Origin: a virus
Length of the DNA stretch: 64,000 nt
Reading direction: 5' to 3' (one strand)
Virus record (IMG/VR): IMGVR_UViG_3300011115_000716
Location: 26,053 to 90,052 of that record
Shown: one piece after another, positions 1-64,000 of the stretch
Layout: each line of letters opens with the position of its first letter
How positions within the stretch are numbered: position 1 is the stretch's first letter
Translations under genes and position numbers: made by a program
The notes under the pieces: generated by a model
Seen by the model: only the letters and a program-made list of their open reading frames with translations
What the model was told of the DNA's origin: nothing
The model's database searches: none

Positions 1-155
1 GTGACAACGCATTTGGTCACGCAATCTCTCTACCAGTTGAGCTTCGTGACGGTGGTGTTCTGGACTTCGGTCGTGAACACGCACTAGCATGGTACGCCAT
101 CTGGGGTCTAGGTATCATTACCGACCAGGCTATCAACAAGGTTTACACCAACTAA
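1..155 (+). CDS. major capsid protein, C-terminal fragment (N4-gp56-like family)
   Basis: Frame from nt 3 reads DNAFGHAISLPVELRDGGVLDFGREHALAWYAIWGLGIITDQAINKVYTN*. The D-x-G-R...AWY pattern is typical of N4-gp56-type capsid C-termini. Not in the ORF track because it is truncated. Confidence 0.8.
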   Translation, partial: DNAFGHAISLPVELRDGGVLDFGREHALAWYAIWGLGIITDQAINKVYTN

Positions 156-174
156 TAGCCAAACCCTTCGTCGA

Positions 175-197
175 GGGGGGCCTCAAAAGGGCCCCCC
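175..197 (+). terminator. GC-rich stem-loop after capsid gene (no U-tract; attenuator or mRNA stabiliser)
   Basis: GGGGGGCCT-CAAAA-GGGCCCCCC. Confidence 0.6.
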
Positions 198-236
198 AAC
201 ACAAACAAACAAACTAAAACAAGGAGAATAAATATC

Positions 237-620
237 GTGGCAAATAAACCCACTAGTCCACAGGACACAACAGGACGCGCAGTAGAAGATGCTGCAAGGC
301 GTAACGCAGCTGAATTAGCTGCTCGCAAAGATGAAATTGCATTATCTCGTCAGGCAGAAGTTACAAGCCTAGAGAATGATGTATTCGACCCAAGACAACC
401 AGATGCTCCAATCTTGCTAGACGAGGTTGAGGAACTTGGTGTTAATGTCACTGCTGATGAGTTCGTTATCATCCGTACAATTTCAGACATTGAAGACATG
501 ACTTATGGTGTAGTAAACGGTGCTCCGCAGAACTTCACCTTTAAAGCCGGAGTTAAGTACAAGGTTCCAGTCGATTTGGCTTCATACCTTGCTCGTCTAG
601 GTTATACCTGGAAAGCTTAA
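237..620 (+). CDS. hypothetical protein following the capsid gene (head-associated?)
   Basis: GTG start with AAGGAG SD; position only. Confidence 0.7.
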   Translation: MANKPTSPQDTTGRAVEDAARRNAAELAARKDEIALSRQAEVTSLENDVFDPRQPDAPILLDEVEELGVNVTADEFVIIRTISDIEDMTYGVVNGAPQNFTFKAGVKYKVPVDLASYLARLGYTWKA

Positions 621-632
621 TTTCTTTAAACT

Positions 633-680
633 GTCCGTCCTGCTGGCCCCCGCCTCCTCGTCAGCAGGGCGGACTTTTTT
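633..680 (+). terminator. intrinsic terminator with a large C-rich loop
   Basis: GTCCGTCCTGCTGG-loop-TCAGCAGGGCGGAC followed by TTTTTT. Confidence 0.8.
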
Positions 681-738
681 ACGCTGTATTTACTCGTAAT
701 ATGCGAGAACATAAATATATAGAATTTTTGGAGGAGTA

Positions 739-2073
739 ATGGCTACTATTAACAGCCTAATCTCACGTGTTAGAGTTGAACTTGGCGACCTTGGTAAGAG
801 TTTTGTTACCCAGTTTGTTGCGGATGGTTCCACTAACCGTTTTAAGTTGCACTACGCTCCCCTAGACTCAACTACAGTAACAGTTCAAACTAAGTGGCTA
901 TCTAACGGTACTACGTATAATATTACTGCTAACTCTCATATTGAAGAATCTACCGGTGTTCTTGTTCTACTTCAAAATGACGGGGTTACTCCTTTAGTTC
1001 CTGCTGATGGCGATGAGATTACTGTAACTGGTAGCTACTACAGATACTTTACTGGTGCGGAACTAACTCAGCTTATTAATGATGCTTTTGTTCAACATTC
1101 TTTAAATGCTTTAGACAGCACGGGTCGTAAAGTTACTTTAGATAACTTGCCAGTTAATGAAGAGTACCCGTTAACTATCTACGCCGTAACTTTAGCTCTG
1201 TATACACTAGCTACAGACTCTGCTTTTGATATTGATATTTCTGCTCCAGATGGCGTAAGCATTCCTCGTTCTGAGCGTTATCGCCAGTTGATGGAAATGG
1301 TTCAAACTCGTCAATCTCAATACAGAGAACTTTGTGCTCTTATGGGTATTGGGCTATACCGTATTGAGGTATTTGACCTAAATAGAATTTCTAAGATGAC
1401 TAATCGTCTTATTCCTAGGTATCTTCCTCAAGAAGTTGATGACCGCTCATACCCACAGCGTGTCGATATTCCTGCCCCAACTCTTGGTAATAAGCCAACT
1501 ACTTGGCCTACAGAAGCTGGAGAAGTTACTGCTTATCAGGGCCGTGCGTTTACAACTTCTCTTACATTTAACGACAACTATGCTGGTAAGACTTTTATTG
1601 CCAACCTTCTAAACCAGCGGGGTTCAGTACTTGTAGTTCAGCCGTTTACTCTAAGTGTGTCAACAACTGATACAGATGTTATAACAGGTGCAGCTAGAAC
1701 TTCTGGAAGCACTACTGTAACTATAACTACAAGTGCAGCCCATGGGCTAATTGCAGGAACTGCTATTGTCATTACTGGTGTTGACGCTACTGTTAATGGT
1801 GGTGGTACGGTAGTTGCTGCCCCAACACCTACAACGTTCACCGTTACTAGCACAGTTACTACTGCTCTTTCTTTGACTGGTCTTACTGGTCAAGTTGAAA
1901 CTAATGCAGCTAAGAATTACACATTTACATTAAGCTTTACTGCTGACCAAACATTACGTTTGGCAGAGCGTACCTATTGGTCCCTTTCTACTGTAGATGC
2001 ATTTACTGCTGCTCAAGTTGAGATTAAGGGCGGAAACTTCTTTACAGTTCGTAGCAGCACGGTGGTGCTGTAA
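739..2073 (+). CDS. virion structural protein, probable head-tail adaptor with an appended beta-rich domain
   Basis: GGAGGAG SD; N-terminal 'LISRVRVELGD' adaptor-like helix; Thr-rich C-terminal module. Confidence 0.55.
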   Translation: MATINSLISRVRVELGDLGKSFVTQFVADGSTNRFKLHYAPLDSTTVTVQTKWLSNGTTYNITANSHIEESTGVLVLLQNDGVTPLVPADGDEITVTGSYYRYFTGAELTQLINDAFVQHSLNALDSTGRKVTLDNLPVNEEYPLTIYAVTLALYTLATDSAFDIDISAPDGVSIPRSERYRQLMEMVQTRQSQYRELCALMGIGLYRIEVFDLNRISKMTNRLIPRYLPQEVDDRSYPQRVDIPAPTLGNKPTTWPTEAGEVTAYQGRAFTTSLTFNDNYAGKTFIANLLNQRGSVLVVQPFTLSVSTTDTDVITGAARTSGSTTVTITTSAAHGLIAGTAIVITGVDATVNGGGTVVAAPTPTTFTVTSTVTTALSLTGLTGQVETNAAKNYTFTLSFTADQTLRLAERTYWSLSTVDAFTAAQVEIKGGNFFTVRSSTVVL

Positions 2074-2074
2074 A

Positions 2075-2500
2075 ATGACTATTTACCCAGAAAAAGATGT
2101 TGCTTTACTGCAACAACCAAATGAAACTATTGTAAATTATGATAGCGCGTATTTTTCTGTTCCTAATGACCAAGCTCAGCCTGAGGTAGATACTGCACTA
2201 TTGCCAGGTGTTCCTGGGCAACGTGGTCCTGCTGGACCTACTGGACCTACTGGACCTACTGGACCTACTGGACCTACTGGTGCTACTGGTGCAACTGGAA
2301 CTTCAGGTGGTTTTTTAACATTCACACAAAATGCAGTTTCTACTACATGGACTATAACTCATGCTCTTGGGTATTACCCAGCGGTTACAACAACTGATTC
2401 AGCAAATACAGTAATAGACGGTACAATCTCTTATCCATCTCTAACTTCAGTAGTAGTAACTTTTGGTATTGCTACCAGCGGCTTTGCTTATCTATCTTAG
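2075..2500 (+). CDS. collagen-like (G-X-Y) repeat fibre/whisker protein
   Basis: GPT/GAT repeats followed by 'TWTITHALGYYPAV'; ATG at 2075 directly after the upstream stop preferred to the ORF-track start. Confidence 0.75.
   Translation: MTIYPEKDVALLQQPNETIVNYDSAYFSVPNDQAQPEVDTALLPGVPGQRGPAGPTGPTGPTGPTGPTGATGATGTSGGFLTFTQNAVSTTWTITHALGYYPAVTTTDSANTVIDGTISYPSLTSVVVTFGIATSGFAYLS
2232..2276 (+). repeat. 9-bp tandem repeat CTGGACCTA x5 encoding (GPT)n
   Basis: read directly from the sequence. Confidence 0.95.
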
Positions 2501-2508
2501 GAAAATAA

Positions 2509-3861
2509 ATGGCTAGAAAATTTTTAACCCCAATTGACCTCACTAAACTTGAGATTCAAAATGTGGCCCTACAGAACCTTGGCTCAGACCCAGGTACGCC
2601 AGCTACTGGTCAAATCTACTTTAATACTGGCGGTTCAGTTAAAGTTTACAGCGGCTCTTCTTGGCTAACTCTTAGCACTACTGGTGGAACTGTTACGTCT
2701 GTAACTGGTACTTCTCCGGTCGTATCTAGCGGAGGAACTACTCCGGCTATCTCTCTAGCTTCTGGTTACGGTGATACCTTAAACCCTTATGCCGCTAAAA
2801 CAAATAACTACGTTTTGGCTGGTGCTGCTTCTGGTGCCTCAACTACGCCAACATTCCGCGCTTTAGTTGCTGCTGATATTCCGACCCCCCTTAACGCAAC
2901 TACTTTTAGCGGCGCTATTGCTATGGGTACCAACAAAATTACTGGGCTTGGAGACCCTTCAGCTGCTCAAGACGCTGCTACTAAAGCATATGTAGACACT
3001 ATTGCCACTGGTATTAACGCTCACGAGGCTGTGTCTTACGCTTCAACTGCAAACATTACAGGAACTTATGCAAACGGTACTGCTGGTGTAGGAGCAACTC
3101 TTACAGGAACTGGCTCTCTGGTAATTGATGGGTATACTTTTGTTTCTGGTGACGCAGGTACAAACGTTGCAGGTGGAACTGGTATTAGAGTCTTATTGAA
3201 AGACCAAACCAATACTGACCAAAATGGTATTTACGCCCTAACTGCTTGTGTTTCTACGACTAGCTGGACACTTACCCGTGCCTATGACTATGACGCCCTT
3301 GGTGAAGTAGCCGCTGGTGACTTTACCTATGTGCTTCTTGGAACCGCAAACACTAAGTTTACTTTTGTTGAAACTAGCAAACCTGCCGCTATTAGCGGTG
3401 TTGGCACTGCCCTTAACGCTATTACCTTTGGCGTATTTGCTAACGGTAACCTTAGCGGTATTGTAACGGGTACTCAAGGCGGTACTGGCATAAACAATGG
3501 TTCTAAAACTATTACTATTAGCGGTAACGTTACTATTGGTTCTAGCACAGATACCGTTGCATTTGCAACTGGTGGTGCTACTACCGTAACTTTGCCTACT
3601 AGCGGTACTCTACTTACCTCAGCAACTGCTGTTACTGCTGGGTTTACTAAAAAAGCAGCCAGTACTGTTGCTCTTACAGCAAACACACAGGCTACTATTA
3701 ACCACGCATTAGGAACTCAAGCAGTTATTGTACAAATGTATGAAACAACTTCTAGCCTTCCAACTAATTTAGTGGATATGGACGTGGTAGCATTTGACAC
3801 AAACAACGTAAAAGTTACTTCTCAAACTGGCGGAACATACTACTACGTAATTATTGGATAA
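2509..3861 (+). CDS. tail fibre / virion fibre protein
   Basis: 'NKITGLGDPSAAQDAATKAYVD' and 'RVLLKDQTNTDQNGIY' fibre motifs; G/T/A-rich. Confidence 0.7.
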   Translation: MARKFLTPIDLTKLEIQNVALQNLGSDPGTPATGQIYFNTGGSVKVYSGSSWLTLSTTGGTVTSVTGTSPVVSSGGTTPAISLASGYGDTLNPYAAKTNNYVLAGAASGASTTPTFRALVAADIPTPLNATTFSGAIAMGTNKITGLGDPSAAQDAATKAYVDTIATGINAHEAVSYASTANITGTYANGTAGVGATLTGTGSLVIDGYTFVSGDAGTNVAGGTGIRVLLKDQTNTDQNGIYALTACVSTTSWTLTRAYDYDALGEVAAGDFTYVLLGTANTKFTFVETSKPAAISGVGTALNAITFGVFANGNLSGIVTGTQGGTGINNGSKTITISGNVTIGSSTDTVAFATGGATTVTLPTSGTLLTSATAVTAGFTKKAASTVALTANTQATINHALGTQAVIVQMYETTSSLPTNLVDMDVVAFDTNNVKVTSQTGGTYYYVIIG

Positions 3862-3864
3862 TAA

Positions 3865-5373
3865 ATGACTAAAAAGATATTAACTGATTTAGATGCTACT
3901 GGGCGTACAATAACTGTCGCTACCCTTACTGGAACCACTGGAACCACATTGGCTATTTCACAACCTTCTGTTTCTGCTGCTACTGGCAATGGCATAACAA
4001 TTACTGGAGGAAGTACCACACTCGCTTCTGGAAGTCCTATTGGCGGTTCTGTATTAATTACAGGTGGTGCACAGACAAATGGAACAATTTCTTCTGGAAC
4101 TGGTGGTCCAGTAACTATTACTGGTGGTGCTGGCGGTGCTAACTCTACTGGTGGAAGTATCTCTCTAATTGCTGGTGCGTCTGCAGGTGGAAATGGGTCT
4201 ATTAATATTGGTACATCAAATACTTCTTCCATAAACATTGGACTTACTTCACCTGCAACAATTACAAACATTTCTGGAACGCTTCAACTTGCTGGAACAG
4301 GTTTAACAACTACTGCTTCAAAATTAAACTATTTAACTTCAGCAACAGGAACAACTGGAACAAATACTACTAACATTGTATTTTCGACATCACCAATTTT
4401 TGCGACATCTGTAATTGGTTCTGCATCTATGGATGTATTTAATACTATTAGCACAGCAATTAACTTTGGTGGAGCAACAACTGGTACATCAACTTCAACA
4501 GGTTTAGTTATTGGTTCTACTGCTACTGGTGCTACATCTTGGACTAATATTGCTACCGCTGCTTTGACAGGTGCTTTTACTAAAAACGTAAATATTGGTA
4601 CTGGTGGTACAACAGGTTCAACCACAACAATTAATATTGGTTCAACAGTTGGTTCTACAACTACAATAAATGGAACTGGGACTATGACTGGTGCCTTAGT
4701 TCTTGCTCTTGGAACGAACGCTCCATTAATACCTTTAAAATTTCTTACCAATACTACAACCCCAACTGCTGTTGCTGGTGGTATGGATTATGACGGAACG
4801 GTATTTTATCAAACACCTAATGCAACTTCAGGTAGAGCAGTTGACGTAGACGCTTATTATTATGCTAATAGTGCTTCATATACCATGGATTTTTCTACAG
4901 ATGCAACTGCTAAAAGCGTTTTGGGTTCATCTACCGCAGGAATTACAGTTGCGGCAGGAACAACGTATGAATATGAACTATATTTTACTTTTAGAGGTTC
5001 TTATGGGCTCACTGGTGCTCAAACACCTACGTTTGGATTTACTTCAACCACGGTAACCCTTTCCCCAGTTGTAGCCTATAACCATTTTATTGAAACGGGC
5101 TCTAATACAACAGGATACACAACAGGAACATCTTTAACTGCAACTCAAACAACAACGACTAGAGCATTGACAGCCTTGACCGTAGGCTCTGTCTATTATT
5201 TTATTAAATCTAGGGGCATTATTAGAGTTACAGGCACAGGAACAGTAAAAATCTATCCATCAATTTCAGCAAATGCCGCAAATGCTGATAATACTTGGAC
5301 TTCTCCTGCTGGAACAATTTTTAAATTAACACCAATTGGTAATGGAACAGTAACAGCAGTGGGAATTGCGTAA
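3865..5373 (+). CDS. Gly/Thr-rich fibre protein
   Basis: repeated 'I-T-I-T-GG' and 'INIG' beta-strand motifs. Confidence 0.6.
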   Translation: MTKKILTDLDATGRTITVATLTGTTGTTLAISQPSVSAATGNGITITGGSTTLASGSPIGGSVLITGGAQTNGTISSGTGGPVTITGGAGGANSTGGSISLIAGASAGGNGSINIGTSNTSSINIGLTSPATITNISGTLQLAGTGLTTTASKLNYLTSATGTTGTNTTNIVFSTSPIFATSVIGSASMDVFNTISTAINFGGATTGTSTSTGLVIGSTATGATSWTNIATAALTGAFTKNVNIGTGGTTGSTTTINIGSTVGSTTTINGTGTMTGALVLALGTNAPLIPLKFLTNTTTPTAVAGGMDYDGTVFYQTPNATSGRAVDVDAYYYANSASYTMDFSTDATAKSVLGSSTAGITVAAGTTYEYELYFTFRGSYGLTGAQTPTFGFTSTTVTLSPVVAYNHFIETGSNTTGYTTGTSLTATQTTTTRALTALTVGSVYYFIKSRGIIRVTGTGTVKIYPSISANAANADNTWTSPAGTIFKLTPIGNGTVTAVGIA

Positions 5374-5411
5374 CAGACTAAGTTAAGCCTCTACTGGGCT
5401 AAATAAACATT

Positions 5412-5423
5412 TAGAATAGGGTT
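5412..5423 (+). promoter_or_regulatory. -10 box for a leaderless transcript
   Basis: TAGAAT (5412-5417) 6 nt upstream of ATG 5424; no clear SD. Confidence 0.45.
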
Positions 5424-6062
5424 ATGCCTAGAAAAACACTCATACAAATACGCAGAGACACTTCCTCTAACTGGACATCCATTAATCCAGTACTTGCCAA
5501 GGGTGAGTCTGGCCTAGAAACAGATACTAACCGTACAAAAATTGGTAATGGAGTATCTACTTGGACTCAGCTTGTGTATCAAAATGTTCCTTTTTATGGA
5601 GCATTTCAAGATAACACAACACAAACAATTGCTAGTACTACAGTTGCTTATGCAGTAAAGCTTACGGAAACAGACTTTAGAAATGGAGTATCTGTTGTTA
5701 CTAATGGGTCAGCACTTACTAGAATAACGTTTGATTATGCTGGGTTGTATAACCTTCAATGGAGTGGTCAGTTTACTAATGCCAATAGTGCTGCTCAAGA
5801 TGTAACTGTTTGGTTAAGAAAATCTGGTACTGATGTTACAGGAAGTTCTGGGCACATTACAGTCCCCAGTAAACATGGGTCAGTGCCTGGGGCTACAATT
5901 AGCTCTTGGAACTACTTTATACAGGTTACGGCTGGTCAGTATGTAGAGCTTATCTGGCACGCAGATAGCACTGATGTAGCACTAAGTTATTATGCTACTG
6001 GAACTTTGCCAACTACACCAGCAACAGCATCTGTTATTTTAACAGTTCAGCAAGTAGCCTAA
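5424..6062 (+). CDS. fibre protein with Mtd_N/hyaluronidase-type N-terminal anchor
   Basis: 'IQIRRDTSSNWTSINPVLAKGESGLETDT..KIGNG...W..L.Y'. Confidence 0.7.
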   Translation: MPRKTLIQIRRDTSSNWTSINPVLAKGESGLETDTNRTKIGNGVSTWTQLVYQNVPFYGAFQDNTTQTIASTTVAYAVKLTETDFRNGVSVVTNGSALTRITFDYAGLYNLQWSGQFTNANSAAQDVTVWLRKSGTDVTGSSGHITVPSKHGSVPGATISSWNYFIQVTAGQYVELIWHADSTDVALSYYATGTLPTTPATASVILTVQQVA

Positions 6063-6105
6063 TTAAATTAGCCTTAAAATAAGATTATATAGATAAGGAT
6101 TTATA

Positions 6106-7068
6106 ATGCCTGCAAATACCGTGATTAAGCTTAGAGCTGGTACTCAATCAGAGTGGTCAGCCACATCTAAAACTAAAACACTTACTGGTGCTGCAATAGC
6201 CACCCCTAGTGCTACCGTTACAGTTGTGAGGTACACAGCAGCTAGCCATAGTTTTGTAGTTGGAAACAGAGTCACTATTACTGGAATTACTGTTTCTAGC
6301 GGAAGTGCAACTCCTTATAATATTGCTGGTGGCGTAATTTACGCTGTTGCTGCTGGTACTTTTGATATTAAAGTTGACCAAGGAACTGTTGCAGGAACAT
6401 ATAGCTCTGGTGGTACGGCAACCCTAGTAGTACTTGCTAAGGGTGAAACTGGGTTTATAACTGACTCTAATAGTTTAAAAATTGGAGATGGCAGCAGTGC
6501 TTGGGAAGTTCTTCCTTATCCTAATCAACCTATGTACCAACATCTTGGTACTCTTAAAACTGTTGCTGGAAGTTCAAATGTTCAAAATTTATTTTTGAAT
6601 AAACTGGCATTAAATGCAAACACTGTTTACTATTTTCAAATTCAAGGCACTATAAATGGAATTGATAACACAGTTGGATTAAAGTTTGGGTTTAATCAAA
6701 CAAGCATGACTGCCTGGACTTATGCAAGGTATAACTGGAATTGCGGCGTCCGAGCTGCAGTAGGTAGTGGTGGTACTGTTTATTACTCTACTTCAACTAA
6801 AACATTTGCTGGAAGCAATGCTGGAAGTGCTGATGCAACCTCAATACTTGTTGAACTTCTACCTTCCACAGCCATAGACACCGATACAGTATTTTTTACT
6901 ATTACTGGAACTATTAGAACTGATAATGGAGATTCGTATTTTCAACCACAAATCCAATTTACAACTAGTCCCGGAACTGGATTGAGCCTACTTGCTGGAA
7001 GCTACGCTATGATTCAACCATTGGGTCCATCTTCAATTGATTCCGTAGGTAACTGGGTATCTAACTAA
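6106..7068 (+). CDS. fibre protein with a split Mtd_N-type anchor
   Basis: 'IKLRAGTQSEW' ... about 90-aa insert ... 'VLAKGETGFITDSNSLKIGDGSSAWEVLPY'. Confidence 0.65.
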   Translation: MPANTVIKLRAGTQSEWSATSKTKTLTGAAIATPSATVTVVRYTAASHSFVVGNRVTITGITVSSGSATPYNIAGGVIYAVAAGTFDIKVDQGTVAGTYSSGGTATLVVLAKGETGFITDSNSLKIGDGSSAWEVLPYPNQPMYQHLGTLKTVAGSSNVQNLFLNKLALNANTVYYFQIQGTINGIDNTVGLKFGFNQTSMTAWTYARYNWNCGVRAAVGSGGTVYYSTSTKTFAGSNAGSADATSILVELLPSTAIDTDTVFFTITGTIRTDNGDSYFQPQIQFTTSPGTGLSLLAGSYAMIQPLGPSSIDSVGNWVSN

Positions 7069-7670
7069 TGCGTGGAAATAAAATCCAAGGTAGATTTGAC
7101 CTAGATTACGAAACCCTCTCTATGTATGAGGGTATTGCTGAGGATTTAGGTGGGACAGTAGGTGTTGACGTAGATTGGTGGCGTTGGCAAGACTACTACC
7201 TACAAGATAACTACACAACTATTGTTGATGACATCTACGATGTAGGCAGCTCTGTCACTGGCGGTGGACGTCGGTGGATGCTCCCATTTAAGTTCCCTGT
7301 TGTTATGGCACAGTTTGTTCGTGGTACTAACGTAATGAACCAAAGAGGTTTCTATGTTACAGACACTTTACGACTGGTTATTAGCGCTGGAGATGCAGAA
7401 CGACTTCTACCTAGTCTTTTAACTAACTCTAACAACCACATTAAAGACCGAATAGTATATCGTGGCGAAGTGTTTGTTCCAACCCGAGTTTTGCCACGTG
7501 GTTCCTTTGGGTACAACTGGGCTGTAGTGACTATTGACTGCAACCAAATGAACGCTGAGGAACTTGTTAATGACCCTCAATTCCTTAAATACGCTACCCC
7601 AGCATTGGCTGAGGCTAGAACTATTGGCTATGGTTATGGTGACTATGGCTCTGACCCTTATGGAGAGTAA
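7068..7670 (+). CDS. structural protein, possible head-closure/stopper
   Basis: beta-rich; 'KDRIVYRGEVF' resembles stopper proteins; position in the structural cluster. Confidence 0.45.
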   Translation: MRGNKIQGRFDLDYETLSMYEGIAEDLGGTVGVDVDWWRWQDYYLQDNYTTIVDDIYDVGSSVTGGGRRWMLPFKFPVVMAQFVRGTNVMNQRGFYVTDTLRLVISAGDAERLLPSLLTNSNNHIKDRIVYRGEVFVPTRVLPRGSFGYNWAVVTIDCNQMNAEELVNDPQFLKYATPALAEARTIGYGYGDYGSDPYGE

Positions 7671-7672
7671 AA

Positions 7673-7888
7673 ATGCCACTTGTTAAACCTACAGTAGGAC
7701 AGACCGCTTGGGGTACTACCTTAAACACTGCCCTTGATTATTTAGACACAAAAGTAGGACCGTGGGTAACAGTGCCTGCAACCGCTACTTCTACTGGAGT
7801 TGCAGGCCAAGTAGCCTACGCTTCAGGATTCTTGTACGTATGTGTTGCAACCAACACCTGGAAAAGAACCGCTTTAACAAGCTGGTAA
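7673..7888 (+). CDS. small virion decoration/fibre-type protein
   Basis: 'VPATATSTGVAGQVAYASGFLYVCVATNTWKR' motif typical of phage fibre tips. Confidence 0.6.
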   Translation: MPLVKPTVGQTAWGTTLNTALDYLDTKVGPWVTVPATATSTGVAGQVAYASGFLYVCVATNTWKRTALTSW

Positions 7889-7889
7889 T

Positions 7890-8012
7890 ATGCCTTTTCT
7901 ATCTCAAGCCCAACGTGCATGGATGTACGCTAATAAGCCTAAGATGGCTAAAGAATGGGAAAAGCATACCAAAAAAAAGAAATTAGTTAAGAAGGTAAAA
8001 CATGACAACTAA
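7890..8012 (+). CDS. small basic protein (40 aa)
   Basis: MPFLSQAQRAWMYANKPKMAKEWEKHTKKKKLVKKVKHDN; below the ORF-track cutoff; starts 1 nt after the upstream stop. Confidence 0.75.
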   Translation: MPFLSQAQRAWMYANKPKMAKEWEKHTKKKKLVKKVKHDN

Positions 8013-8160
8013 ACACGTTAAAATTGCTAAACCTAAGACTTCCCGTCCTAAAAAAAATGGTAAGGCTCCTGTGACAGTTAAGGCTCATCACACTGCTAAA
8101 GTTGCTAAAATTAAAGGCAAGAAACCTGTAAATACTAAGTCTAACTACGGAGTAAACTAA
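8002..8160 (+). CDS. small Lys-rich protein (52 aa)
   Basis: MTTKHVKIAKPKTSRPKK...NYGVN; AAGG SD; TAATG overlap with the next gene. Confidence 0.7.
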   Translation: MTTKHVKIAKPKTSRPKKNGKAPVTVKAHHTAKVAKIKGKKPVNTKSNYGVN

Positions 8161-8294
8161 TGCCACGTAAAGCTAAAACTAACGAAACAAATACTAAGGA
8201 CCACATTGGACGTGGAGGAAAAACTGTTCTTCCTAGACATGCCGGTAAGATAACAAAGCCCGCTAAGCACATGGGAACTCGAAAGGGTAGATAA
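8160..8294 (+). CDS. small basic protein (44 aa)
   Basis: MPRKAKTNE...TRKGR; TAATG overlaps at both ends. Confidence 0.7.
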   Translation: MPRKAKTNETNTKDHIGRGGKTVLPRHAGKITKPAKHMGTRKGR

Positions 8295-8599
8295 TGGCTA
8301 CTCCAGCATGGACTCGTAAAGAAGGTAAAAACCCTAAAGGCGGACTAAATGCCAAGGGACGCGCATCTGCAAAAGCAAGTGGGCATAACCTTAAAGCTCC
8401 AGTGAAGAGCGGAAACAACCCTCGTAGAGCCTCTTTCCTGGCCCGTATGGCGGGTAATCCTGGACCTGAACACAAGCCTAACGGAGAGCCTACACGCCTC
8501 CTACTGTCCTTACAGGCCTGGGGGGCATCATCTAAGGCCGATGCACGTAAGAAAGCTGCAGCTATCCGTAAGCATAATGAAGGTAAGAAACATGGCTAA
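8294..8599 (+). CDS. basic protein, DUF6321-like
   Basis: 'AWTRKEGKNPKGGLNAKGRAS...RRASFLARM.G...RLLLSLQAWG'. Confidence 0.7.
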   Translation: MATPAWTRKEGKNPKGGLNAKGRASAKASGHNLKAPVKSGNNPRRASFLARMAGNPGPEHKPNGEPTRLLLSLQAWGASSKADARKKAAAIRKHNEGKKHG

Positions 8600-8849
8600 A
8601 GTAACCGCTGGTGGCCTAAAGCACAGAGTTACTAAGAAAAAAGAAGACCGTGGTGCGGGTGATAGAGGCGACATAATTGTTGAACAAACCAGTGAGTCTG
8701 GTAAAAAAGAACGTATGAATCTTACTAGACTTGCAGGAGCTAAAACTGTAAAACAGGGTGTAAAAGCTACTAAGGCTTATCACAAAAAACACCCTGAGAT
8801 TGGTAAAGGTAAGCGTAATGGCCGCAAAACCACCAGCAAAAAAAAGTAA
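8592..8849 (+). CDS. small basic protein
   Basis: MAKVTAGGLKHRVTKK...; start at 8592 preferred. Confidence 0.7.
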   Translation: MAKVTAGGLKHRVTKKKEDRGAGDRGDIIVEQTSESGKKERMNLTRLAGAKTVKQGVKATKAYHKKHPEIGKGKRNGRKTTSKKK

Positions 8850-9018
8850 ATCTAAGGTTAATGAAGCTGGCAACTACACCAAGCCCGAGCTTCGTAAGTC
8901 ATTGTTTAAAAAGATTAAAGCCGGTACTAAGGGCGGTGACCCAGGCGAATGGTCTGCCCGTAAGGCACAACTTCTAGCTGCTGAGTATAAGAAGGCTGGC
9001 GGAGGCTACAAGAACTAA
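8818..9018 (+). CDS. basic protein, N-terminal half of a DUF5872-like family
   Basis: 'YTKPELRK..F.KIKAG.KGG.PGEWSARKAQLLA.EYKKAGGGY'. Confidence 0.7.
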   Translation: MAAKPPAKKSKSKVNEAGNYTKPELRKSLFKKIKAGTKGGDPGEWSARKAQLLAAEYKKAGGGYKN

Positions 9019-9254
9019 TGGCTAAAGCAAAACCTCAACAAGACTTAGACAAGTGGACTAAGGAAAAATGGAGAACCTCAGATGGTAAGCCGTCTAAGGG
9101 TAAAAAGCGCTATCTTCCTTCAGCTGCTTGGAATGACCTGACTCCTGCTGAAAAACGTGCTACAAATAGAGCTAAGGCTAAAGGAAACAAAAAAGGTAAG
9201 CAGTTTGTTGCTCAGCCAAAGAAAATTGCTAGGAAGACAGCGAGACACAGATAA
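9018..9254 (+). CDS. basic protein, C-terminal half of a DUF5872-like family
   Basis: 'QQDLDKWTKEKWRT.DG...RYLP..AW..L...EKRATNRAK...GKQFV'. Confidence 0.7.
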   Translation: MAKAKPQQDLDKWTKEKWRTSDGKPSKGKKRYLPSAAWNDLTPAEKRATNRAKAKGNKKGKQFVAQPKKIARKTARHR

Positions 9255-9535
9255 TGGCAGAGACCAAGAAATTTGGCCCATACAAGGGCTCTAAGGCTAA
9301 TGGAGGCCGTCCTATCTATGTCTATAAGACTAAGGGCAAAGACGGTAAATGGCACACTACAAGCAAAAATAAAGCTCGTGCTGAGTATGAAGAGAAAAAC
9401 GGCAAATTACCCCGTAATGTTGACGTAGACCACAAAAATAATAAACATGCTGATGACCGTAAATCTAATCTGCGTCCTTTGAAGCATGGAAAGAACACCG
9501 CTAAAGAAAACAAGCGGAGAGCGGGAAAGAAATAA
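9254..9535 (+). CDS. small basic HNH-like protein
   Basis: 'DVDHKNNKHADDRKSNLRPL...N'. Confidence 0.7.
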   Translation: MAETKKFGPYKGSKANGGRPIYVYKTKGKDGKWHTTSKNKARAEYEEKNGKLPRNVDVDHKNNKHADDRKSNLRPLKHGKNTAKENKRRAGKK

Positions 9536-9798
9536 TGGCTAAAAATCCAAAAGAACTACGTAAGGTAGAAAAAACTGGAGCGGCTAGAGTTCGTGCCGCG
9601 GATAAAAACAAAGACCCACGTAAAGTTCCAGGGATGAAAGCTTATAAAGCGGTATCTAATAAGCCTGGTAAAAAGGGATTAAAGTATGACACCGCTCTTA
9701 TGAAGGGTCAAGATAAAGAAATTGCTAAGACATCAAAACGTACAGGGCCCTTCTCTTCTCCTGTAGCTAAAAAGAAAACTGTTCCAGGAAAGAAATAA
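9535..9798 (+). CDS. small Lys-rich protein
   Basis: TAATG-coupled; high K content. Confidence 0.7.
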   Translation: MAKNPKELRKVEKTGAARVRAADKNKDPRKVPGMKAYKAVSNKPGKKGLKYDTALMKGQDKEIAKTSKRTGPFSSPVAKKKTVPGKK

Positions 9799-10373
9799 TG
9801 TCTAGACAACCTAATCAAGCAGATAGAGATTTCTTAAATGTAGTGGGCACTAAGTTAGACACAGCTAAAGGCGATAGGCAACTAACCTCTGGTATGCCTA
9901 ACCCAAACAGGACACCAATTACTCGAAAAGGACTAGCTAAAGTCTATACCCGTTTTGCTGGAGCAAACCATGGAACTGACCTTGCTTTGCAGAAAACTGC
10001 TGAAATGCTTGGTGGAGAAGACAAGATTCATGAGGCTCAGCAAAGGAGTGCTCAAAGCAAAGAAGCTTTAAGAAAAAGCATTGATACTTGGAGAGCTAGT
10101 GGAGGAGACTCTGGTCCAGTATCACGTGTTTTACGTAGAGCTGTTGGACTTCCTGCTTCTAGACTTGAGGCTGCAGCACGAGAAGGTGTGGTTCAAGGAT
10201 ATCAAGGAACTGCCGGATTCATGGAGGATGCTGCCCGTGCGGGCAGTAGTGACGCCGTGATTATAGGAAACCTACGTCCTGAGCAATTTGAAGAGACAGT
10301 AAACAAGCAACGTGGTAGATTTAAACTAGCTAAAGAGCAGGCCATTGGTCCTGACGGTAAAAGGAACAGATAA
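9798..10373 (+). CDS. hypothetical protein
   Basis: 191-aa ORF, TAATG-coupled. Confidence 0.7.
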   Translation: MSRQPNQADRDFLNVVGTKLDTAKGDRQLTSGMPNPNRTPITRKGLAKVYTRFAGANHGTDLALQKTAEMLGGEDKIHEAQQRSAQSKEALRKSIDTWRASGGDSGPVSRVLRRAVGLPASRLEAAAREGVVQGYQGTAGFMEDAARAGSSDAVIIGNLRPEQFEETVNKQRGRFKLAKEQAIGPDGKRNR

Positions 10374-10432
10374 TGAACGAATGTAAATGCGGCAACTGCG
10401 GTTGCGGAAAGAAGGAACCAAATGGCAACTAA
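10373..10432 (+). CDS. 19-aa Cys-rich peptide MNECKCGNCGCGKKEPNGN
   Basis: TAATG coupling with AAGGA SD; fills the gap between two genes. Confidence 0.55.
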   Translation: MNECKCGNCGCGKKEPNGN

Positions 10433-10676
10433 GAAGTGTGGCTGTGGTAAGTGTGCAGCATGTAAGAAGTCTAAGATGGGCAAGAAGATGCCTCCTTGGA
10501 TTGGTTCTAAAGAAGACAAGAAGCAAGATAAGAAGCTTGAAAAGGGTATGACCCCTGCTCAGAAGAAGCGTTTTGAAGCTGCTGACAAGAAGATGGACGC
10601 TAAGAAGCCTTCTAAGAAGGAAGACATCAAGAAGGACAAGGCTCTAGCAGCTCGTATTAAAGGAAAGAAGAAGTAA
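10422..10676 (+). CDS. Lys-rich protein with N-terminal CxCxxCxxC
   Basis: MATKKCGCGKCAACKK...; AAGGA SD. Confidence 0.75.
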   Translation: MATKKCGCGKCAACKKSKMGKKMPPWIGSKEDKKQDKKLEKGMTPAQKKRFEAADKKMDAKKPSKKEDIKKDKALAARIKGKKK

Positions 10677-10678
10677 AA

Positions 10679-10852
10679 ATGGCTCGTAAACCTATAAAAG
10701 TAAAAGAAGAAAAAAATCGCCCTATTACTCCAGCGTTACGGGCTAAAGCAGCTAAGGTAGCTGGCCCTATAGCTAAAAAGGGGACAGTGCTACCTAAAAG
10801 CACTGCACAAAGAATTGCTAAGGCAGCTGGTCCGTCTTTTAAGAAAAAGTAA
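10679..10852 (+). CDS. small basic protein (57 aa)
   Basis: MARKPIKVKEEK...AGPSFKKK; below the ORF-track cutoff. Confidence 0.7.
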   Translation: MARKPIKVKEEKNRPITPALRAKAAKVAGPIAKKGTVLPKSTAQRIAKAAGPSFKKK

Positions 10853-10865
10853 TTCCAACACAAAC

Positions 10866-10896
10866 AAACCCCTTGCATTGCAGGGGGTTTTTTGTT
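10866..10896 (+). terminator. intrinsic terminator ending the basic-protein operon
   Basis: AAACCCCTTGC-ATT-GCAGGGGGTTT-TTTGTT. Confidence 0.85.
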
Positions 10897-10907
10897 ATTG
10901 TGGACCC
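10873..10907 (+). promoter_or_regulatory. sigma70/SigA-type promoter embedded in the terminator; leaderless
   Basis: TTGCAT-17 nt-TATTGT with extended TGn; ATG 6 nt downstream at 10908. Confidence 0.65.
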
Positions 10908-11282
10908 ATGAAGAAACCAAAAAAGGTACTACATCGGCTATCTGAATTAGACATAGATTTAATGATGGGTTGGTGTGCTGGCTGTGAGACTTTAGTTAAA
11001 ATCATTAAAGATAAGATATACAACGGTGAGCAGCTGTATCGGTGTAAAAACAGGCATAGGGAGACTACTGATGCCTCTAAAAAACCTTATAAAAAGCATA
11101 AAAAGACTATATGTGAACATCCTGACTGTACAGCCAATATCCTCTATTCCTGCCAGTTAACGGTTGACCATATTGATGGAAACCGCCATAATAACGAGTT
11201 GTCTAATTTGATGACCCTATGCCATAACTGTCATGCTCTTAAATCTTTTCGTAGCAACGACTACTTAAATAAATACGATTAG
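10908..11282 (+). CDS. HNH endonuclease (Zn-binding, homing-type)
   Basis: 'LTVDHIDGNRHNNELSNLMTLCHNCH'; start at 10908 fits the leaderless promoter. Confidence 0.85.
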   Translation: MKKPKKVLHRLSELDIDLMMGWCAGCETLVKIIKDKIYNGEQLYRCKNRHRETTDASKKPYKKHKKTICEHPDCTANILYSCQLTVDHIDGNRHNNELSNLMTLCHNCHALKSFRSNDYLNKYD

Positions 11283-11376
11283 CCTTTAATTTCCCTTAAA
11301 ATTCCCTATCCTTAACTTGTAGCTGTTCGTGCGAGCAGTTGCCTACTTTTTGTAGAACCTGCGCCTTTATAAGGAT

Positions 11377-11589
11377 ATGCGAATGTCTGAAAAGAACTTC
11401 AACCCTTGGTGGAAACACGTAAACGATTATCAGCAATTTGATGAACGTGAAGAGTTTCTCCGTGGAGCGATGGGCTATAGACCTAACAATAAGCAAGATG
11501 CTATGTTAAGCCTCTTACTTGCGGGTTATACAAATCAGAAATTCGATATTCCTAGGTCGATAGGTTCTAAAAATGATAATAGACCCTGA
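11377..11589 (+). CDS. hypothetical protein
   Basis: AAGGA SD; first gene of the tail operon. Confidence 0.6.
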   Translation: MRMSEKNFNPWWKHVNDYQQFDEREEFLRGAMGYRPNNKQDAMLSLLLAGYTNQKFDIPRSIGSKNDNRP

Positions 11590-11878
11590 AGCTTATGATA
11601 ACGCTCTTCGTGACACTGCTGGAAATATGACAGCAGAGTTACGTAAAGATGCTATAGACCACGGCTGGCACCAAGATGTTGTAAATAACATGCGTGTCGA
11701 GTACAGTGACGAAGCAGGGTTTAAAGTTAAAATCCACCCTGATTATCACGACCGTGCGTTTAAGCATGAATACGGTCAACCAGGCACGCAGCCCACTGCC
11801 GTTATTCGCAAGTTTCGTAATAGAGACACCGAATCTGATAAAGATTTTATTAAACACTTAGATAAGCATTCAGGATAA
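11573..11878 (+). CDS. putative neck/tail-completion protein (HK97-gp10-like)
   Basis: 'A..HEYG......P.AVIRKF' motif and position. Confidence 0.45.
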   Translation: MIIDPEAYDNALRDTAGNMTAELRKDAIDHGWHQDVVNNMRVEYSDEAGFKVKIHPDYHDRAFKHEYGQPGTQPTAVIRKFRNRDTESDKDFIKHLDKHSG

Positions 11879-11880
11879 AT

Positions 11881-12546
11881 ATGGCTTTTTTGTTGGGTGA
11901 GGATAAAGCTCTGAGGGAACGCCTTCAGGGCATAGTTGTGCACGACCAAAAAGCTGATGCTACTAGCACTCCTCGTCAAGTTAGTGTTTTCTTTGGCCAG
12001 CCTGACCAAGAAATTAGGTCTCAGGTCTACCCGTATATAACAATAGATTTAATTGATATTAACAGAGATATGGAACGAGAAATGCGTGGTAAAACCGACG
12101 CAGACTACTTAGTTCCAGATAACGTTACTATTAGTTCTGGACAGTCTTTTGAAACAGACTTGCCAATTCCAGTTACTCTTGACTACCAGATTACTGCTTA
12201 TTCACGTAATCCACAGCACGATAGAACTCTTATGGCACAGCTTCTACATTCAAAACTTCCTTTTAGATTTGGCTACCTAGAAATAGTGGAAAAGAGTGTG
12301 ACCGTAGGTCAGACTACTACAAACACTAATACTATGCGTCGCCTAGATGTTCTGGATGTCTCCAAACGCGATATGACTGAATCGGGTAAGAGACTATTCA
12401 TGAATGCTGTAACTGTTCGTGTCTCGAGTGAAATACCTCAAGATACTTACAGAAAACTAATCGGTGTACAACAGGCAGTTATACGCGTTACAACAAAGCC
12501 TGACGTTTCAACTCAAATTACTGAGACTTTTACAAAAACTGTATAA
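11881..12546 (+). CDS. putative tail terminator / sheath stabiliser
   Basis: 'YPYITIDL...P.PVTLDYQIT'; directly upstream of the sheath gene. Confidence 0.55.
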   Translation: MAFLLGEDKALRERLQGIVVHDQKADATSTPRQVSVFFGQPDQEIRSQVYPYITIDLIDINRDMEREMRGKTDADYLVPDNVTISSGQSFETDLPIPVTLDYQITAYSRNPQHDRTLMAQLLHSKLPFRFGYLEIVEKSVTVGQTTTNTNTMRRLDVLDVSKRDMTESGKRLFMNAVTVRVSSEIPQDTYRKLIGVQQAVIRVTTKPDVSTQITETFTKTV

Positions 12547-12586
12547 TCTGGAAACCTCCGAAAAACTAACTAACCAAGGAGTCTAA

Positions 12587-14167
12587 ATGACTGTGTATAA
12601 CCACCCTGGAGTTTATATCAATGAACTTCCATTAACGGTAACCACCAACGCATTTGGCTATTCAGCTAATGCCTCCGGTGCTATCGTGGCTCAATTTGCA
12701 AAGGGCCCAACAACAATTACCCGAGTTACTTCTTACTCTCAATTTGAAGATAAATTTGGTAGCATAAATGGTAGCTATCCTGCTACCTACAGCGTAAAGA
12801 TGTTCTTCAACAATGGTGGAACAGACCTTTACGTTCGTCGTGTAGTCGCTTCAGATGCTCCACAAGCAACTGTTGCCTTGTACGATACCGCTGGAACTCC
12901 TGTAAAGATTGCTGATATTCAGGCAAAGTACAAAGGTAATGACGGCGTGTCTCTACGTATTAAGGTAGATAACAAAACTACTATTAATGGAAAAGACTAC
13001 TACGACTTCCATGTATACTTTGACGATGGTGACAGTGACTACATAAGCAGTAGTTTTACTCAGTCTAGAGCATCTCTAAACACTGAAATTGAGCGCTTTA
13101 ACTCAGTTAGCTTTGACCAGCCTGATTCAAGTAGCTACATTAAGACTGTTCTTGCTTTGTCCTCAACTAAGGTTCAAGTTAATGGAGCTGTAACTACTCC
13201 TACTGCTACAATAAACTCTACCTACTTGCCATTGACAGGTACACTAAGCACTGCTGCTCTTGTTAAGGCTGACTATACTGGTGACACTGGAAGCTTAGCA
13301 ACAGTTGCTTCTTACACTGTTCTAAACGAGTACAATGTTGTTGACTGTCCACTTGTATTTTTCCTTCCAGATGTGCCTAAGTTTCTCAGTTCTTCGGATG
13401 CTCAAAGTGTATTTAACGCCACTATTTCATGGGCTGAAGTAAACACAAGCCGTTTTGTAGTGCTAGATACTCCGGCAGAATTGAGTGTTGCAGGTGCTGG
13501 AACTTTTGCTAGTTCTTTGAGCGTATCAAGTCGTGCGGCAGTTTACTACCCACATGTGTACATCAAAGATACTTCAATTAGCGGTAGCCCACTTCGTAAG
13601 ATTGGTCCAGCTGGTGCTGTTGCAGGTTTATATCTGTTTACTGACCGAAAGTCTGGTCCTTACAAGACTCCTGCCGGTATTGGAGCTAAGATTCAAGATG
13701 CACTTGCTATTGAAAAGCTACTTACCAATGATGACCTAGACACTCTAAACAACACTACCTATCCATTGAACGCTATTCGTAACGTTCCTGGTGCTGGAAT
13801 TGTTGTAATGGGTGGACGTACTCTAAAGCAGGATGGAACCGCTAACCGCTACATTGCAATGCGTCGTTCTCTAACCTACATCGAAAAGAGTTTGTCAGAC
13901 CTTACTCAGTTTGCTGTATTTGAAAGCAACAGTGAGATTCTATGGTCTCGCATTACAACTGCTCTAGCTGCGTTCTTAAACACATATCGCAATCAGGGCG
14001 GTCTTCGTGGCGCAACACCAGAAGATGCTTTCTTTGTAAAGTGTGACTCAACTAACAACTCAACTCAATCAATTGCTAACGGAATTGTTAACATTGATGT
14101 TGGTGTTGCTCTTGAGTACCCAGGTGAGTTTGTAATCATCAACCTAAGCCAAATCGTCGGCCAGTAA
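12587..14167 (+). CDS. contractile tail sheath protein
   Basis: 'HPGVYINE', 'GP....VTSY..F...FG', 'GGRTL', 'RYI..RR', 'FE.N...LW', 'P.EFVII'. Confidence 0.95.
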   Translation: MTVYNHPGVYINELPLTVTTNAFGYSANASGAIVAQFAKGPTTITRVTSYSQFEDKFGSINGSYPATYSVKMFFNNGGTDLYVRRVVASDAPQATVALYDTAGTPVKIADIQAKYKGNDGVSLRIKVDNKTTINGKDYYDFHVYFDDGDSDYISSSFTQSRASLNTEIERFNSVSFDQPDSSSYIKTVLALSSTKVQVNGAVTTPTATINSTYLPLTGTLSTAALVKADYTGDTGSLATVASYTVLNEYNVVDCPLVFFLPDVPKFLSSSDAQSVFNATISWAEVNTSRFVVLDTPAELSVAGAGTFASSLSVSSRAAVYYPHVYIKDTSISGSPLRKIGPAGAVAGLYLFTDRKSGPYKTPAGIGAKIQDALAIEKLLTNDDLDTLNNTTYPLNAIRNVPGAGIVVMGGRTLKQDGTANRYIAMRRSLTYIEKSLSDLTQFAVFESNSEILWSRITTALAAFLNTYRNQGGLRGATPEDAFFVKCDSTNNSTQSIANGIVNIDVGVALEYPGEFVIINLSQIVGQ

Positions 14168-14186
14168 TCTAAGGAGAAAATAAACC

Positions 14187-14816
14187 ATGGCTACAGTAAT
14201 CAATAACCGTTCCACACTTGAGACAGACCCAATCAGAAACTTTAGGTTTCTGGTTACCTTCAAGCCGCTAAACTCTGGTGACGCTACCTGGCTTCCAGGT
14301 GGAGCAAACAAAGTCACCGTTGGATTCACCTCGGTTTCGGGATTGGCAGTAACTACTGACTCAATTCCTTACCGTGAAGGCGGGTACAACACCACTGTCC
14401 ACCAGATTCCTGGTCAGACAACTTTTGCACCTATCTCACTACAGCGTGGTGTCGTTCTCGGCACTAAGCAGCACTGGGACTGGATGCGTCAGTTGTTTGC
14501 AACAGTACAGGGGGGAACCAACCGTTCAAACCAAGCAACTAACTTCCGTTGTGATGTTGAGATTGCAGTGCTATCACACCCAATTGCAGGTTCAGGTGGA
14601 GCTAACACCGAACTAACAGGGGTTAACTACACTGACCACGTCTCAATGCGTTTTCAGGTTTACAATGCATGGCCAACCAACGTTGCATACTCTGACCTAA
14701 ACGCGGGTGACAACGCTATCTTTGTAGAGCAGATGACTCTAGTTCACGAAGGTTTCGATGTTAACTGGGCAACAGACCTAACAGCTAATGGTTCAGCAAA
14801 GCAATTTGCTAACTAA
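14187..14816 (+). CDS. tail tube protein (T4 gp19-like)
   Basis: 'DPIRNFRF', 'GF..VSGL', 'YREGG', 'I.LQRG', 'NAWP....SDLNA', 'LVHEG'. Confidence 0.93.
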   Translation: MATVINNRSTLETDPIRNFRFLVTFKPLNSGDATWLPGGANKVTVGFTSVSGLAVTTDSIPYREGGYNTTVHQIPGQTTFAPISLQRGVVLGTKQHWDWMRQLFATVQGGTNRSNQATNFRCDVEIAVLSHPIAGSGGANTELTGVNYTDHVSMRFQVYNAWPTNVAYSDLNAGDNAIFVEQMTLVHEGFDVNWATDLTANGSAKQFAN

Positions 14817-14843
14817 TTAAAAACTAAAACAGGAGAATAAATC

Positions 14844-15656
14844 GTGAACGAAAAAGTAACAGCCAACAACCCGGATTTGCTAAATCAACTCGCAAACCAG
14901 GCAATGTCGGAAGGTAAACAACAAGAAGTAGCCTTTTCGGAGATTACCTACCCTTCAGAGACTTTGGTGCTCCTTCCTGGCGGCTATATAAATGCCGCTA
15001 GGGAGGTCACCAAGACTGCTGAAGTTAGAGAACTAACTGGTAAAGATGAAGAATATATGGGTAAAGCACCTACTCTAGCTAAAGCTTTTAATGGGCTTTT
15101 GGAAAGAGCTGTGGTATCTATTGGTGATGAGCCAATAACTGCAGATATAGTAGACCAACTACTTGTTGGTGACCGCGATGCTTTGCTTTTAGGAATATAC
15201 AAAGTAACTTTTGGAACAACTGCAGAACTTCAGGGTTTTTGCAATGGCTGTTCTGAATATAAAGATGTAGAAATTGATGTGGATGAAGATATTAAAATAT
15301 CTACTTTAAAAAATCCAATTGATGACCGCATCTTTACTGTCCAGGGTAAAAAGCACAAATATCTTGTTACCCTACCCACTGGTACAACTCAGAAAACTCT
15401 GTTAAATAATTCAGATAAAACAATCCCAGAACTAACCACCCTGCTTCTAGAGCAGACAGTCTTAGAAATTGATGACAACCCAGTCATTAGTAAACTTCAA
15501 GCTCAAAATATTGGTTTGGCTGACCGCCGCAAGATTGGTGAGGAACTTGCAAAGCGTGCTCCTGGACCAAAGTTTAGCAATATTGAAGTAGACTGCCCTG
15601 ATTGTGAAGGAAAGGTAGTGGTCCCAATCAGTATTGGGGCTTTATTTCGCTTCTAA
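14844..15656 (+). CDS. tail assembly chaperone / baseplate hub assembly protein (two CxxC)
   Basis: 'VRELTGKDEE', 'LLVGDRD.LL', CNGC and CPDC; lies between tube and tape measure. Confidence 0.75.
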   Translation: MNEKVTANNPDLLNQLANQAMSEGKQQEVAFSEITYPSETLVLLPGGYINAAREVTKTAEVRELTGKDEEYMGKAPTLAKAFNGLLERAVVSIGDEPITADIVDQLLVGDRDALLLGIYKVTFGTTAELQGFCNGCSEYKDVEIDVDEDIKISTLKNPIDDRIFTVQGKKHKYLVTLPTGTTQKTLLNNSDKTIPELTTLLLEQTVLEIDDNPVISKLQAQNIGLADRRKIGEELAKRAPGPKFSNIEVDCPDCEGKVVVPISIGALFRF

Positions 15657-15813
15657 AGTTGCTAATTACAGGACGCTATTAGAGGAATGGGCCTTGATTT
15701 CAATTTCATTTACTGGATGGACTTTAAATGAAATTAAAGAGATAAGCCCAAGAGAAAGAACTAACTGGTTAGAGATGGCTAACTTTTTTGGAAAAGTAAA
15801 CAGAAAGCTATAG
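15646..15813 (+). CDS. frameshift extension of the tail chaperone (gpGT-like part), +1 frame
   Basis: FASKVANYRTLLEEWALISISFTGWTLNEIKEISPRERTNWLEM...; has the GW...EI...RER..W chaperone motif but no well-placed start; TTT-CGC at the end of the upstream ORF. Confidence 0.65.
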   Translation, partial: FASKVANYRTLLEEWALISISFTGWTLNEIKEISPRERTNWLEMANFFGKVNRKL

Positions 15814-15814
15814 T

Positions 15815-18064
15815 ATGAGTGATAAAGACCTTACTGGTAAAGATTTAGCAAAAAATCTCAGCTCCTCCAAGAAGGATGCTGCTGCAGTTGCTAAATCTGC
15901 TAAGGAGATTGAAAGCAGCCTATCTAGGGCAGCTAGGGCTATCTCTGGAGCATTTGGTAAGGGCGGCTTTATGGCCGGTGGTGGTACCGGTATTGGTATT
16001 GGTGGTGGTGGTGGTATCGGCGGGGGTATGCCAAAACAAGCTGATATGAACAGCAATAGCCTTCAGCGGCCTGGAATTGGTTTAACTGACTTTACTAACT
16101 TTGCTGGTGGTATGGCAAAGGGTCTTGGTAATTTCTTACCAGACGTTTCTTCTACAATTCAACGTGCTGGAAATTATTATAATGCCACAATTATGGGTGG
16201 CTATAGAGGCTCTCAAAAAATCTCACGGGGTGAAGTCGACGATAGAACTTATGGTGTATTAGCATCTATGGGGGGAATTACAAGCGCTGGTTCAAGTTCA
16301 AATGTGGCTAACATCTTTGCTAATCAAGGCATGGTTGCAACTAGTGGCACTTATATGCAAAATGTTCGTGGAGTAGGTAACGCGGCTAGATATTTAAACA
16401 TGTCTAATGAAAAAGCAGCTAATGCTATTGGTGGACTTGGTATGGGTGCAAGTTCTGCTAATATGATGAGAAACTTTGGTGTGTATACCACTGACCCAAC
16501 TACGGGTAAAGAACGTAGCATGAGTGAAATTTTTGAAGACCTTGCTGGAAGATTTACAAAACCTGGAGCCAATGCATCTTCTGAGGATGTTCAGAATTCC
16601 ATCCGTAAAGGTGCTCTTGGAGCTGCTATCTCTGCATCTGGACTGAGTGATGACCAACAAAGCTTATTTAAGCAGTACATGATTGACCGTGCTGGTGGGA
16701 ATAAGATGGATTTAAGTAGTCAATCCGCTATGAATAATTTAATGGGTAAAGCTGGAAAAATGGGAAATAGTAACCCATTAAATGCAATGATGGACCTTGA
16801 AACATCTGGAGAAGGTGCTCAAAAAAGTGCTACTGGTGCTTATACTCAAGGTATTGAAACTGCGGCTATAGCTTTAAAAGGTTTGGATGCAGTTGCTGGG
16901 GCGTTAGCCTCAAAGGTTGGTGCTTTTACTGCCGGACTACAACTTACTCTTGGCTCAAAAACTGGTAGCGGTCTTTTAGATATGGTTGGTGCTAGCCTTA
17001 ACTTAATTAGCAGTGGTATGGAAGCTGCTGAATCTGCTGACCCAACAGGTTTATCAAGAGTTTTTGCTGGCAACGCTGCGATTTCCACTGGAACAGCTGG
17101 GTTACTTGTACCGGCTTCTTTGGCAATAACTGGTGCTGGAGCTGGTGCTCTTGGTGTTACTGGCGCAAGTGATGCTAAGGGTGGTGGTGACGATGAAAAA
17201 CCAAATCCTCTTGCAAATCTAAGTGATGCTGGGTTTACTATTGGTGGAACTGAAAAGACCGTTGTTGGCCAGCCTATCGAAGGTGCGCTTAAAGTTAGTG
17301 GTTACAAATTTGGTGACCCAGTAACTGTTGGAGAACAAAAAGGTAAGCCACATTCAGGTATTGATTACGCAGCAACTACTGATACAAGAGTATACGCTGT
17401 TGCAGACGGAACTCTAAGAAACGTGGTTAGAGGTATAGAGACAACCGATACATGGGGCAAGACTGGAAATGGTAATTATGTGTGTATTGACCATGGAATG
17501 GGTAAGAATAAGCTGAATTTATTTAGTTATTATAAGCATTTAAGTAAAGTTAACCCAGCACTTAAACAAGGTAAACCTATTAAAAAAGGAACTTGGTTAG
17601 GTAATGCTGGTGAGACTGGAGATGCCGACGGTGTTCATTTGCACTACCAAGTAGTAGAGGGCAATATAAATGTCGACCCTAAACTTTTGTCAGCCAAATT
17701 AGGTAATAAGGCTGGAACCAAAGTTAAAATGGAAATGTCTGATAACACCACGTCTATGTTTAATGCCGCTATGGGAATGCTTCAAAACGGAGATATAAAC
17801 ACCCTAGCTTCTGCAGTTCTTGGTTCAAGTAGTTCTACTACTGGTTTTTCTCTTAACTCCACTTCTCCCGCAAATGCATATGCTAATGCTGGTGATACAG
17901 GTACTGGAGGTACTAGTGGTTCTGGAGGCAATGTAACTAACAACGTTGGCGGAATTACTGTAAACATTAAAGATGCTAGTCCTGAGTCCGCTAAAAAGTT
18001 TGCGGAAATTGTTCAAGAATATTTAAATAGTCAAACTTTGACTTCTAATCTTGGGAGCCTATAA
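15815..18064 (+). CDS. tape measure protein with an M23 peptidase domain
   Basis: Gly/Ala-rich helical region, then HSGIDY...GNYV.IDH...Y.HL...HLHY. Confidence 0.85.
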   Translation: MSDKDLTGKDLAKNLSSSKKDAAAVAKSAKEIESSLSRAARAISGAFGKGGFMAGGGTGIGIGGGGGIGGGMPKQADMNSNSLQRPGIGLTDFTNFAGGMAKGLGNFLPDVSSTIQRAGNYYNATIMGGYRGSQKISRGEVDDRTYGVLASMGGITSAGSSSNVANIFANQGMVATSGTYMQNVRGVGNAARYLNMSNEKAANAIGGLGMGASSANMMRNFGVYTTDPTTGKERSMSEIFEDLAGRFTKPGANASSEDVQNSIRKGALGAAISASGLSDDQQSLFKQYMIDRAGGNKMDLSSQSAMNNLMGKAGKMGNSNPLNAMMDLETSGEGAQKSATGAYTQGIETAAIALKGLDAVAGALASKVGAFTAGLQLTLGSKTGSGLLDMVGASLNLISSGMEAAESADPTGLSRVFAGNAAISTGTAGLLVPASLAITGAGAGALGVTGASDAKGGGDDEKPNPLANLSDAGFTIGGTEKTVVGQPIEGALKVSGYKFGDPVTVGEQKGKPHSGIDYAATTDTRVYAVADGTLRNVVRGIETTDTWGKTGNGNYVCIDHGMGKNKLNLFSYYKHLSKVNPALKQGKPIKKGTWLGNAGETGDADGVHLHYQVVEGNINVDPKLLSAKLGNKAGTKVKMEMSDNTTSMFNAAMGMLQNGDINTLASAVLGSSSSTTGFSLNSTSPANAYANAGDTGTGGTSGSGGNVTNNVGGITVNIKDASPESAKKFAEIVQEYLNSQTLTSNLGSL

Positions 18065-19293
18065 TGTCAGTTCAACAAATTTCAGCTATTAGAAATAACT
18101 TAGTTACATCAGATTTAAAAAATAGAATTGCACAATTGCAGTCTGATGTAACTGTGCTTGATGATGATATTTCTAACAGGACCATTGCGCTAAATGGTGC
18201 TAATCCTGCAAATGATTCAATAATTATCTCAAAAAATGCAGAAAAAGTTACTAAATTACAGCAAATTGCGGAACTGCAGGCTCAATTAAGTGCAAACGAA
18301 CTTAATAACTCTCAATCATCTATTATTGCTACAAAATCTGCGGCCAAGTCTGGTAATGCATATACTTCTGGTTCTTTTAGTAATACTCCTGGGTATGGTG
18401 TGGGCCATATTACAAAACCTAGTAATGATATGGAGTATAACGTCCCAAGTGTAGTGGACGCATATTACAGCACTAGGGCAAGTTTTTTAACTGCGGCTGA
18501 GTTTTCTTCAAATAGACCTGGAACAGTTGCATCGGCTAATGAGCTATGGACTGGCTCTAAATCTAGTAAGGGAATGATTGTTAGTTATACTCCGCCATCA
18601 AATAACGTAGAGTATCAAGGTGGGCAAGCCCCACCTAGCTCTATAAGCACTTCAGGAGTTAACTACGGATTCCAGTTTATGTATAACCCAGCTACTATTT
18701 CTATGGATTATTCTGGTATGCCTAACGTTGACCAAGGCTTTGAGCTTAGTGGGAAAGATAAGTTTGTTTTATATGGAACCAATATAACTCAAAGCACTAT
18801 TAGTTTTCAACTTCTTATCAATCGTATGTTTGATATGAAATACTATGATGAATATGGTCGTTTAAAAGCTGGTGCTCAAAAAGCGTATGCAGGTAAGGTA
18901 CCCTCAGCAACAGCTCAAAATCAAATTTATACCATGGGAACTATGTATGACGTAGAATACCTGCTTAGAACATTGCTTGGATACACTCTTAAGAGCTATC
19001 TAAGAAACAACCAAACTGCTGACATGGGGTATTTAGGTGCTCGTCCTGTTGAGCTACACTTAGGCAAGTCTCTTAGATACCTTGGAACTGTTACAAGTCT
19101 TACAATTAACCATGTAATTTTTAACGAGCAAATGGTTCCTCTGTTTACTAATGTATCAGTAGGATTTGCTCGTTTACCAGATTATCCTTTGTCCAACACA
19201 AACCAATCGGTAGTTCCCCCACTTCTTCAGGATATCAGTACCCGTGGGGAATTTTCAGGGAGTACCTATGATGGTGGAAGCCCCGGAAGGTAG
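18064..19293 (+). CDS. tail tube initiator / baseplate-tube protein
   Basis: 'YGFQFMYNPATI', 'GTMYDVEYL', 'F...MVP'; follows the tape measure. Confidence 0.6.
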   Translation: MSVQQISAIRNNLVTSDLKNRIAQLQSDVTVLDDDISNRTIALNGANPANDSIIISKNAEKVTKLQQIAELQAQLSANELNNSQSSIIATKSAAKSGNAYTSGSFSNTPGYGVGHITKPSNDMEYNVPSVVDAYYSTRASFLTAAEFSSNRPGTVASANELWTGSKSSKGMIVSYTPPSNNVEYQGGQAPPSSISTSGVNYGFQFMYNPATISMDYSGMPNVDQGFELSGKDKFVLYGTNITQSTISFQLLINRMFDMKYYDEYGRLKAGAQKAYAGKVPSATAQNQIYTMGTMYDVEYLLRTLLGYTLKSYLRNNQTADMGYLGARPVELHLGKSLRYLGTVTSLTINHVIFNEQMVPLFTNVSVGFARLPDYPLSNTNQSVVPPLLQDISTRGEFSGSTYDGGSPGR

Positions 19294-19301
19294 TAAAATA
19301 T

Positions 19302-19577
19302 ATGATTTATTCAGATAGTAGATACGCGACTGGAACCATACTTAAAGCACAAGATGCTAGAAGTGGGGAGTATGTTGTTGCCGTTTACCGCAACTGGCCG
19401 GCAATTAAAACTTCTTTTTATTACTATACCTGGGTTGAAGGTGACCGAATTGATTATGTAGCTCAGGTTCTTTTAGGTAGCTCGTCTTTTTGGTGGAAGA
19501 TTATGGATTTAAACCCCGAGTATTTAGACCCTTTTACTATACCTATTGGAGCAACAATAAGGATTCCAAGTGTCTGA
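19302..19577 (+). CDS. LysM-like baseplate wedge/tail-X protein
   Basis: 'EGDRID.VA...LG....WW.I.DLNP...DPF.IPIG..IRIP'. Confidence 0.8.
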   Translation: MIYSDSRYATGTILKAQDARSGEYVVAVYRNWPAIKTSFYYYTWVEGDRIDYVAQVLLGSSSFWWKIMDLNPEYLDPFTIPIGATIRIPSV

Positions 19578-20856
19578 CGTAACACATAACAAGTACAGAA
19601 AAGGCACATCTTATAAAGTTAGCTGGCCTTCTTTACCCTCTCTTAGTGCACAACCTATAAGAATTGACCTTATTCAAAAGCAGTACAACCATGACGTGGT
19701 TATCTTAGAGTATTCAATAGTTAGCCCTCTTTATTTTGACACAATTAAAACCGGTATATTAGTAAAATTTACTTGGACTCAAGAGGGGCTAAGTAGAAGC
19801 TGGGTTGGGTATGTTTCATCTATTGACAGAGTTATTAATAGCCGTCGCGATATAACTATGAAAATACATTGCGTTGGTGCTAGCTACAGGCTTAAGGAAA
19901 GAGCTACAAGGGTGTTTATTAACTCTTCCATACCTGAAGCGGTTCAAACAATTGCTAAAGAATTTGGCTTACATTACTCCGGGATTAATGACGCTAGAAG
20001 ATTTTCGCAACTTGCCATGGCCGGGCATTCTTATTGGGAATGGATTCAAGAGCAGGCTAAAAGAATTGGGTATGCTCTGGTTATTGACGGAACTAATTTA
20101 ATATTTAAACCTATAGACAGCATTATTGATGAGAATTTTAGTACTACTCCGGTAATGAGTTTTGACACTACTCCTACTCCAACAAACACAATGTATTTAG
20201 ATAGAACTTTAGACTATTTTATGGCTCTAAATGGAGAGCATATTGAAACCGGGGGAGAACTACGTGTTAATAAGGTTGTTGGTGGTGTTGACCCAATTAC
20301 TAGTACACCGTCAGTTTACATGGCTAAACCAAATGCACTTGGAAAATCAGTTAGAAATAATGTTAGCGATGTTTTGTTTACTCAATATAAATCTACTGAA
20401 GTTGCAAATGGCGGTAAGTCTGTGGCCCAGGCGGCGGAAGGAATTGCTCATACATCTAGGTTCTCATTGCCAGCTAATGCCAAAGGTCAGGGAGACCCCC
20501 GTTTAATGCCATTTGGTACAGTTCTTATTAAGGGAACGGGTGAATTGACTGACGGGTATTGGTTGGTAAAAGAAGTTATTCATACTCTTCACCGTGTTGG
20601 AGACTACATGGCAACGTTAAATCTTCTTTCGGATGGACTTGGTAATACTAAGGAATCGGTTTTTAGAAACAGAGATAATAGCGCTAGGGGCAGTGTAAAC
20701 TTAAATGAAGCCCTTAAAAATAATGGTAAACAATCAGGGTTGTTCTCTGAAAATGATGCTAAAGCTGTTTTTCCATATGATATTGTAAAAATAGATGACC
20801 AAGGGTTTAATCGTACTCCAGCTGTCTGGAAAAGTGGAAAGGCTAGTGTGAACTAA
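19570..20856 (+). CDS. baseplate hub protein (gpD/gp27-like)
   Basis: 'SYWEWI...A...G', 'GDPRL.P...V...G......GYW.VKEV.H'. Confidence 0.75.
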   Translation: MSDVTHNKYRKGTSYKVSWPSLPSLSAQPIRIDLIQKQYNHDVVILEYSIVSPLYFDTIKTGILVKFTWTQEGLSRSWVGYVSSIDRVINSRRDITMKIHCVGASYRLKERATRVFINSSIPEAVQTIAKEFGLHYSGINDARRFSQLAMAGHSYWEWIQEQAKRIGYALVIDGTNLIFKPIDSIIDENFSTTPVMSFDTTPTPTNTMYLDRTLDYFMALNGEHIETGGELRVNKVVGGVDPITSTPSVYMAKPNALGKSVRNNVSDVLFTQYKSTEVANGGKSVAQAAEGIAHTSRFSLPANAKGQGDPRLMPFGTVLIKGTGELTDGYWLVKEVIHTLHRVGDYMATLNLLSDGLGNTKESVFRNRDNSARGSVNLNEALKNNGKQSGLFSENDAKAVFPYDIVKIDDQGFNRTPAVWKSGKASVN

Positions 20857-21290
20857 TGACTAAAGTAAATGCACTTGAGTATGCTATTAGTTTTCCTTTT
20901 ACTATTGATGGATACGGTAATATCTCAAAAACTTCAAATCAATCTGAAATTTGGGAAGCAAGAGTTAAATCTGCTATAGGAACAGCGATTAGTGAACGGG
21001 TTATGCGTTCAGATTATGGAACAAGAATTCCTGAATTATTTTTTGATACTCAAGATGCACTGGATACGGGTATTCGTAAAGAAGTAACTAGGGTATTTGC
21101 TAGTTATCTACCTTTATTAACCCTTAACTCTGTAAATGTTGAATATGAAAATCTATTATTCGGAAAAACGACTGGTTTTGCAACCACGGCAACTATTTCT
21201 TACACTTTGCCAAATCAAACAACTACAACCACTAGGGTCAATGTAGTAACTATTAACAAAAATATTCCACCTTATGAGGAGAATCAATGA
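20856..21290 (+). CDS. baseplate wedge protein (gp25/GPW family)
   Basis: 'ISFPF', 'GT...ERVMRSDYGT'. Confidence 0.85.
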   Translation: MTKVNALEYAISFPFTIDGYGNISKTSNQSEIWEARVKSAIGTAISERVMRSDYGTRIPELFFDTQDALDTGIRKEVTRVFASYLPLLTLNSVNVEYENLLFGKTTGFATTATISYTLPNQTTTTTRVNVVTINKNIPPYEENQ

Positions 21291-23623
21291 CAACCCCAGT
21301 TAGCAATATCCCTATTTCAATTGATTACACTAGTAGAGATTACTACGCATTAAGGGATGCCCTTATTCAACGAGTAAAAGAACGAACTGGTAATAAATGG
21401 TCAGGTAATGACCCCTCTGATTTTGGTGTTGCGTTAGTAGAGTCTTTTGCTTATATGGGAGATTTAGTTAATTATTACATTGACCGTGTTGCTAATGAAT
21501 CTTATATAGGTACTGCGACTCAGAGACAAAACGTTCTTAATTTAGCCTCTATGCTTGGGTATACTGCTGGTGGGTATACTTCTGCAACTGTTAACGTAAC
21601 TCTTACTAATTCAGTAAATGTTGGTTATAGGGGCCAGGTTGGCGCAAGTCAGCTTTCTGGAGGTATCGCAAGATTAGTAATACCTAATGATAATACATTT
21701 GAGGTAGGTAACCTAGTAAACGTTTCTAATTTAACAAGAAGCGAGTATAACGGAACGTTTACTATTACTTCAAAAAATCTTGGAGCTAATGAAATTGAAT
21801 TTGTGCCTTTAAATAGCTCCGTTACTGCGGCCGGTAATGGCACCATTGTTGTGTTTACTACACCTAGCACACATAACATTTTAATTGGAGAAATTGTTAC
21901 AACTTCTGGGTTTACTGGTGGGTCAACTGCGTATAACTTAGCAAACAAGACTGTTACAGCAGTTACCGCAACTACTTTTACTGTAACGGCTGCGGTAAGT
22001 GGTACTGCTACTGGAGGGGTTGTTAAATACGCTGATATTGCAACAGGTGCAAACATTAACGGGTATGTGCACGATATTGGGTATGTTACTGTTCCCGCAG
22101 GTACTCAACTATTTTCAGAAATATCTGATAACGGAGTAGTTTATCAAGTTATTTTTACTACTCTAACTACAGCCGCTGTTCCGTATGTAAATGATGATGG
22201 TACTGGAGGTTCTCAAACAGTTATTGCACGACATGGTATTGATGTTTCTACTCTAAGTTCAAACCAAGCTAATAGCTCTATTACCCCAGATATAAATGGA
22301 GAACTTATAGGCTATTCGACGGGGGAGGCTGACCAAGTAGTTTCCCTTATAGAAACAGAAGTGGATATAAGTACATTAATTGTGTATGTTGAAAATGGTA
22401 ATACTTTTGATACATGGACAGCTGTTCAATATCTTGAAGACTATACGTCAACTGATAAAGTTTACAGAGTATCAATTGATGCTGACGATAACATTTTTAT
22501 TAATTTTGGTGATGGAATAGGCGGAATAATTCCTACAAAAGGTAGCCGTATAAAAGCTGCATACTATAAGGGGTCTGGTCTGTTAGGAAACATCCCTGCT
22601 TACTCAATTAAGTCTATTTACGACGTACCCGGAGCCACAACTTCTGCTCGTACGTTAATTATGTCTAAAGTTACTCCTTCAAATGCAGTAGCTGCTACTG
22701 GAGGAGATGGTCCAGAATCATTAGACAGTATTAGACACAACGCCCCAAGTGCGCTTAGAGCATTAAATAGGGCAGTAACTTTAGAGGATTTTTCAAATTT
22801 AGCTCTATCTATTCCACGTGTTGGTAAGGCAAATGCTGTTGCTTCCTTACCTACTTCAATTAGTGTTTACATTGCTCCTGAAAGGAGTACTTCAAATAAC
22901 GAGACCACTCCTGGAATTACAAGGGTGGACACTGTTGATACCCCAACTCCTGACTTAGTTATTTTAAAAAGTGAAGTAAGTTCATTTTTAGCTGATAAAA
23001 GTCAAATAGGAACTACTGTAACTATTTTAGAGCCTAAATATTCATACATTTATACAACTATCCAATATAGTAAACTAACTAACTACTCTCAAACTGCAGT
23101 GGAATCTGCAATTAGGGCGTCTTTACTTACAACGTATTCTTATGATAATTTAGATTTTCAAAACGTTATTACTCCTCAAATGATTGAGGATACTTTAAGA
23201 AAAGTAGATGGTGTTCAGAATGTTTTAGTTAAATATTTGTATAAAACAGGCAGTGGAGCTGGAAAAACTACCCTAGCTGGGGATTTTAATGAAATATTTG
23301 TGTTTACTGATGGCAATACTACTTTAGAGCCGTCTTCAAACGAATCTCGTCTAGATGTAAGTGGTGGGTTAACTTCTTCAATTACTATAACCCCTACATA
23401 TAACCAAAACGTTTATCAGTATACCGCAACTACTAGCGCCTCAAGCATAACTTTAACAGCAACAGCAAGCTTGGGAACTATTGCTATTGCAAATATGGCT
23501 ACTGTTAGTGGGGCGTCTAGAACAATAACCTTAAATACTGGAGTAAATAGCATTGAAATTGCTGTGACTGCTGCTGATGGCATTACTACAAGTAAGTACA
23601 CTGTAACGGTTGTTAAGTCATGA
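21287..23623 (+). CDS. baseplate J/gp6-like wedge protein with a C-terminal cadherin-like beta-sandwich
   Basis: 'IDYTSRDY', 'GGDGPESLDSIR', 'RAVTLEDF', C-terminal 'L..G.N.I.I.VTA.DG.T..YTV.V'. Confidence 0.9.
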   Translation: MTTPVSNIPISIDYTSRDYYALRDALIQRVKERTGNKWSGNDPSDFGVALVESFAYMGDLVNYYIDRVANESYIGTATQRQNVLNLASMLGYTAGGYTSATVNVTLTNSVNVGYRGQVGASQLSGGIARLVIPNDNTFEVGNLVNVSNLTRSEYNGTFTITSKNLGANEIEFVPLNSSVTAAGNGTIVVFTTPSTHNILIGEIVTTSGFTGGSTAYNLANKTVTAVTATTFTVTAAVSGTATGGVVKYADIATGANINGYVHDIGYVTVPAGTQLFSEISDNGVVYQVIFTTLTTAAVPYVNDDGTGGSQTVIARHGIDVSTLSSNQANSSITPDINGELIGYSTGEADQVVSLIETEVDISTLIVYVENGNTFDTWTAVQYLEDYTSTDKVYRVSIDADDNIFINFGDGIGGIIPTKGSRIKAAYYKGSGLLGNIPAYSIKSIYDVPGATTSARTLIMSKVTPSNAVAATGGDGPESLDSIRHNAPSALRALNRAVTLEDFSNLALSIPRVGKANAVASLPTSISVYIAPERSTSNNETTPGITRVDTVDTPTPDLVILKSEVSSFLADKSQIGTTVTILEPKYSYIYTTIQYSKLTNYSQTAVESAIRASLLTTYSYDNLDFQNVITPQMIEDTLRKVDGVQNVLVKYLYKTGSGAGKTTLAGDFNEIFVFTDGNTTLEPSSNESRLDVSGGLTSSITITPTYNQNVYQYTATTSASSITLTATASLGTIAIANMATVSGASRTITLNTGVNSIEIAVTAADGITTSKYTVTVVKS

Positions 23624-24036
23624 TAAAAGACTCAGCTGGTAATCAAAGGTTTTACGGAGTATACAGAGCTGTTGTTTTTAACAACCAGGACCCAGAAGCT
23701 TTAGGAAGGCTTCGTCTTAAAATTCCTCAAATATTTGCAGAAACTCCTACTGGGTGGTGTTGGCCTGTTAACCCTGCGGGAATTAGTTTGTCGTCTCCGG
23801 CAATTGGGCAAGGAATTTGGGCTATGTTTGAGGGTGGAGACCCTTCCTTTCCTCTTTGGTTGGGTGTTTTTGGTTTAGAGGTCAGTTCATCTAAAAATAT
23901 TGCTATCAATCCGGTTTTAAATGGTACTCCAATTCCCGATAATTTTTCGTTCAGTTCAACTAATACAAGCAATAACATAGACATAGTAAAAAGTTTAATA
24001 AGCGTTGCCTCAGCAATTGACGGCGGAAACGCGTAA
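23620..24036 (+). CDS. baseplate spike gpV/gp5 OB-fold protein
   Basis: 'YGVYRAVV..NQDPE.LGRL...P', 'P..G..W..FEGGDPSFP.W.G'. Confidence 0.85.
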   Translation: MIKDSAGNQRFYGVYRAVVFNNQDPEALGRLRLKIPQIFAETPTGWCWPVNPAGISLSSPAIGQGIWAMFEGGDPSFPLWLGVFGLEVSSSKNIAINPVLNGTPIPDNFSFSSTNTSNNIDIVKSLISVASAIDGGNA

Positions 24037-24062
24037 AATAGTAAAGAAGCCTAGGAGAAAAA

Positions 24063-25052
24063 ATGGCATTATACCCCAGTAACGCAGTATCATTTGGTGC
24101 TGACCGTGTTAATTTATCTAGCAGCGTTCTAGCTGAGGATGTCAACTCTCTATATCGTGAGGTAGTAGCAATCTCTCAGGACTTAGTTGGAACTAGTAAC
24201 CCAACTGCAGGTGCGCTTATTTATAGCGCCGCTTGGGGATTAGGTACAGTTGACTTTACTACAACAACATGGCCAAGCCTTAAAGCTAGACTTCAGAATA
24301 TTGAAACTGCGTTGTATAAAACTTATACATTTAGTTTGGATATTAGAGGGTTAGCGGCGTCCAATACGGTTCAAAGTATTGACGCAAAAACAGTTGGTTT
24401 AAATGTTAAAACTGGAGCAATTACTTCGTCAACTTTATCAAGTGCTTCTGGAACTGATGGTGCTACGGTTACTTACACTGGAGCTAACACATTTTCAGTG
24501 GGCCAAAAAGTCACAGTAACTGGGTTTACTATTGCAACCGGGACAACTTTAAACTTTGTTTTACAAACAATTACCGCAGTTACTAGCAATGACTTTACCA
24601 TTGCTGCTCCTTCTGTAACAGGTGTTACAGGAACTACCTCTGGTATTAGTACAAGCCTAACTATTGTTGGAGACATCACTGCGGTTGTTGCAGGAATGAC
24701 AGTAACTGGAACAAATATTGCATCTGGAACAAAAGTGTCTAATTTTAGTGGACAGATAGTTACTTTAGATACTGCTTCAACTGGTACCGTATCTGGAAGT
24801 ATTTCTTTTACGACAAAAGGTACTACTAGCGGAACTGGTTCTGCAACTGCATACCAAACAACTTCTCTACAACAATGGCAAAAAACTGATAATACAGTTG
24901 TTGCGTCTGTTAGTCCAGACGGTAATTTTGCTGCGCTTGGTACATTTACTGCTGGTTCTAACTCCACTATTGGGGGAACACTCGCAGTAACTGGTGCAGC
25001 TACATTTGGTGGCGAAGTCACTGCTGCTGTAATAAACGGTGGAACACCTTAA
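24063..25052 (+). CDS. Thr-rich tail/fibre-associated protein
   Basis: 'AEDVN.L..EV.AI...L' N-terminus followed by Thr-rich beta modules. Confidence 0.6.
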   Translation: MALYPSNAVSFGADRVNLSSSVLAEDVNSLYREVVAISQDLVGTSNPTAGALIYSAAWGLGTVDFTTTTWPSLKARLQNIETALYKTYTFSLDIRGLAASNTVQSIDAKTVGLNVKTGAITSSTLSSASGTDGATVTYTGANTFSVGQKVTVTGFTIATGTTLNFVLQTITAVTSNDFTIAAPSVTGVTGTTSGISTSLTIVGDITAVVAGMTVTGTNIASGTKVSNFSGQIVTLDTASTGTVSGSISFTTKGTTSGTGSATAYQTTSLQQWQKTDNTVVASVSPDGNFAALGTFTAGSNSTIGGTLAVTGAATFGGEVTAAVINGGTP

Positions 25053-25065
25053 CTAAGGAATAGCT

Positions 25066-26778
25066 TTGGCTAGATATAATAATTTTAAATATGGTGATGG
25101 GACACTATATGGTGAGTTAACTGCGTCAAAATACTCTGCTTCGCCATTTGTAGCATACTCACAAGATTATCAAAAAGTTGTTTTAACTTGGGGAGCTATT
25201 CAAGGGGATGCAGGTAACCCAGTTGTACTTTATCAGCTGGTTCGTAATCAATACGCGTATTCTGAAACACAAACTGATGGCGTAATTTTATTTACTGGTT
25301 CTTTTAACCCACAATTATTTACTGATACTGTTCAGCTGGCTTCTGGCAGATTTGCATTTTATACAATATGGGTAAAGCTTCAAGATGATTCTTGGGTGCT
25401 TACAGGTGTTACTGAGGTGCTGGTTCCTAGTAAGCATTCCTCAAGAATTTATCCTAGATATATTGACGAAACAAACACTGCAATTCCTGCTGATATTTTA
25501 CTTCAAACAACTCATGAAAGATTTTTAAGCTACATACCTAGGGTGTTTACATCAAGTGCTGGTCTTACAGATGATTATGTTGATGAAACGTCTGATTTAT
25601 CTTTGTTTTTAGAGGGGTTCTCGTTTACAATTGATGAGTTTTTAACTTATAGCCAACTTATTCTTCCTGGAGTAAGTGGTAAGTATAGTAATGCGGCAAT
25701 AGTTAAACTCCAAGGTGACCAACTAGGGGTTCCCGAAGACCCGCAAGGGTTGACTAAAACTCAAAAAACATTTGTTAGAGATTCTATCTATATTTATTCT
25801 CGAAAGGGAACAAAAGTTGGGTTAAATAGATTTATTAAAGCAATAACTGGGTATATTCCAACAACTACTGTTAGTTCTAATTTAATTCTTTCTATTCAAG
25901 ATAGTACTTTTTACAAGGGAATTGGTAACTGGAGCATATCAAATGGTACCGTTTCTATGAACGCTACTAATACCTCAGATGTCCCTACTCCCGGAGGGAC
26001 AGCCACTTCAGTTAGTGGTACTAGCGGTACATCAACTCTTACTGTAACTAACGTGGGGTTTAATATTGCAGTTGGGCAAACGGTTAAAGGAAATGCAAAT
26101 ATTCCTGCTAACTCGGTTGTTACTGCTACTAGTGCTCCTTCTGGAGTTGGAATTACCGTAACAATTAATACTACTTTGACTGGTAGTTTGTCTTCTGCTA
26201 CTGGGATTACATTTGATGATGCAAATGGGTTAGTTATTGACAGCACTTGGATTTCAACTATTGATGCAACTTCTGGTACTTATCCTAGTATTAGCCTTGG
26301 ACAAAACTCCCCGGTATTAACAGGAATACCAGTTATTGCGGGGAATAGTTACTCCTTTAGTTATTGGGTAAAACGTAATAGCACTTCTGGCAGCATTTAC
26401 GGTCAATCAATTCTTTGGTACAACCAGCATGGTGTTCAAATTTCTGATTCTCCTGCACTGGTTGGTCAAACAGTGACAACAAGTTGGGTTAAAAAAACCT
26501 ATACTAAAACAGCACCTACTGGAGCTGTTTTTGCGGCTATTGGGTTAACGTTTACTGGGGGGCCTGTTTACTACCTCGACCGTGTTCAGTTTGCTGTATC
26601 TAGTGAGGTAAACTATTCAGAGGCTAGGGCAATTAAAATTAGCGTTGCCTCAAATACCCAAACTCGTATAGCTAAAATTCCTAGATTAAACTTTGAAATT
26701 ACTAAGTATTTACCTATAAATACCCCATATATCATAACCTCTGCAAGTGGGTTTGAAAGTTCTGGGATTTCGTCGTAA
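25066..26778 (+). CDS. baseplate/tail protein (gpI-like) with a carbohydrate-binding-like domain
   Basis: TTG start; 'IY.RKGT..GL' gpI motif; 'GNSYSFSYWVK...TAPTGA..A...YLD.VQ' CBM-like region. Confidence 0.65.
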   Translation: MARYNNFKYGDGTLYGELTASKYSASPFVAYSQDYQKVVLTWGAIQGDAGNPVVLYQLVRNQYAYSETQTDGVILFTGSFNPQLFTDTVQLASGRFAFYTIWVKLQDDSWVLTGVTEVLVPSKHSSRIYPRYIDETNTAIPADILLQTTHERFLSYIPRVFTSSAGLTDDYVDETSDLSLFLEGFSFTIDEFLTYSQLILPGVSGKYSNAAIVKLQGDQLGVPEDPQGLTKTQKTFVRDSIYIYSRKGTKVGLNRFIKAITGYIPTTTVSSNLILSIQDSTFYKGIGNWSISNGTVSMNATNTSDVPTPGGTATSVSGTSGTSTLTVTNVGFNIAVGQTVKGNANIPANSVVTATSAPSGVGITVTINTTLTGSLSSATGITFDDANGLVIDSTWISTIDATSGTYPSISLGQNSPVLTGIPVIAGNSYSFSYWVKRNSTSGSIYGQSILWYNQHGVQISDSPALVGQTVTTSWVKKTYTKTAPTGAVFAAIGLTFTGGPVYYLDRVQFAVSSEVNYSEARAIKISVASNTQTRIAKIPRLNFEITKYLPINTPYIITSASGFESSGISS

Positions 26779-26787
26779 GATATCTAT
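26753..26787 (+). promoter_or_regulatory. SigA-type leaderless promoter opening the replication region
   Basis: TTGAAA(26753)-17 nt-TAAGAT(26776)-6 nt-ATG(26788). Confidence 0.6.
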
Positions 26788-27045
26788 ATGGATATTTTTT
26801 ATATAACTTTAGTAACTGGAATGGCTACGGGATTTACTCTCGAGCTTCTGTCAACAGTATTTAGCAAAGCCTCGATTAAGCTTCTTAGGCTAGTATTTGT
26901 TCTCCCCGTCTCCTTCACCGCCGCTTATTTTTTGGGCGTAACTTCGCCTGTTTTGTGGGTTGTAGGGGTGGCCGCTAGTTTCTTTACATTGTTTGTGTTG
27001 CGCTGGTTGGATAAACCTGTTACGATTCAAAATATTCGGCGTTAA
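26788..27045 (+). CDS. small membrane protein with three hydrophobic segments (holin-like)
   Basis: hydrophobic segments and a basic C-terminus. Confidence 0.5.
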   Translation: MDIFYITLVTGMATGFTLELLSTVFSKASIKLLRLVFVLPVSFTAAYFLGVTSPVLWVVGVAASFFTLFVLRWLDKPVTIQNIRR

Positions 27046-27056
27046 GAAAGGTTCAC

Positions 27057-27998
27057 ATGGATGAGTTATTCCTATTATCGTTAACTCCATCCGAACTTCG
27101 TACTTATCTAGCGTTGCGTCATCTATCGAATGAATCTGGCCTGGTCAAGGCAACTATGGTTGAACTTGGCGAGGTAACTGGGTATTCCCGGGAGAGTATT
27201 CGTTTAGCTGTTCGCGAGCTTGAAAGTAAGGGTTTGGTTGAGACTCATAGGACTAAACGTAACCTAGGTAGGCTGTATAAAAATGAGTATCAACTATTGC
27301 AAGTTGACTTGGCATCAACAGCTGTCTATACTGATAGAAGTAGTCAGCAGACTACTATAACTACTAAAGCAATAAATACTTCGTATTTATTGGGGGCTAA
27401 CGCCCCAAGAGAGGCAAAGATGAAAAAGGAGATTGTTTTGAACAAATGGAGTCCAGACGCGGATGACAACATCGCTGGTGTTGGTAGATTTGATAATGAG
27501 ATTGCTATTGCTCGTGAGGGTACAAAGGTAAGCAAACGTGACCCAAAGACTAGGTACTTGCGCTCAGAGTCTGAATGGACTGCGTCAGATGTTGCTTCAG
27601 AGTTCTCGTCTCGGGTTTACGCTAGAGTTCGGGGTATCCCAGGGCTAGTAAACACCGCAAACGTTCGTGGAGCTCTATCAAAATGGCGTAAACAGCACGG
27701 GATAACCGCCGACATTGAGCTAGAGATTATGGCCATGTATTTTGCTGATGACCGCTTTTTGGTTAACGCTAGAAAGAACCCAAAGTTTATTGTCGGTGGT
27801 TTTTTAAGGATGTTCACAACTCATTTAGACAAGGCCCTAGAGAACCTAGGATTACCACCAATTCCGGTTGAGGAGCCTCTTGTTGCGGATTCTGAGCGTA
27901 AGGTATATGTTTATGCTTCAGACGGTAAAGCGTTTGACAATTCGCTTCCAGGCCGTAAAGCTAGGGACCGTTACGAACTATCTATGAAGGGAAAATAA
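27057..27998 (+). CDS. replication initiator (N-terminal winged HTH)
   Basis: 'TMVELGEVTGYSRESIRLAVRELESKGLV' wHTH; directly precedes a DnaC-like loader. Confidence 0.75.
   Translation: MDELFLLSLTPSELRTYLALRHLSNESGLVKATMVELGEVTGYSRESIRLAVRELESKGLVETHRTKRNLGRLYKNEYQLLQVDLASTAVYTDRSSQQTTITTKAINTSYLLGANAPREAKMKKEIVLNKWSPDADDNIAGVGRFDNEIAIAREGTKVSKRDPKTRYLRSESEWTASDVASEFSSRVYARVRGIPGLVNTANVRGALSKWRKQHGITADIELEIMAMYFADDRFLVNARKNPKFIVGGFLRMFTTHLDKALENLGLPPIPVEEPLVADSERKVYVYASDGKAFDNSLPGRKARDRYELSMKGK
27300..27408. repeat. cluster of five inverted repeats inside the initiator gene (candidate origin)
   Basis: CAAGT/ACTTG, TCTAT/ATAGA, AGTAGTC/GACTACT, CAATAAATAC/GTATTTATTG, TTGGGG/CCCCAA. Confidence 0.6.
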
Positions 27999-28724
27999 AT
28001 GGCATACAACATCGCAGAACTCAGCCCCCTAAAAAGGAACTGGTTATATCGTAATTCAAATATTCCTCACCGTTTCTTAGGTTTGGAACCATCAGACATT
28101 GAAAAAGACAAGGGTGCTTTTCCAGAAGAGATTACTGACTGGGTTGAGTCCGCTCTTCGTGGTGAAGTAATCAAAGCTATTGGCGGCCTAGGAGTAACTG
28201 GCGTTGGACTTCTGTTTGATGGTAGTCCAGGTCTTGGTAAGACAACTCACGCTGTGACAGCAATTATGGAGTTTGTTCGTAATTTACCAGAGAGCGATGA
28301 AGAGATGCGCAAGATTCTCGGAGCCTCAGCCGCTGACTTTGGTCAGGCTATGCGTCCTGTGTATTACCTGACTTTTCCTGATTTCTTGTCAAAGAAGAAA
28401 GCTACGTTTGATGCCAAAGGCGACGAGCGGGAGCTCTTAATTGCCGAGATGGAGGGATTCCACGGACGCTCCAAGATGGACCACCTAAACGTTCGTGTCT
28501 TAGTTCTAGATGACCTAGGAAAAGAATATGGTTCCAAGTACGACGACTCATCATTTGACGAAGTACTGCGTTCCCGCTACGATAAAGCTCTACCAACAAT
28601 CATTACCACTAACCGTGACCGTGAAGATTGGGAAAAAGTATATGGCAAAGCTATGGGAAGTTTTGCTTTTGAGGCGTTCCACCTGGTTCGTCTTGTAGGA
28701 AAAGACCTTAGGAAAGAGGGTTAA
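27999..28724 (+). CDS. DnaC/IstB-like AAA+ helicase loader
   Basis: Walker A GSPGLGKT, Walker B 'LVLDDLGKE', 'R......TIITTN'. Confidence 0.9.
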   Translation: MAYNIAELSPLKRNWLYRNSNIPHRFLGLEPSDIEKDKGAFPEEITDWVESALRGEVIKAIGGLGVTGVGLLFDGSPGLGKTTHAVTAIMEFVRNLPESDEEMRKILGASAADFGQAMRPVYYLTFPDFLSKKKATFDAKGDERELLIAEMEGFHGRSKMDHLNVRVLVLDDLGKEYGSKYDDSSFDEVLRSRYDKALPTIITTNRDREDWEKVYGKAMGSFAFEAFHLVRLVGKDLRKEG

Positions 28725-28726
28725 AA

Positions 28727-29038
28727 ATGGAAGACAATCGTAGAACAATTCAAATATTTATTTCTAATAAACTAAATACTAAAAATGAACTTGAGGTAAG
28801 TGAAGTTTCAATGAATGCAGAAAGCACTGGTAGCATACAGTGCACCTGCAAGGACTATAAAAAATTAGAAATATGCAAACACGCCAACTATGTAATAAAA
28901 AAAATAGAAGATAATGAAGGAAGTTTTGGATTATTAATTCCAGAAAATGTTCCGGACGAGGTAGCATTTCTTGCGTTTAATGATGCCGATTCTTCTCGTA
29001 ATTTTATTCTTAATTATGGAAAAATAGAGGTGATGTAA
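28727..29038 (+). CDS. SWIM-type zinc finger protein
   Basis: 'CTC.......CKH'. Confidence 0.7.
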   Translation: MEDNRRTIQIFISNKLNTKNELEVSEVSMNAESTGSIQCTCKDYKKLEICKHANYVIKKIEDNEGSFGLLIPENVPDEVAFLAFNDADSSRNFILNYGKIEVM

Positions 29039-29454
29039 TGCGCGGAGGCGACATATCTAATGACACGCCTCCTCGTATTATTGTAGTAATAGATGTGGTC
29101 TGTGAATCAATAATAAAAGAAGAACGCAAGTTTATTCGTGGCACACAGTTTCGCACCTACTCAAAATTAAATAATCTAGCTCTATCTGAACTATGGAGAA
29201 TTTCTGACCGGTATGGATTATCGGTAGAACTTGCAGCTTTTGAAAATGAGCTTTGGACTCAAGAAACTCTTGACGCATTTATTGATAAGCTCGAACGTCG
29301 TGGTGGAAACCCATTTAACTACGCTGAGCTTTACATAAACATCGAGGACTTTATTGGGGACCTACCTTATCGCAATAATTTAAAAGGTGTGATAGATTTA
29401 CAAAGTCGTGTTGCAAGATACGGCTCATGGGGTATCGAACTAAACAACTTATAA
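29038..29454 (+). CDS. hypothetical protein (possibly degenerate HAD-like)
   Basis: TAATG-coupled ORF in the replication operon. Confidence 0.6.
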   Translation: MRGGDISNDTPPRIIVVIDVVCESIIKEERKFIRGTQFRTYSKLNNLALSELWRISDRYGLSVELAAFENELWTQETLDAFIDKLERRGGNPFNYAELYINIEDFIGDLPYRNNLKGVIDLQSRVARYGSWGIELNNL

Positions 29455-29465
29455 GGGAGCAATAA

Positions 29466-30716
29466 ATGGCACACGATAACGAATACAGGCTTGTAAGCAA
29501 GGTAATTGCAGAACGCCACATCATTCCAGTACTAGAACACGGAATCAAAGATGACTGGATTATTGACGATGACTTGCGTCGTATATGGAAATTTGTACGT
29601 GAGCACTATGCAAATTACCGTGAGGTACCGACTGTAGTTGCTGTAAAAGACAACTTCCCAAACTTTCAAATTCTTAAAGTCGAAGACACGATGGATTATC
29701 TTATTGATAAGATGGTCGAGTTTCGTCGTAACTCTATAACTCGTCAAGGTGTCACCGAGGTTGTCCAAAAGATGACTATGAATGACCATGACGCTGCTCT
29801 TATGGAGATGGGTAAAGTAATTACCCTTGTTAATGACCAAGGAGTTATTGGTACTACACATATTGACTTGACTCGTGACCCAGACAAACGCTGGGAAGAA
29901 TACGAAAACATTCAAAACTCTGTTCTCCTTGGAGTCCCTACAGGATTTGAGAAAATTGATGAGGCAACTGCAGGGCTCCAAGGCGGACAGTTAATTACTG
30001 TGATTGCTCCACCAAAGACAGGTAAGTCACAAATTGCTCTACAGATGGCAGTGAACGTGCACAAGTCCGGAATGGTTCCTATGTTCCAGTCGTTTGAGAT
30101 GAACAACCACGAGCAGTCACAGCGCCATGACTCTATGAGGGCTCACATTAGCAATGCCCGTCTTCGCCGTGGAAAGCTTAACCCATCAGAAGAAGCTCGC
30201 TATAAAAAGATGCTGTCTTATATGGACCAAGCTCACCCATTCCATCTGGTCGATGCGGTTAACGGTTTAACTATTGATTCTTTACTAGCTAAGGCCGAGC
30301 AACTAAACCCAGACATTCTATTCGTAGATGGTGTGTATCTGATGCTCGACCAGGTTACTGGCGAGGCTAATACTCCGCAGGCTTTGACAAATATTACTCG
30401 TGGCTTGAAGCGTGTAGCACAGCGTCTCAATATCCCTATTGTTATTACAACACAAACACTATTGTGGAAGATGAAGGGCGGAAAGGTTTCTGCTGACTCC
30501 ATTGGTTACTCGTCATCCTTCTTCCAAGACTCTGATGTCATCCTTGGTTTAGAACCAGTTGAGAATGATGACATGGTTCGTTTACTAAAGGTTGTTCAGG
30601 CCCGTAACTGTCCCCCATCAGAGACAAGTATTACTTGGAACTGGGATACGGGGTGTTTCCATGATGAAACAGCTCAGGCAACCTGTAAGTTCTGTACTCC
30701 TTGGAGTTTGCCATAA
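29466..30716 (+). CDS. dnaB: replicative DNA helicase (DnaB family)
   Basis: 'GVPTGF..ID..T.GL..GQL', APPKTGKS, 'SFEM', 'FVDG.YL', 'QDSD', 'R'. Confidence 0.92.
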   Translation: MAHDNEYRLVSKVIAERHIIPVLEHGIKDDWIIDDDLRRIWKFVREHYANYREVPTVVAVKDNFPNFQILKVEDTMDYLIDKMVEFRRNSITRQGVTEVVQKMTMNDHDAALMEMGKVITLVNDQGVIGTTHIDLTRDPDKRWEEYENIQNSVLLGVPTGFEKIDEATAGLQGGQLITVIAPPKTGKSQIALQMAVNVHKSGMVPMFQSFEMNNHEQSQRHDSMRAHISNARLRRGKLNPSEEARYKKMLSYMDQAHPFHLVDAVNGLTIDSLLAKAEQLNPDILFVDGVYLMLDQVTGEANTPQALTNITRGLKRVAQRLNIPIVITTQTLLWKMKGGKVSADSIGYSSSFFQDSDVILGLEPVENDDMVRLLKVVQARNCPPSETSITWNWDTGCFHDETAQATCKFCTPWSLP

Positions 30717-31693
30717 TGTATGACATTCCTTTAGCTTTAACTGCGCTAGGAGTAGACTTTACTGACCACGGTCATGAAGCGTTAGCTTTATGCCCTACTC
30801 ACTATGAGCGCACAGGTAAAGAAGATAACAACCCATCTTGGTGGATTAATCTTGAGACCGGACTACATACTTGTTTCTCCTGCGGATATAAGGGAAATCT
30901 TTTACAATTAATATGTGACATTAAAGGGTTCTACTTTAATGACAAGTACGACTACCGTGCCGCTGAATCTTGGCTAGCAAACGCCGCAGAAATCTCTATA
31001 GAAGACCTGCAGGCTGCTTTGATGGCTATGCCATCTTATATAAATGAGTACGCTAAACCCTTGGAGATGTCTGAGGCTCGTCTAGCAGTGTTTGTTGCCC
31101 CTCCGCAAAAGGCTCTAGATTCTCGCAGTATTACCGCTGAAGATGCAGCTGAGTACGGTGTTCTATGGGACACTAAGTCACAGACATGGATTCTACCTTT
31201 ACGTGAACCAACCTCAAAGAAATTAATGGGATGGCAAGAAAAAGGAACAGTAGACCGTACATTTAAAAATCGCCCAGCAGGGTTACAAAAATCCAGGACA
31301 TTATTTGGAGTTAGGAATCAAAACGAAGATGTGGTTGTTGTTGTTGAATCTCCTCTTGATTGCCTCCGCCTATCCGCTGCTGGTATTTGTGGAGCGGTTG
31401 CTATCTGCGGCTCATCCCCGTCAGAAGAACAAGTCAAACTCCTCCGCTCCTCAGGAAAAATCATCGCTGCCTTTGACAACGACAAAGCCGGTCAAAAAGC
31501 CTCAAAAGTCCTCTTAGAATTTGGTATTAAATACAGTTTAAATTTGCACTTTTTCAACTATGGTAGTAGTAGAGTCAAAGACCCTGGCGATATGACTGAT
31601 GAAGAATTGCGCTGGGGTGTGGAAAACGCCATATCAGCACTTTTTGGAGAATCAGCCTATGTTCAAGGGAACGCTCAAGCCGTATCAAGTTGA
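30716..31693 (+). CDS. DNA primase (CHC2 Zn finger + Toprim)
   Basis: CPTH...CFSC; 'VVESPLD'; 'FDNDKAG'; 'KDPGD'. Confidence 0.92.
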   Translation: MYDIPLALTALGVDFTDHGHEALALCPTHYERTGKEDNNPSWWINLETGLHTCFSCGYKGNLLQLICDIKGFYFNDKYDYRAAESWLANAAEISIEDLQAALMAMPSYINEYAKPLEMSEARLAVFVAPPQKALDSRSITAEDAAEYGVLWDTKSQTWILPLREPTSKKLMGWQEKGTVDRTFKNRPAGLQKSRTLFGVRNQNEDVVVVVESPLDCLRLSAAGICGAVAICGSSPSEEQVKLLRSSGKIIAAFDNDKAGQKASKVLLEFGIKYSLNLHFFNYGSSRVKDPGDMTDEELRWGVENAISALFGESAYVQGNAQAVSS

Positions 31694-33227
31694 GGCAGTA
31701 GCCAAGATGGTCGAACAAAGATGCATCTTAGTAGCCTATGAAATGGGTCTTGGTAAAACACCAATGACCATTGCAGCCATCGAAGAGCTTCGAGGCAAAG
31801 GCAGAATGACTAGAACTGTACTAGTTCTATGTTTAGCATCTTTAAAATATCAATGGGAAAAAGAAATTCTTAAATTTAGTGACTCTTCAGTTATTGTTAT
31901 AGACGGAACTCCTAAACAACGAAAAGAACAGTATGGCCAAATAGTCAATAATGATTATGTGGTTATGAATTATGAACAAGTTTTAAATGATTGGGACATT
32001 ATTAAAACTTTTGATTTTGATGCCGTAGTGTGCGATGAGGCAACGGCTATAAAAGGATTTAGAGCCAAGAGAGCTAAGAAAGTTAAAGATTTATCCAAGA
32101 ACATCCCGGTAAGATTTGCCCTAACAGGAACACCAATTGAAAATGGTAAGCCAGAGGAGATATTCTCTATCATGCAATTTGTTGACCCAAAAGTTCTTGG
32201 CAGGTTTGACATCTTTGATAAAACATTTATCGTTAGGAACTATTTCGGTGGAGTTCAAAGATACCGTAATCTCCCCACTCTTCACTCCGCTTTAATGAAG
32301 CATACAGTCAGAAAATCTCAAAAAGATGATGATGTTAAACCGTATCTACCTGACGCAGTTTACAGAGAGCCACTACTAGTTAAGTTAGATAGCAGTGCTC
32401 AAAAAGTTTATAACTATATAGCTACTGATTTGTTAAACCTATTGACCGAAGCTAAAGAGTTATTTGGTTCTAATTTTAATTTGGCAGCTCATTACGGCCA
32501 AGCATTTGACCCCGGTGACCCAATGAATGAGATGCGGGGGCAAATTATGTCTAGAATTTCAGCCCTACGAATGCTTTGTTCTAACCCATTCCTGCTTCAC
32601 AGCAGTGCTGCAAACTTTGAAAAGCAAACAGGTAAAGGCAGTTCTTATATACATTCTCTTCTAGAAATCTTAGATGGGGTCTCTAAAACACCTAAACTAG
32701 ACTCAGCTATTAGTTATATAAAAGAACACCTCGATATTGACTCTTCCTACAAAGCCGTGGTATTCTCTTCTTACCTGGAATCAGTTGACCGAATAGTTGA
32801 GCAGCTTTCCCAATCAGGAATAACTGCAGTAAAATACACAGGAGAGATGAATGCCAAACAAAAAGAAGAAGCCAAAGTCAGCTTCCAGACTAGAGCTGGA
32901 ATTCGCGTTCTGGTTAGTAGTGATGCTGGTGGGTACGGCGTGGATTTACCTCAAGCTAATCTCCTTGTAAACTATGACCAGCCATGGAGCTCTGGACTTG
33001 CGGTACAACGTAATGGTAGAATAAACCGTACATCCAGCGACTGGACAACAATTACAATTCAAGATATATTAGTAAAAGATTCAATTGAGCAACGTCAGTA
33101 TGATATGCTCAAGCAAAAGGGCAACGTTGCAGGAGCAATTCTAGATGGGGCTAACATAAACTCTAAGGGTGGAGTTGACTTAACAGTAGGAAGCCTTATA
33201 GAGTTTATAACAAATAAGATAATCTAA
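31659..33227 (+). CDS. SNF2-family helicase
   Basis: 'LKPYQ', MGLGKT, DEAT, 'LTGTPIEN', 'GVDL..A', 'QR.GRI.R'. Confidence 0.93.
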   Translation: MFKGTLKPYQVEAVAKMVEQRCILVAYEMGLGKTPMTIAAIEELRGKGRMTRTVLVLCLASLKYQWEKEILKFSDSSVIVIDGTPKQRKEQYGQIVNNDYVVMNYEQVLNDWDIIKTFDFDAVVCDEATAIKGFRAKRAKKVKDLSKNIPVRFALTGTPIENGKPEEIFSIMQFVDPKVLGRFDIFDKTFIVRNYFGGVQRYRNLPTLHSALMKHTVRKSQKDDDVKPYLPDAVYREPLLVKLDSSAQKVYNYIATDLLNLLTEAKELFGSNFNLAAHYGQAFDPGDPMNEMRGQIMSRISALRMLCSNPFLLHSSAANFEKQTGKGSSYIHSLLEILDGVSKTPKLDSAISYIKEHLDIDSSYKAVVFSSYLESVDRIVEQLSQSGITAVKYTGEMNAKQKEEAKVSFQTRAGIRVLVSSDAGGYGVDLPQANLLVNYDQPWSSGLAVQRNGRINRTSSDWTTITIQDILVKDSIEQRQYDMLKQKGNVAGAILDGANINSKGGVDLTVGSLIEFITNKII

Positions 33228-33236
33228 GGAAGTTAA

Positions 33237-33491
33237 ATGGAGCACTCAAAAGAAGATTTAATTAAAATTGTTCTAAACATCATACATGAAGAAACCAACT
33301 ACCCAGAGTCTAGAATAGGATTAAAACAGTCTTTAGCTGATGATTTAGATATAGACTCTATCTCAGTAATGACCATCTTGATAAACACCCAGGAACAGAC
33401 TAAGATAGAAATACCTGATGAGGACTGGGCGTCCTTGACAACTGTAGAACTTTTAGTAAACTATTTACTAGAAAAACAAAAAGGAGAATAA
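33237..33491 (+). CDS. acyl carrier protein
   Basis: 'LADDLDIDSISVMTI' (Ppant Ser), 'IEIPDED...LTTV'. Confidence 0.85.
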   Translation: MEHSKEDLIKIVLNIIHEETNYPESRIGLKQSLADDLDIDSISVMTILINTQEQTKIEIPDEDWASLTTVELLVNYLLEKQKGE

Positions 33492-33492
33492 A

Positions 33493-33933
33493 ATGGCTAA
33501 TTTAATTCCAGAAGAACCGCGCGAATTTGCAGACCCAGAGGATTTTAAAACCCAGGTTGCTGAGTATATCCGTCTAAAAGCAAGTATGAAGTTAATGGAA
33601 ACTCGTACCAAAGAGTTGAACAAACTTATCTCTCAGAAGATTGATGAGCAGGGTTACGAAGATAATGACGGAAACTGGCTTATTGACCTAGAAACCCCAA
33701 TTGATGGAATTTCTCGTTTAGAGAAAATGCGTAAGTCTTCTCGTAAGCTAGACGAAGATGTTGCAGAAACAATCATCGTTGCAGCTGGTATTGAAGAAGA
33801 AGTTTACGAAATGGTAAAAACCTTAAGTGAAGAAAAGCTTATGGCTGCTTACTATGACGGTAAGCTTACCGAAGAACAACTTGACACTATGTTCCCTGTT
33901 GCAATATCATGGGCACTCTGGACAAGAAAGTAA
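33493..33933 (+). CDS. hypothetical acidic protein with an N-terminal coiled coil
   Basis: AAGGAG SD; ORF. Confidence 0.7.
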   Translation: MANLIPEEPREFADPEDFKTQVAEYIRLKASMKLMETRTKELNKLISQKIDEQGYEDNDGNWLIDLETPIDGISRLEKMRKSSRKLDEDVAETIIVAAGIEEEVYEMVKTLSEEKLMAAYYDGKLTEEQLDTMFPVAISWALWTRK

Positions 33934-33942
33934 GATTTAAAT

Positions 33943-34428
33943 ATGCCAGGAATGCGTAGCGAAAAAGATATCCTCGAAGCTTTCGAGGGTCTTGACCGCG
34001 CACCTGGCTCAAAGAAATTACGCAAACCGACCACCGCAGTTGCTGAAAAGCGCCGTAAGAAAATTATGGGTGAATCGAATGGCTGGGATGCAAATCCCCT
34101 CCTTCGCAGCATAAAAGGTGTGGAGACAGAACTGTTTACAATCAGCGCTCTAGCAGATGCTTTAGAGAAGAAGATTGTTACTATTCGTCTATGGGAGAAA
34201 AAGGGATACATCCCTGCTGCTCCCTACCGCTTGCGTTCTAAGAGTCTTAATGGTAAAAAGGTATTAGGTAATCGTGTTTACACAAGAAGCCTAATCGAGA
34301 TTACCATTGAGGAGTTCACAAGGCGTGGACTTCTTGGTTCTGCTCGTGTAGAATGGAACCAACATCACGACTTAACAGAGGTTATTATTAATCGCTGGAA
34401 AGACGCGGTGGAAAACCGAGAGTCGTAA
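33943..34428 (+). CDS. MerR-like HTH DNA-binding protein
   Basis: 'FTISALADALEKKIVTIRLWEKKGYIP...R.Y'. Confidence 0.75.
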   Translation: MPGMRSEKDILEAFEGLDRAPGSKKLRKPTTAVAEKRRKKIMGESNGWDANPLLRSIKGVETELFTISALADALEKKIVTIRLWEKKGYIPAAPYRLRSKSLNGKKVLGNRVYTRSLIEITIEEFTRRGLLGSARVEWNQHHDLTEVIINRWKDAVENRES

Positions 34429-34464
34429 GACCTCCGACAAAATGAGAGCCGCAAGGCCTCCGAC
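34418..34464 (+). ncRNA. tandem structured cis-element (two GNRA hairpins) in the SSB leader
   Basis: GAGAGTCGTAAGACCTCCGAC and GAGAGCCGCAAGGCCTCCGAC, with a compensatory stem change. Confidence 0.6.
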
Positions 34465-34480
34465 CGAAAGAAGATACACT

Positions 34481-35140
34481 ATGGCTATTACACAGCCTTC
34501 GTTCAACGCTGATGACTACCTAGTAGAAGACAGTGAAACTGCAACACCAAAGCACGGCACCACTGTGCAGGCAGGATGGGGAGCAGCAGCTGCTTTTCTA
34601 AAGCCTACAAAACAGAAGAGTCTGTATCCTACAGACATGAAGTTCAGCGAGCAGGCACAACTTGTGCGTTTCCTCAGTGACGAACCATTCATGGTTTACG
34701 AACTACACTGGATTGACGCAATCAAAGAAGGCCGTCGTTCATTCATTTGCCTAGGCGATGAATGCCCACTGTGCACCATTGCTGGTGACACTCCACGTCC
34801 AAAGTTCGCTTTTAACGTGATGGTAATGACTGACGAAGTTCCAAGCGTTCAGATTCTTACCGCCCCTATCACATTCGCCCGTCAGCTACAGGCTGCTAAC
34901 GAGGACCCAAAGTTGGGCCCATTGTCAAAGCACTTCTGGGCTATCGCTCGTCTCGGTACAGGTCGCGAAACTCAGTACACGCTTAACCGTGTCAAGTCAG
35001 CTGACCTTGCAGAAGACTGGGAGTTGGATGCGGAAGACCTGATGGCTACTCTTACCGATGCTGTTGCATACGGTCCAGAGGCTATCTACGTCGCCCCACG
35101 TGAAGATATGCTAGCAGTAGCACGTCAGCTCATTTCCTAA
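34481..35140 (+). CDS. single-stranded DNA-binding protein (gp32-like, Zn-binding)
   Basis: 'VRFL.DEP...HW...F.C....CPLC', 'FAFNV', 'R.G.G..T.Y'; start at 34481 preferred. Confidence 0.75.
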   Translation: MAITQPSFNADDYLVEDSETATPKHGTTVQAGWGAAAAFLKPTKQKSLYPTDMKFSEQAQLVRFLSDEPFMVYELHWIDAIKEGRRSFICLGDECPLCTIAGDTPRPKFAFNVMVMTDEVPSVQILTAPITFARQLQAANEDPKLGPLSKHFWAIARLGTGRETQYTLNRVKSADLAEDWELDAEDLMATLTDAVAYGPEAIYVAPREDMLAVARQLIS

Positions 35141-35154
35141 CCAACTCACTCACT

Positions 35155-35204
35155 GTGGGGAGCCGGAGGCTGTTTCTCCCTTTCTTACTTCGGCTCCCCA
35201 CTTC
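35155..35204 (+). terminator. long stem-loop with pyrimidine loop between SSB and PolA
   Basis: GTGGGGAGCCGGAG-loop-CTTCGGCTCCCCAC-TTCT. Confidence 0.7.
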
Positions 35205-35222
35205 TAAACTTTTAGGGGCATT

Positions 35223-37223
35223 ATGAACATCATCACAACTGTTGAACAGTTACAAGAATTTATAGAGTATTACTCTAAAGTCGATGCGTTTGCATTTGAC
35301 GTAGAAACAATTGGCGATGACCGTTTATACCCAGTCATCAATGATGTTTGCTGGATTTCGTTTGCGACTGATGGTCGTGTAGACGTTATACCAATGGGCC
35401 ACCCTAATGGCGAACTACAGGATTACGATAAGCCCCTTCTTCTTGCAGGCCAGCGTAGGTTAGCAGATGGTAAGGAGCTTTTAGACTCACACTACTCAAA
35501 AGATGAACGTAAGTGGATTCCTAAATTTAGTGAACCACCAACCCAACTAACTCCAGGGCAAGTTTTTAAAGCAATACAGCCACTTATGTTTGGAGACAAA
35601 CTAAAGATTGGTCACAACGTTAAATTTGACCTTAAATCAATTGCAAAATATTTTGGTGGTAAGGTGCCATCTAAACCTTTCTTTGATACCCTAACCGCAC
35701 AGTTTATTATAAATAACTTAAATAAAAATAACCTTAATCTTAAAGACTCAGTAAAACGTGAACTTCATGTTGAAATGGAAAAAGGAGTTGGTGAGAATGT
35801 TGCTTTACACAGTTTTTCTGCTGTTGCTAATTATTCTGGTATTGATGCCGAGCTAACTTGGGAACTTTATAAAACCTTGCTTCCCAGAATTTCTGGTGGA
35901 CTTACCAGAGTCTGGAAGTTAGAAATGGATGTCTTAGGTGCTCTATGTGACATGGAGTTGACTGGCGCATACATTGATACTAAAACTCTTGAAGAACTTG
36001 CTGAACAAATTAGCGAAGATAAAGAAAATGCAAAAGCCTTGGCATTTAAAGTTGCGGGGGAGGCATTTGCCATCAACTCTGTCCCAGCCAAACAGAAGCT
36101 TTTGTTTACAGCCGAAGATGGTAAAAAACCTCGCATAACTCCAAACACAAAGTTTAAAAACGTTTTAACTACAAAAGGCTTTGAAACTCAACGTGCCGGA
36201 GGGCAACTAACTTCTGCACATTATTCCGTATCTGCGGATGCACTTGAGTATTACCGTGGCAAGGACGACCTTGTAGATGCACTATTAGGGTACCAAGACT
36301 TAAACAAGCTTATGACTACCTATGTAACCCCCTATGCAGGTGGAACAGTGGAGCGTGAAACTAACGGTAAAAAGACCTCTAGCGAGCGTAAGAGCCTCTT
36401 AATAAACGGACGTGTACATACCAACTTTAAGTCTCACGGGGCCGAGACGGGCCGGTTTAGCTCGTCTGAGCCTAATTTGCAGAACATCCCATCATCTGGG
36501 GATTACGGTAAGCTTATCCGCAACCTATTTGTTGCTCCTCCTGGACATAAGCTAGTTGTTGCTGACTACTCTCAGATTGAACCTCGTGTTATTGCATCGT
36601 TTAGCGATGACCCTCTTTTGGTTGATAACTATATGACTGGCAAAGATATCTACACAACAATTGGTGACACAATGGGAGTAGACCGTAAAGCAGGTAAGGT
36701 TCTTGTGCTAGCCATTTCGTATGGTGTTGGACCTGACAAAATTGCTGCATCTATTGGCTGCTCTGTAACAGAAGCCAAACAACTTCTTCGTGATTTTGAA
36801 GCTAAATTTTCATCTATTCCTAGATACAAAGGAAAAGTAGTACGCCTAGCCAAACACTCAGGACCAGTACCTTTTGTAGAGACTATATTTGGTCGTCGTA
36901 GATATATTCCAGATTTGCTTCAACGTGACCCAGGCCTACTTGCTCGCGCAGAACGTCAAGCATTTAACACAGTTATTCAGGGCTCAGCGGCAGATATTAT
37001 GAAATTAGCTCTTGTCCGTGCACATTCATGCTTTATAGATGAAGATGATATAAATGTAATATTGACTGTTCATGATGAACTTGTTACAATTACACCAGAA
37101 GACCGTGCAGACGAAGTAGCAGAGGCTATTCGCGTTTCTATGGAAGGAATACAACTTAAGGAGATTACTGTTCCACTTATCGCAGACGTTAAAATTGTTG
37201 ACAAGTGGGGTGAGGCTAAATAA
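35223..37223 (+). CDS. polA: family A DNA polymerase (3'-5' exonuclease + polymerase, no 5'-3' exonuclease)
   Basis: ExoI 'FDVET', 'HNVKFD', 'TGRFSSSEPNLQNIP', motif A 'DYSQIE', motif B 'RKAGKVLVLAISYG', motif C 'VHDE'. Confidence 0.97.
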   Translation: MNIITTVEQLQEFIEYYSKVDAFAFDVETIGDDRLYPVINDVCWISFATDGRVDVIPMGHPNGELQDYDKPLLLAGQRRLADGKELLDSHYSKDERKWIPKFSEPPTQLTPGQVFKAIQPLMFGDKLKIGHNVKFDLKSIAKYFGGKVPSKPFFDTLTAQFIINNLNKNNLNLKDSVKRELHVEMEKGVGENVALHSFSAVANYSGIDAELTWELYKTLLPRISGGLTRVWKLEMDVLGALCDMELTGAYIDTKTLEELAEQISEDKENAKALAFKVAGEAFAINSVPAKQKLLFTAEDGKKPRITPNTKFKNVLTTKGFETQRAGGQLTSAHYSVSADALEYYRGKDDLVDALLGYQDLNKLMTTYVTPYAGGTVERETNGKKTSSERKSLLINGRVHTNFKSHGAETGRFSSSEPNLQNIPSSGDYGKLIRNLFVAPPGHKLVVADYSQIEPRVIASFSDDPLLVDNYMTGKDIYTTIGDTMGVDRKAGKVLVLAISYGVGPDKIAASIGCSVTEAKQLLRDFEAKFSSIPRYKGKVVRLAKHSGPVPFVETIFGRRRYIPDLLQRDPGLLARAERQAFNTVIQGSAADIMKLALVRAHSCFIDEDDINVILTVHDELVTITPEDRADEVAEAIRVSMEGIQLKEITVPLIADVKIVDKWGEAK

Positions 37224-37630
37224 TGGGAAAGAAAAAGAAAAACAAAGTCTGGACAATAAATGATGTCTCAGCAAAATTACGCGAGTTTATACTTGATTCT
37301 CAAATACAAAACTCACATGAATTAAGTGTGATACTTGGCTGTGGAAAAATTAGCGATGAGCTTGCAGAAAGAGAAGAAGAAGAAAGCGAAAAACGCGTTG
37401 CCCGTATTTCACATTTAATTCCCCTTCTTTTTGCACATTCTCATGCTTTAGCTGAAGGTTCAATAGAATTTCAAAAAACAAATATACCTCCCGAGTTAAG
37501 GAATCTATCAGACGAGATGTGGCAAGAAAGTCGTAAGTTAATGGAGCAAATCGCAATGTCAGCACTTGTGGGCTCAGTATCTCAACTAGTAGACTTAGGT
37601 TTGGTAAAGCTTCCAAAGGAGAAGAAATGA
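37223..37630 (+). CDS. hypothetical protein
   Basis: TAATG-coupled ORF. Confidence 0.7.
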   Translation: MGKKKKNKVWTINDVSAKLREFILDSQIQNSHELSVILGCGKISDELAEREEEESEKRVARISHLIPLLFAHSHALAEGSIEFQKTNIPPELRNLSDEMWQESRKLMEQIAMSALVGSVSQLVDLGLVKLPKEKK

Positions 37631-38016
37631 ATAACGCAGATTGGTGGTCTAAAAAGTTAGGCCAACAACCACAGGCTCCTCAAGGACGTCCTGACCCAAC
37701 ACCTTCTATGCCACCTTCACAACAGCCAATGCAACCGATGCCTGCATTTCAACAACCGCAAACAACTAAAGCGCAATCTGCTAACCAGACTGCTTCTTGT
37801 CCTGACTGCGGGTCGGGCAATTACTTTTCTATTCAAAATGCAAAAGCACGTTGCTACGACTGTGGGTATCCCGTGGAGCAATCCGGGTCGCGTTACGGCG
37901 GTCTCGCTGGTGCAAATGTTCAAGGCGCACCTAAAGATGCAAAAGGAAACAGCGGAACAAGTGGATTTAGTGCCATGCCAGCCGGCTATGGACCAAATGG
38001 ACAAAAGTTAGGATAA
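37627..38016 (+). CDS. Pro/Gln-rich zinc-ribbon protein
   Basis: CPDC...CYDC. Confidence 0.7.
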   Translation: MNNADWWSKKLGQQPQAPQGRPDPTPSMPPSQQPMQPMPAFQQPQTTKAQSANQTASCPDCGSGNYFSIQNAKARCYDCGYPVEQSGSRYGGLAGANVQGAPKDAKGNSGTSGFSAMPAGYGPNGQKLG

Positions 38017-38019
38017 TAA

Positions 38020-38205
38020 ATGGATGAATCACAGGTACAACTAATTAAAGATAAAACGTATTTAGATATTAGGGCTAAAGTTGCAGAGGTCCTTTTAGAA
38101 CAAGGAATCTTAGATAGCTATGACGGCAAGGTTGGCTGGTGGGTCAACAATGGCGGAGCATCCTTCATCGCATTGTATGATGTATTGGAGGCAGTCCGTG
38201 ATTAA
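38020..38205 (+). CDS. hypothetical protein
   Basis: 61-aa ORF with AGGA SD. Confidence 0.55.
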   Translation: MDESQVQLIKDKTYLDIRAKVAEVLLEQGILDSYDGKVGWWVNNGGASFIALYDVLEAVRD

Positions 38206-39244
38206 TCCAGATGCGCTAAAGGTGCTTGCTCAACTTAATAAAAAATTCGGAGAAAACACTGTAGTTATAGGAGCAAATATTCGTGCAGACCTTATTAGTC
38301 GTGTTACTACTGGTTCTACCACTTTTGACTATGTCCTTGGTGGTGGGTTCCCAGCTAATCAATGGAATGAACTTATTGGTGAAGCAAGCCACGGGAAAAC
38401 AGCTATTGCTCTTAAGACAATCGCGGCTAACCAAGCGCTTGACCCAGAATACATTACAGTATGGGTTGCCGCAGAACAATGGGTACCCGAGTACGCAGAA
38501 ATGTGTGGAGTAGATGCAAGCCGTGTTATTGTTATTGAAACTAATATTATGGAAGAAGCCTATGACGCAGTTCTGGCTTTTGCTGAATCAAAGTCAGTCG
38601 ATGCTATTGTTATTGACAGTCTTCCTGCCTTAGTACCTGGCCCAGAAAACGAAAAGAACATGGACGAAATGACCGTAGGTCGTGGAGCCCTTATCACTAA
38701 CAAGTTCTTCCGCAAGGCTGGAGCTGCTATGAAGCGTTCTTTAGTAGAAGATGAACGCCCTATTCTAGGTATTGTTATTAACCAGTACCGTATGAAGATT
38801 GGAGTAATGCATGGAGACCCACGCACTACTCCAGGCGGGGAAGGTAAAAACTACGCGTTTTTTACTCGTGCTGAAGTTCGTCGTGATGAATGGATTGAAG
38901 CAGGTACTGGAACCAACAAAGTTCGTGTGGGACAACGTATCAAAATTCGCGTCATAAAAAATAAAACAGCTCCACCACAACAAATTGCATATATCGATTA
39001 CTACTTTTCAGACCACAGCATCTATCTAGCCGGAGAATATGACACAGCTAAAGAAGTTGTTGCCATGTCAATTGTTAAGGAAATAGTCGACCGCCGTGGT
39101 GGTTGGATTTACTACGGTGAGCGTAAGTGGAATGGACAAGAAGCATTTGTGAATTCCCTACGTGAGGATGTAGACTTATATGAAGAACTTCGGGATAAGG
39201 TCCTGAAGACCCCAACTAGCTTTGTAGGAGCAAATAATGACTGA
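38198..39244 (+). CDS. recA: RecA-family recombinase
   Basis: 'TGS..FD..LGGG.P', GEASHGKT, 'VIDS', 'INQ.R.KIG..HGDP.TTPGG', 'KNKTAPP'; GTG at 38198 with GGAGG SD. Confidence 0.95.
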   Translation: MINPDALKVLAQLNKKFGENTVVIGANIRADLISRVTTGSTTFDYVLGGGFPANQWNELIGEASHGKTAIALKTIAANQALDPEYITVWVAAEQWVPEYAEMCGVDASRVIVIETNIMEEAYDAVLAFAESKSVDAIVIDSLPALVPGPENEKNMDEMTVGRGALITNKFFRKAGAAMKRSLVEDERPILGIVINQYRMKIGVMHGDPRTTPGGEGKNYAFFTRAEVRRDEWIEAGTGTNKVRVGQRIKIRVIKNKTAPPQQIAYIDYYFSDHSIYLAGEYDTAKEVVAMSIVKEIVDRRGGWIYYGERKWNGQEAFVNSLREDVDLYEELRDKVLKTPTSFVGANND

Positions 39245-39413
39245 GCAACAAATTCGTGATAATGAACGCTTAAAGATTGTTACGTATATTCGTGCAGTTG
39301 CAGAAGACTTAAAAAAGTTTGACAACGATTATGACGCAGCGTTTCTTTATGAAATTAGTGAAGTGCTAACTCACCCAGACTGGCCGTCAAAAACCTCAAA
39401 GTTTAAGCAGTAA
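39237..39413 (+). CDS. small hypothetical protein (58 aa)
   Basis: MTEQQIRDNERLKIVTYI...; AGGAG SD; below the ORF-track cutoff. Confidence 0.6.
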   Translation: MTEQQIRDNERLKIVTYIRAVAEDLKKFDNDYDAAFLYEISEVLTHPDWPSKTSKFKQ

Positions 39414-39416
39414 TTA

Positions 39417-39728
39417 ATGGCTAAATCAGAAGGTCAAAAACAATCTCAAAAACACGAAAAAAGAATTGCCAAAGCAGTTGGTGGTAGTACTACTGCTGCT
39501 TCTGGAGCGTTCTGGTCTCGTAAAGGAGACGTTCGTAATAACGACCTTCTAATTGAGCACAAATGGACTGGCAAAAAAACTAAAACCATAAGCTCAGCAG
39601 AATTGAAGAAAATTACTAATGAAGCTATTATGGACGGTAGACTACCTGTCTTTGGAATTCATTTGGATGGAGAAGACTACGTTATTCTTCTTGAGACAGA
39701 CTTCTTAGAAATGTGGAATAAATTTTGA
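39417..39728 (+). CDS. PD-(D/E)XK nuclease, Hjc-type Holliday junction resolvase-like
   Basis: 'HEKRIAK..GG....ASGA....KGDV....LIEHK'. Confidence 0.75.
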   Translation: MAKSEGQKQSQKHEKRIAKAVGGSTTAASGAFWSRKGDVRNNDLLIEHKWTGKKTKTISSAELKKITNEAIMDGRLPVFGIHLDGEDYVILLETDFLEMWNKF

Positions 39729-40057
39729 ATTTCTACTATGATGAAGACCTGCTTGAACAGGCTCGTTGTTCCGGAATAGAAGACCCTGATATATTCTTTC
39801 CTAACCGAAACAAAGATACTTATAAGCAAGTTGCTGCTCAAGCAAAAGAGTATTGCTTTGGTGTGGGTGGAAAAGACCCATGTCCAATTAGAGTAAAATG
39901 TCTGTGGCAGGCAGTAGAATCAGATGAACAACACGGTATTTGGGGCGGCCTATCACACCGTGAACGAAACGCACTTGTGCGTAAGTGGCAAAAGAAGTAT
40001 AAAAGTACTATGACTCTGAAAGAATTTATCTTTCAGTTAGATAAGAAGGAGAAATAA
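39725..40057 (+). CDS. whiB: WhiB-family transcription regulator
   Basis: C...DPDIFFP...AK.YC...CP.R..CL..A......GIWGG. Confidence 0.9.
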   Translation: MNFYYDEDLLEQARCSGIEDPDIFFPNRNKDTYKQVAAQAKEYCFGVGGKDPCPIRVKCLWQAVESDEQHGIWGGLSHRERNALVRKWQKKYKSTMTLKEFIFQLDKKEK

Positions 40058-40058
40058 A

Positions 40059-40907
40059 ATGGCAGTAACTAAATCAGAACTACAGAAGTTTCTAGATGCT
40101 AAGAAGAAACCGTATCGTTTAATAGGTGACGTAGAGCGTCATTTGCTGCAACGCCCAGTTGGAGACCGTAGTACTACTGTTCTACACCCATCTGAAATTA
40201 TTAAAAAAGATTGGTGCAAACGGGCATCTTACTTCCTTTTACAAGGACGCACTAAGATTGCTGATAAGCCAGCCCTGCAACTACAGAGTATCTTTGATGA
40301 GGGTCATGCAATCCATGCTAAATGGCAACGTTATTTCCAAGAAATGGGCGTACTATACGGGCGCTTTACTTGCACTTCCTGTGACTTTTCAATATTTGAT
40401 ATTGGAACAACCCTTTGCCCACAATGTGGCAAGGATACTTTTGAATATCGTGAAGTAACCTTAGTCGACAATGAGCTTCGTATTGCTGGTCATACCGATG
40501 GTTGGATTAAAGGAATTGGAGATGACTGTCTAATTGAAATTAAATCTGTTGGTCCAGGCACCATTCGTTCCGAATCTCCTGGGCTTATGTATGATGCCAA
40601 CGGAGACTTCATGGAAGCATGGAAGAATGTTAATCGCCCATTCAGCTCTCACATTATGCAGGGCCAGGTTTACCTAGAGCTTTTAAAGCGTATGGGTACC
40701 CCTGTAAATGAGATTGTGTTCCTTTATGAATTAAAGGCCAACCAGTCTTACAAGGAGTTCACAGTTAAAGCTGATTATGAACTTGTACGCCACGTATTTG
40801 ATGGTGCTAAGTTTGTTGTAGATGCTGTTGACGCAGGAGTTGCACCAGATTGTAACAACACTCCTGGTGGAACATGTAAGCAGTGTGACCCTTACAAGGA
40901 GGACTAA
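40059..40907 (+). CDS. Cas4/RecB-like exonuclease
   Basis: 'HPSE...C.R', 'G..IH', 'GHTDG', 'IEIKS', 'Q.QVY', C-terminal C...CKQC. Confidence 0.85.
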   Translation: MAVTKSELQKFLDAKKKPYRLIGDVERHLLQRPVGDRSTTVLHPSEIIKKDWCKRASYFLLQGRTKIADKPALQLQSIFDEGHAIHAKWQRYFQEMGVLYGRFTCTSCDFSIFDIGTTLCPQCGKDTFEYREVTLVDNELRIAGHTDGWIKGIGDDCLIEIKSVGPGTIRSESPGLMYDANGDFMEAWKNVNRPFSSHIMQGQVYLELLKRMGTPVNEIVFLYELKANQSYKEFTVKADYELVRHVFDGAKFVVDAVDAGVAPDCNNTPGGTCKQCDPYKED

Positions 40908-41353
40908 TGTCAGCCCTAGAAAAGTTTAAAGACTGGGGGCTTACCTTTTATAAACCAGAAGGTGAGCAAGTTCGTATTCCCACAGACATTACGGCCCTTG
41001 GTTCTGAGGATTTAGGTGAGTTGTTTACCCGTTTAACTGCTTGGACTGATTATATTGCTTCACAGTTAACTATGGCTCAGCTAGAGGAACGTGCCGCTCT
41101 TAAAAAGAAAGACTTTACTGAAACTACTATGCTAATTAAGCGTGTTGGTTCTCAGGCAAAGGGCGAACGCATTACAGCTATCAAAGCAGAGGTCTCTATT
41201 AACCCGGAGATTGTGCAACTTGACAACGATTATGAAGAGAAGTATGCTTATCGTAAGTTAGTTGAAATGCTACTTACAAACCACGAGCGTGACTTATCAC
41301 TAGTCAGCCGTGAAATTACACGCCGTTCTAACGACTATAGGAGAAACTTATAA
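40907..41353 (+). CDS. helical protein, possibly a UvsY-like recombination mediator
   Basis: long coiled helices ending 'SREITRR'; located beside RecA and the exonuclease. Confidence 0.4.
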   Translation: MSALEKFKDWGLTFYKPEGEQVRIPTDITALGSEDLGELFTRLTAWTDYIASQLTMAQLEERAALKKKDFTETTMLIKRVGSQAKGERITAIKAEVSINPEIVQLDNDYEEKYAYRKLVEMLLTNHERDLSLVSREITRRSNDYRRNL

Positions 41354-41745
41354 TGGGACAGATGAAAGAACTATACACAGATATCCACACCGAAGAAGCC
41401 GAGCTTGGTGAGATTAAAGACCTTCCAGATACTATTAAAGAGATGATTCGTAATGGAAATCCAAACGGAACATTTGAAGAAGCAATTCAACAGAAATTTC
41501 AACATGCAAAACACGTGCTGCTAACAAAGCACAAAGATTATGGGCCAAAGAACATCTCACAGAGCCCAGGAGGTCCTTTAAATGGCCTACGTGTTCGTAT
41601 GTGGGATAAGTTTGCTCGTATCAACCATTTGATTGACACGGGAGCTACACCAGAGAATGAAAGCCTAAAAGACTCTTTTCTAGATATGGCAAACTATGCT
41701 ATTATCGCAATGTTAGTTCTTGATGGAGAGTGGCCAGACAACTAA
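41353..41745 (+). CDS. nucleotide-modification-associated domain 1 (DUF1599/Nmad1-like)
   Basis: 'KHKDYG..NI...GL.VRM.DK..RI..L...ESL.DS..DMANYAII'. Confidence 0.8.
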   Translation: MGQMKELYTDIHTEEAELGEIKDLPDTIKEMIRNGNPNGTFEEAIQQKFQHAKHVLLTKHKDYGPKNISQSPGGPLNGLRVRMWDKFARINHLIDTGATPENESLKDSFLDMANYAIIAMLVLDGEWPDN

Positions 41746-41813
41746 TGAGTGTAGTAATACTCTTTGCAATTAGTATAGCAGTTATCGTATTTATAGATAG
41801 GATTTGGAAATGA
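41745..41813 (+). CDS. 22-aa membrane peptide
   Basis: MSVVILFAISIAVIVFIDRIWK; TAATG and ATGA overlaps at both ends. Confidence 0.5.
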   Translation: MSVVILFAISIAVIVFIDRIWK

Positions 41814-42241
41814 AAGCAACAGGATTTGAACCACGCTTTGACCGTGATATGGAACGTGGAGAAGTTGGAGAACAGCTTCTTGATTTGTTGTTTGAGGACA
41901 GCAAAGACACTAATATTACTATTGAGGTCAAAACTGATTACCGCACTAACGAGACTGGAAATATCTATGTGGAAACTCATAAGTATCGTAATGGCAAAGT
42001 AGAGGACGCAGTTCCTTCAGGTATCAATGGCACAGAGTCTAAATGGTGGGCCCAGGCATCTCCTGACGGCAACGCTGTCCTCCTAATTAAGACAGAGGCA
42101 CTACGCAAGTATATTGATATTGTAGAGCCCCCAAAAAGCTCACAGCCTATTTCTAACGCACACTCTGCCGCCAGCCTAGGATTGTTAGTGTCTATGAAAG
42201 GTCTGATGAAGTATTTAAAGATGTGGAAGTCTACCGACTAG
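41810..42241 (+). CDS. PD-(D/E)XK-like protein
   Basis: 'FD.D..RG..GE', 'IEVKTD...TGNIYVE...SGI..T...WW'. Confidence 0.7.
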   Translation: MKATGFEPRFDRDMERGEVGEQLLDLLFEDSKDTNITIEVKTDYRTNETGNIYVETHKYRNGKVEDAVPSGINGTESKWWAQASPDGNAVLLIKTEALRKYIDIVEPPKSSQPISNAHSAASLGLLVSMKGLMKYLKMWKSTD

Positions 42242-42248
42242 GTATACA

Positions 42249-42818
42249 ATGAAGATTAAGGAATTCGATGGAGGCCTCAAAATAGGCAGCCAAGAAGTAA
42301 CAATAGGCATAGACCAATCACTAACAGGGTTCGCTCTCTCAGTGGTTTCTGTTGAATTTCCTAATCTTCATATGACTTGGGTTGCAAAATCCGAGTACCG
42401 AGGTGTTCAGCGTTTAGCTGATATACAGGCATGGCTAAACCAGCAATGGTTTGAAATTGCTATAAACCGTTGGAATGTTAAAGACGTTGCTATGGAAGGC
42501 ACTGTTTTAGCCTCCCAAGCCGCTTTAGTATTAGGTGAGCTATCAGCAACAGTCAAGCTAGCCCTGTGGGATAAAGATATAGTTCCTTTACAGATACCCC
42601 CAATGACTCTGAAAAAGTATGCTACAGGCAAGGGAACTGCTAAAAAACAAGAAATGCTCCTCCAGATGTATAAGCGTTGGGGAGTAGAATTTAATGATGA
42701 TAACGCCGCAGATGCGTATGCTCTAGCTAGATTGGCCTCTGGGTCAGCAATTAGTGCTATTGAGCGTGAAACTCAAGAAAAAATAAAAGACCCTAAATAC
42801 AGAGATTTTATTCAATAA
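42249..42818 (+). CDS. ruvC: RuvC-like Holliday junction resolvase
   Basis: 'IGIDQSLT', 'VAMEG', 'P..LKK.ATG.G.A.K', 'DN.ADA'. Confidence 0.88.
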   Translation: MKIKEFDGGLKIGSQEVTIGIDQSLTGFALSVVSVEFPNLHMTWVAKSEYRGVQRLADIQAWLNQQWFEIAINRWNVKDVAMEGTVLASQAALVLGELSATVKLALWDKDIVPLQIPPMTLKKYATGKGTAKKQEMLLQMYKRWGVEFNDDNAADAYALARLASGSAISAIERETQEKIKDPKYRDFIQ

Positions 42819-42874
42819 TTACTCTATTCTTTAATAAGAGGACGGCATATAACTCGTATATTAAAGGACTACAA

Positions 42875-43171
42875 ATGAGTGAAGAAGTCGTAATCCCATT
42901 ATCGACCGAAGAACCCTTTCTTCGTGTTTCTGCTGGGTCTAATCCACAATCCGTTGCATCAGCCATCGCACATGCTATCTATGAAAAACGAGCCGTTCAG
43001 GTTCGAGCTGTAGGTGCAGGAGCGGTAAATCAAGCTGTTAAGGCTATCGCTATTGCTAGCGGTTACGTAGCCCCACGCGGCATGGTACTAAGTTGCAGAC
43101 CTGGCTTTACCACAATCCAATCTCGCGATGGCGATATAAGTGCGATTGTGTTTGCCGTTACTGCATCATAA
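42875..43171 (+). CDS. spoVS: SpoVS-family protein
   Basis: 'LRVSAGSNPQSVASAIA...VRAVGAGAVNQAVKAIAIASGYVAPRG..L.C.PGF...ISAIVF.V'. Confidence 0.9.
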   Translation: MSEEVVIPLSTEEPFLRVSAGSNPQSVASAIAHAIYEKRAVQVRAVGAGAVNQAVKAIAIASGYVAPRGMVLSCRPGFTTIQSRDGDISAIVFAVTAS

Positions 43172-43208
43172 AAAAGGTTTACTCTTATATAGAGATGAAG
43201 GAGCCATC

Positions 43209-43658
43209 ATGGCAACTAGTTACAGTGTAGGTCACGGCGTTAGACGTCGTGCCGGAAATACCAAATCAAGCTATACAGAAGCGGCAGGAAAAAGCATGAC
43301 TCGCAATCACCAAACTCACGATGAAGCAATGACAGACGCAGCCTCAGCAGGTAGCGCAAGAGCAACTATGGGAATGGATGCTTATAGTGTAAGCGCAGCC
43401 CCAGCATTAACTGGAACTCCAGTACCTAAGAAGAACCTACAAGCAGGTGACCCAACTGGTATGGGAACAAAAGTCAACAAGACCAACATTCCTTACAACG
43501 AAAAGCTTGGTGCTTCATACCGAGTTAGTGCTTCTTACACTCCAACAATTGACCCAGCAGCTGGTCCTACTATGCAATCAGCTCGTATTGTTCCGTCAAT
43601 TTCAGGTCGTGAAAACCCTAACTTTGAATCAGGCATCCAGGGCGCATCTAGCTACTAG
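43209..43658 (+). CDS. hypothetical protein (low complexity, possible internal virion protein)
   Basis: AAGGAG SD before ATG 43209. Confidence 0.7.
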   Translation: MATSYSVGHGVRRRAGNTKSSYTEAAGKSMTRNHQTHDEAMTDAASAGSARATMGMDAYSVSAAPALTGTPVPKKNLQAGDPTGMGTKVNKTNIPYNEKLGASYRVSASYTPTIDPAAGPTMQSARIVPSISGRENPNFESGIQGASSY

Positions 43659-43666
43659 GAGTCAAA

Positions 43667-43963
43667 ATGGCACAAAGTCCATCAGACTTAATGAGCAGTG
43701 GTAATACCGGAATTCCTTTATCTACCGATTATGGTATAGGTCATGACGTTAATTCTCTTGCTCAGGCTAACGTAGCACCAATATCCTCTCCAGATGTCAT
43801 GCCTGCCTATAAAGGTAACTTAGGTCGCAAAGCTGCTATGTTTGGTAACTTCCGTAACCCTGTTCAGGGTCAAGGAACATTTTTTCCTCAAGACGATACC
43901 CCTTTTGAAGGGCCTCATTCTGACCCAGGTTCTGACTGGGTTCTTAATAAGAGAGATGACTAA
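43667..43963 (+). CDS. hypothetical protein
   Basis: AGGAG SD. Confidence 0.7.
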   Translation: MAQSPSDLMSSGNTGIPLSTDYGIGHDVNSLAQANVAPISSPDVMPAYKGNLGRKAAMFGNFRNPVQGQGTFFPQDDTPFEGPHSDPGSDWVLNKRDD

Positions 43964-44475
43964 TGGCGGGTACAGTAAATAACTTTAGTGCTAACCAAAA
44001 CTGGCAATCTATTGGTGGTAATGGGTTTAGCGGTTATAACAACCAAGGTGGCTACGGTGGCCCTGTTGCACGTGGTGAGCTTGACGCTATTCGTATTGGT
44101 ACAGGCCGTGTTCCTTCCGCAGAATATCCAGATGGTTACTTAGGTACAATTCGTTCAAGACGTGAAGACCGACTCCTAGATTCTATTAAAAACCGTGTAG
44201 GACAAAAGTCTTACCAACGTGGTGTTCACAAAGGTGAACGTATTGAAGGCTCAGCATACTTTTGGACACCAGAGTTCAATGACATGATGGGCATCAAAAG
44301 ACAGATGCGTGGACAACGAGGAAGTCTAACCCCTAGATTCTCTCCACAAATGCAATTGATGCCAGCACCTCATTTAGTTAATGATGGTAAGGCTAATACT
44401 GTTGCTGACCAACCAACTGCTTTTGATGCGCAACGTGCAAACGCATTAAACTACTTGAAACCTGCGTGGCGATAA
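43963..44475 (+). CDS. hypothetical Gly-rich protein
   Basis: TAATG-coupled; 'PSAEYPDGYLGTI.SRREDRL'. Confidence 0.7.
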   Translation: MAGTVNNFSANQNWQSIGGNGFSGYNNQGGYGGPVARGELDAIRIGTGRVPSAEYPDGYLGTIRSRREDRLLDSIKNRVGQKSYQRGVHKGERIEGSAYFWTPEFNDMMGIKRQMRGQRGSLTPRFSPQMQLMPAPHLVNDGKANTVADQPTAFDAQRANALNYLKPAWR

Positions 44476-44855
44476 TGTCACAATTTGATGGACGTTACGA
44501 TTATACAAAACCTTGGGCAGGCCCAGGTGATTCAGGATATTCTGCGTATGGCAACTCTGGAACCCCTAAATGGTCTTATAATGGACCATGGGCGTCCAAT
44601 ATGGAACGTCTTACACAGCAGGCGTTGTTGGCAGCAACGTTGCCTGGAGCACAGCTTCAGCAACTAGTTCGCCCACCTCTCCCGCAAATCCGGCTGTTTC
44701 CAGAGCTTTTTGGCTATGGTAATCCACGACTTCAACCAGGTATTGAAGATGTGGTTTCAGTAGACCGCGTGTACACGGACCCAAGAGTTTCGTGGTATTC
44801 AGGTTCACCAGCAGGATACTCTGGCAGCAGTAGAAACGATTTAGGAGCTAACTAA
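44475..44855 (+). CDS. hypothetical Gly/Pro-rich protein
   Basis: TAATG-coupled start at 44475. Confidence 0.7.
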   Translation: MSQFDGRYDYTKPWAGPGDSGYSAYGNSGTPKWSYNGPWASNMERLTQQALLAATLPGAQLQQLVRPPLPQIRLFPELFGYGNPRLQPGIEDVVSVDRVYTDPRVSWYSGSPAGYSGSSRNDLGAN

Positions 44856-46528
44856 TGGCTAACCGTCCATATCGAGGAAAAAGAACCTCTAAACTTAAAC
44901 TTGAGTTTGGTATTCCTGCAGTAGAGCTGCCAGAAGAAGAAACCACAAAACCACAGATGGGTAGTCCAGATGTTGTTCCTGCTGTAATTCCTGAAGGTGA
45001 AGACTACTCAGCTGCTGCAAAAGGTGGCGGGCTATCTGGTACCCCAAAGATTTTTAGCAATGGCCGTATGGTTGTTGACCGCTCTGCAGCAAGAGATGAA
45101 GATACTGAAAACAGGATTAAAGAAGTTTTAGGTGACACAAGATTAAACGGAGTAACCAAAGACGAAGACTGGGACAGTGCGGCAAAGCAAGTTAGACAAG
45201 GCGCAGAGCCTCTTGGTCTCGATGCAAACGAATCCTATGACCACATAACTCAAACTCACGATGCAATTAAAGGTTTCTTAAGTAAACTTCCTGAAACAAT
45301 TCTTAGCAAAGCAGATGCTCACGACGAGGCCGCTAAAGCAATTGAAAAAATTAAAGCAGGCCATCCTGAAGCTCAGAAACAACGCGATATGGCTGCTAAA
45401 CTCCGTAAGTTTGTAGGAATACCAGAAGGTATTAGCAATGCTCACGAACTCCGTGCTGCAAGAGATGCAGTTATGAATGGTGGAGGAACTCTAGGTAAGA
45501 ACCTAGACTACCAATTAAACGTTAATAACAAACTTGTTAAAGCTCAGGCAAATCTTTGGAAATTAAAAAAAGGTGGTACAACCTTTGCATCTGATTCTCC
45601 TTCAGTAAACCACCCAGCGCTAAAGGCAGCCCACAAAGAAATTATGGGAGTTAATAAATCTATTAATAGTATTTTAAAGCCATTAGGTATATCTTCACCA
45701 GTACCAGCCTCCCAACTTACAGTTTTAGATAAGTCAATAGGTAAACTGCAAGAGCCTAGTAAAACTATATCTCCTGATGAATACCGCGACCCACACCCAG
45801 AAACCGAAGAACTATCTAAGCCTGGCCACATCTGGGGAGAAAAGCCAGGACTTGGTCTTACAGACAGTACTAAAGATTTTACCCCTTATGCTGCAAAAGA
45901 TTCCAGAGAGCGTGAACAAATACCTTTGACTAAAGAAGGTGAAACTTATATTAAAAAAACCTATGGTGAAAAGCATCCAGTAATGACTAGGTTTAGGTCA
46001 GCAAAAGCTTCATTGAATAAAAAGAACATTCTAAAAGATAAACTTAGAAACGCCGGCCCAGATTCCGTTGAAGACATACTTTCAACAGATGATGGTAGAA
46101 ATGATGAATTAAAAGACAAACTAACTATGGGCCAGTATTCTGAAGAAAGCCAAAAAAAGGCTACTGTAAATCCTGCAGCTAAGTTTGTAGATACCTCAGA
46201 AGCAGGAACCATTGCTAGAGGAGCCAGAGCCGCTGCAATGGAAGGCGCAAATGTTGACAGGGAATCAAAGAGGCTAGTTCAACACCACGCTAGCGTTGCG
46301 TTTGAGTCCCTTATTGCAGGAAATGCTGTTCCATTAGCAAGCACCAATTTTATTAAGGCTCACCCTGACGCAGAGAAAATTATAGGCGTTGTTGAAAGAA
46401 AAGCTGCCGCACACATTAGTGCAGTAGCGGCCTTTAAATCAGGACACAGGCCTACCCTAGAACACAGAAACATTTTAGGTCCAGCTGGTCTTAAGAGAGC
46501 TCAAACCCAAGCTGAATCTGGTGAGTAG
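44855..46528 (+). CDS. large hypothetical protein (557 aa)
   Basis: long ORF, charged and Ala-rich; no motif recognised. Confidence 0.75.
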   Translation: MANRPYRGKRTSKLKLEFGIPAVELPEEETTKPQMGSPDVVPAVIPEGEDYSAAAKGGGLSGTPKIFSNGRMVVDRSAARDEDTENRIKEVLGDTRLNGVTKDEDWDSAAKQVRQGAEPLGLDANESYDHITQTHDAIKGFLSKLPETILSKADAHDEAAKAIEKIKAGHPEAQKQRDMAAKLRKFVGIPEGISNAHELRAARDAVMNGGGTLGKNLDYQLNVNNKLVKAQANLWKLKKGGTTFASDSPSVNHPALKAAHKEIMGVNKSINSILKPLGISSPVPASQLTVLDKSIGKLQEPSKTISPDEYRDPHPETEELSKPGHIWGEKPGLGLTDSTKDFTPYAAKDSREREQIPLTKEGETYIKKTYGEKHPVMTRFRSAKASLNKKNILKDKLRNAGPDSVEDILSTDDGRNDELKDKLTMGQYSEESQKKATVNPAAKFVDTSEAGTIARGARAAAMEGANVDRESKRLVQHHASVAFESLIAGNAVPLASTNFIKAHPDAEKIIGVVERKAAAHISAVAAFKSGHRPTLEHRNILGPAGLKRAQTQAESGE

Positions 46529-46530
46529 TA

Positions 46531-46932
46531 ATGGCAGTTCACGTATACGAGGTTCATATAAAAACTCCTTCATCTAAAAGTTGGAGTTTTCATAGTGAAC
46601 ACACAAGCAACACCTCGGCATTAAACGTTGCAAATAAGCTAAAAAAAGCATCACTTAGCAGTGATTCTATTAGAGGCACACAGATAAAAGTAATAAAAAT
46701 AGAACACAAACCAGTTTCAGAAACAGTTTTATCAACACCTGCACCAGTATCTAAGAAACCTCCTAAAAAGGAGAGGCCTAAAGCTAAAACAAACTTAGAA
46801 AAAATGACAGACATTAAAGCTAAACCACACGCTAGAACCCCTAGGGACCCTTCAAACAAAGTTAGATTACCTAGAAAACCAGGAAAAGTAAACGCAACAA
46901 TGCCTGGGACTACCCCGAAAAGAGGAAACTAA
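46531..46932 (+). CDS. basic hypothetical protein
   Basis: K/P-rich C-terminus. Confidence 0.65.
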   Translation: MAVHVYEVHIKTPSSKSWSFHSEHTSNTSALNVANKLKKASLSSDSIRGTQIKVIKIEHKPVSETVLSTPAPVSKKPPKKERPKAKTNLEKMTDIKAKPHARTPRDPSNKVRLPRKPGKVNATMPGTTPKRGN

Positions 46933-47120
46933 TGTCATCTGATGGCGACGGCGGCGAAATGATGGAACTTCAGGCCTATGATATTATCAAGAATGGGTCA
47001 AGACCTTGTCCATCATGTAAAACAATGATGAATCCTGTAGAATTTTTATATGGAAAAGGCGTATGCCCAGAGTGTCTGGAAAAGCGCAATGAACTACGTA
47101 TTAAAGGAAGGCTAGCATAA
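46932..47120 (+). CDS. small zinc-ribbon protein
   Basis: CPSC...CPEC. Confidence 0.65.
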   Translation: MSSDGDGGEMMELQAYDIIKNGSRPCPSCKTMMNPVEFLYGKGVCPECLEKRNELRIKGRLA

Positions 47121-50056
47121 TGGCTGGTAAAAGACCTATTGGCGGTAACCCCGAAGAAGCTGCACCTGCAGAATCGACTACTGCTGTTCCTAAAAAATCG
47201 GTTACCCTCCCAGACTTTAGCTCTCTATGGGGTAAAACAAGCAACTCATCCCCATCAATTTCTGAGGAACAACTTGGGAATGCTACGGTTGGTAGTGGAG
47301 AAACAGATTCGCTTCGAGAAGAACGTGAAGCTATGCCTGCTGACCCTATGGTTGAGGAAAGTAAGTCAAGAAGACTTGTAACTGCTGCTGCCAATTTAGG
47401 TAGAAAAGGGTTTTTAAACCCAAAGAAAAAAGTTAGTTACAGAGACCAAGCCATTATTGGTCACGCAGAACTTACTAATATAAGCGCAGACCTTGCAACC
47501 AAAGTTGAAGAATTACGTCGTCAAGTTCCTATCACTGAAAACGGAAAAGCCAGTCCAATGTACGATAGATTACACTCTATCCTTGATTTGGCAGACCACC
47601 ACATAGCTCAAGCAAGCATTGAGCACATGCGAGGACACTACGGCGTAGATTATCTTGATGCTCATCCAAACATGGACAACAAGCCAGTTGATGGTGTTGG
47701 TTTAACTGAAATTAGAAAAGCAGCACAAGCGGGCACTGATGCTAAAGGGTTAATCTCTGTTGCTCCAATTATTCCTAAAGGTTCAATTAACTTTACAAGA
47801 CGTGCTGCTGAGCTTTTAAAGCAAGCATCTGCTCACTTAACCACTATTAGCATTCAAGGTCAAGCAGCAGCAAGACAAAACAAGGACTTAACTGCACCAG
47901 AACCATTTGATGTTGATGGCTCTCTTCAAAAAAAGATTGATGATACATCAGCAGAATACGCAAATACTATTGACGTTGGTCACAAATTCCAAAACCCAGA
48001 TAGAAAACAGCCAGAAGGTATGGCGTTAGCAACTGCACAAAGAGATGAGTCTAAGAGAATCAACACTCCTGATTTCTTATCTGCAATGGGCGAGCCAGAA
48101 ATTGGCGCATCAAGAGCAGCTGATATTAAATCTATGTTTGATAGAAGAGGAAAAGCACCTCAGGTATTAGCTGCTGCTAAAAAAGTTCACGCAACTATTC
48201 AGCGTACACTTGCCTTGTCTGCATTTCACAGAATTTTTGGCGAAAAACTTGTAGCTAATGAAGCTGCACAAAACGCTAACATGGACTTTATTAAACCTGC
48301 GCTAGAACGCAACGCCGCAGTACGAACTGGTAATGCGTATGAAGCAGCCAAGGTGAGCACATTAAGACAACAATACCCTGTTACTCCAGTGCTTGCAGAA
48401 ATGCCTGTTGCTGAAAAAGTTGCTAGGGACATTGCGGGACGAAACGTTTCAGTAGATAAGACCACAGATTTACCAGCTGACAGTCTAATGTCCAGAGCTA
48501 AAGAGGCTATCGATAAAGCCAATGCATCCGGAGATACTGCTACAGCGGGAGCATTGCAGGGTCACATTGACTCAATTACCCACCACACTACTATGAGAGA
48601 TTTAAACGCTGACGCTCAGCGTGGTGCCGTAATAAAGAGTGGCTCATCAGCAGCTGCACTAAGACTTCCTACAGAACAAGAACTTCTCGGAGAAGTTGGC
48701 GAGAGAAGTCACCGCTATGGAAACGTCGGAGGACCTAACCCAGGTGTTTCTGCAGATTCTCTTATGACTACAAGCGACTGGGCAGACAGAACTCTAGACG
48801 ACAACCCTGTGCCAACACAAACTATTGAGCGAGCATCCGGTTTCCTTGCCGCTCACCCTGGTGACGCTATGACAGAACTAACTAAATCTTCCGATATTTC
48901 TGATAATAATGAAAGAATTGCTGCAAATAAAGATGAGCTAGAATCAGAAGGAATTAAAACAACACGTAAGCGTAAGCTTCTAAAAGAAAACAAGGCGTTA
49001 GGAATTACAAACGAAAACGCCAAAGATGCTCAAAATAAAATCCCAGCACTTAAATCTGCGCTAGTAGCATACCACGCAGGAGCAATTGATAGAAGCACTC
49101 AAGCTCTTAAACTAGCGTTGTTTAATACGGGAACTATTAAGGGTAGAGAAGGCGACGCACCAGTAAACACAGGTATTCAAGCTGCTGTAAAGCCAGAAGA
49201 AGCACTACCATCTGGAGAAGAGCTTCCTTATCCAGAGCTACCTCACCCAGAACTACCTGACCGTAAAAAGCTATTTAACAGATTTATGGCAACATCCGGA
49301 ATTAACCCAAATCCTAATGAGCCTAACGTAGTTCAACTAAGGGATAAAAAAGGTAACCCATTAGATTATAAAAAGGCAAGAAGTCGTGGGGCTGTTTTTG
49401 CTGATGCTGCACTTAATCAGTATGCCTATGGACCTACCTTCAAAGTTCCTGAAGATGAAGCAGGGTTCTATAAGCAAGAGCAAGAAGTTGCTAAGCAACC
49501 CGTTCGTGGTGACGCTACTAGCGCAAGCCTAGCAGAAGTACAACGACGCCTTGGAGAATCCTTAAAAACCGAAGACCAGTCAAGATTTGCTGCAGCAAAC
49601 GCTGAAGACGAAGCAGCCAGAGAAAAAGGAAGAAGTTACGGAGTCCCAGAAGAACTTCTTCCAATGGTCACAAGCGGAAGCAACGTTCGCGGTATCTTGC
49701 CACTAGGTAACAAAGGAAGTGCTCCACTGGTTTCATCAAGTGGACAGTCAGCAGTTGTCCCTGGTATTGGTGTTGTCCCAATTCCTCCACGTAAAAAGGT
49801 TCAAAAGAAAGCCCGTAAAGGAAAGCTAACCGCAGCTGACCTATTACCAGGCCTCCTAGACTCTACCGATAAGCCAGAAGTGTCTAGCCTAGACGTAAGA
49901 AAACTTATTCGTAAAGGCGCAAGAGGAGACTCAGCTGCTAGTGGAATGGAAGAGGTTGACGCAACAGCTAAACCAGAAAAACTAGGACCCCAGTTTAAAG
50001 GTTACACCGTTGAAGGTGCTACCGAAAACGAAATCAAAAAACTAGGTGAAGTATAA
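47120..50056 (+). CDS. very large hypothetical protein (978 aa)
   Basis: long ORF, helical/disordered; no motif recognised. Confidence 0.8.
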   Translation: MAGKRPIGGNPEEAAPAESTTAVPKKSVTLPDFSSLWGKTSNSSPSISEEQLGNATVGSGETDSLREEREAMPADPMVEESKSRRLVTAAANLGRKGFLNPKKKVSYRDQAIIGHAELTNISADLATKVEELRRQVPITENGKASPMYDRLHSILDLADHHIAQASIEHMRGHYGVDYLDAHPNMDNKPVDGVGLTEIRKAAQAGTDAKGLISVAPIIPKGSINFTRRAAELLKQASAHLTTISIQGQAAARQNKDLTAPEPFDVDGSLQKKIDDTSAEYANTIDVGHKFQNPDRKQPEGMALATAQRDESKRINTPDFLSAMGEPEIGASRAADIKSMFDRRGKAPQVLAAAKKVHATIQRTLALSAFHRIFGEKLVANEAAQNANMDFIKPALERNAAVRTGNAYEAAKVSTLRQQYPVTPVLAEMPVAEKVARDIAGRNVSVDKTTDLPADSLMSRAKEAIDKANASGDTATAGALQGHIDSITHHTTMRDLNADAQRGAVIKSGSSAAALRLPTEQELLGEVGERSHRYGNVGGPNPGVSADSLMTTSDWADRTLDDNPVPTQTIERASGFLAAHPGDAMTELTKSSDISDNNERIAANKDELESEGIKTTRKRKLLKENKALGITNENAKDAQNKIPALKSALVAYHAGAIDRSTQALKLALFNTGTIKGREGDAPVNTGIQAAVKPEEALPSGEELPYPELPHPELPDRKKLFNRFMATSGINPNPNEPNVVQLRDKKGNPLDYKKARSRGAVFADAALNQYAYGPTFKVPEDEAGFYKQEQEVAKQPVRGDATSASLAEVQRRLGESLKTEDQSRFAAANAEDEAAREKGRSYGVPEELLPMVTSGSNVRGILPLGNKGSAPLVSSSGQSAVVPGIGVVPIPPRKKVQKKARKGKLTAADLLPGLLDSTDKPEVSSLDVRKLIRKGARGDSAASGMEEVDATAKPEKLGPQFKGYTVEGATENEIKKLGEV

Positions 50057-50058
50057 CC

Positions 50059-50499
50059 ATGGAAATGCCTGAGGAAAATTTATCTAAACAGATGATGGCT
50101 AGATATAACCGTGAAACTGGCGCACCATCATCCATGACTCACCTAAAGAATATTATGCGAATTGCTAATAACGTTAAAGATGCAACTGAAGTAGCCCGCC
50201 CAGTTCCAAAAGAAATTATAGACCAGGCAAATTTAGGCGTTTCCCATACGGAAAAGGCATTAAACTTACATAAGAGCGGTGGAAATCTTGCAGAAGTTGT
50301 CCATCATTTGAAGTCTGGAGTAGATGCCCTAACAGGTGTAGGACATGCTATATTTAATCTAGGAAAAGATGTTCACGGTAAACTTGAGGCAGCCTCCGAG
50401 AACTCTCCTGGAGTATACTCAGATGTAATGGATACTACCCTAGGAGTTCCACAAGAACACCTAGACAATTTTGTTCAAGAAGCTAATAAAGGAAACTAA
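50059..50499 (+). CDS. hypothetical protein
   Basis: ORF. Confidence 0.7.
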   Translation: MEMPEENLSKQMMARYNRETGAPSSMTHLKNIMRIANNVKDATEVARPVPKEIIDQANLGVSHTEKALNLHKSGGNLAEVVHHLKSGVDALTGVGHAIFNLGKDVHGKLEAASENSPGVYSDVMDTTLGVPQEHLDNFVQEANKGN

Positions 50500-50500
50500 C

Positions 50501-50716
50501 ATGGCAGTAAACAGCAGCCGTTCAATGAACGTAAGCCTTACCGAAGGCACTACAGACGGTAAGTACCGTAAGGTTCGCCCTGACACCGAGATTGGTGATA
50601 CAATGGGCAATGAAAAGACTATGGACAATCGTCAGAGTCTACACCCATTCTATGGTTACGGATTTATTACATCCGAATACCCGGATGACCAAAAAGTAAA
50701 CCCAGGAAAGTCGTGA
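50501..50716 (+). CDS. hypothetical protein
   Basis: MAVNSSRSMN...; AAGGA SD before 50501. Confidence 0.7.
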   Translation: MAVNSSRSMNVSLTEGTTDGKYRKVRPDTEIGDTMGNEKTMDNRQSLHPFYGYGFITSEYPDDQKVNPGKS

Positions 50717-51110
50717 AAAAAAGCTCGCTAAGAGTGAGCTAAAGCGCGCAGTAACTGCACGTGCAAATGTTGAACGTGCTAAAAGCCCTTTCAACTTTCC
50801 TGACCCAGGCGCGACTCAGCGTGCAAACGTCCGTGTTGGTAAAGCCACAAGCGGAACTAAAGAAGCTGGAGTTAGCTCAAGAGGCCAAGCAAGAGCTGCC
50901 TCTAAGGGTCTTAAGGTGGTCACAAAGAGAGTTACCAAAAATGCAAAAGATGAAGTTTCTTCTAACAAGAGATACATGAAGACCGCTGAGGCTATGACTA
51001 AAGGCCAAAATAAACTAAATAGAGCTACAGACGTAGCTGAGAAGTCAACAAAATTTGGAAACGCTAAAGCCTATAAAAAGGTCACAGGAAAAAGCCCGCG
51101 TAGCAGATAA
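50713..51110 (+). pseudogene. basic protein whose GTG start is out of frame across an A7 run (frameshifted or slippage-expressed)
   Basis: open frame 50700-51110 (KKLAKSELKRAV...GKSPRSR) has no start before 50916; GTG 50713 with AGGA SD would be in frame if the run were A8. Confidence 0.5.
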
Positions 51111-51132
51111 CTAAATTTTAAATTTAATTAGT

Positions 51133-51162
51133 TAAACCCCTTCCATTTGGGAGGGGTTTATA
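51133..51162 (+). terminator. stem-loop terminator
   Basis: TAAACCCCTTCC-ATTT-GGGAGGGGTTTA. Confidence 0.75.
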
Positions 51163-51169
51163 CTATGAT
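51141..51169 (+). promoter_or_regulatory. SigA-type promoter embedded in the terminator
   Basis: TTCCAT-17 nt-TATGAT; AAGGAG SD downstream. Confidence 0.55.
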
Positions 51170-51188
51170 GGGTATATAAGGAGTATCA

Positions 51189-51743
51189 ATGCAAGAATTT
51201 AAACCAACAATCGGGTCAAAGCCTATCGATGGCCCAGTCATTCGTTTACTACGTTGTTTAGTATGTGAGTCATGGGAAGAGCTGCCAGATTTTGAAGGCC
51301 CATCCAATTTTGATTACCTATTAGAGATTTCACTAGAGAAGCATAAGTTTCCATCCGGTGAGCCACACGTAGGTAAACTGTTTAAGGTTCCGGTAAAGAC
51401 CTGGGTTAACCCAGAACAGAAGAAAGCCGTCCTTGACCAGTTAGCTCAGGGTGGTTCAAAAGGTCTAGATGAGTTAGACCCTAACAAAACATTTTATGAA
51501 ACCAAGATGACATTTGCTGATGAGGCAATGACATGTTGGATTGCTCATAATAAAGTCACAGCCAATTGTGACGATTATGAAACACCTAAGAAGCGTTTGC
51601 TACCAGACACAGCGGTAGAACGTAAAGAACTAGGTATGCCTAAGCCAGAACACCTGGAAGGTCCACAAGTCTACACTTGCCATTTCTGCCCGTACCATGG
51701 TAAAGTGTTAGAACGTAAACGCCAAATTCTTGGCCTATATTAA
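51189..51743 (+). CDS. Cys/His-containing hypothetical protein (probably two Zn sites)
   Basis: CLVC...H...H; C..H......C ... CHFCP. Confidence 0.7.
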   Translation: MQEFKPTIGSKPIDGPVIRLLRCLVCESWEELPDFEGPSNFDYLLEISLEKHKFPSGEPHVGKLFKVPVKTWVNPEQKKAVLDQLAQGGSKGLDELDPNKTFYETKMTFADEAMTCWIAHNKVTANCDDYETPKKRLLPDTAVERKELGMPKPEHLEGPQVYTCHFCPYHGKVLERKRQILGLY

Positions 51744-51757
51744 ATAAGGAAAATAAC

Positions 51758-52042
51758 ATGGAAAAGCAAGTAGATGTAGCATTCTTGGTACTAGCCCACA
51801 CTGATGGAACATTCGCAGTAAAGCTGGAAGACCTAACCACACCAGTAGAGGCAAACCGTATCGCTAACACAGGTGATGTGTTTGGTATTTCTCAGCAGAT
51901 TGTAAAAGAGATTGAACAGCAGTTGTTGGTCAGTCGCATTGTTGAGGCACTAAACCCACAGGTTCAGAGCGTACCAGAAGTCATTAAAGAAAAGTTAGCA
52001 GAACGCGGCATTCAGGCAGAAAGCACTGAGCCAACCGCATAA
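51758..52042 (+). CDS. hypothetical protein
   Basis: AAGGA SD. Confidence 0.7.
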   Translation: MEKQVDVAFLVLAHTDGTFAVKLEDLTTPVEANRIANTGDVFGISQQIVKEIEQQLLVSRIVEALNPQVQSVPEVIKEKLAERGIQAESTEPTA

Positions 52043-52051
52043 ACTAGGTGT

Positions 52052-52939
52052 ATGACTAACGCCACCTCGTATTTCAGCAAACCTGCAGATACCCTTGACC
52101 CAAAGCTATTCCAGGGAAGGGTCCTAAAAGCATCTATTCGTAATGGTATTACGTCACTTATCAAAGATTTTTTAGGTGAGAGTTACCGTCACAGTGAGAT
52201 GTGGGCCCATCCTTGGTTAGCAGGGTCAGGGGTTTCTTACCAATGGCAGGCAGCACGTGAGCCAGCAGATTTAGATTGTTTAATTGGCATTGATTTTATT
52301 AGATTTAAGAAGGCTAACCCAGAGTTCAGCGGCCTAACTAATAAAGAGATTAGTGACCAATTAAACGAAGAGTTTCACGATAACCTCCAGAAGAAAACAG
52401 AAAACTGGAATGGGTATGAGCTAACATTTTATGCGTTAGCAACCGATGATATTAAAAGCATAAGACCATACGCAGCATATGATTTGATGTATGACGAGTG
52501 GTCAGTTGTGCCAGACCCTAACGCAGCACCTCCAACAGTTCCGGAGTGGGACGCAGTTGCAGATACTGATACAAGTAAAACTAAGAATATTAGTACAAGA
52601 TTTGAGACAGCCTTACAAGATTTAAGGTGGGCAAGTGCGATGCCAGCACGGAGAAATGCTGAGGTTAGACTAGATAGCGCAGCAGCTCAGGGTGGCGCAT
52701 TATTTGACGAGATTCATAATAATAGAAGCCAAGCATTCTCAGACGTTGGCGAAGGCTATTCTGATTTCCACAATTACCGTTGGCAAGCAGGTAAGCGTAA
52801 TGGGACAGTTCAGCAATTAAAGTCAATAAAAAAGTATTTAATTGATAATAGCAGGACAGGTGCTAGAGCATCATACGGCGTAGAATTACCGGATGCAGAT
52901 ACGCTGATTCGTAGAGCAGCAATATATAGGATTAAATAG
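52052..52939 (+). CDS. pol-beta-superfamily nucleotidyltransferase
   Basis: 'LDPKLF', 'LAGS.VSY.W......DLD', 'YELTFY', 'AYDL..DEW'; TAAACT 6 nt before the ATG (leaderless). Confidence 0.8.
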   Translation: MTNATSYFSKPADTLDPKLFQGRVLKASIRNGITSLIKDFLGESYRHSEMWAHPWLAGSGVSYQWQAAREPADLDCLIGIDFIRFKKANPEFSGLTNKEISDQLNEEFHDNLQKKTENWNGYELTFYALATDDIKSIRPYAAYDLMYDEWSVVPDPNAAPPTVPEWDAVADTDTSKTKNISTRFETALQDLRWASAMPARRNAEVRLDSAAAQGGALFDEIHNNRSQAFSDVGEGYSDFHNYRWQAGKRNGTVQQLKSIKKYLIDNSRTGARASYGVELPDADTLIRRAAIYRIK

Positions 52940-53049
52940 TGTCATTAACAGATACGTGTCATTTATGCAGGCATGAACTATACGCAGGTATTTGCGTAGA
53001 AGACCAGTGTAAATGTGATTGTTATGGAGAAAATTACAAGGAAGACTGA
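52939..53049 (+). CDS. 36-aa zinc-finger-like peptide
   Basis: MSLTDTCHLCRHELYAGICVEDQCKCDCYGENYKED; overlaps both neighbouring stop/start codons; below the ORF-track cutoff. Confidence 0.6.
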   Translation: MSLTDTCHLCRHELYAGICVEDQCKCDCYGENYKED

Positions 53050-53537
53050 TGCATATAGTTGTTGAATTAGATGGTGTATTAAGAGGCCACAAACATGATG
53101 AGCCAATTCTCGCGGGAATCCAAATGGTGGGAGCCCTCAGCGCCTGGAATAAGATTACATTTATCACCGAGATGAATGCTGCCGAGGCTAACCAATGGGT
53201 TAATATCAATAAGATATTTGATTATGATAACCTCATCGACTCATCCATTGGGCTAGTTGACGAGGATTTGAAACAACGTCAGCTCAAGATGGCAAGAGCC
53301 AGTGGTTCAGTAGAAATGTTTATAACAGCAAACCCAAAGTTGTGGGCAATATCATTTGATTTGGGTATCCCGTCCCTATTGTTTGGTATCCCATCATATA
53401 CTCGCCCAGAGTTTCGCCCTGATGCACCTAGAAAGGTACGGGCCTGGAACGATATTGAGGCAGCCGTAAAAAAGCAAAACGAATTACGTACCAAGGATGC
53501 CCGGTTAACTCGCACAGAAGGCGTCAAATTCGAATGA
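53049..53537 (+). CDS. HAD-fold protein (degenerate motif I)
   Basis: 'IVVELDGVLR' (DxDGxL with the first D replaced by E), 'ITFIT', 'GIPSLLF'. Confidence 0.6.
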   Translation: MHIVVELDGVLRGHKHDEPILAGIQMVGALSAWNKITFITEMNAAEANQWVNINKIFDYDNLIDSSIGLVDEDLKQRQLKMARASGSVEMFITANPKLWAISFDLGIPSLLFGIPSYTRPEFRPDAPRKVRAWNDIEAAVKKQNELRTKDARLTRTEGVKFE

Positions 53538-55000
53538 TTATATTTAGTGGGGTGGAGATTCCCTCCAACAGAACCCTCCTGGAAAAAGCTGGTGTACAAA
53601 ACGTTATGCTGAGTTACTGGGGGTTGAGAAAGCGCGGGTTGCCAAAAACTAAGGCATACCTAATTGGCGAGCATTTCCTACCTAATATGAAAGTATGGGT
53701 AGATTCAGGAGCCATTCAAGCAGACAAAGCAAACCTGTCCAGGGAAGAGCTGGAAGAATACGCAGCAGATTATGAAGAGTTTATTGCGTTAAATTATGAC
53801 CGTATTGAAGGTTGGGTTGAGTTTGATTCACAGGTATTAGGATTACCGTGGGTAAATCAGCAGCGTGCAGCGTTCCAGAATGACCCTAAAATGTGGGTTG
53901 TATGGCACGAGGCGTACGGTATTCCTTTATTACAGGTATGGGGTCAACAATATAATAACGTGGCCATACCGGGCGATGTAATCGATTCTGTGACGTCCCT
54001 GGCGGCCATCGTGAGGAACCTAACAGCACATAACCCAGTGCAATTTCACGCATTAGCAACAGCAAAACCAGATAACCTACGTCAAATTCCGTTTGCAACA
54101 GCAAGCACACTATCGTGGATTTCGCCAATGAGACGCGGGGAGACCATTGTATGGGATTCTAATAAGTTGGTACGATACCCAAAACGGATGAAGGCCCAAG
54201 CCAGGCCGAGATACAAAATGGTGTTGGAGAAGGCAGGATTAGATTTTACAAAGTTCGTAGAAGACGATACTCTGGAAGCAACTAAAGTTGCAGTTTGGTC
54301 ATTTTTACAGTTAGAGAAGACAATGAATAATAACAAAAACAATAAAGTATCTGATAACAGTGATGACACCCTATACAGTGGTTTGATGGAATTAGGGGGG
54401 GTACCTTCTGATAACAGTGGTAGTGAAATGCGGAAAGTTGAACGCACAGAAGTAGTGCAAAGAGACCCACAAGAGATGCAATTGATGCCTGGATTAGGGT
54501 ATGAATTAAAGACCGTAATAGATAATATTGATGGTCGAGACGTACTGGTAGAAGTTCCGGTAGTTCAGTCAAATATGACAAGTTTAAGGCAGTGTAACAC
54601 CTGTTTCGTAGCCGCAAATTGCCCAGCGTTTAAGCCAGATAATTCGTGTGCGTATAACCTACCAATAGAGGTAAAAACTAAAGAACAGTTGAAGGGTTTA
54701 TTAACCGCAATTATCGAGATGCAGGGCCAGAGAGTAGCATTCATGCGGATGGCAGAAGAATTGAACGGTGGATACGCAGACCCAAATATGTCACAAGAGA
54801 TGGACCGTTTGATGAAGTTAGTGAAGACCGTAAAGGATATGGAAACTAATAAAGAGTTCATTCAAATCACCGCAAGCAGAAGCTCAGAAGGCGGAGTATT
54901 ATCACAGTTGTTTGGGCCAAAAGCAGGCAACATGAACAGTAATCAACCGTTGTATTCAGAAGAGCAAACAACGATGATTATTAAAGATTCCATAGAATAG
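53534..55000 (+). CDS. TGT/DpdA-like TIM-barrel protein fused to a Cys-cluster and helical C-terminal domain
   Basis: 'LSY', 'VDSGA', 'Y..FI', 'EFD', 'VWH', 'VAIPG', 'FHAL', 'PF...S..SW'; C-terminal CNTC.....C.......C. Confidence 0.7.
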   Translation: MIIFSGVEIPSNRTLLEKAGVQNVMLSYWGLRKRGLPKTKAYLIGEHFLPNMKVWVDSGAIQADKANLSREELEEYAADYEEFIALNYDRIEGWVEFDSQVLGLPWVNQQRAAFQNDPKMWVVWHEAYGIPLLQVWGQQYNNVAIPGDVIDSVTSLAAIVRNLTAHNPVQFHALATAKPDNLRQIPFATASTLSWISPMRRGETIVWDSNKLVRYPKRMKAQARPRYKMVLEKAGLDFTKFVEDDTLEATKVAVWSFLQLEKTMNNNKNNKVSDNSDDTLYSGLMELGGVPSDNSGSEMRKVERTEVVQRDPQEMQLMPGLGYELKTVIDNIDGRDVLVEVPVVQSNMTSLRQCNTCFVAANCPAFKPDNSCAYNLPIEVKTKEQLKGLLTAIIEMQGQRVAFMRMAEELNGGYADPNMSQEMDRLMKLVKTVKDMETNKEFIQITASRSSEGGVLSQLFGPKAGNMNSNQPLYSEEQTTMIIKDSIE

Positions 55001-55015
55001 TTATATCTGATAACA
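54348..55015 (+). repeat. dispersed direct repeats TCTGATAACA(GTG)
   Basis: TCTGATAACAGTG at 54350 and 54407; TATCTGATAACA at 54348 and 55004. Confidence 0.85.
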
Positions 55016-55053
55016 TCATCCACTGATATATGAATCAGGGTGGACCAGGGTAT

Positions 55054-55083
55054 TTGACAAAGTTAGTAGAAGGGTATTAGAGT
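55054..55083 (+). promoter_or_regulatory. SigA-type promoter for the RNR gene, with an inverted repeat over the -10
   Basis: TTGACA-18 nt-TAGAGT; GGTATTA-gag-TAATACC. Confidence 0.65.
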
Positions 55084-55128
55084 AATACCTGAGATACTAG
55101 TTATCCAATAAAAAACATAGGAAGTAAT

Positions 55129-57171
55129 ATGATAAATTTTTCATTTAAATTAGCAGATGAGTTCGTAGCGGGGTATAAAAACAAAAAAGCACCATTTGGT
55201 TACGCAGACGTTGCCGGGAATTCAGTAGGAGAAATTACATTCCTACGTACATATAGTCGTTTGAAAGAAGATGGCACCAAGGAAACCTGGGCGGATGTTT
55301 GCGAGCGTGTTATTAACGGTATGTATTCATTACAGAAAGACCACGCAAAGCAGAACCGTTTGCCATGGAGCGACGCAAAAGCTGCGGCGTCAGCCAAAGA
55401 AGCGTATGACCGTTTATTTAATTTAAAGTGGACACCGCCAGGGCGTGGGTTGTGGGTAATGGGTACTGATATTGTAAATGAGCAGAAGAATTCAGCAGCG
55501 TTGCAGAATTGCGCGTTCGTTAGTACCAACGAGATGACCAAGAACAATCCGTCAAAGCCATTTGGATTCCTGATGGAAGCCTCAATGTTGGGCGTAGGCG
55601 TAGGGTTTGATGATAAAGGCGCTGATAAAGGGTTTGATATATATGAGCCAGGAGCAGTTCAGGAGTATTTGATTCCAGATACCCGCGAAGGCTGGGCAGA
55701 ATCTACAATGGCGTTGATTAATTCATATCTAAAGGTAGACCAGCCAAAATATGAGTTTAATTATGATGATATTAGACCATATGGAGCAGTTATTAAGACG
55801 TTTGGAGGAACAGCGTCAGGCCCGGAACCGTTGGTTAAGTTGCATGAGAACATTAAAAAGATGTTTGATGGCCGTAAAGGCGATAAATTAACACGCGTTG
55901 ATATTGCTGATATCGGTAATATGATTGGTGTTTGTGTGGTTTCCGGGAATGTTCGCCGTTCAGCTGAGCTGTTAATTGGGCGTATTGATGATGAGGATTT
56001 CCTGAACCTAAAGAATGCAGACAAATTCCCTGGGCGTAATTCATATGACCCTGAGAATCCAGGCTGGGCATGGATGAGTAATAACTCTGTAGATGTTTGT
56101 GTTGGGACGGATTTTGGACCTATTGTTGATGGGATTGTACGCAACGGAGAACCCGGCGTTATATGGATGGACGTAAGCCGTAAATACGGACGTCTTGTTG
56201 ATGCGCCTAATAATAAAGATAGGCGTGTAGTGGGCTACAACCCTTGTGCAGAGCAGAGCCTTGAAAGTTTTGAGATGTGTACTCTAGTAGAAACTTACTT
56301 GAATCGCCACGAATCCCTTGAGGACTTCAAGCGTACATTAAAGTTTGCTTATTTATATGCAAAGACTGTGACACTACTCCCAACACATTGGGAGGAGACC
56401 AATGCCATTATGCAGCGGAATCGTCGCATTGGTACGTCTGTCTCTGGTGTGGCTAACTTTGCTGATAACAAGGGTATGCAAACCCTACGTGAGTGGATGG
56501 ATGAAGGCTACAAGACTGTACGCGACTACGACATCTCTTACTCAGAGTGGCTAGGTATTCGCGAGTCTATTAAGATGACTACTGTAAAGCCGTCAGGCAC
56601 TGTGTCTATTTTGGCTGGAGAATCTCCAGGTGTTCACTGGCCTAGTGGTGGTAAGCATTTTTTACGTGCTATTCGTTTTGGAAACAACGACCCTATGTTG
56701 CCGTTGTTTAAGATGGCTAACTATCGTATAGAGCCAGCTAGCGAATCACCAGAGACTACGTCTGTTGTGTTCTTCCCTATTAAGACTGACGCTAAGCGCA
56801 GTGAAAAGGAAGTGTCTATCTACGAAAAGGTTAACCTAGCTGTGACTGCTCAACGCTGGTGGTCAGACAACTCTGTGTCTGTAACAGTAACCTTTGATGC
56901 TGAAAAAGAAAAGAATGATGTTGGCACCGTACTACATATGTACGATGGTCAGCTAAAGACTGTAAGCTTCCTCCCTATGGGTAACCATGTGTACCCACAG
57001 ATGCCATATACTCAGATAACTGAGGAGGAGTACGACCAGTATGCGTTGCAACTATTTGCAATTGACTTTGCTGGGGTGTATGCTGGTATGGCAGCAGATG
57101 CTGTTGGTGAGGCTTATTGCACCACCGATGCATGTGAAGTAAAACTAATAACAGAAAACAATAAGGAGTAA
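55129..57171 (+). CDS. nrdJ: class II (AdoCbl-dependent) monomeric ribonucleoside-triphosphate reductase
   Basis: 'RTYSR', 'PPGRGLW', 'NCAF', 'GNVRRSA', 'NPCAEQ', 'TVKPSGT', C-terminal CxxxxC. Confidence 0.95.
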   Translation: MINFSFKLADEFVAGYKNKKAPFGYADVAGNSVGEITFLRTYSRLKEDGTKETWADVCERVINGMYSLQKDHAKQNRLPWSDAKAAASAKEAYDRLFNLKWTPPGRGLWVMGTDIVNEQKNSAALQNCAFVSTNEMTKNNPSKPFGFLMEASMLGVGVGFDDKGADKGFDIYEPGAVQEYLIPDTREGWAESTMALINSYLKVDQPKYEFNYDDIRPYGAVIKTFGGTASGPEPLVKLHENIKKMFDGRKGDKLTRVDIADIGNMIGVCVVSGNVRRSAELLIGRIDDEDFLNLKNADKFPGRNSYDPENPGWAWMSNNSVDVCVGTDFGPIVDGIVRNGEPGVIWMDVSRKYGRLVDAPNNKDRRVVGYNPCAEQSLESFEMCTLVETYLNRHESLEDFKRTLKFAYLYAKTVTLLPTHWEETNAIMQRNRRIGTSVSGVANFADNKGMQTLREWMDEGYKTVRDYDISYSEWLGIRESIKMTTVKPSGTVSILAGESPGVHWPSGGKHFLRAIRFGNNDPMLPLFKMANYRIEPASESPETTSVVFFPIKTDAKRSEKEVSIYEKVNLAVTAQRWWSDNSVSVTVTFDAEKEKNDVGTVLHMYDGQLKTVSFLPMGNHVYPQMPYTQITEEEYDQYALQLFAIDFAGVYAGMAADAVGEAYCTTDACEVKLITENNKE

Positions 57172-57173
57172 TA

Positions 57174-57341
57174 ATGTTCGGCAAACTAAAGAAGGTACTT
57201 GCACAGATTGAAACTATCTGGGCTTATATTGATGACCACAAGGACGATATTGCTCAGCTCCAGAAGGAGCTTGCAGCAACTCAGAAGACCTTGAAGGCTT
57301 TAACTGCAACTAAGGCTACAGTTAAGAAGACTACTAAGTAG
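57174..57341 (+). CDS. small coiled-coil protein (55 aa)
   Basis: MFGKLKKVLAQIETIW...KKTTK; AAGGAG SD. Confidence 0.65.
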   Translation: MFGKLKKVLAQIETIWAYIDDHKDDIAQLQKELAATQKTLKALTATKATVKKTTK

Positions 57342-57349
57342 TTAAAAGT

Positions 57350-57392
57350 AATAAGGCCCCCCGCATATAATGGCAGGGGGCCTTATTTATTT
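57350..57392. terminator. bidirectional terminator between the convergent genome arms
   Basis: AATAAGGCCCCC.GC-loop-GC.GGGGGCCTTATT with A/T-rich flanks. Confidence 0.85.
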
Positions 57393-57423
57393 GGTCAATG
57401 GTTCTGGTTTGTGTGTGTGTGTT

Positions 57424-57690
57424 TTACTTGCTAGTTACTTGAATAACTAACTCTTTTTTAGCCCTAGGATTATTCTTAACCCTAACGCGTTCAGCCATCG
57501 TAGTGCCTCCCCAAACACCGAACTCATCGTTCTTAAAAGCGTATGTTAAACACTGCATAACTACTGGGCATATACCGCAATAGCTTTTAGCTTCAGCAAC
57601 TTTATCTATTTCTTTTGCATCAGCAAAGAATATCTCTGGGTTAGCAGTTTTACACGCTGCTTGGTCCATATCAATATCATCTATTTCCAT
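57424..57690 (-). CDS. whiB: WhiB-family transcription regulator (second copy)
   Basis: 'AAC....PEIFF...AK.YC..CPV...CL.YA.....GVWGG'. Confidence 0.92.
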   Translation of the reverse strand: MEIDDIDMDQAACKTANPEIFFADAKEIDKVAEAKSYCGICPVVMQCLTYAFKNDEFGVWGGTTMAERVRVKNNPRAKKELVIQVTSK

Positions 57691-57691
57691 T

Positions 57692-57910
57692 TTATTTTCT
57701 CCTGTTCTTTTTAATAAGGTCTATACCATTGGCACGCAAATCACGTTTAATATTTTCTAGTGCCCTGTTATCTGATGGAGTTGAGGATATAAACACGATG
57801 TTTCCATTAGAACAAATTACTTTATAATGGTTGTTACGTGCTCGTAAAACTTGGCCTCCTTGGTTTTCTACTTGTTTAAACAAGGACCGTAGTTCTTTCA
57901 TTGATGACAT
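57692..57910 (-). CDS. HicA-like (dsRBD-fold) protein
   Basis: 'ELRSL.K.VE.QG..V.R.RNNHYKV....G..V.IS.TPSD.RA..N..RDL'; GGAGG SD. Confidence 0.7.
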   Translation of the reverse strand: MSSMKELRSLFKQVENQGGQVLRARNNHYKVICSNGNIVFISSTPSDNRALENIKRDLRANGIDLIKKNRRK

Positions 57911-58454
57911 CTTTACCTCCTTTAATTGGCCACACATAGTCATAAGATTCAGGTGCAACACCCCTATCTTCTGGCCAGTTGAATTGGTTATAATGCTCAT
58001 AGTGTTTAAATAGTAATGCTTGACGATGACTAGTTGCCATGGCGTCAAACATTTCTTGGTCACGCATCCAACTAGGGATTGCCTTACCAAGCTTGTCATT
58101 GTCTTTTGCTTTCATAGCTGTTGAAAGTGTTTTGACAGCAAGTGTAGTTTTAAACCCACGAGCCTTCCATTCGTTAATCATTGCTTGAATATAAAAATAC
58201 AATACTAACTCTGAACCACGCCACATCTTAACTGCAGGGTGGCTAGACCACCCTGCAGGTTTACGATAGTTGCCTTGTGGGTCAAGTTCTGTAAGATTCA
58301 TAAGAATCTGCCAACCTTCAAGAGCTTGTTTAAATAGGCGTTTGTTATCTAACTGACGAGCAATGTCTGCTCCCCATTTATTAAGGTCGTTTAACGCTTG
58401 AGTAGTGTTTAACTCAGAGTTAATCGTTATCGATATCGGCAAAAACGTCTGCAT
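57876..58454 (-). CDS. pyrimidine-dimer DNA glycosylase / MSMEG_6728-like
   Basis: 'MQTFLP', 'LD.KRL.KQ..E..QI', 'GW..HPAV.MW.G', 'SHR..LL.K', 'Y.WP'. Confidence 0.85.
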   Translation of the reverse strand: MQTFLPISITINSELNTTQALNDLNKWGADIARQLDNKRLFKQALEGWQILMNLTELDPQGNYRKPAGWSSHPAVKMWRGSELVLYFYIQAMINEWKARGFKTTLAVKTLSTAMKAKDNDKLGKAIPSWMRDQEMFDAMATSHRQALLFKHYEHYNQFNWPEDRGVAPESYDYVWPIKGGKDVINERTTVLV

Positions 58455-58662
58455 ATGTTTCCTCTGTTAGTAGGCCAATGTCCTGTAGTATTAATGCAAT
58501 AGTAGTTTCGCTAAACTCGTTCTCACGAAGGATAGGGACTAGCTTGTCTACTACTGACAGGCGCTTGTACTTTAAGCCAAGAGTGAACGCTTCTTCCATT
58601 GTTCCACGCACTGTGTTCAATAGCTTGTCTGTTGCATCGTTGATGATTGTTTCTTTTTCCAT
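58420..58662 (-). CDS. hypothetical protein
   Basis: AAGGAGAAACAAATG start. Confidence 0.7.
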   Translation of the reverse strand: MEKETIINDATDKLLNTVRGTMEEAFTLGLKYKRLSVVDKLVPILRENEFSETTIALILQDIGLLTEETYADVFADIDND

Positions 58663-58672
58663 TTGTTTCTCC

Positions 58673-58891
58673 TTATTTGTTTTCGCATTGTTGTATTGCT
58701 AGTGATTCTGTTGGCCATTTGTCCCAACAGGTTTCTGGTTTGTTTTTAGTGCACTCACTAATACTATGAGTACCCTGTAAATCCTGGTACTCAATAGTAG
58801 AGCAAGTATAGTTTTGATGCCAGTAAAGATATCCTATACCTAACGTCAGACATAATAAAGAAATTAATAGTAACTTTAGTTCTTTACTCAT
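58673..58891 (-). CDS. small membrane-anchored/exported protein with four Cys in the soluble part
   Basis: MSKELKLLLISLLCLTLGIGYLYW...; start at 58891 preferred. Confidence 0.6.
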   Translation of the reverse strand: MSKELKLLLISLLCLTLGIGYLYWHQNYTCSTIEYQDLQGTHSISECTKNKPETCWDKWPTESLAIQQCENK

Positions 58892-59093
58892 TGTCAGGCT
58901 CTGGTTCCCAACTGTAGTCAGGCTCGTCAGGTTCACACCCTCCATCGCATACGCCTTTACCATCGCAGTACTCACACTTAATATCATCAAGTGTGCCTAC
59001 ACCATCACATTCATCACACTCGTGTTCACAAGCTTCAGATTGGTTTGTGTAGGGCGCTTCTAGCCACGCGTCATACCCAGGTAATGATTCCAT
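58884..59093 (-). CDS. acidic DnaJ-type zinc-finger peptide
   Basis: CDECDGVG...CEYCDGKG. Confidence 0.7.
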   Translation of the reverse strand: MESLPGYDAWLEAPYTNQSEACEHECDECDGVGTLDDIKCEYCDGKGVCDGGCEPDEPDYSWEPEPDNE

Positions 59094-59096
59094 TGT

Positions 59097-59258
59097 TTAT
59101 TCTCCTTCTTCTTCGTTTAGACTAAGCCAGTCATTAAATGTAACACGATAGGCTATAGGGTCACACTCTTTTAATATTTTAGAGGGGGATAGTATGAGCC
59201 CTACAATTTCATAGGGCTCATACATTTCGTCTAAGAGTTCATCAAACTCTTCTTCCAT
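59097..59258 (-). CDS. small acidic protein (53 aa)
   Basis: MEEEFDELLDEMY...PSKILKECDPIAY...; GGAGG SD; below the ORF-track cutoff. Confidence 0.65.
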   Translation of the reverse strand: MEEEFDELLDEMYEPYEIVGLILSPSKILKECDPIAYRVTFNDWLSLNEEEGE

Positions 59259-59434
59259 TAGTTTTCCTCCTCATCGTATCTTGCATCTGCAAGTTTGATT
59301 AGCATATCAGCAATTGCTTCTGCTTGGTCTTTTGTTTTGTCGAACATATTTTCAGCTGGTACTCTAGATTCCAACATCGATATATAGTCAACAATACTGT
59401 CTACAGTATCAATTGATAATTTAATTTTACTCAT
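59258..59434 (-). CDS. small acidic protein (58 aa)
   Basis: MSKIKLSIDTVDSIVDYI...; TAATG-coupled. Confidence 0.6.
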   Translation of the reverse strand: MSKIKLSIDTVDSIVDYISMLESRVPAENMFDKTKDQAEAIADMLIKLADARYDEEEN

Positions 59435-59625
59435 TACATTCCTCCTAACTTAATATCTAAGTCGATGCCTTTATCGCCATCGACATCCATTGCTACCCAG
59501 CCTTCATAAAACATAGCTGGACGTAAGACATTCTTACTGATTAGGTACTCAATAATTCTGTCTTGTTCGTGTTGTGCCCCTAAGTGGTAGTCACCACTGC
59601 GGACTGTACCATCATTTGTTTCCAT
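59434..59625 (-). CDS. hypothetical protein
   Basis: TAATG-coupled ORF. Confidence 0.65.
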   Translation of the reverse strand: METNDGTVRSGDYHLGAQHEQDRIIEYLISKNVLRPAMFYEGWVAMDVDGDKGIDLDIKLGGM

Positions 59626-59789
59626 TAGTTTTCCTCTAGTTGTTCTACTTCATAGTTTTCTAGTACATCATTGATTGCATCTTCTAAAGAGTTATAGAAA
59701 AGGTGTAGTTCAAGTTCATCCATATGATTCACTTGTAGTTCACGTAGGTTCATACTCCATACGATTTCTCCGTGCTCGTGTTGGTTCAT
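59625..59789 (-). CDS. small acidic protein
   Basis: MNQHEHGEIV...; TAATG-coupled. Confidence 0.6.
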   Translation of the reverse strand: MNQHEHGEIVWSMNLRELQVNHMDELELHLFYNSLEDAINDVLENYEVEQLEEN

Positions 59790-60001
59790 TAGTTGATTCC
59801 TTTCTTTGCTTTGTAATCTTCTACGATATGCCATAGTTCCATATCAAGGTACTCTGCTACAGCATCTTCAATACTGTCGCAGATGTCTTCCCACTCACTA
59901 TCTGTTAGTCGGTGGGCTAGTGTGTCATCAATATAAGACTCAAAGTTTTCTTTATCGATTAACATTGTTTCCATTGCTTTTCTTATGTGTTGCTCAGCCA
60001 T
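59789..60001 (-). CDS. small acidic protein
   Basis: MAEQHIRKAMETMLIDK... Confidence 0.6.
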   Translation of the reverse strand: MAEQHIRKAMETMLIDKENFESYIDDTLAHRLTDSEWEDICDSIEDAVAEYLDMELWHIVEDYKAKKGIN

Positions 60002-60171
60002 GGCTCTTCTACTTCCTCTTCGTGTGCTGTTACTGGTGATTCCCAATCGTGGTCATCATTAATCCATTCGTTTGCTTCTTCTTCTGTATCAAACGTAGGG
60101 GCCCAGTTAACTGGTACCCAACCATAGCCTGAGCCATAGTCTACGTATACTCTCCATATTGTTTTACTCAT
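59983..60171 (-). CDS. small acidic protein
   Basis: AAGGAAAAACAAATG start; 'FDTEEEANEW'. Confidence 0.65.
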   Translation of the reverse strand: MSKTIWRVYVDYGSGYGWVPVNWAPTFDTEEEANEWINDDHDWESPVTAHEEEVEEPWLSNT

Positions 60172-60361
60172 TTGTTTTTCCTTTGTTTAGTATTTCTAGT
60201 GCGGTAATGTTGTCATCCCAATTTGTAGGTTCCCATGTGTAGGTATCCGTGTCCCAAGTGCCTTCATCTTTTCCAAATCTGGCAGTAAATGTGTCATCAT
60301 CTACCCACCACTCTTTAGTAGCTAGGTCTACAACGACAACAAAGTGAACTTGCTTACTCAT
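60164..60361 (-). CDS. small Trp-rich acidic protein
   Basis: AAGGAGTAACAAATG start. Confidence 0.65.
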   Translation of the reverse strand: MSKQVHFVVVVDLATKEWWVDDDTFTARFGKDEGTWDTDTYTWEPTNWDDNITALEILNKGKTNE

Positions 60362-60546
60362 TTGTTACTCCTTTTGTTTTTAATAATTACCTTTACTTCA
60401 AGCTCATAGAATCTTTCTACAAGTTCTAATGCTGTCTCCCAATAACCCAAGTCAATACCTGTGTCATTGTGAGTGGCTACCAGTTCTTCTGCCAAACGTT
60501 CGGCTAGTTCTTCTAGTGTTAAGTGCTTTACATATTTTTCGGCCAT
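60358..60546 (-). CDS. small acidic protein
   Basis: AAGGAGAAACAAATG start. Confidence 0.65.
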   Translation of the reverse strand: MAEKYVKHLTLEELAERLAEELVATHNDTGIDLGYWETALELVERFYELEVKVIIKNKRSNK

Positions 60547-60556
60547 TTGTTTCTCC

Positions 60557-61021
60557 TTATATTAGTGTTAGTGTTAGTGTTGTTGCGAATGTTGCTAGAA
60601 TTACTGGCCCTAGTGGTATTGCTGTAGGTAGTTTTTTCTTTAGGAACATGGTAAGTATTGTTACTACAAACCCAACTGCTATTGATATAGGCATTAGTAA
60701 TACTGCACCTAACATCGTAAACCAACTAAGCATCATAGTTAATGCTACTAGTAGTTTTACATCTCCCATACCAACCCATTGGAAATAGTTAGCGGCTAGT
60801 CCTAGTACTAGCATTGCAAAGCCTAGCCCTACGGAGATACCCAGGGACGCCCAGGCTCCTGTCCATATTGCTAGTGTTAGTTGTGATAAGAAAGTAATTG
60901 CTATCATAGGCAAGACAATCTTGTTAGGAAGTCTGTGCTGTTTAATATCAATTACCATTAGTGGTACTGCTGTTGCTGCTATGTACGCTACTGGTAGCAT
61001 ACTGATTAGTTGTTGTATCAT
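60557..61021 (-). CDS. A24 (type IV/Flp) prepilin peptidase
   Basis: 'IDIKQHRLPN', 'GMGDVKL', 'IPLGP'; multi-TM; both catalytic Asp present. Confidence 0.85.
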   Translation of the reverse strand: MIQQLISMLPVAYIAATAVPLMVIDIKQHRLPNKIVLPMIAITFLSQLTLAIWTGAWASLGISVGLGFAMLVLGLAANYFQWVGMGDVKLLVALTMMLSWFTMLGAVLLMPISIAVGFVVTILTMFLKKKLPTAIPLGPVILATFATTLTLTLI

Positions 61022-61023
61022 TT

Positions 61024-61215
61024 TTATTCCTCCTCTTCTTCTTTTTGTTCTTCTACCCAGGTATCATCCTGCCATTCGAATGAACCATTAACTTCATAGC
61101 CTCCGCCATCCATAAGCTCAGCCATACCTAGTTCTAATGCTTCATCTTCATTATTTGCATCAACAATAACTTCATAGTATGTTACTCCTGCTTGCTGTAC
61201 TTTATATGTTGCCAT
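61024..61215 (-). CDS. small acidic protein (Y-x-V...V-x-A-x-x-x-x-E-A family)
   Basis: MATYKVQ...VIVDANNEDEALE. Confidence 0.65.
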   Translation of the reverse strand: MATYKVQQAGVTYYEVIVDANNEDEALELGMAELMDGGGYEVNGSFEWQDDTWVEEQKEEEEE

Positions 61216-61216
61216 T

Positions 61217-61402
61217 TTATTCTCCTTGTATTAGTCGGATGAGGTCTTCAGTGTTTACTACACGAGAGCCATCATCTGTTTTTGATATTGATGTCCAAGC
61301 AATATTGCTGAGTAATTCAATGATTCTTTCATACTCTGCCATTTGCCCTTGTTGATACCAGTGGCGTCTTACCACTAATAGTTTTGCTTTTGCTACATTC
61401 AT
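61217..61402 (-). CDS. hypothetical protein
   Basis: ORF; 'G..AEYERIIELL'. Confidence 0.6.
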   Translation of the reverse strand: MNVAKAKLLVVRRHWYQQGQMAEYERIIELLSNIAWTSISKTDDGSRVVNTEDLIRLIQGE

Positions 61403-61494
61403 TTCTTATCCTTTCTGATAAGTATTCCTTGTAGTGTTGCTAGTCGCATTATAATACGACTGATTAACCTGATTAGATATAGACGTATCATCAT
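61399..61494 (-). CDS. 31-aa amphipathic basic peptide
   Basis: MMIRLYLIRLISRIIMRLATLQGILIRKDKK; ATGA overlaps at both ends. Confidence 0.45.
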   Translation of the reverse strand: MMIRLYLIRLISRIIMRLATLQGILIRKDKK

Positions 61495-61706
61495 TCTTCT
61501 TCCTCACATTCGCATTCATCATCAGGGTTGTCACACTCTTCACAGTGTGGCAATTCTTCAACTTTAATCTCTTCAACACTTTCGTATTGTAATGGAGCAT
61601 TATCGTCATAGTAAGATACCCAAGCAAGTTGCTCGGCTTCTTGTTCGCTGTTTGCTTCAAGCTCTCCTGAATAGTTAACTTGAATAGTTACATAATATTT
61701 ACGCAT
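61491..61706 (-). CDS. small acidic protein with a C-terminal Cys cluster
   Basis: MRKYYVTI...LEANSEQEAE...CEEC.....CEC. Confidence 0.65.
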   Translation of the reverse strand: MRKYYVTIQVNYSGELEANSEQEAEQLAWVSYYDDNAPLQYESVEEIKVEELPHCEECDNPDDECECEEEE

Positions 61707-61840
61707 TAGTATTCCTCCAACTCATATACTTCGGTACAGTTAGGGCAAAGGTTGTCGCCCATAACTTTTGTTCCTTCGGATAACTCATACTCTTTACCAC
61801 ACCAATCACATTTAGTAGGCTCCATATATTTGTCTTCCAT
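61706..61840 (-). CDS. zinc-ribbon peptide (44 aa)
   Basis: CDWC...CPNC; AAGGAGAAACAAATG start at 61840. Confidence 0.65.
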   Translation of the reverse strand: MEDKYMEPTKCDWCGKEYELSEGTKVMGDNLCPNCTEVYELEEY

Positions 61841-61850
61841 TTGTTTCTCC

Positions 61851-61988
61851 TTATCTATCTTCGTGACCACAGAACACTTGACCGCATTCTGGACACATTT
61901 GGTTTTCGCAGTTATGGCACATTTCCCACTTATCAATTTGTGATTGAGTTGTAGGCTCATCACATTGCGGGCAATATATCATTGTCAT
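61851..61988 (-). CDS. Cys-rich peptide (45 aa)
   Basis: MTMIYCPQC...CHNC....CPEC....CGH; TAATG-coupled. Confidence 0.6.
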   Translation of the reverse strand: MTMIYCPQCDEPTTQSQIDKWEMCHNCENQMCPECGQVFCGHEDR

Positions 61989-62161
61989 TAGTTAACCTCT
62001 TCATAAGTAATTTTTCCATCTACATACTCTATGTTTTCTTCAGGGATAATATTAGGCAATACAGGGTTTTCATACCCATCAGTAATGGTTTGCCTAACTT
62101 CATCAAGGTTGTCTATTTCTACTAGGTATCTAGCAGTAATAGTTATTTCATATTTACTCAT
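61988..62161 (-). CDS. small acidic protein (57 aa)
   Basis: MSKYEITITARYLVEIDNLDEV...; AAGGAGAAACAAATG start. Confidence 0.65.
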   Translation of the reverse strand: MSKYEITITARYLVEIDNLDEVRQTITDGYENPVLPNIIPEENIEYVDGKITYEEVN

Positions 62162-62294
62162 TTGTTTCTCCTTCTTGTTTGTGGCAATTACAGTAGCAAT
62201 ACCACACCTTATCGTACCAGCGGATTACTGTACGACATTTTTCGTGAGTACCTGTATGACAATACCCACAGATTCTAGTTGTATCTTCTGACAT
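62154..62294 (-). CDS. zinc-finger peptide (46 aa)
   Basis: MSEDTTRICGYCHTGTHEKC...CYCNCH; TAATG-coupled. Confidence 0.6.
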   Translation of the reverse strand: MSEDTTRICGYCHTGTHEKCRTVIRWYDKVWYCYCNCHKQEGETNE

Positions 62295-62614
62295 TACGCT
62301 CCTAGGTTAACTACTACGTAACCTTCCTTAGTCAACTCTTCTTCAAGAGTTCCATCAAGGAACGTGCCTAGCCCTTTAGATACAGCAATACCTTCACCCA
62401 AATCAAAAGCAGGCAGAATCATTGTTTTGCGTTCATTGCCTTGAACTTGGTCATAATCTGATACATCTTCTCCATACATTTGAATAAGGTTTAAGAAGTT
62501 TTGTCCAGTAGTTACGGCTATTACTGCTGCACCATAGTACTCAGGTGTCATTTGGTACATTTGCATTGGTGCTTCAGACATTTCTGTCATTAGACGTGCA
62601 ATTTTTGTTTCCAT
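62294..62614 (-). CDS. hypothetical protein
   Basis: AAGGAG SD. Confidence 0.7.
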   Translation of the reverse strand: METKIARLMTEMSEAPMQMYQMTPEYYGAAVIAVTTGQNFLNLIQMYGEDVSDYDQVQGNERKTMILPAFDLGEGIAVSKGLGTFLDGTLEEELTKEGYVVVNLGA

Positions 62615-62979
62615 TACTGTTTCTCCTTTTTGTCGATTGCTTGTTGAATACCATCTTGAATTAATACCATAACATCTTGTATTGATTTATCAGATAGACC
62701 AGTTGTGTTACCTTCTTCATCTGCTCCACCAGTAATGATTACATCTCCCATAACTACATCAAAGTTAGGGAAGACTTTATTCCATATGATAGTGGCTATT
62801 ACATTCGGCTCAAGTCCAATTAACTTACCTTCTTCATTGAGCCACATATCAATATCTTCATTGATACTAACCAACTCAATCATTCCGTTTACTGCTGTTG
62901 ATAGAGTTTCATACTCAATAGACTCTACTTCTTTAATCTCCACTGTATTATCAGTTCGGATTGATATTACTTTTTCCAT
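62614..62979 (-). CDS. DUF3846-family protein
   Basis: 'L..AV.G.IE.V', 'W.NEEGKL..L..N..AT', 'D...GD..ITG..D..G...GL'. Confidence 0.8.
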   Translation of the reverse strand: MEKVISIRTDNTVEIKEVESIEYETLSTAVNGMIELVSINEDIDMWLNEEGKLIGLEPNVIATIIWNKVFPNFDVVMGDVIITGGADEEGNTTGLSDKSIQDVMVLIQDGIQQAIDKKEKQ

Positions 62980-63043
62980 TTGTATTGCTCCTATTGTTTG
63001 TGTTGGCACGCCTGCCTTTATGCTGACGTGTTATTGCTACTCA

Positions 63044-63793
63044 TTACTCAGCGTCTTTCGCTGGTGTAATAAGAATACTTGGCACTGGGTTGTACTTAGT
63101 CATTACAGTATTGGCTGGCATATCAAACCCATCTTCATATGATTTGATAGCATCCATTGCTGCACGCATATTGTTAGCGGTTATGTAATGAGTATGCGTT
63201 ACTTCTACTTTATATACATCTTGCTCATCTCTAGGACAATCGTCATACCATTCAGATTCAGATTCATACTGAACACACCAACAACTGTCAAGCATATCTC
63301 TTGCTTCCCAGTCAGCATGACAGTTTGGTGACTCATAGTTAGTTTGAGTGAACGTACCACCAGTACCTATAATTTCTACGGCTTCAGACTCTTCACCTTC
63401 GGACCATATATTAAACTCTAGGCTAGGGTATTGATTAATTAAGTTATGGAAGATACCTATAGGCCAATCGTATTTAGTATCAATACGTATAGCCGCTACA
63501 TAGTTTGGAGTGTGTGTGATATTGAATACGTCTAGTTCTTCAGCAGGTGCATCATAACATTGCCAGTGTTCTTGTCTCCATTGATTGCCTGTTTCAGTCC
63601 ACCACTCTCCAGACATTAACAGTTCTTCTGGAGGAGGAGTTATATTATAGAATGAAAACTCTTCTTCAGACCATACTATATCTCCTTCATCATTTAGTTC
63701 TTTAGGGCGACGTTGAGTAAGTTTAGATATATAAGCTTCAATATCTTCTTTACTACCTGTTGCTCTTACGTGATGATTAATCCAATAACCCAT
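63044..63793 (-). CDS. YubB/DUF1281-like ferredoxin-fold protein
   Basis: 'FSF.NI.PPP', 'W...HW', 'L...YPSLEF'; acidic. Confidence 0.55.
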   Translation of the reverse strand: MGYWINHHVRATGSKEDIEAYISKLTQRRPKELNDEGDIVWSEEEFSFYNITPPPEELLMSGEWWTETGNQWRQEHWQCYDAPAEELDVFNITHTPNYVAAIRIDTKYDWPIGIFHNLINQYPSLEFNIWSEGEESEAVEIIGTGGTFTQTNYESPNCHADWEARDMLDSCWCVQYESESEWYDDCPRDEQDVYKVEVTHTHYITANNMRAAMDAIKSYEDGFDMPANTVMTKYNPVPSILITPAKDAE

Positions 63794-63806
63794 TACTTAT
63801 TCTCCT

Positions 63807-64000
63807 TTACTTATCTAAGTTACGTTTGATGCCAACCTTGACCAATGCTTTGGCAAGAGTTAGCAATGAGTTGCCATCAACAAGAGGCACAACAATTTCA
63901 GCGTTGTGACCATCAATAGTCATACTGTCACTGTAACCCCAAGCCTTACGGCGTTCTTCATCCCACTGACGAGTCTCATCAACAAAGCCTAAGGCAGTAA
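63807..64000 (-). CDS. C-terminal fragment of an upstream gene (possibly VWA-domain protein)
   Basis: open frame TALGFVD...GHNAEIVV...LLTLAKALVKVGIKRNLDK*. Confidence 0.5.
   Translation of the reverse strand, partial: TALGFVDETRQWDEERRKAWGYSDSMTIDGHNAEIVVPLVDGNSLLTLAKALVKVGIKRNLDK

Follow-up and report, generated by a model that had tools for sequence, protein, structure and literature searches.

A short word, (G/T)CTY, is excluded from one strand of a lake-phage genome at a set distance from where a gene block ends

Our analysis of a 64,000-nt stretch of viral DNA (the window, in whose numbering all positions are given) shows that an uncultured lake phage and some of its relatives have lost almost every CTT and CTC from one strand over ~4-6 kb. 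The excluded word is 5'-(G/T)CT(T>C)-3' on the + strand, which is the sense, non-template strand, and it is kept out by purifying selection that is anchored to position and still continuing. Behind the zone there is probably an enzyme that reads the CTY word (CTT or CTC) on a single strand.

Counted on the + strand, the 3951 nt from 52240 to 56190 hold three CTT where ~67.0 are expected from the baseline of 16.95 CTT/kb in the + block (window 8-50 kb; Poisson P(<=3)=4e-25). These lie at 52612, 53925 and 54405, are all CCTT and are in-frame codons in none of the three cases, exactly as an earlier note on this DNA had listed them, and its manual count of ~45 CTT in polA comes to 44 by computation (35223-37223). 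The lowest other 3951-nt window of the 90-kb genome has 43 CTT (other strand, 25), which places the count outside the genome range as had been supposed, and the longest CTT gap of the genome, at 1789 nt or 34.7x the mean spacing, starts from 54405. CT in general is thinned (95 dinucleotides in 52240-56190, 0.39x) and AAG stays plentiful on the same strand (104 occurrences in that interval), both in agreement with the earlier description. In support of the view that codon choice alone cannot produce this, a control that kept the proteins of the coding sequences at 52052-55965 and drew their codons from 25 + strand ORFs (2000 draws) gave 222.8±10.2 CT (minimum 186) against 91 observed, and 68.4±6.3 CTT (minimum 46) against 7. 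All three codon phases are depleted, as had been claimed, and so are the intergenic pieces of 79 and 128 nt; in the third such piece, of 9 nt, CT/CTT depletion is absent. The CTT depletion is confirmed as real, and it is stronger than first described.

That CTT is depleted stands, but CTT alone is not the word: it is CTY with a 5' preference for G/T. Comparing 27,306 nt of zone with 27,306 nt of zone-less controls, zone/control ratios are 0.09 for CTT and 0.19 for CTC, with only a mild reduction of CTA (0.71) and CTG (0.70). (G/T)CTT drops to 0.04 (7 vs 190) and (A/C)CTT to 0.13 (33 vs 254), and G/T precedes 7 of the 40 surviving CTT when a fraction of 0.43 is expected (p 6.6e-4). AAG and GAG of the same strand are unaffected (1.08 and 1.03). 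Across comparisons the ratios span 0.06-0.09 for CTT, 0.19-0.42 for CTC and 0.55-0.70 for CCT, with CAT at 1.23, and the dinucleotides CA, CG and CC are not depleted in the zone.

Unique within the 90-kb genome, of which it takes up 5-7%, the zone is graded and confined to one strand, a ramp in which CT drops from ~50.5 kb, reaches its floor at 53.9-55.96 kb and recovers inside nrdJ. The return of CTT at 56194 within that gene had been seen before; to this we add that CT is back at ~55960, 230 nt earlier. The features concerned are the following.

30701-31693, + strand: DnaG-type primase of the phage (CHC2 zinc ribbon PF01807, 4.2e-08, and Toprim, 4e-11)
50500-53900, + strand: shoulder; CTY declines from ~22/kb to 9-10/kb, and successive CTT come to lie 250-400 nt apart instead of ~100 nt
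51189-51743 and 51758-52042, + strand: two conserved genes, family unassigned, at the upstream end of the zone, after a hairpin at 51138-51156
52052-52939 and 53019-53537, + strand: two conserved genes that the earlier note called NTase and HAD; neither has a Pfam or PHROGs match at E<=0.001
53534-55000, + strand: TGT/DpdA-like gene (phrog_887, queuine tRNA-ribosyltransferase, E 7.9e-61), entirely within the zone
53900-55960, + strand: core; 6-12 CT per 500 nt against a baseline of ~30-38, and 1-3 CTY per kb; the CTT-free run, 54406-56193, lies within core and edge
54348-55017, + strand: TATCTGATAACA-type boxes at 54350, 54407 and 55006, syntenic in nrdJ-type relatives and missing in relative L020
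55129-57171, + strand: nrdJ, class II ribonucleotide reductase; first ~280 codons in the core, remainder normal
55960-56194, + strand: right edge, inside nrdJ at ~codons 279-355; CT back at ~55964, CTT at 56194
56194-57345, + strand: exempt stretch of normal CT/CTY density; 3' half of nrdJ and a 55-aa ORF (57175-57342)
57350-57387, no strand assigned: GC-rich hairpin of 15 pairs with A-rich and T-rich runs on its flanks, at the convergent junction
57424-57690, − strand: WhiB-like regulator, last gene of the leftward block

The hairpin at 57350-57387 is likely a two-way terminator and the fixed point relative to which the zone is placed, and from the WhiB-like gene we infer an actinobacterial host.

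As the earlier note had anticipated for a zone bound to its locus, related lake-phage contigs have it at the same place, with synonymous sites that are ~half different. Nine loci were brought into register at the stop of their last long + gene (nrdJ in six, the TGT-like gene in three), and with either gene last the profiles coincide when measured from where the rightward block ends: 0-1 kb from that end is normal, 1.25-2.75 kb is core and the shoulder reaches to ~5-7 kb, the mean CT per 250 nt from the stop running 15, 19, 19, 13, 7.7, then 2.8-5.2, 8-9 and 14-17. In both arrangements the right edge sits ~0.8-1.25 kb before this stop, and in relatives whose rightward block finishes with the TGT-like gene the zone takes in no more than the first ~450-750 nt of that gene. 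Borders of the zone do not match ORF or message ends, the edge being found at ~codon 280-355 of nrdJ or ~450-750 nt into a last TGT-like gene, and the edge studied here has no motif of >=10 nt in common with those of the relatives in which the TGT-like gene is last. To the right of the convergent junction no mirrored zone is seen. Since the core shifts across genes with position, the zone is not tied to the NTase-HAD-TGT cassette that had been thought to go with it, nor is it in any necessary sense centred on the TCTGATAACA repeats, L020 having a full desert without the boxes. Two subclades show the zone strongly and others more weakly, and sister lineages with the same gene order do not have it, so that its distribution among lineages looks host-dependent.

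Because mosaic import, hypermutation and ordinary codon usage are ruled out, we read the zone as position-anchored selection on one strand. In this, the positional selection proposed by the earlier note stands as regards the single strand and the independence from codon usage and gene borders; what does not stand is its outright dismissal of whole-transcript RNase avoidance, a reading that is disfavoured. NCT and CTN codons of zone-less relatives appear as NCA/NCG/NCC and as TTG/TTA in zone-bearing phages, with the same amino acid, and the amino-acid identity of NrdJ to that of relatives is equal in both halves. Between the phage studied here and relatives L005/L008 only ~0.5 of same-amino-acid codons are identical and the zone is kept; the CT-free state therefore outlives synonymous turnover.

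The possibility that no selection is involved, and that a mutational gradient (exposed-strand deamination, editing) or a recent import from a CT-poor donor emptied the zone, is to our minds hardly credible and largely refuted. Its graded profile and a G-C skew of 0.21-0.25 at 54-56 kb do look like single-strand mutation gradients. However, C-to-T pressure should hit CTA/CTG, where the change to TTA/TTG is synonymous, harder than CTT/CTC, where Leu becomes Phe, and the reverse is found, with CTG going from 1 to 12 while CTT goes from 27 to 2, and with overall ratios of 0.09 for CTT vs 0.7 for CTA/CTG. Moreover, the passage from NCT to NCA/NCG/NCC needs changes of T, CA, CG and CC are undepleted, protein divergence is not higher in the zone and the zone is kept between genomes at ~50% codon turnover. 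As for import, which had been named beforehand as a way in which the zone might have arisen, similarity to relatives has no break at the zone edge. Mosaic import was rejected on comparisons across nrdJ, in which similarity of our phage to relative L003 is 0.84-0.94 and to L005/L008 ~0.75, in neither case with a step.

A three-letter pattern that is confined to one strand and blind to frame and gene borders fits an enzyme reading single-stranded nucleic acid, and the distance profile is consistent with a physical process that would bare the + strand as ssDNA upstream of the convergent junction. Selection, going by distance from the end of the rightward block, is absent over the final ~1 kb, strongest at ~1.25-2.75 kb and faded by ~5-7 kb. 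For a fork moving with transcription the + strand would be the lagging-strand template, and putative sources of its exposure are a lagging-strand gap, the displaced strand of an R-loop or resection. Signs of an R-loop zone (G-runs, C-poverty) are not conserved among relatives, runs of >=5 G numbering 2, 1 and 0 in three zones vs 1.9, 1.7 and 1.8 expected and CCC being enriched in the zone of relative G002. None of the readers put forward by the earlier note (primase, nickase/terminase, modification target, PAM) is confirmed. We tentatively prefer a host enzyme that cuts ssDNA at the word, the best-matching known example being actinobacterial type IA topoisomerase I, and consider this possible yet clearly short of probable. 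Were the strand cut while exposed and unpaired, the genome would break, and sites would therefore be purged where exposure is frequent. Mycobacterial topoisomerase I, according to the available portions of two reports, acts on single-stranded DNA and has the strong site C(G/T)CT↓T(C/G) (PMC6379724, PMC6101483); this preference has been called a species-specific trait of M. smegmatis TopA and may not be that of the host of this phage (PMC7398561). Our literature search found no phage avoidance of topoisomerase I sites, be it local or global. The topoisomerase reading leaves two things unexplained: the ~1-kb exemption and the safety of the − strand, which is rich in CTY across the zone.

A different single-strand reader would be a DnaG-type primase, of phage or host, with CTY as its start triplet and a + strand that is kept primer-free, which we see as unlikely though not far-fetched. 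A rightward fork would then lay no Okazaki primer for several kb or, in a variant, the displaced + strand of a D-loop or R-loop would have to stay unprimed. In its favour, the pattern is strand-specific, frame-blind and includes intergenic DNA, and the phage has genes for a CHC2-zinc-ribbon/Toprim primase, a DnaB-like helicase and a loader. DnaG primases, as the accessible parts of two papers have it, start on d(CTA)/d(TTA) or d(CTG)/d(CTA), make pppAG primers and have the third, uncopied base set by zinc-finger residues (PMC2978363, PMC6163395); the order CTT>CTC>>CTA,CTG together with the 5'-neighbour effect is the grammar that, on the portion of one of them at hand, would be expected of such an enzyme (PMC2978363). 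Those parts of the literature on DnaG-type starts that were available record no d(CTT)/d(CTC) specificity, and a local exclusion zone for primer starts was not found in our literature search. Homologous primases (55-62% identity) are however present in 5/5 records searched, including zone-less relatives of the same genome layout, and the surroundings of the second Cys pair of the zinc finger, which we take to hold the residues that set specificity, are identical in zone-bearing G002 and zone-less G004/G005. Primers started in the normal last ~1 kb would also extend back through the zone, so that the gap would last seconds, with no benefit evident.

Selection may, alternatively, act on the message, if an endoribonuclease cut (G/U)CUY during infection and the mRNA of the block had been selected without the word; we find this doubtful. 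Candidates for such a nuclease are a MazF/MqsR-type toxin and the RNA-cutting activity reported for mycobacterial topoisomerase I; we know of no CUY-specific RNase. Consistent with a message-level cause, it is in every case the sense strand of a co-directional block that is depleted and the zone does not extend into the leftward block, frame independence is what ribosome-independent RNases would give, and the zone starts close to a hairpin and likely operon start (51138-51189). Sense-strand CTY in the leftward block is somewhat lower, 19-26/kb vs 30-32/kb, as it also is in zone-less genomes. We further count for it that mycobacterial topoisomerase I binds and cleaves RNA, as stated in the available part of a preprint (bioRxiv 10.1101/2020.07.13.199935). 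But an edge inside the last gene leaves at least 20 CTY in the 3' part of that gene, so that the message would still be cut. The TGT-like gene, moreover, is wholly depleted where it precedes nrdJ and depleted in its first ~450-750 nt only where it is last, and the core moves with position rather than with any gene. By reasoning rather than computation, simple cost models fail to reproduce the profile: were the cost the RNA lost downstream of a cut, selection ought to be strongest at the 5' end, and the reverse is found.

A terminal repeat occupying the exempt ~1 kb, with the zone as the unique DNA that comes next inward from a genome end, would account for the exemption, the sharp edge and the decay alike. 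Resection would bare the 3'-ending (+) strand, where a cut would be lethal and a cut in the repeat buffered. Protection of an end in this manner, which we hold to be quite improbable, is a positional sub-model and could be combined with any single-strand reader. In line with a repeat, an exact unitig of X1, the likely source virome, (56253-56997) has a depth of 76 vs 29-38 in contigs to its left and 42-45 to its right, depths that sum over strains; yet 76 is also the sum of the two sides (31.6+44.9), which two strains sharing the piece would produce. In the nearest cultured relative by TerL, Streptomyces phage LuckySocke (50% aa), an exact terminal repeat of 344 bp lies at the divergent junction, 25 kb away from the terminase, and a CTY zone is missing. 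Also against an end at this place are the missing mirror zone on the other side, an edge with no conserved cut-site motif and contig ends of relatives that do not pile up, 3/55 right-truncated loci ending 1.2-1.4 kb after the TGT-like gene.

Read from the − strand, CTT and CTC are AAG and GAG, which with AGG and ATG make up the type I-E PAMs and are the best known of them. In a reading that we find very unlikely, AAG and GAG would have been cleared from places where spacer acquisition is most frequent or does most harm, such as DNA adjoining a free or stalled end. On the − strand AAG is far more depleted than GAG (0.08 and 0.19), which fits the two best-known I-E PAMs, and hot spots of spacer acquisition near DNA ends or stalled forks, in work associated with Levy in 2015 and Modell in 2017, are reportedly one-sided with a sharp edge and kb-scale decay, as is the zone. 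However, AGG (CCT, 0.55-0.70) is depleted weakly and ATG (CAT, at least 1) not at all, AGA, AGC and AGT are depleted without being PAMs and the exempt kb is unexplained. Since cutting anywhere would kill the phage, a zone on one strand and of 5 kb only would protect little. PAM depletion in phages is presented, in the available parts of two papers, as a genome-wide effect (PMC4246573, PMC12174588). As a separate observation, GATC occurs 0 times in 5/5 genomes of ~90 kb, a classical genome-wide avoidance alongside the zone.

Returning to the host single-strand cutter, the zone resembles the strong site of topoisomerase I, as given in the available part of its description, in that both concern an asymmetric word on one strand of ssDNA and an enzyme of the host phylum (PMC6379724), and (G/T)CTT, the core of the mycobacterial site, is the most excluded word here (0.04). 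Unlike that site, the flanks leave no trace in the zone, be it a C before (C[GT]CTT 0.05 vs [AGT][GT]CTT 0.04) or the base after CTT (CTT[CG] 0.09 vs CTT[AT] 0.09), and CTC, which is outside the site, is excluded too (0.19). With DnaG-type start sites the zone shares a 5'-CTN-3' word on a single-stranded template, strand specificity and tuning by the third base, and the phage has such a primase, but so do zone-less relatives, whose primase is of the same family. ACA-less mRNAs escape MazF, an mRNA interferase, and like such resistant messages the zone has lost a three-letter word from the sense strand only, in all frames and by synonymous choice; unlike those cases, which are defined per message, it has a border that cuts the last gene and follows the distance to the block end. 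First-step-transfer DNA of phage T5 and cos-proximal spacer hot spots are cases of region-limited DNA exposure with one sharp border. The zone is likewise regional, sharply bordered on one side and unusual in sequence make-up, whereas a genome end or an injection pause at its place would be hypothetical and the genome of the TerL relative ends at the other junction. Set against classical avoidance, which is genome-wide and on both strands, it is local, one-stranded and graded; what it would have in common with the avoidance of restriction sites and PAMs by phages is selection by a host enzyme that reads sequence.

On the + strand of the window, CTT occurs three times between 52240 and 56190 (52612, 53925, 54405), each time as CCTT and never in frame, just as an earlier note made from the sequence had counted; its remark that AAG stays abundant here (104 copies) and its estimate of about 45 CTT for polA (44 by computation) were equally accurate. 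From the baseline of the rightward gene block elsewhere (16.95 CTT per kb, window 8-50 kb) 67 copies are expected in this stretch (Poisson P(≤3)=4e-25), and among 3951-nt windows across the whole genome (90,052 nt) the lowest count elsewhere is 43 on the + strand and 25 on the other, so the depletion lies outside the genome-wide range. For the coding sequences at 52052-55965 we kept the proteins and redrew synonymous codons at the frequencies seen in 25 further + strand ORFs: not one of 2000 draws approached the observed counts of CT (91 vs 222.8±10.2) or CTT (7 vs 68.4±6.3). Together with the genome-wide windows, this rules out chance or composition as the cause. All three codon phases are depleted and so are intergenic pieces of 79 and 128 nt, in line with the claim that the effect is blind to frame; a third piece, of 9 nt, showed no depletion. 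Gene codon usage is thus ruled out as well, since all phases and intergenic DNA are affected and zone-less orthologues use NCT and CTN codons normally.

The excluded word is CTY. When several zones were pooled and compared with zone-less relatives at matching genes or matching distances, zone-to-control ratios were 0.08-0.09 for CTT and 0.19 for CTC, with 0.56-0.71 for CTA and CTG and, on the same strand, 1.0-1.1 for AAG and GAG. Sorted by the base in front, zones and zone-less controls differ for GCTT (0 vs 78), TCTT (2 vs 98), ACTT (10 vs 130) and CCTT (10 vs 102); in distance-defined zones (G/T)CTT stands at 7 vs 190 and (A/C)CTT at 33 vs 254, and the contexts of the surviving CTT are biased (p 6.6e-4). 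Expressed as fold loss, (G/T)CTT drops about 25-fold and CTC about 5-fold; AGCT is not depleted in the pooled zones relative to zone-less controls. Because base composition changes little across the zone, G-runs were not found to be enriched in zones and CCC is enriched in the zone of one relative, the signal is a word and not C-poverty or G-richness. CT is lost more strongly than TC or CC, and readings as an R-loop signature, as C-poverty or as a Rho site found no support on these grounds, R-loop composition not being conserved either. Avoidance of a type I-E PAM would fit AAG and GAG, but not AGG and ATG, nor does it account for the locality of the zone, and so seems very unlikely to us.

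In shape, the depletion is a ramp rather than a box. Moving rightward, the CT count in 500-nt steps drops from about 30-38 (window ~47.5-50.5 kb) through 18-20 and 12-16 to 6-12, and is back at 30-44 by about 55.96-56.2 kb, inside the class II ribonucleotide reductase gene nrdJ (55129-57171), where the earlier note had placed the stop.

The genome assembled as a circular contig whose ends overlap by 127 nt; it has a 76-kb rightward block (TerL, portal, capsid, sheath, baseplate, then replisome, then zone) and a leftward block of ~13 kb, and the zone occupies the 3' end of the rightward block. Features in and beside the zone are:

54348-54359, 54405-54419 and 55004-55015: TATCTGATAACA boxes, which contain a TATC-n-GATA inverted repeat
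57175-57342, + strand: 55-aa ORF directly after nrdJ, with a good AAGGAG ribosome site, below the 60-aa cut-off of the ORF list
57350-57387, unstranded: GC-rich two-way hairpin between the 55-aa ORF and the leftward block
Last gene of the leftward block, - strand, 3' of the hairpin at 57350-57387: WhiB-like regulator

Nine loci aligned on the stop of their last long rightward gene (nrdJ in six; the TGT-like gene in three that lack nrdJ) yield a single profile. Counted from this stop, mean CT per 250 nt is 15, 19, 19 and 13 over 0-1 kb, 7.7 at 1-1.25 kb, 2.8-5.2 at 1.25-2.75 kb, 8-9 out to about 5 kb and 14-17 beyond about 7 kb, with CTY in the aligned core at 0.3-1.0 vs a baseline of 6-7. The edge is about 200-300 nt wide and lies 0.8-1.25 kb from the stop of the last long gene, or 0.8-1.4 kb from the hairpin. 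That the zone ignores gene boundaries is borne out by the TGT-like gene, which is depleted throughout in the window but only over its first ~450-750 nt in the related loci L020, L094 and L006. A message-cutting RNase, third in our ranking of what might read the word, would agree with the strand and the frame-blindness, yet the border falls inside the last gene and shifts with position, which leaves this option rather doubtful. Edges of the nrdJ type and the TGT type share no motif of at least 10 nt (one mismatch allowed), and no mirror-image loss of the complementary word was found to the right of the junction. Tape measures scale at 0.15 nm per residue, by which the putative one of 749 aa would give about 330 bp and not 1 kb, so a tail-length ruler for the exempt kb was dismissed. 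None of the R-loop, Rho, supercoiling, headful-series or fork-stalling pictures of zone placement was backed by a test.

The zone had further been described as centred on direct repeats. This did not hold up, the TCTGATAACA boxes not being required, as L020 shows, which is without them. In L002, L003, L005 and L008 the TATCTGATAACA boxes are kept at two syntenic sites, one within the TGT-like gene and the other in the stretch between that gene and nrdJ; L020 does not have them. The boxes keep a CT within the zone and, judging from their sequence, may be an operator or another candidate protein-binding site.

Is the zone maintained, or a relic of history? Across nrdJ, nucleotide identity of the window is 0.84-0.94 to L003 and about 0.75 to L005 and L008 with no step at the edge, and NrdJ shows the same amino-acid identity to any given relative over codons 1-280 as over codons 400-680. 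A recent mosaic import, which the earlier note had considered, is not what these data show, and introgression of the exempt kb is ruled out by the same evidence. About half of the same-amino-acid codons are identical between the window and L005/L008 in both nrdJ halves; since the other half differ, the CT-free state has been maintained during synonymous turnover. Residues with NCT or CTN in zone-less orthologues have NCA, NCG or NCC and TTG or TTA in zone-bearing ones, and in codon counts CTG rises from 1 to 12 as CTT falls from 27 to 2. Hypermutation or C-to-T pressure would remove CTA and CTG first and cannot convert GCT to GCA, whereas CTG rises instead. Mutation or import with no selection therefore strikes us as highly improbable. 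Exclusion of (G/T)CTY from one strand is genuine and conserved, is being actively maintained, and is anchored by position.

To follow the zone among relatives, we searched with the TGT-like protein, which gave 80 viral and 80 metagenome loci, and scored each by the lowest CTY count of any 1500-nt window. Scores of 2-4, as severe as in the window, were reached by six of the 80 viral loci (L002, L003, L004, L005, L008, L020; L003 and L004 are identical rows in the tree); seven are intermediate (9-14) and the remainder score at least 15. Among the 80 metagenome loci, scored where at least 3 kb long, seven reach 0-3 (L085, L086, L087, L088, L094, L095, L134), with L087 and L003 representing one stretch of the same contig. 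In a quick tree built from the TGT-like protein, the zone is restricted to a single clade of 23 rows: it is strong in the window's subclade and L020, weak in L022 (the sister of L020) and two other groups, and absent from a subclade of higher G+C and from the entire 58-row sister clade. The complete genomes G001 and G002 carry it at the matching place and only there, so depletion at this locus does extend to relatives; G004 and G005 have the same layout without it, and no other depleted word was found at the zone position in zone-less relatives. As for cultured phages, a megablast of the zone gave no match; Mycobacterium phage Gaia and Actinomycetia phage DSL-LC01 have nrdJ in common but are not syntenic, and the latter lacks the zone.

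No neighbouring gene proved peculiar to zone-bearing loci: in an ORF clustering of 81 loci (7 strong, 7 intermediate, 67 others) the strong-specific clusters were only antisense ORFs opened by the composition itself. Whole-genome gene content of three zone-bearing and two zone-less genomes, a small sample confounded by descent, differed only in lysis and virion genes (NlpC/P60, collagen-like) and small unknowns. Because phages alike in replication genes and layout differ in whether they have the zone, we favour dependence on a host factor over a phage-intrinsic element. The host would be actinobacterial, as the WhiB-like gene points to, and the phage sequence occurs in metagenomes of lakes and rivers.

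The product of the 55-aa ORF (57175-57342) is rich in Lys, Ala, Thr and Leu and predicted, by eye, to be coiled-coil-like; the gap between nrdJ and whiB has room for this ORF in L003 and L008 (250-276 nt) and is only 80-125 nt in L005, L020, L094 and L006. The TGT-like protein (53534-55000) matches phrog_887 alone, with no Pfam TGT match, and the genes which the earlier note had named NTase and HAD (52052-53537) have no Pfam or PHROG family at E≤0.001. Elsewhere in the genome, the sense strand of the leftward block (window 57424-64000 plus genome 1-6400) has 19-26 CTY per kb vs 30-32 in the rightward block, and does so in all five genomes compared, zone-bearing or not. GATC is missing from five of five related ~90-kb genomes (the window's own, G001, G002, G004, G005) against about 350 copies expected in each, which is classical genome-wide avoidance of a palindromic site, unlike the local one-strand zone. 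A further local word deficit, second in the genome only to the CTT zone and milder than it, covers head-decoration and neighbouring virion genes at 2000-5000; it is on the same strand and concerns the complementary word (AAG 3-8 and AG 30-46 per kb), and may simply reflect amino-acid and codon make-up.

As a positional frame we considered end protection beside a terminal repeat spanning the exempt kb. Such a repeat would explain exemption, edge and decay together, since a bared 3' strand could be cut within the repeat without lethal effect, though not beyond it. In X1, the likely source virome run, contig depth is about twice that of the flanks at 55973-57073 (3' half of nrdJ), with breaks at about 55.9-56.25 and 57.0-57.1 kb, and this doubling means either several strains sharing the piece or two copies per genome. 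An exact unitig (56253-56997) has depth 76 vs 29-38 to its left and 42-45 to its right; such depths sum strains, however, and 76 equals left plus right. TerL (L084:879-2543, genome 19878-21542) is about 50% identical to those of the Streptomyces phages BRock, LuckySocke, Alone3 and GiJojo, the nearest cultured relatives. LuckySocke carries a 344-bp direct terminal repeat, its ends being 25 kb away from the terminase gene, which is a hint that ends are fixed, and repeats short, in this group too. Yet this exact repeat sits at the divergent junction, and LuckySocke has no CTY zone before its convergent junction. The contig ends of relatives show no pile-up that would mark physical ends. On balance, end protection appears improbable.

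What, then, might read the word? The phage encodes an O/DnaD-like initiator, a DnaC-like loader, a DnaB-like helicase, a DnaG-type primase (CHC2 zinc ribbon plus Toprim) and PolA, along with a UvsX-like recombinase and a Cas4/RecB-like exonuclease. DnaG start sites have the form CTN with a tunable third base (PMC2978363), which the word form of the zone matches, and a primase start site ranks second among our candidates. Against the phage primase, homologues occur in all five of the related records that were searched, including those that lack a zone; the zinc-finger region fails to distinguish zone-bearing from zone-less phages; and no lasting primer gap is expected, as primers would start again over the last kb. 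That primase type determines the zone is thus not supported, and we hold the primase idea to be unlikely. Our first choice, though a tentative one, is a host enzyme resembling topoisomerase I that cuts single-stranded DNA. Mycobacterial topoisomerase I is sequence-specific for C(G/T)CTT(C/G) on single-stranded DNA and acts on transcription units (PMC6379724, PMC6101483, PMC7398561). Its core and its G/T preference match the excluded word, whereas the flanks of the site leave no match and the zone also excludes CTC.

It is conceivable, if hardly probable, that the zone is a programmed single-strand stretch: one strand would be kept clear of the word at which a single-strand enzyme of host or phage, topoisomerase I or primase, starts or cuts, so that a displaced or unprimed strand of several kb persists upstream of the convergent junction as a second start of replication or recombination. 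If true, this would be a cis-acting element defined by a missing word and a distance, not by a motif. The sharply defined word makes its reader testable with oligonucleotides, and with the position rule the exposing process can be probed by mapping ends, gaps and R-loops. Either outcome would be new: a host topoisomerase or nuclease would endanger phage single strands in a sequence-specific way, or a replication element would be marked out by its lack of primer starts. Avoidance of restriction sites and PAMs across whole genomes is already known; a full-text literature search turned up in print no local, single-strand, graded exclusion zone whose place is set by its distance from the end of a gene block. 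Motif avoidance is usually read as the genome-wide footprint of restriction enzymes or CRISPR, whereas that of the zone is local, one-stranded, graded and measured from a landmark, and therefore reports where and on which strand an enzyme meets phage DNA (or RNA) during infection of an uncultured freshwater actinobacterium.

Follow-up and report, generated by a model that had tools for sequence, protein, structure and literature searches.

DpdA proteins, which insert 7-deazaguanine bases into DNA, are treated as a signature of 7-deazaguanine DNA in a review (PMC10516641). For the bacterial DpdA of Salmonella Montevideo (PDB 7UI4), one report assigns the general acid to Asp95, the nucleophile to Asp256 and the reading of the base to Asp130 and His181, and describes a structural Zn site (PMC10164549). 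Bacterial DpdA requires DpdB and ATP, which distinguishes it from the setting described here. The DpdA proteins of phages 9g and Iggy, which we take to represent subfamily DpdA1 (name after Hutinet et al. 2019), are 312 to 317 amino acids long, keep the Asp nucleophile (CDSSSW), and adjoin FolE/QueD/QueC/QueE. The long-form DpdA of phage BCD7, gp021 (757 amino acids, phrog_887), also keeps Asp (GDSTTW) and is encoded directly 3' of FolE, QueC, QueE, and QueD. In Bacteroides phage BS162P1, a comparable barrel and tail are two separate genes (00087 and 00088), with Asp kept (SVDSVTW), a QueC-like gene immediately upstream (E 4.6e-14), and QueD elsewhere in the genome. QTRT2, the non-catalytic TGT paralogue that partners eukaryotic TGT, helps to bind substrate, and in type IV CBASS the TGT-fold protein Cap10 is found in complex with CdnD, a nucleotidyltransferase of pol-beta fold (10.1101/2025.04.06.647259).

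A conserved gene unit of actinophages

The window, a stretch of 64,000 nucleotides, belongs to a lake-water phage of actinobacteria whose 90,052-bp genome is complete: it ends in direct terminal repeats, and CheckV puts it at 100%. A cassette of four genes, g1-g2-g3-g4, occupies positions 52052-55000 on the + strand, with the following features in and around it.

51189 to 51743, + strand: up184, a Cys-rich protein of 184 residues (CxxC...CxxC), a regular companion of the cassette
51758 to 52042, + strand: up94, a 94-residue ORF (tblastn: 26 of 34 IMG/VR loci, 27-97% identity)
52042 to 52047, + strand: TAAACT, a -10-like hexamer 6 bases ahead of the g1 ATG, in leaderless-promoter geometry
52052 to 52939, + strand: g1, a 295-residue pol-beta-type nucleotidyltransferase-like protein (G58 S59, D73, D75, E123)
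52939 to 53049, + strand: g2, a 36-residue Cys/His-rich peptide (CxxCxH...C...CxCxC) with a GTG start
53049 to 53537, + strand: g3, a 162-residue HAD-like protein (motif I ELDGV, II T40, III R77, IV TANP)
53534 to 54319, + strand: g4 residues 1-262, DpdA/TGT-family barrel (D57-S58-G59, E96-F97-D98, H172, Ser191)
54320 to 54568, + strand: g4 residues 263-345, low-complexity linker containing two of the TCTGATAACA copies
54569 to 55000, + strand: g4 residues 346-488, C-terminal domain with C354, C357, C363, and C372 (CX2CX5CX8C), then conserved helical motifs
55129 to 57171, + strand: class II (B12-type) ribonucleotide reductase (Pfam RNR_Alpha E 3.3e-30; RNR-II_ins_dom E 1.5e-13)

A preliminary description of this DNA had the four genes linked by stop/start overlaps, and the junctions read in the sequence agree, with overlaps of 1, 1, and 4 nt: the G of the g1 stop TAG (52937-52939) is the first base of the g2 GTG start (52939), the A of the g2 stop TGA (53047-53049) is the first base of the g3 ATG, and ATGA at 53534-53537 holds both the g3 stop and the g4 start. 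The alignment places the start of g3 at the conserved ATG 53049 (MHIVVELDGVL) and not at TTG 53019 of the ORF list. The leaderless -10 box previously noted upstream proved to be a conserved element and putative promoter, the initial bases of which are the up94 stop codon. Of 30 distinct relatives, 27 have TANNNT-N5-7-ATG ahead of g1, whereas the pattern occurs at 5.8% of + strand ATGs overall (69/1184) and at 5 of the 54 ORF starts in the window. A two-hexamer sigma-70 scan placed no site at the TAAACT box, and the promoter-like sites it returned were not in excess (15 versus 14.7 +/- 4.6 in shuffles). A terminator-like hairpin (51138-51156) lies ahead of up184. Neither up184 nor up94 matched a Pfam or PHROG family. 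The Nmad1 gene reported at 41353 was recovered at 41353-41742 (PF07659, E 4.5e-7, 30.6 bits, cut-off 25), and TerL lies at G000:C1:20211-20891, roughly 29 kb away from g4 when the map is drawn as a circle.

The gene neighbourhood survey suggested in the preliminary description shows that the cassette is a conserved actinophage gene unit, usually accompanied by up184. Among 34 IMG/VR loci picked by g1, an up184 homologue was present 5' of g1 in all 34 (tblastn), as it is in Streptomyces phage GiJojo (gp175), and g3 and g4 were each present in 33; the single locus without them is a sequence that ends 33 nt past g1. Among 50,697 phage records, up184, g1, g3, and the Asp-less form of g4 share an identical set of 6, all of them Streptomyces phages, and the four are found together both in phages from lakes and in five Streptomyces phages that are the same for each gene. 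From the former to the latter, the order g1-g3-g4 is constant at 23-36% protein identity. g2 was found by tblastn in 17 of the 34 loci, with its Cys/His pattern conserved, and is absent from the Streptomyces phages; locus L022 has an in-frame fusion of g2 to g3. The ribonucleotide reductase is a neighbour outside the module, following g4 in 21 of the 34 loci and not adjoining the cassette in the Streptomyces phages.

A DpdA-family protein without the catalytic aspartate

We regard the identities assigned to the cassette as firm. Judged by its sequence, g4 is a true DpdA-family relative, composed of a TGT-fold barrel and a Cys4/helical domain, and the TGT/DpdA homology proposed earlier holds. 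The profile of the aligned g4 family set (104 representatives, from which the column counts below are taken) matched phage 9g DpdA (gp03) with E 1.2e-10 and 34.9 bits, and g4 itself matched phrog_887 with E 7.9e-61. BCD7 gp021 bridges g4 to DpdA, since it matches DpdA proteins annotated in Iggy, Vid5, and 9g-like phages. Like g4, it consists of the same two domains, with 25% identity in the barrel (E 4e-18) and 29% in the Cys-cluster/helical tail (E 3e-16), and it shares with g4 the DSG, ELD, HG, and G-E motifs and the CX2CX5C...C cluster, but carries about 240 extra residues between the domains. The barrel motifs of 9g/Iggy-type DpdA follow the same order as those of g4, although these proteins are without the Cys4 tail. 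Bacterial DpdA belongs to the same TGT-fold family, but no direct sequence match to g4 was found. Pfam TGT, DpdA, and DUF6610 matched neither g4 nor anything else in the 90,052-bp genome; as the 9g and Iggy DpdA proteins likewise match no Pfam family, this blank carries no information. A search of the PDB with the family profile returned nothing at E <= 10 except ribosomal protein S6.

In the alignment with phage DpdA proteins, the position of the Asp nucleophile corresponds to Ser191 (codon 54104-54106), and g4 has no equivalent of Asp256 of bacterial DpdA. The aligned column holds Asp in 9g, Iggy, phiFN37, BS162P1, and BCD7. Across the family set it holds Ser in 47, Ala in 15, and Thr and Gly in 14 each, with Asp in 1 of 104 sequences, and three homologues from Streptomyces phages carry Ala or Ser there. 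In a tree rooted on 9g and Iggy, all five Asp-bearing proteins fall outside one clade of 106 Asp-less sequences, and the sole Asp exception sits nested deep within this clade. By alignment and tree, the whole g4 lineage has lost the aspartate of the covalent DNA intermediate. This loss was unmentioned in the preliminary description and means that the DpdA activity cited there, 7-deazaguanine insertion, cannot simply be transferred to g4.

Other parts of the protein are retained to different degrees. The presumed general acid, Asp57 of the DSG motif, equated with Asp95 of bacterial DpdA by motif order via 9g and Iggy, is present in the window but is Asp in just 69 of 104 members, and the clusters nearest to the window have His, Tyr, or Glu instead; thus in some of the family the pocket itself is eroding. 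Asp98 (87/104) and His172 (86/104), which correspond to the base readers Asp130 and His181 of bacterial DpdA, fall on the LD and HG motifs of DpdA1 in the alignment. A G202-E203-T204 motif is specific to the Asp-less clade, with G202 and [E/D]203 each present in 100 of 104 sequences, and belongs to a Y/F/R-G-[E/D] motif 10-12 residues past position 191. E8 is kept in 98/104, and W195, P319, and four Cys are invariant. Four homologues carry inteins, which are inserted exactly at E203|T204, before C357, or before C372, which indicates that the G-[E/D]-T motif and the Cys cluster matter; a block so strictly conserved and intein-bearing must serve an important purpose.

The C-terminal domain is the best-conserved part of g4. 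The mean share of the commonest residue per column is 0.52 here, 0.46 in the barrel, and 0.29 in the linker, and 15 columns are conserved at 90% or more, whereas the barrel, at twice the length, has 11. C354, C357, C363, and C372 are invariant in all 104 sequences; compared with the structural Zn site of bacterial DpdA, they sit in a separate C-terminal domain. The CX2CX5C spacing and a weak MutY-family match over residues 352-428 (E 0.12) would also fit an Fe-S cluster. With the tail domain as query, tblastn retrieved only long-form DpdA homologues, in 10 records.

Nucleotidyltransferase-like g1 and HAD-like g3

According to its motifs, g1 is the only member of the cassette with a complete catalytic set. 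The defining motifs of pol-beta nucleotidyltransferases run hG[GS], [DE]x[DE], then a third carboxylate, and g1 displays this order with G58, S59, D73-L74-D75, and E123. The catalytic residues do not vary across the 29 homologues aligned, in keeping with the earlier claim that a pol-beta nucleotidyltransferase leads the operon, and are also kept in three Streptomyces phage homologues. GiJojo gp178 is 36% identical to g1 (E 2e-59). The name nucleotidyltransferase is attached to Atlas feature neighbours of g1 at 0.97, and in one such cluster 12% of the members carry PF01909. No Pfam, NCBIfam, PADLOC, or PDB match to g1 lay above threshold, which weighs against the mechanism considered below; the only Pfam matches were weak ones to DUF6932 (6 of 29 members, best E 0.014).

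The earlier reading of g3 motif I as ELDGVL was correct, while the label of a degenerate HAD protein extends as far as motif order: g3 looks HAD-like in this respect only, with a metal site that appears eroded. Motif I is ExD in 67 of 145 distinct homologues, DxD in 46, DxN in 10, ExE and DxE in 7 each, and SxD in 3. Glu is one state of a D/E toggle at this position (E 75, D 64 of 145). The motif departs from the HAD pattern DxDx[TV] with its Asp nucleophile, and it reads VVDG or VVEG in Streptomyces phages. HAD motif IV is usually acidic and contributes to the Mg site, but T93-A94-N95-P96 of g3 is without the usual acids. T93 is kept in 141 of 145 homologues, residue 95 varies among N (107), D (22), and S (16), and R77 and Q78 are invariant. 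No HAD family in Pfam matched any of 26 g3 members at E <= 1, and the g3 profile had no match in the PDB; NT5C had none in the phage's own genome or in five related records. Streptomyces phage homologues of g3 are labelled 'phosphatase' or 'hydrolase', which are the annotators' words.

Supply of 7-deazaguanine

QueC, QueD, and FolE were not found in the whole 90,052-bp genome, which confirms for these three genes the absence of folE/queCDE noted for the window and extends it to the complete genome. The search covered these preQ0 synthesis genes. None of 15 genomes carrying an Asp-less g4, 12 of them at least 90% complete, yielded QueC or QueD, and both genes were present in 2 of 2 phages with an Asp-bearing homologue. 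Conversely, no homologue of g1, g3, or up184 was found in the 14-kb locus of BCD7. With the aspartate lost and no synthesis genes for the base found in the phage, the unit would have to do something other than 7-deazaguanine exchange. The view that this is not the canonical 7-deazaguanine route is thereby upheld; for the accompanying idea of a base or nucleotide modification pathway, nothing found here provides support.

Possible action of the cassette

We give a probability of about 0.4 to the reading that the four products act jointly, with g4 presenting a target on which g1 does the chemistry and with a resulting mark other than 7-deazaguanine. g4 would have given up guanine exchange and would be the DNA-binding subunit, with a flipped or free purine as a probable second ligand, g1 would transfer a nucleotidyl group to the target presented by g4 (a DNA base, sugar, end, or bound small molecule), and g3, with its HAD-like fold and eroded metal site, and g2, as a Cys/His knuckle, would act as adaptors. 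The outcome would be a non-7-deazaguanine DNA mark or a DNA-processing step. Joint action is suggested by the gene overlaps, the g2-g3 fusion, and the co-occurrence of the genes, and a working g4 by the pocket residues Asp57/Ser58, Asp98, and His172 kept in most members, the invariant Cys4, and the near-invariant G-[E/D]-T. Cap10-CdnD is a precedent for a TGT-fold protein that works together with a nucleotidyltransferase. QTRT2 offers a likeness as a TGT-fold protein without catalysis retained for substrate binding, but its partner is an active TGT subunit, and no active TGT or DpdA was found in the window phage. The replacement of Asp57 in many members weighs against this mechanism. So do locus L042, which has up184, g3, and g4 but is without g1, and locus L041 (g4 29% identical), in which g1 and g3 were not found in 2.3 kb of upstream sequence. 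In the Streptomyces phages, moreover, g3 and g4 have an extra gene between them, up184 and g1 an endolysin gene, and the block adjoins lysis genes, not replication genes.

It seems unlikely, though conceivable, that the barrel has been rebuilt for a new chemistry, in which the acid of G-[E/D]-T, the metal-cluster domain, and g1 would together produce a novel DNA mark, such as a nucleotidylated base or sugar; actinophages of lakes and soils would then commonly carry a non-7-deazaguanine mark. We consider it equally unlikely that g4 is a purely non-catalytic binder of DNA or purine (a regulator, genome organiser, or DNA-recognition factor) whose neighbours are co-regulated and have different targets. 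The missing nucleophile and the incompletely kept general acid would agree with such a role, as would the prominence of the Cys4 domain, a gene of its own in BS162P1, whereas G-[E/D]-T, with an intein at that very bond, resembles an active site or ligand site more than a scaffold, and the tight coupling and g2-g3 fusion favour joint action. Somewhat less probable still is that g4 remains a base-exchange or excision enzyme relying on another acid ([E/D]203, E8, or E96) and a host-made substrate. The near-invariance of [E/D]203 and E8 and the intein at E203|T204 speak for this, and since the Asp-keeping BCD7 protein already has Glu at the 203 position, a take-over by Glu203 is conceivable; in bacterial DpdA, Phe265, 9 residues past the nucleophile, lies near the modification site according to the report (PMC10164549). 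The lack of FolE, QueC, and QueD and the replacement of Asp57 in a third of the family argue against it.

Two further explanations appear improbable. The preliminary description had also offered an anti-defence signalling module, and a catalytically dead g4 could act as a decoy that sequesters 7-deazaguanine bases or a deazaguanylated host protein, such as that of type IV CBASS, or blocks a host restriction system of Dpd type, with g1 modifying or mimicking a host nucleotidyltransferase. D57/S58 and D98 correspond to the 7-deazaguanine readers D73, S74, and D122 of Cap10, which acts on its partner nucleotidyltransferase (10.1101/2025.04.06.647259), and GiJojo carries an ArdA-like antirestriction gene at a distance of 3 kb downstream. 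However, Cap10 keeps the catalytic Asp248 and needs the QueC-like Cap9, and the cassette has neither. PADLOC gave no match for g1, g3, or g4 at E <= 1 and a single weak DrmC match for up94 (E 0.014, 12.7 bits), which leaves the proposed signalling module unsupported; with no QueC and no Asp at position 191 either, features of type IV CBASS are absent. The N-terminus of g1 reads MTNATSYFS, not the Gly-rich M(G/S)G(G/S)GG of type IV CD-NTases, g4 is closer to phage DpdA than to Cap10, and strict conservation and inteins over a very large phage group fit a core function better. It is just as improbable that the four genes are functionally unrelated and merely packed together. Phage genes commonly overlap, the ribonucleotide reductase and g2 accompany the others in only part of the loci, and other genes are inserted in the block in the Streptomyces phages and in loci L014 and L021, but the gene order preserved at such low protein identity, the identical phyletic distribution over the phage records, and the g2-g3 fusion speak against simple packing.

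Consequences for gene-name predictions

Database and annotator labels for g4 are 'queuine tRNA-ribosyltransferase' or 'DpdA-like'. The large Asp-less lineage breaks the rule that equates DpdA with 7-deazaguanine DNA, and because the nucleophile is kept in 1 of 104 members and the pathway in none of 15 genomes, predictions of modified DNA drawn from the gene name would be wrong for these lake and Streptomyces phages, a widespread group. At E <= 0.001, g4 matched 855 clusters at 50% identity, Asp-bearing relatives counted in, and 1579 clusters at 90% identity matched among 8000 candidates scored. Among the cultured carriers are BRock, GiJojo, Alone3, LuckySocke, and pSt2308, which makes the question of function directly testable.

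A DpdA relative that lacks the catalytic aspartate

The g4 gene, the last of a four-gene cassette (52052-55000, + strand) that also comprises g1 (nucleotidyltransferase-like), g2 (a Cys/His-rich peptide), and g3 (HAD-like), encodes a relative of the phage DNA-modifying protein DpdA. As a single sequence, g4 matched only phrog_887, labelled "queuine tRNA-ribosyltransferase", over its full length (E 7.9e-61). No Pfam family matched g4, and a Pfam scan of 90 members of its family gave nothing meaningful; this blank is uninformative, because the DpdA proteins of Enterobacteria phage 9g and Pseudomonas phage Iggy are also without a Pfam match. An exhaustive search retrieved 855 cluster representatives at E <= 0.001. 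The alignment A1 unites the window protein with 103 of the 150 representatives listed from these, the 47 left out being short or fragmentary, very long, or matched in several stretches (insertions); A2 is a 90-row subset of A1. Across the whole 9g record, the A1 profile found its sole match inside gp03 (E 1.2e-10), the DpdA gene, which adjoins FolE, QueD, and QueE. Both halves of g4 matched gp021 of Bacillus phage BCD7 (E 4e-18 and 3e-16), and gp021 in turn matched the annotated DpdA of Iggy, Pantoea phage Vid5, and 9g-like coliphages. The 9g match and the BCD7 bridge bear out the DpdA-like identity proposed in the preliminary description, and we consider this identity firm.

Other resources added little. 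Single-sequence queries with g1, g3, and g4 against PDB sequences gave chance matches only, the profiles A1, A3, and A4 retrieved nothing relevant from PDB, and no PADLOC or NCBIfam match of the cassette proteins rose above noise. A literature search, with subscription journals and supplementary tables outside its range, found no paper on a DpdA lineage without the aspartate or on the cassette block, and none on BCD7 with DpdA or on DUF6932.

In bacterial DpdA, general acid/base catalysis falls to Asp95, base recognition to Asp130 and His181, and nucleophilic attack to Asp256; each of the substitutions D95A and D256A abolishes exchange (PMC10164549). In our alignment, g4 and the proteins of 9g, Iggy, phiFN37, BS162P1, and BCD7 share one motif order: DSG, (E)LD, HG, and a D-S-x-x-W position. 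The window g4 carries D57-S58-G59, E96-F97-D98, and H172, with S191 (ATASTLSW) at the D-S-x-x-W motif; these residues were mapped to the bacterial numbering by motif order, not by structural alignment. Asp57 is retained in 69/104 rows of A1, Asp98 in 87/104, and His172 in 86/104. The nucleophile column holds Ser (47 rows), Ala (15), Thr (14), Gly (14), Met (4), Tyr (3), and His (3), with one each of Asp, Asn, Ile, and Leu, and is Ala or Ser in three Streptomyces phage homologs. In a FastTree phylogeny of the barrel (residues 1-262; 111 sequences, rooted on 9g and Iggy), the five Asp-bearing proteins are excluded from one clade that takes in the other 106 sequences. The sole member of this clade with Asp in the nucleophile column, P0133, is nested deep within it.

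The supply of the base follows the same division. QueC, QueD, and FolE were not found in the entire source genome, which extends to the whole record the absence of folE, queC, and queD first noticed in the window. QueC and QueD were also absent from all 15 other genomes with an Asp-less g4 (Streptomyces phage GiJojo and 14 IMG/VR records, of which 12 have a completeness of 90% or more). Both are present in BCD7 and BS162P1, the two phages with an Asp-keeping homolog; in BCD7, FolE, QueC, QueE, and QueD are followed directly by the DpdA gene, and phiFN37 has a queuosine-precursor transporter nearby. The QueC-like gene of BS162P1 had been annotated as hypothetical:

L045:5214-5942, BS162P1 gene 00086, QueC-like (PF06508, E 4.6e-14), immediately 5' of the separate DpdA barrel and tail genes

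Because both the aspartate and the base supply are missing, canonical covalent guanine exchange by g4 is very unlikely. The earlier suggestion of a route other than the canonical 7-deazaguanine one thus holds, given the lost nucleophile and the preQ0 genes that were not found.

Conservation of the g4 tail domain

The pattern of conservation indicates that g4 is still under constraint. W195, P319, C354, C357, C363, and C372 are invariant in A1, G202 is kept in 100/104 rows, and an acidic residue, Glu or Asp, occupies position 203 in 100/104. The C-terminal Cys4/helical tail domain (residues 346-488) has 15 near-invariant columns versus 11 in the barrel, although it is half as long. This domain is a separate gene in BS162P1. 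Searches with it yielded only long-form DpdA homologs, and a search for shorter tail-domain proteins gave 120 close fragments on short contigs.

Four long g4 homologs (P0147, P0205, P0206, and P0207) carry insertions of ~320-370 residues in which intein blocks were recognized by eye: a first Cys or Ser, TxxH, LAGLIDADG-type motifs, and an HN/GN end followed by Cys or Thr. The insertion sites, in g4 numbering, are as follows.

E203/T204 equivalent, P0206, intein-like site before the Thr of G-[E/D]-T
T356/C357 equivalent, P0205 and P0207, intein-like site before the second Cys of the cluster
S371/C372 equivalent, P0147, intein-like site before the fourth Cys of the cluster

Inteins favor functionally critical sites. 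These putative inteins therefore point to the importance of the Cys cluster and of the G-[E/D]-T motif. In two further homologs, P0124 and P0131, the N terminus is extended by 84 and 113 residues that carry an HNH-type motif, reflecting either true fusions or merged gene calls. The CX2CX5C spacing in the tail, a weak MutY-family match (residues 352-428, E 0.12), and two tail fragments named "adenine-specific DNA glycosylase" by JGI only hint at a possible Fe-S cluster.

Three exact copies of TCTGATAACA occur at 54350, 54407, and 55006, two in the low-complexity linker of g4 (in frame, SDN) and one just 3' of its stop. A reading of these as iterons was rejected, since eight matches with at most one mismatch, compared with 5.2 +/- 2.2 in shuffled sequences, are not an enrichment.

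A coupled and co-conserved gene block

Read directly in the sequence, the junctions confirm that the four genes are joined by stop/start overlaps: TAGTG between g1 and g2, TGATG between g2 and g3, and ATGA between g3 and g4. The start of g3 is the ATG at 53049, replacing the TTG at 53019 of a mechanical ORF list. The leaderless -10 box described in front of g1 fared less clearly. A TAAACT hexamer ends six bases 5' of the g1 ATG, its first bases also forming the stop codon of the upstream gene, and the arrangement TANNNT-N5-7-ATG is kept in 27/30 distinct relatives, against a background of 69/1184 + strand ATGs and 5/54 ORF starts within the window. However, a two-hexamer sigma-70 scan found no site at TAAACT and no excess of promoter-like sites across the region.

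The genes are also kept together, as the neighborhood survey bore out. Of 34 IMG/VR loci retrieved by a g1 query (48-94% identity), all had up184, the gene for a 184-amino-acid Cys-rich protein 5' of g1; 33 had g3, which tblastn detected in 30 and an HMM in 3 more, and 33 had g4, the sole miss being a locus that ends 33 nt 3' of g1. These counts are conditional on g1, because it was used to choose the loci. Distant g4 representatives led to three further loci: L043 has up184-g1-g3-g4, L042 has up184-g3-g4 without g1, and L041 has neither g1 nor g3 within the 2.3 kb available upstream. Among 50,697 phage records, where blastn of the cassette gave no match, g1, g3, up184, and the Asp-less g4 share an identical distribution, all four confined to six records from five Streptomyces phages. 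The order in these phages is up184, a small ORF, an endolysin, g1, g3, one variable extra gene, and g4, and the block adjoins cell-wall hydrolases.

Partner proteins

Judged by its residues, g1 is probably the one intact enzyme of the cassette. G58-S59, D73-x-D75, and E123 are retained in 29/29 homologs and in three Streptomyces phages; invariance extends to an N-terminal Y-F-S-x-P...L-D-P-x-L-F and a C-terminal H...R...AF...G-x-G-Y-x-D-F-x-N-x-R-W-Q block. A protein atlas placed g1 (0.97) beside viral clusters named nucleotidyltransferase, one with PF01909 on 12% of its members. Curated families gave no match to g1, and a Pfam scan of 29 members gave none that was meaningful. As possible relatives of g1, BCD7 gp015 ("nucleotidyltransferase"; E 0.22) and the unrelated GiJojo gp180 were rejected.

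The g2 peptide occurs in 17/34 loci with a fixed Cys/His pattern, and at L022:6885-7478 g2 and g3 are fused in frame in one open reading frame. The description of g3 as a degenerate HAD protein stood in part. The HAD motif order is present, and the Glu in motif I is one state of a toggle: 145 distinct homologs have ExD (67), DxD (46), DxN (10), ExE (7), DxE (7), or SxD (3), and Streptomyces phages have VVDG or VVEG. Motif IV reads T-[NSA]-[NDS]-P, with the usual acids missing, and R77 and Q78 are invariant in the 145 homologs. However, no HAD profile matched g3, and a Pfam scan of 26 members gave nothing meaningful; the label is therefore a motif-level reading only.

Possible function of the cassette

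The cassette products may form a complex, in which the DpdA-derived g4 would recognize DNA or a purine, the nucleotidyltransferase g1 would perform the chemistry, and g3 and g2 might serve as adaptors. We favor this tentative reading, with a probability of about 0.4. The module is translationally coupled and is retained from lake phages to soil Streptomyces phages at 23-36% identity. Precedents exist in Cap10-CdnD, where a TGT-fold protein is paired with a nucleotidyltransferase, and in QTRT2, a non-catalytic TGT paralog that aids substrate binding (10.1101/2025.04.06.647259). The cassette differs from type IV CBASS, whose defining features it lacks.

A g4 that is purely a binding protein is an unlikely alternative, and the loss of the nucleophile would suit it as it would suit the complex. 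Catalysis through another acid, for example E203, is somewhat less likely still; the acidic residue at this position is nearly invariant, and one putative intein lies directly after it. An anti-defence decoy appears improbable, and so does a set of four genes with unrelated functions.

Genomic setting and host

The source record (90,052 bp, of which the window is bases 26053-90052) has direct terminal repeats and a CheckV estimate of 100%. By PHROG matches, the virion genes (tail sheath, baseplate) are of myovirus type; after them comes a replication module that encodes a helicase, a family A DNA polymerase, a UvsX/RecA-like recombinase, a Cas4-like exonuclease, and RuvC. The cassette closes this replication block, immediately 5' of a class II ribonucleotide reductase, with TerL ~29 kb from g4. 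Features of its surroundings are as follows.

41353-41742, Nmad1 ORF (PF07659/DUF1599, E 4.5e-7), between the Cas4-like exonuclease and the RuvC-like resolvase
51138-51156, terminator-like hairpin 5' of up184
57350-57387, GC-rich hairpin of 15 pairs with T runs, 3' of the reductase, between converging + and - gene blocks
57424-57690, minus strand, WhiB-like ORF of 88 amino acids (Cys pattern and GVWGG motif, by eye)

The Pfam match upholds the earlier assignment of Nmad1, 10 kb upstream of the cassette. The hairpin at 57350-57387 is strong and is likely a bidirectional terminator. An actinobacterial host is suggested by the WhiB-like ORF and by the Streptomyces phages that are the nearest cultured relatives. 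One lake-water metagenome, not the likely source sample, contained a fraction of 0.49 of the words sampled from the stretch.

The trinucleotide CTT is scarce on the + strand at 52240-56190, with 3 occurrences in 3,951 nt versus 42 expected from base composition and 70 from other + strand genes; TCT, ACT, and GCT are infrequent too. In the whole 90-kb genome, the two longest gaps free of CTT, 1,789 nt (54405-56194) and 1,313 nt (52612-53925), lie here, compared with 493 nt for the third longest and a maximum of 761 nt in 2,000 random placements. The homologous region is not CTT-poor in L007, L014, L018, L021, and other loci of relatives. It is CTT-poor in L004, L005, L008, L009, L010, L011, and L016 (0.5-2.9/kb versus 9.6-13.4/kb upstream), and codon usage, an RNA-level constraint, and a DNA-level constraint are candidate explanations.
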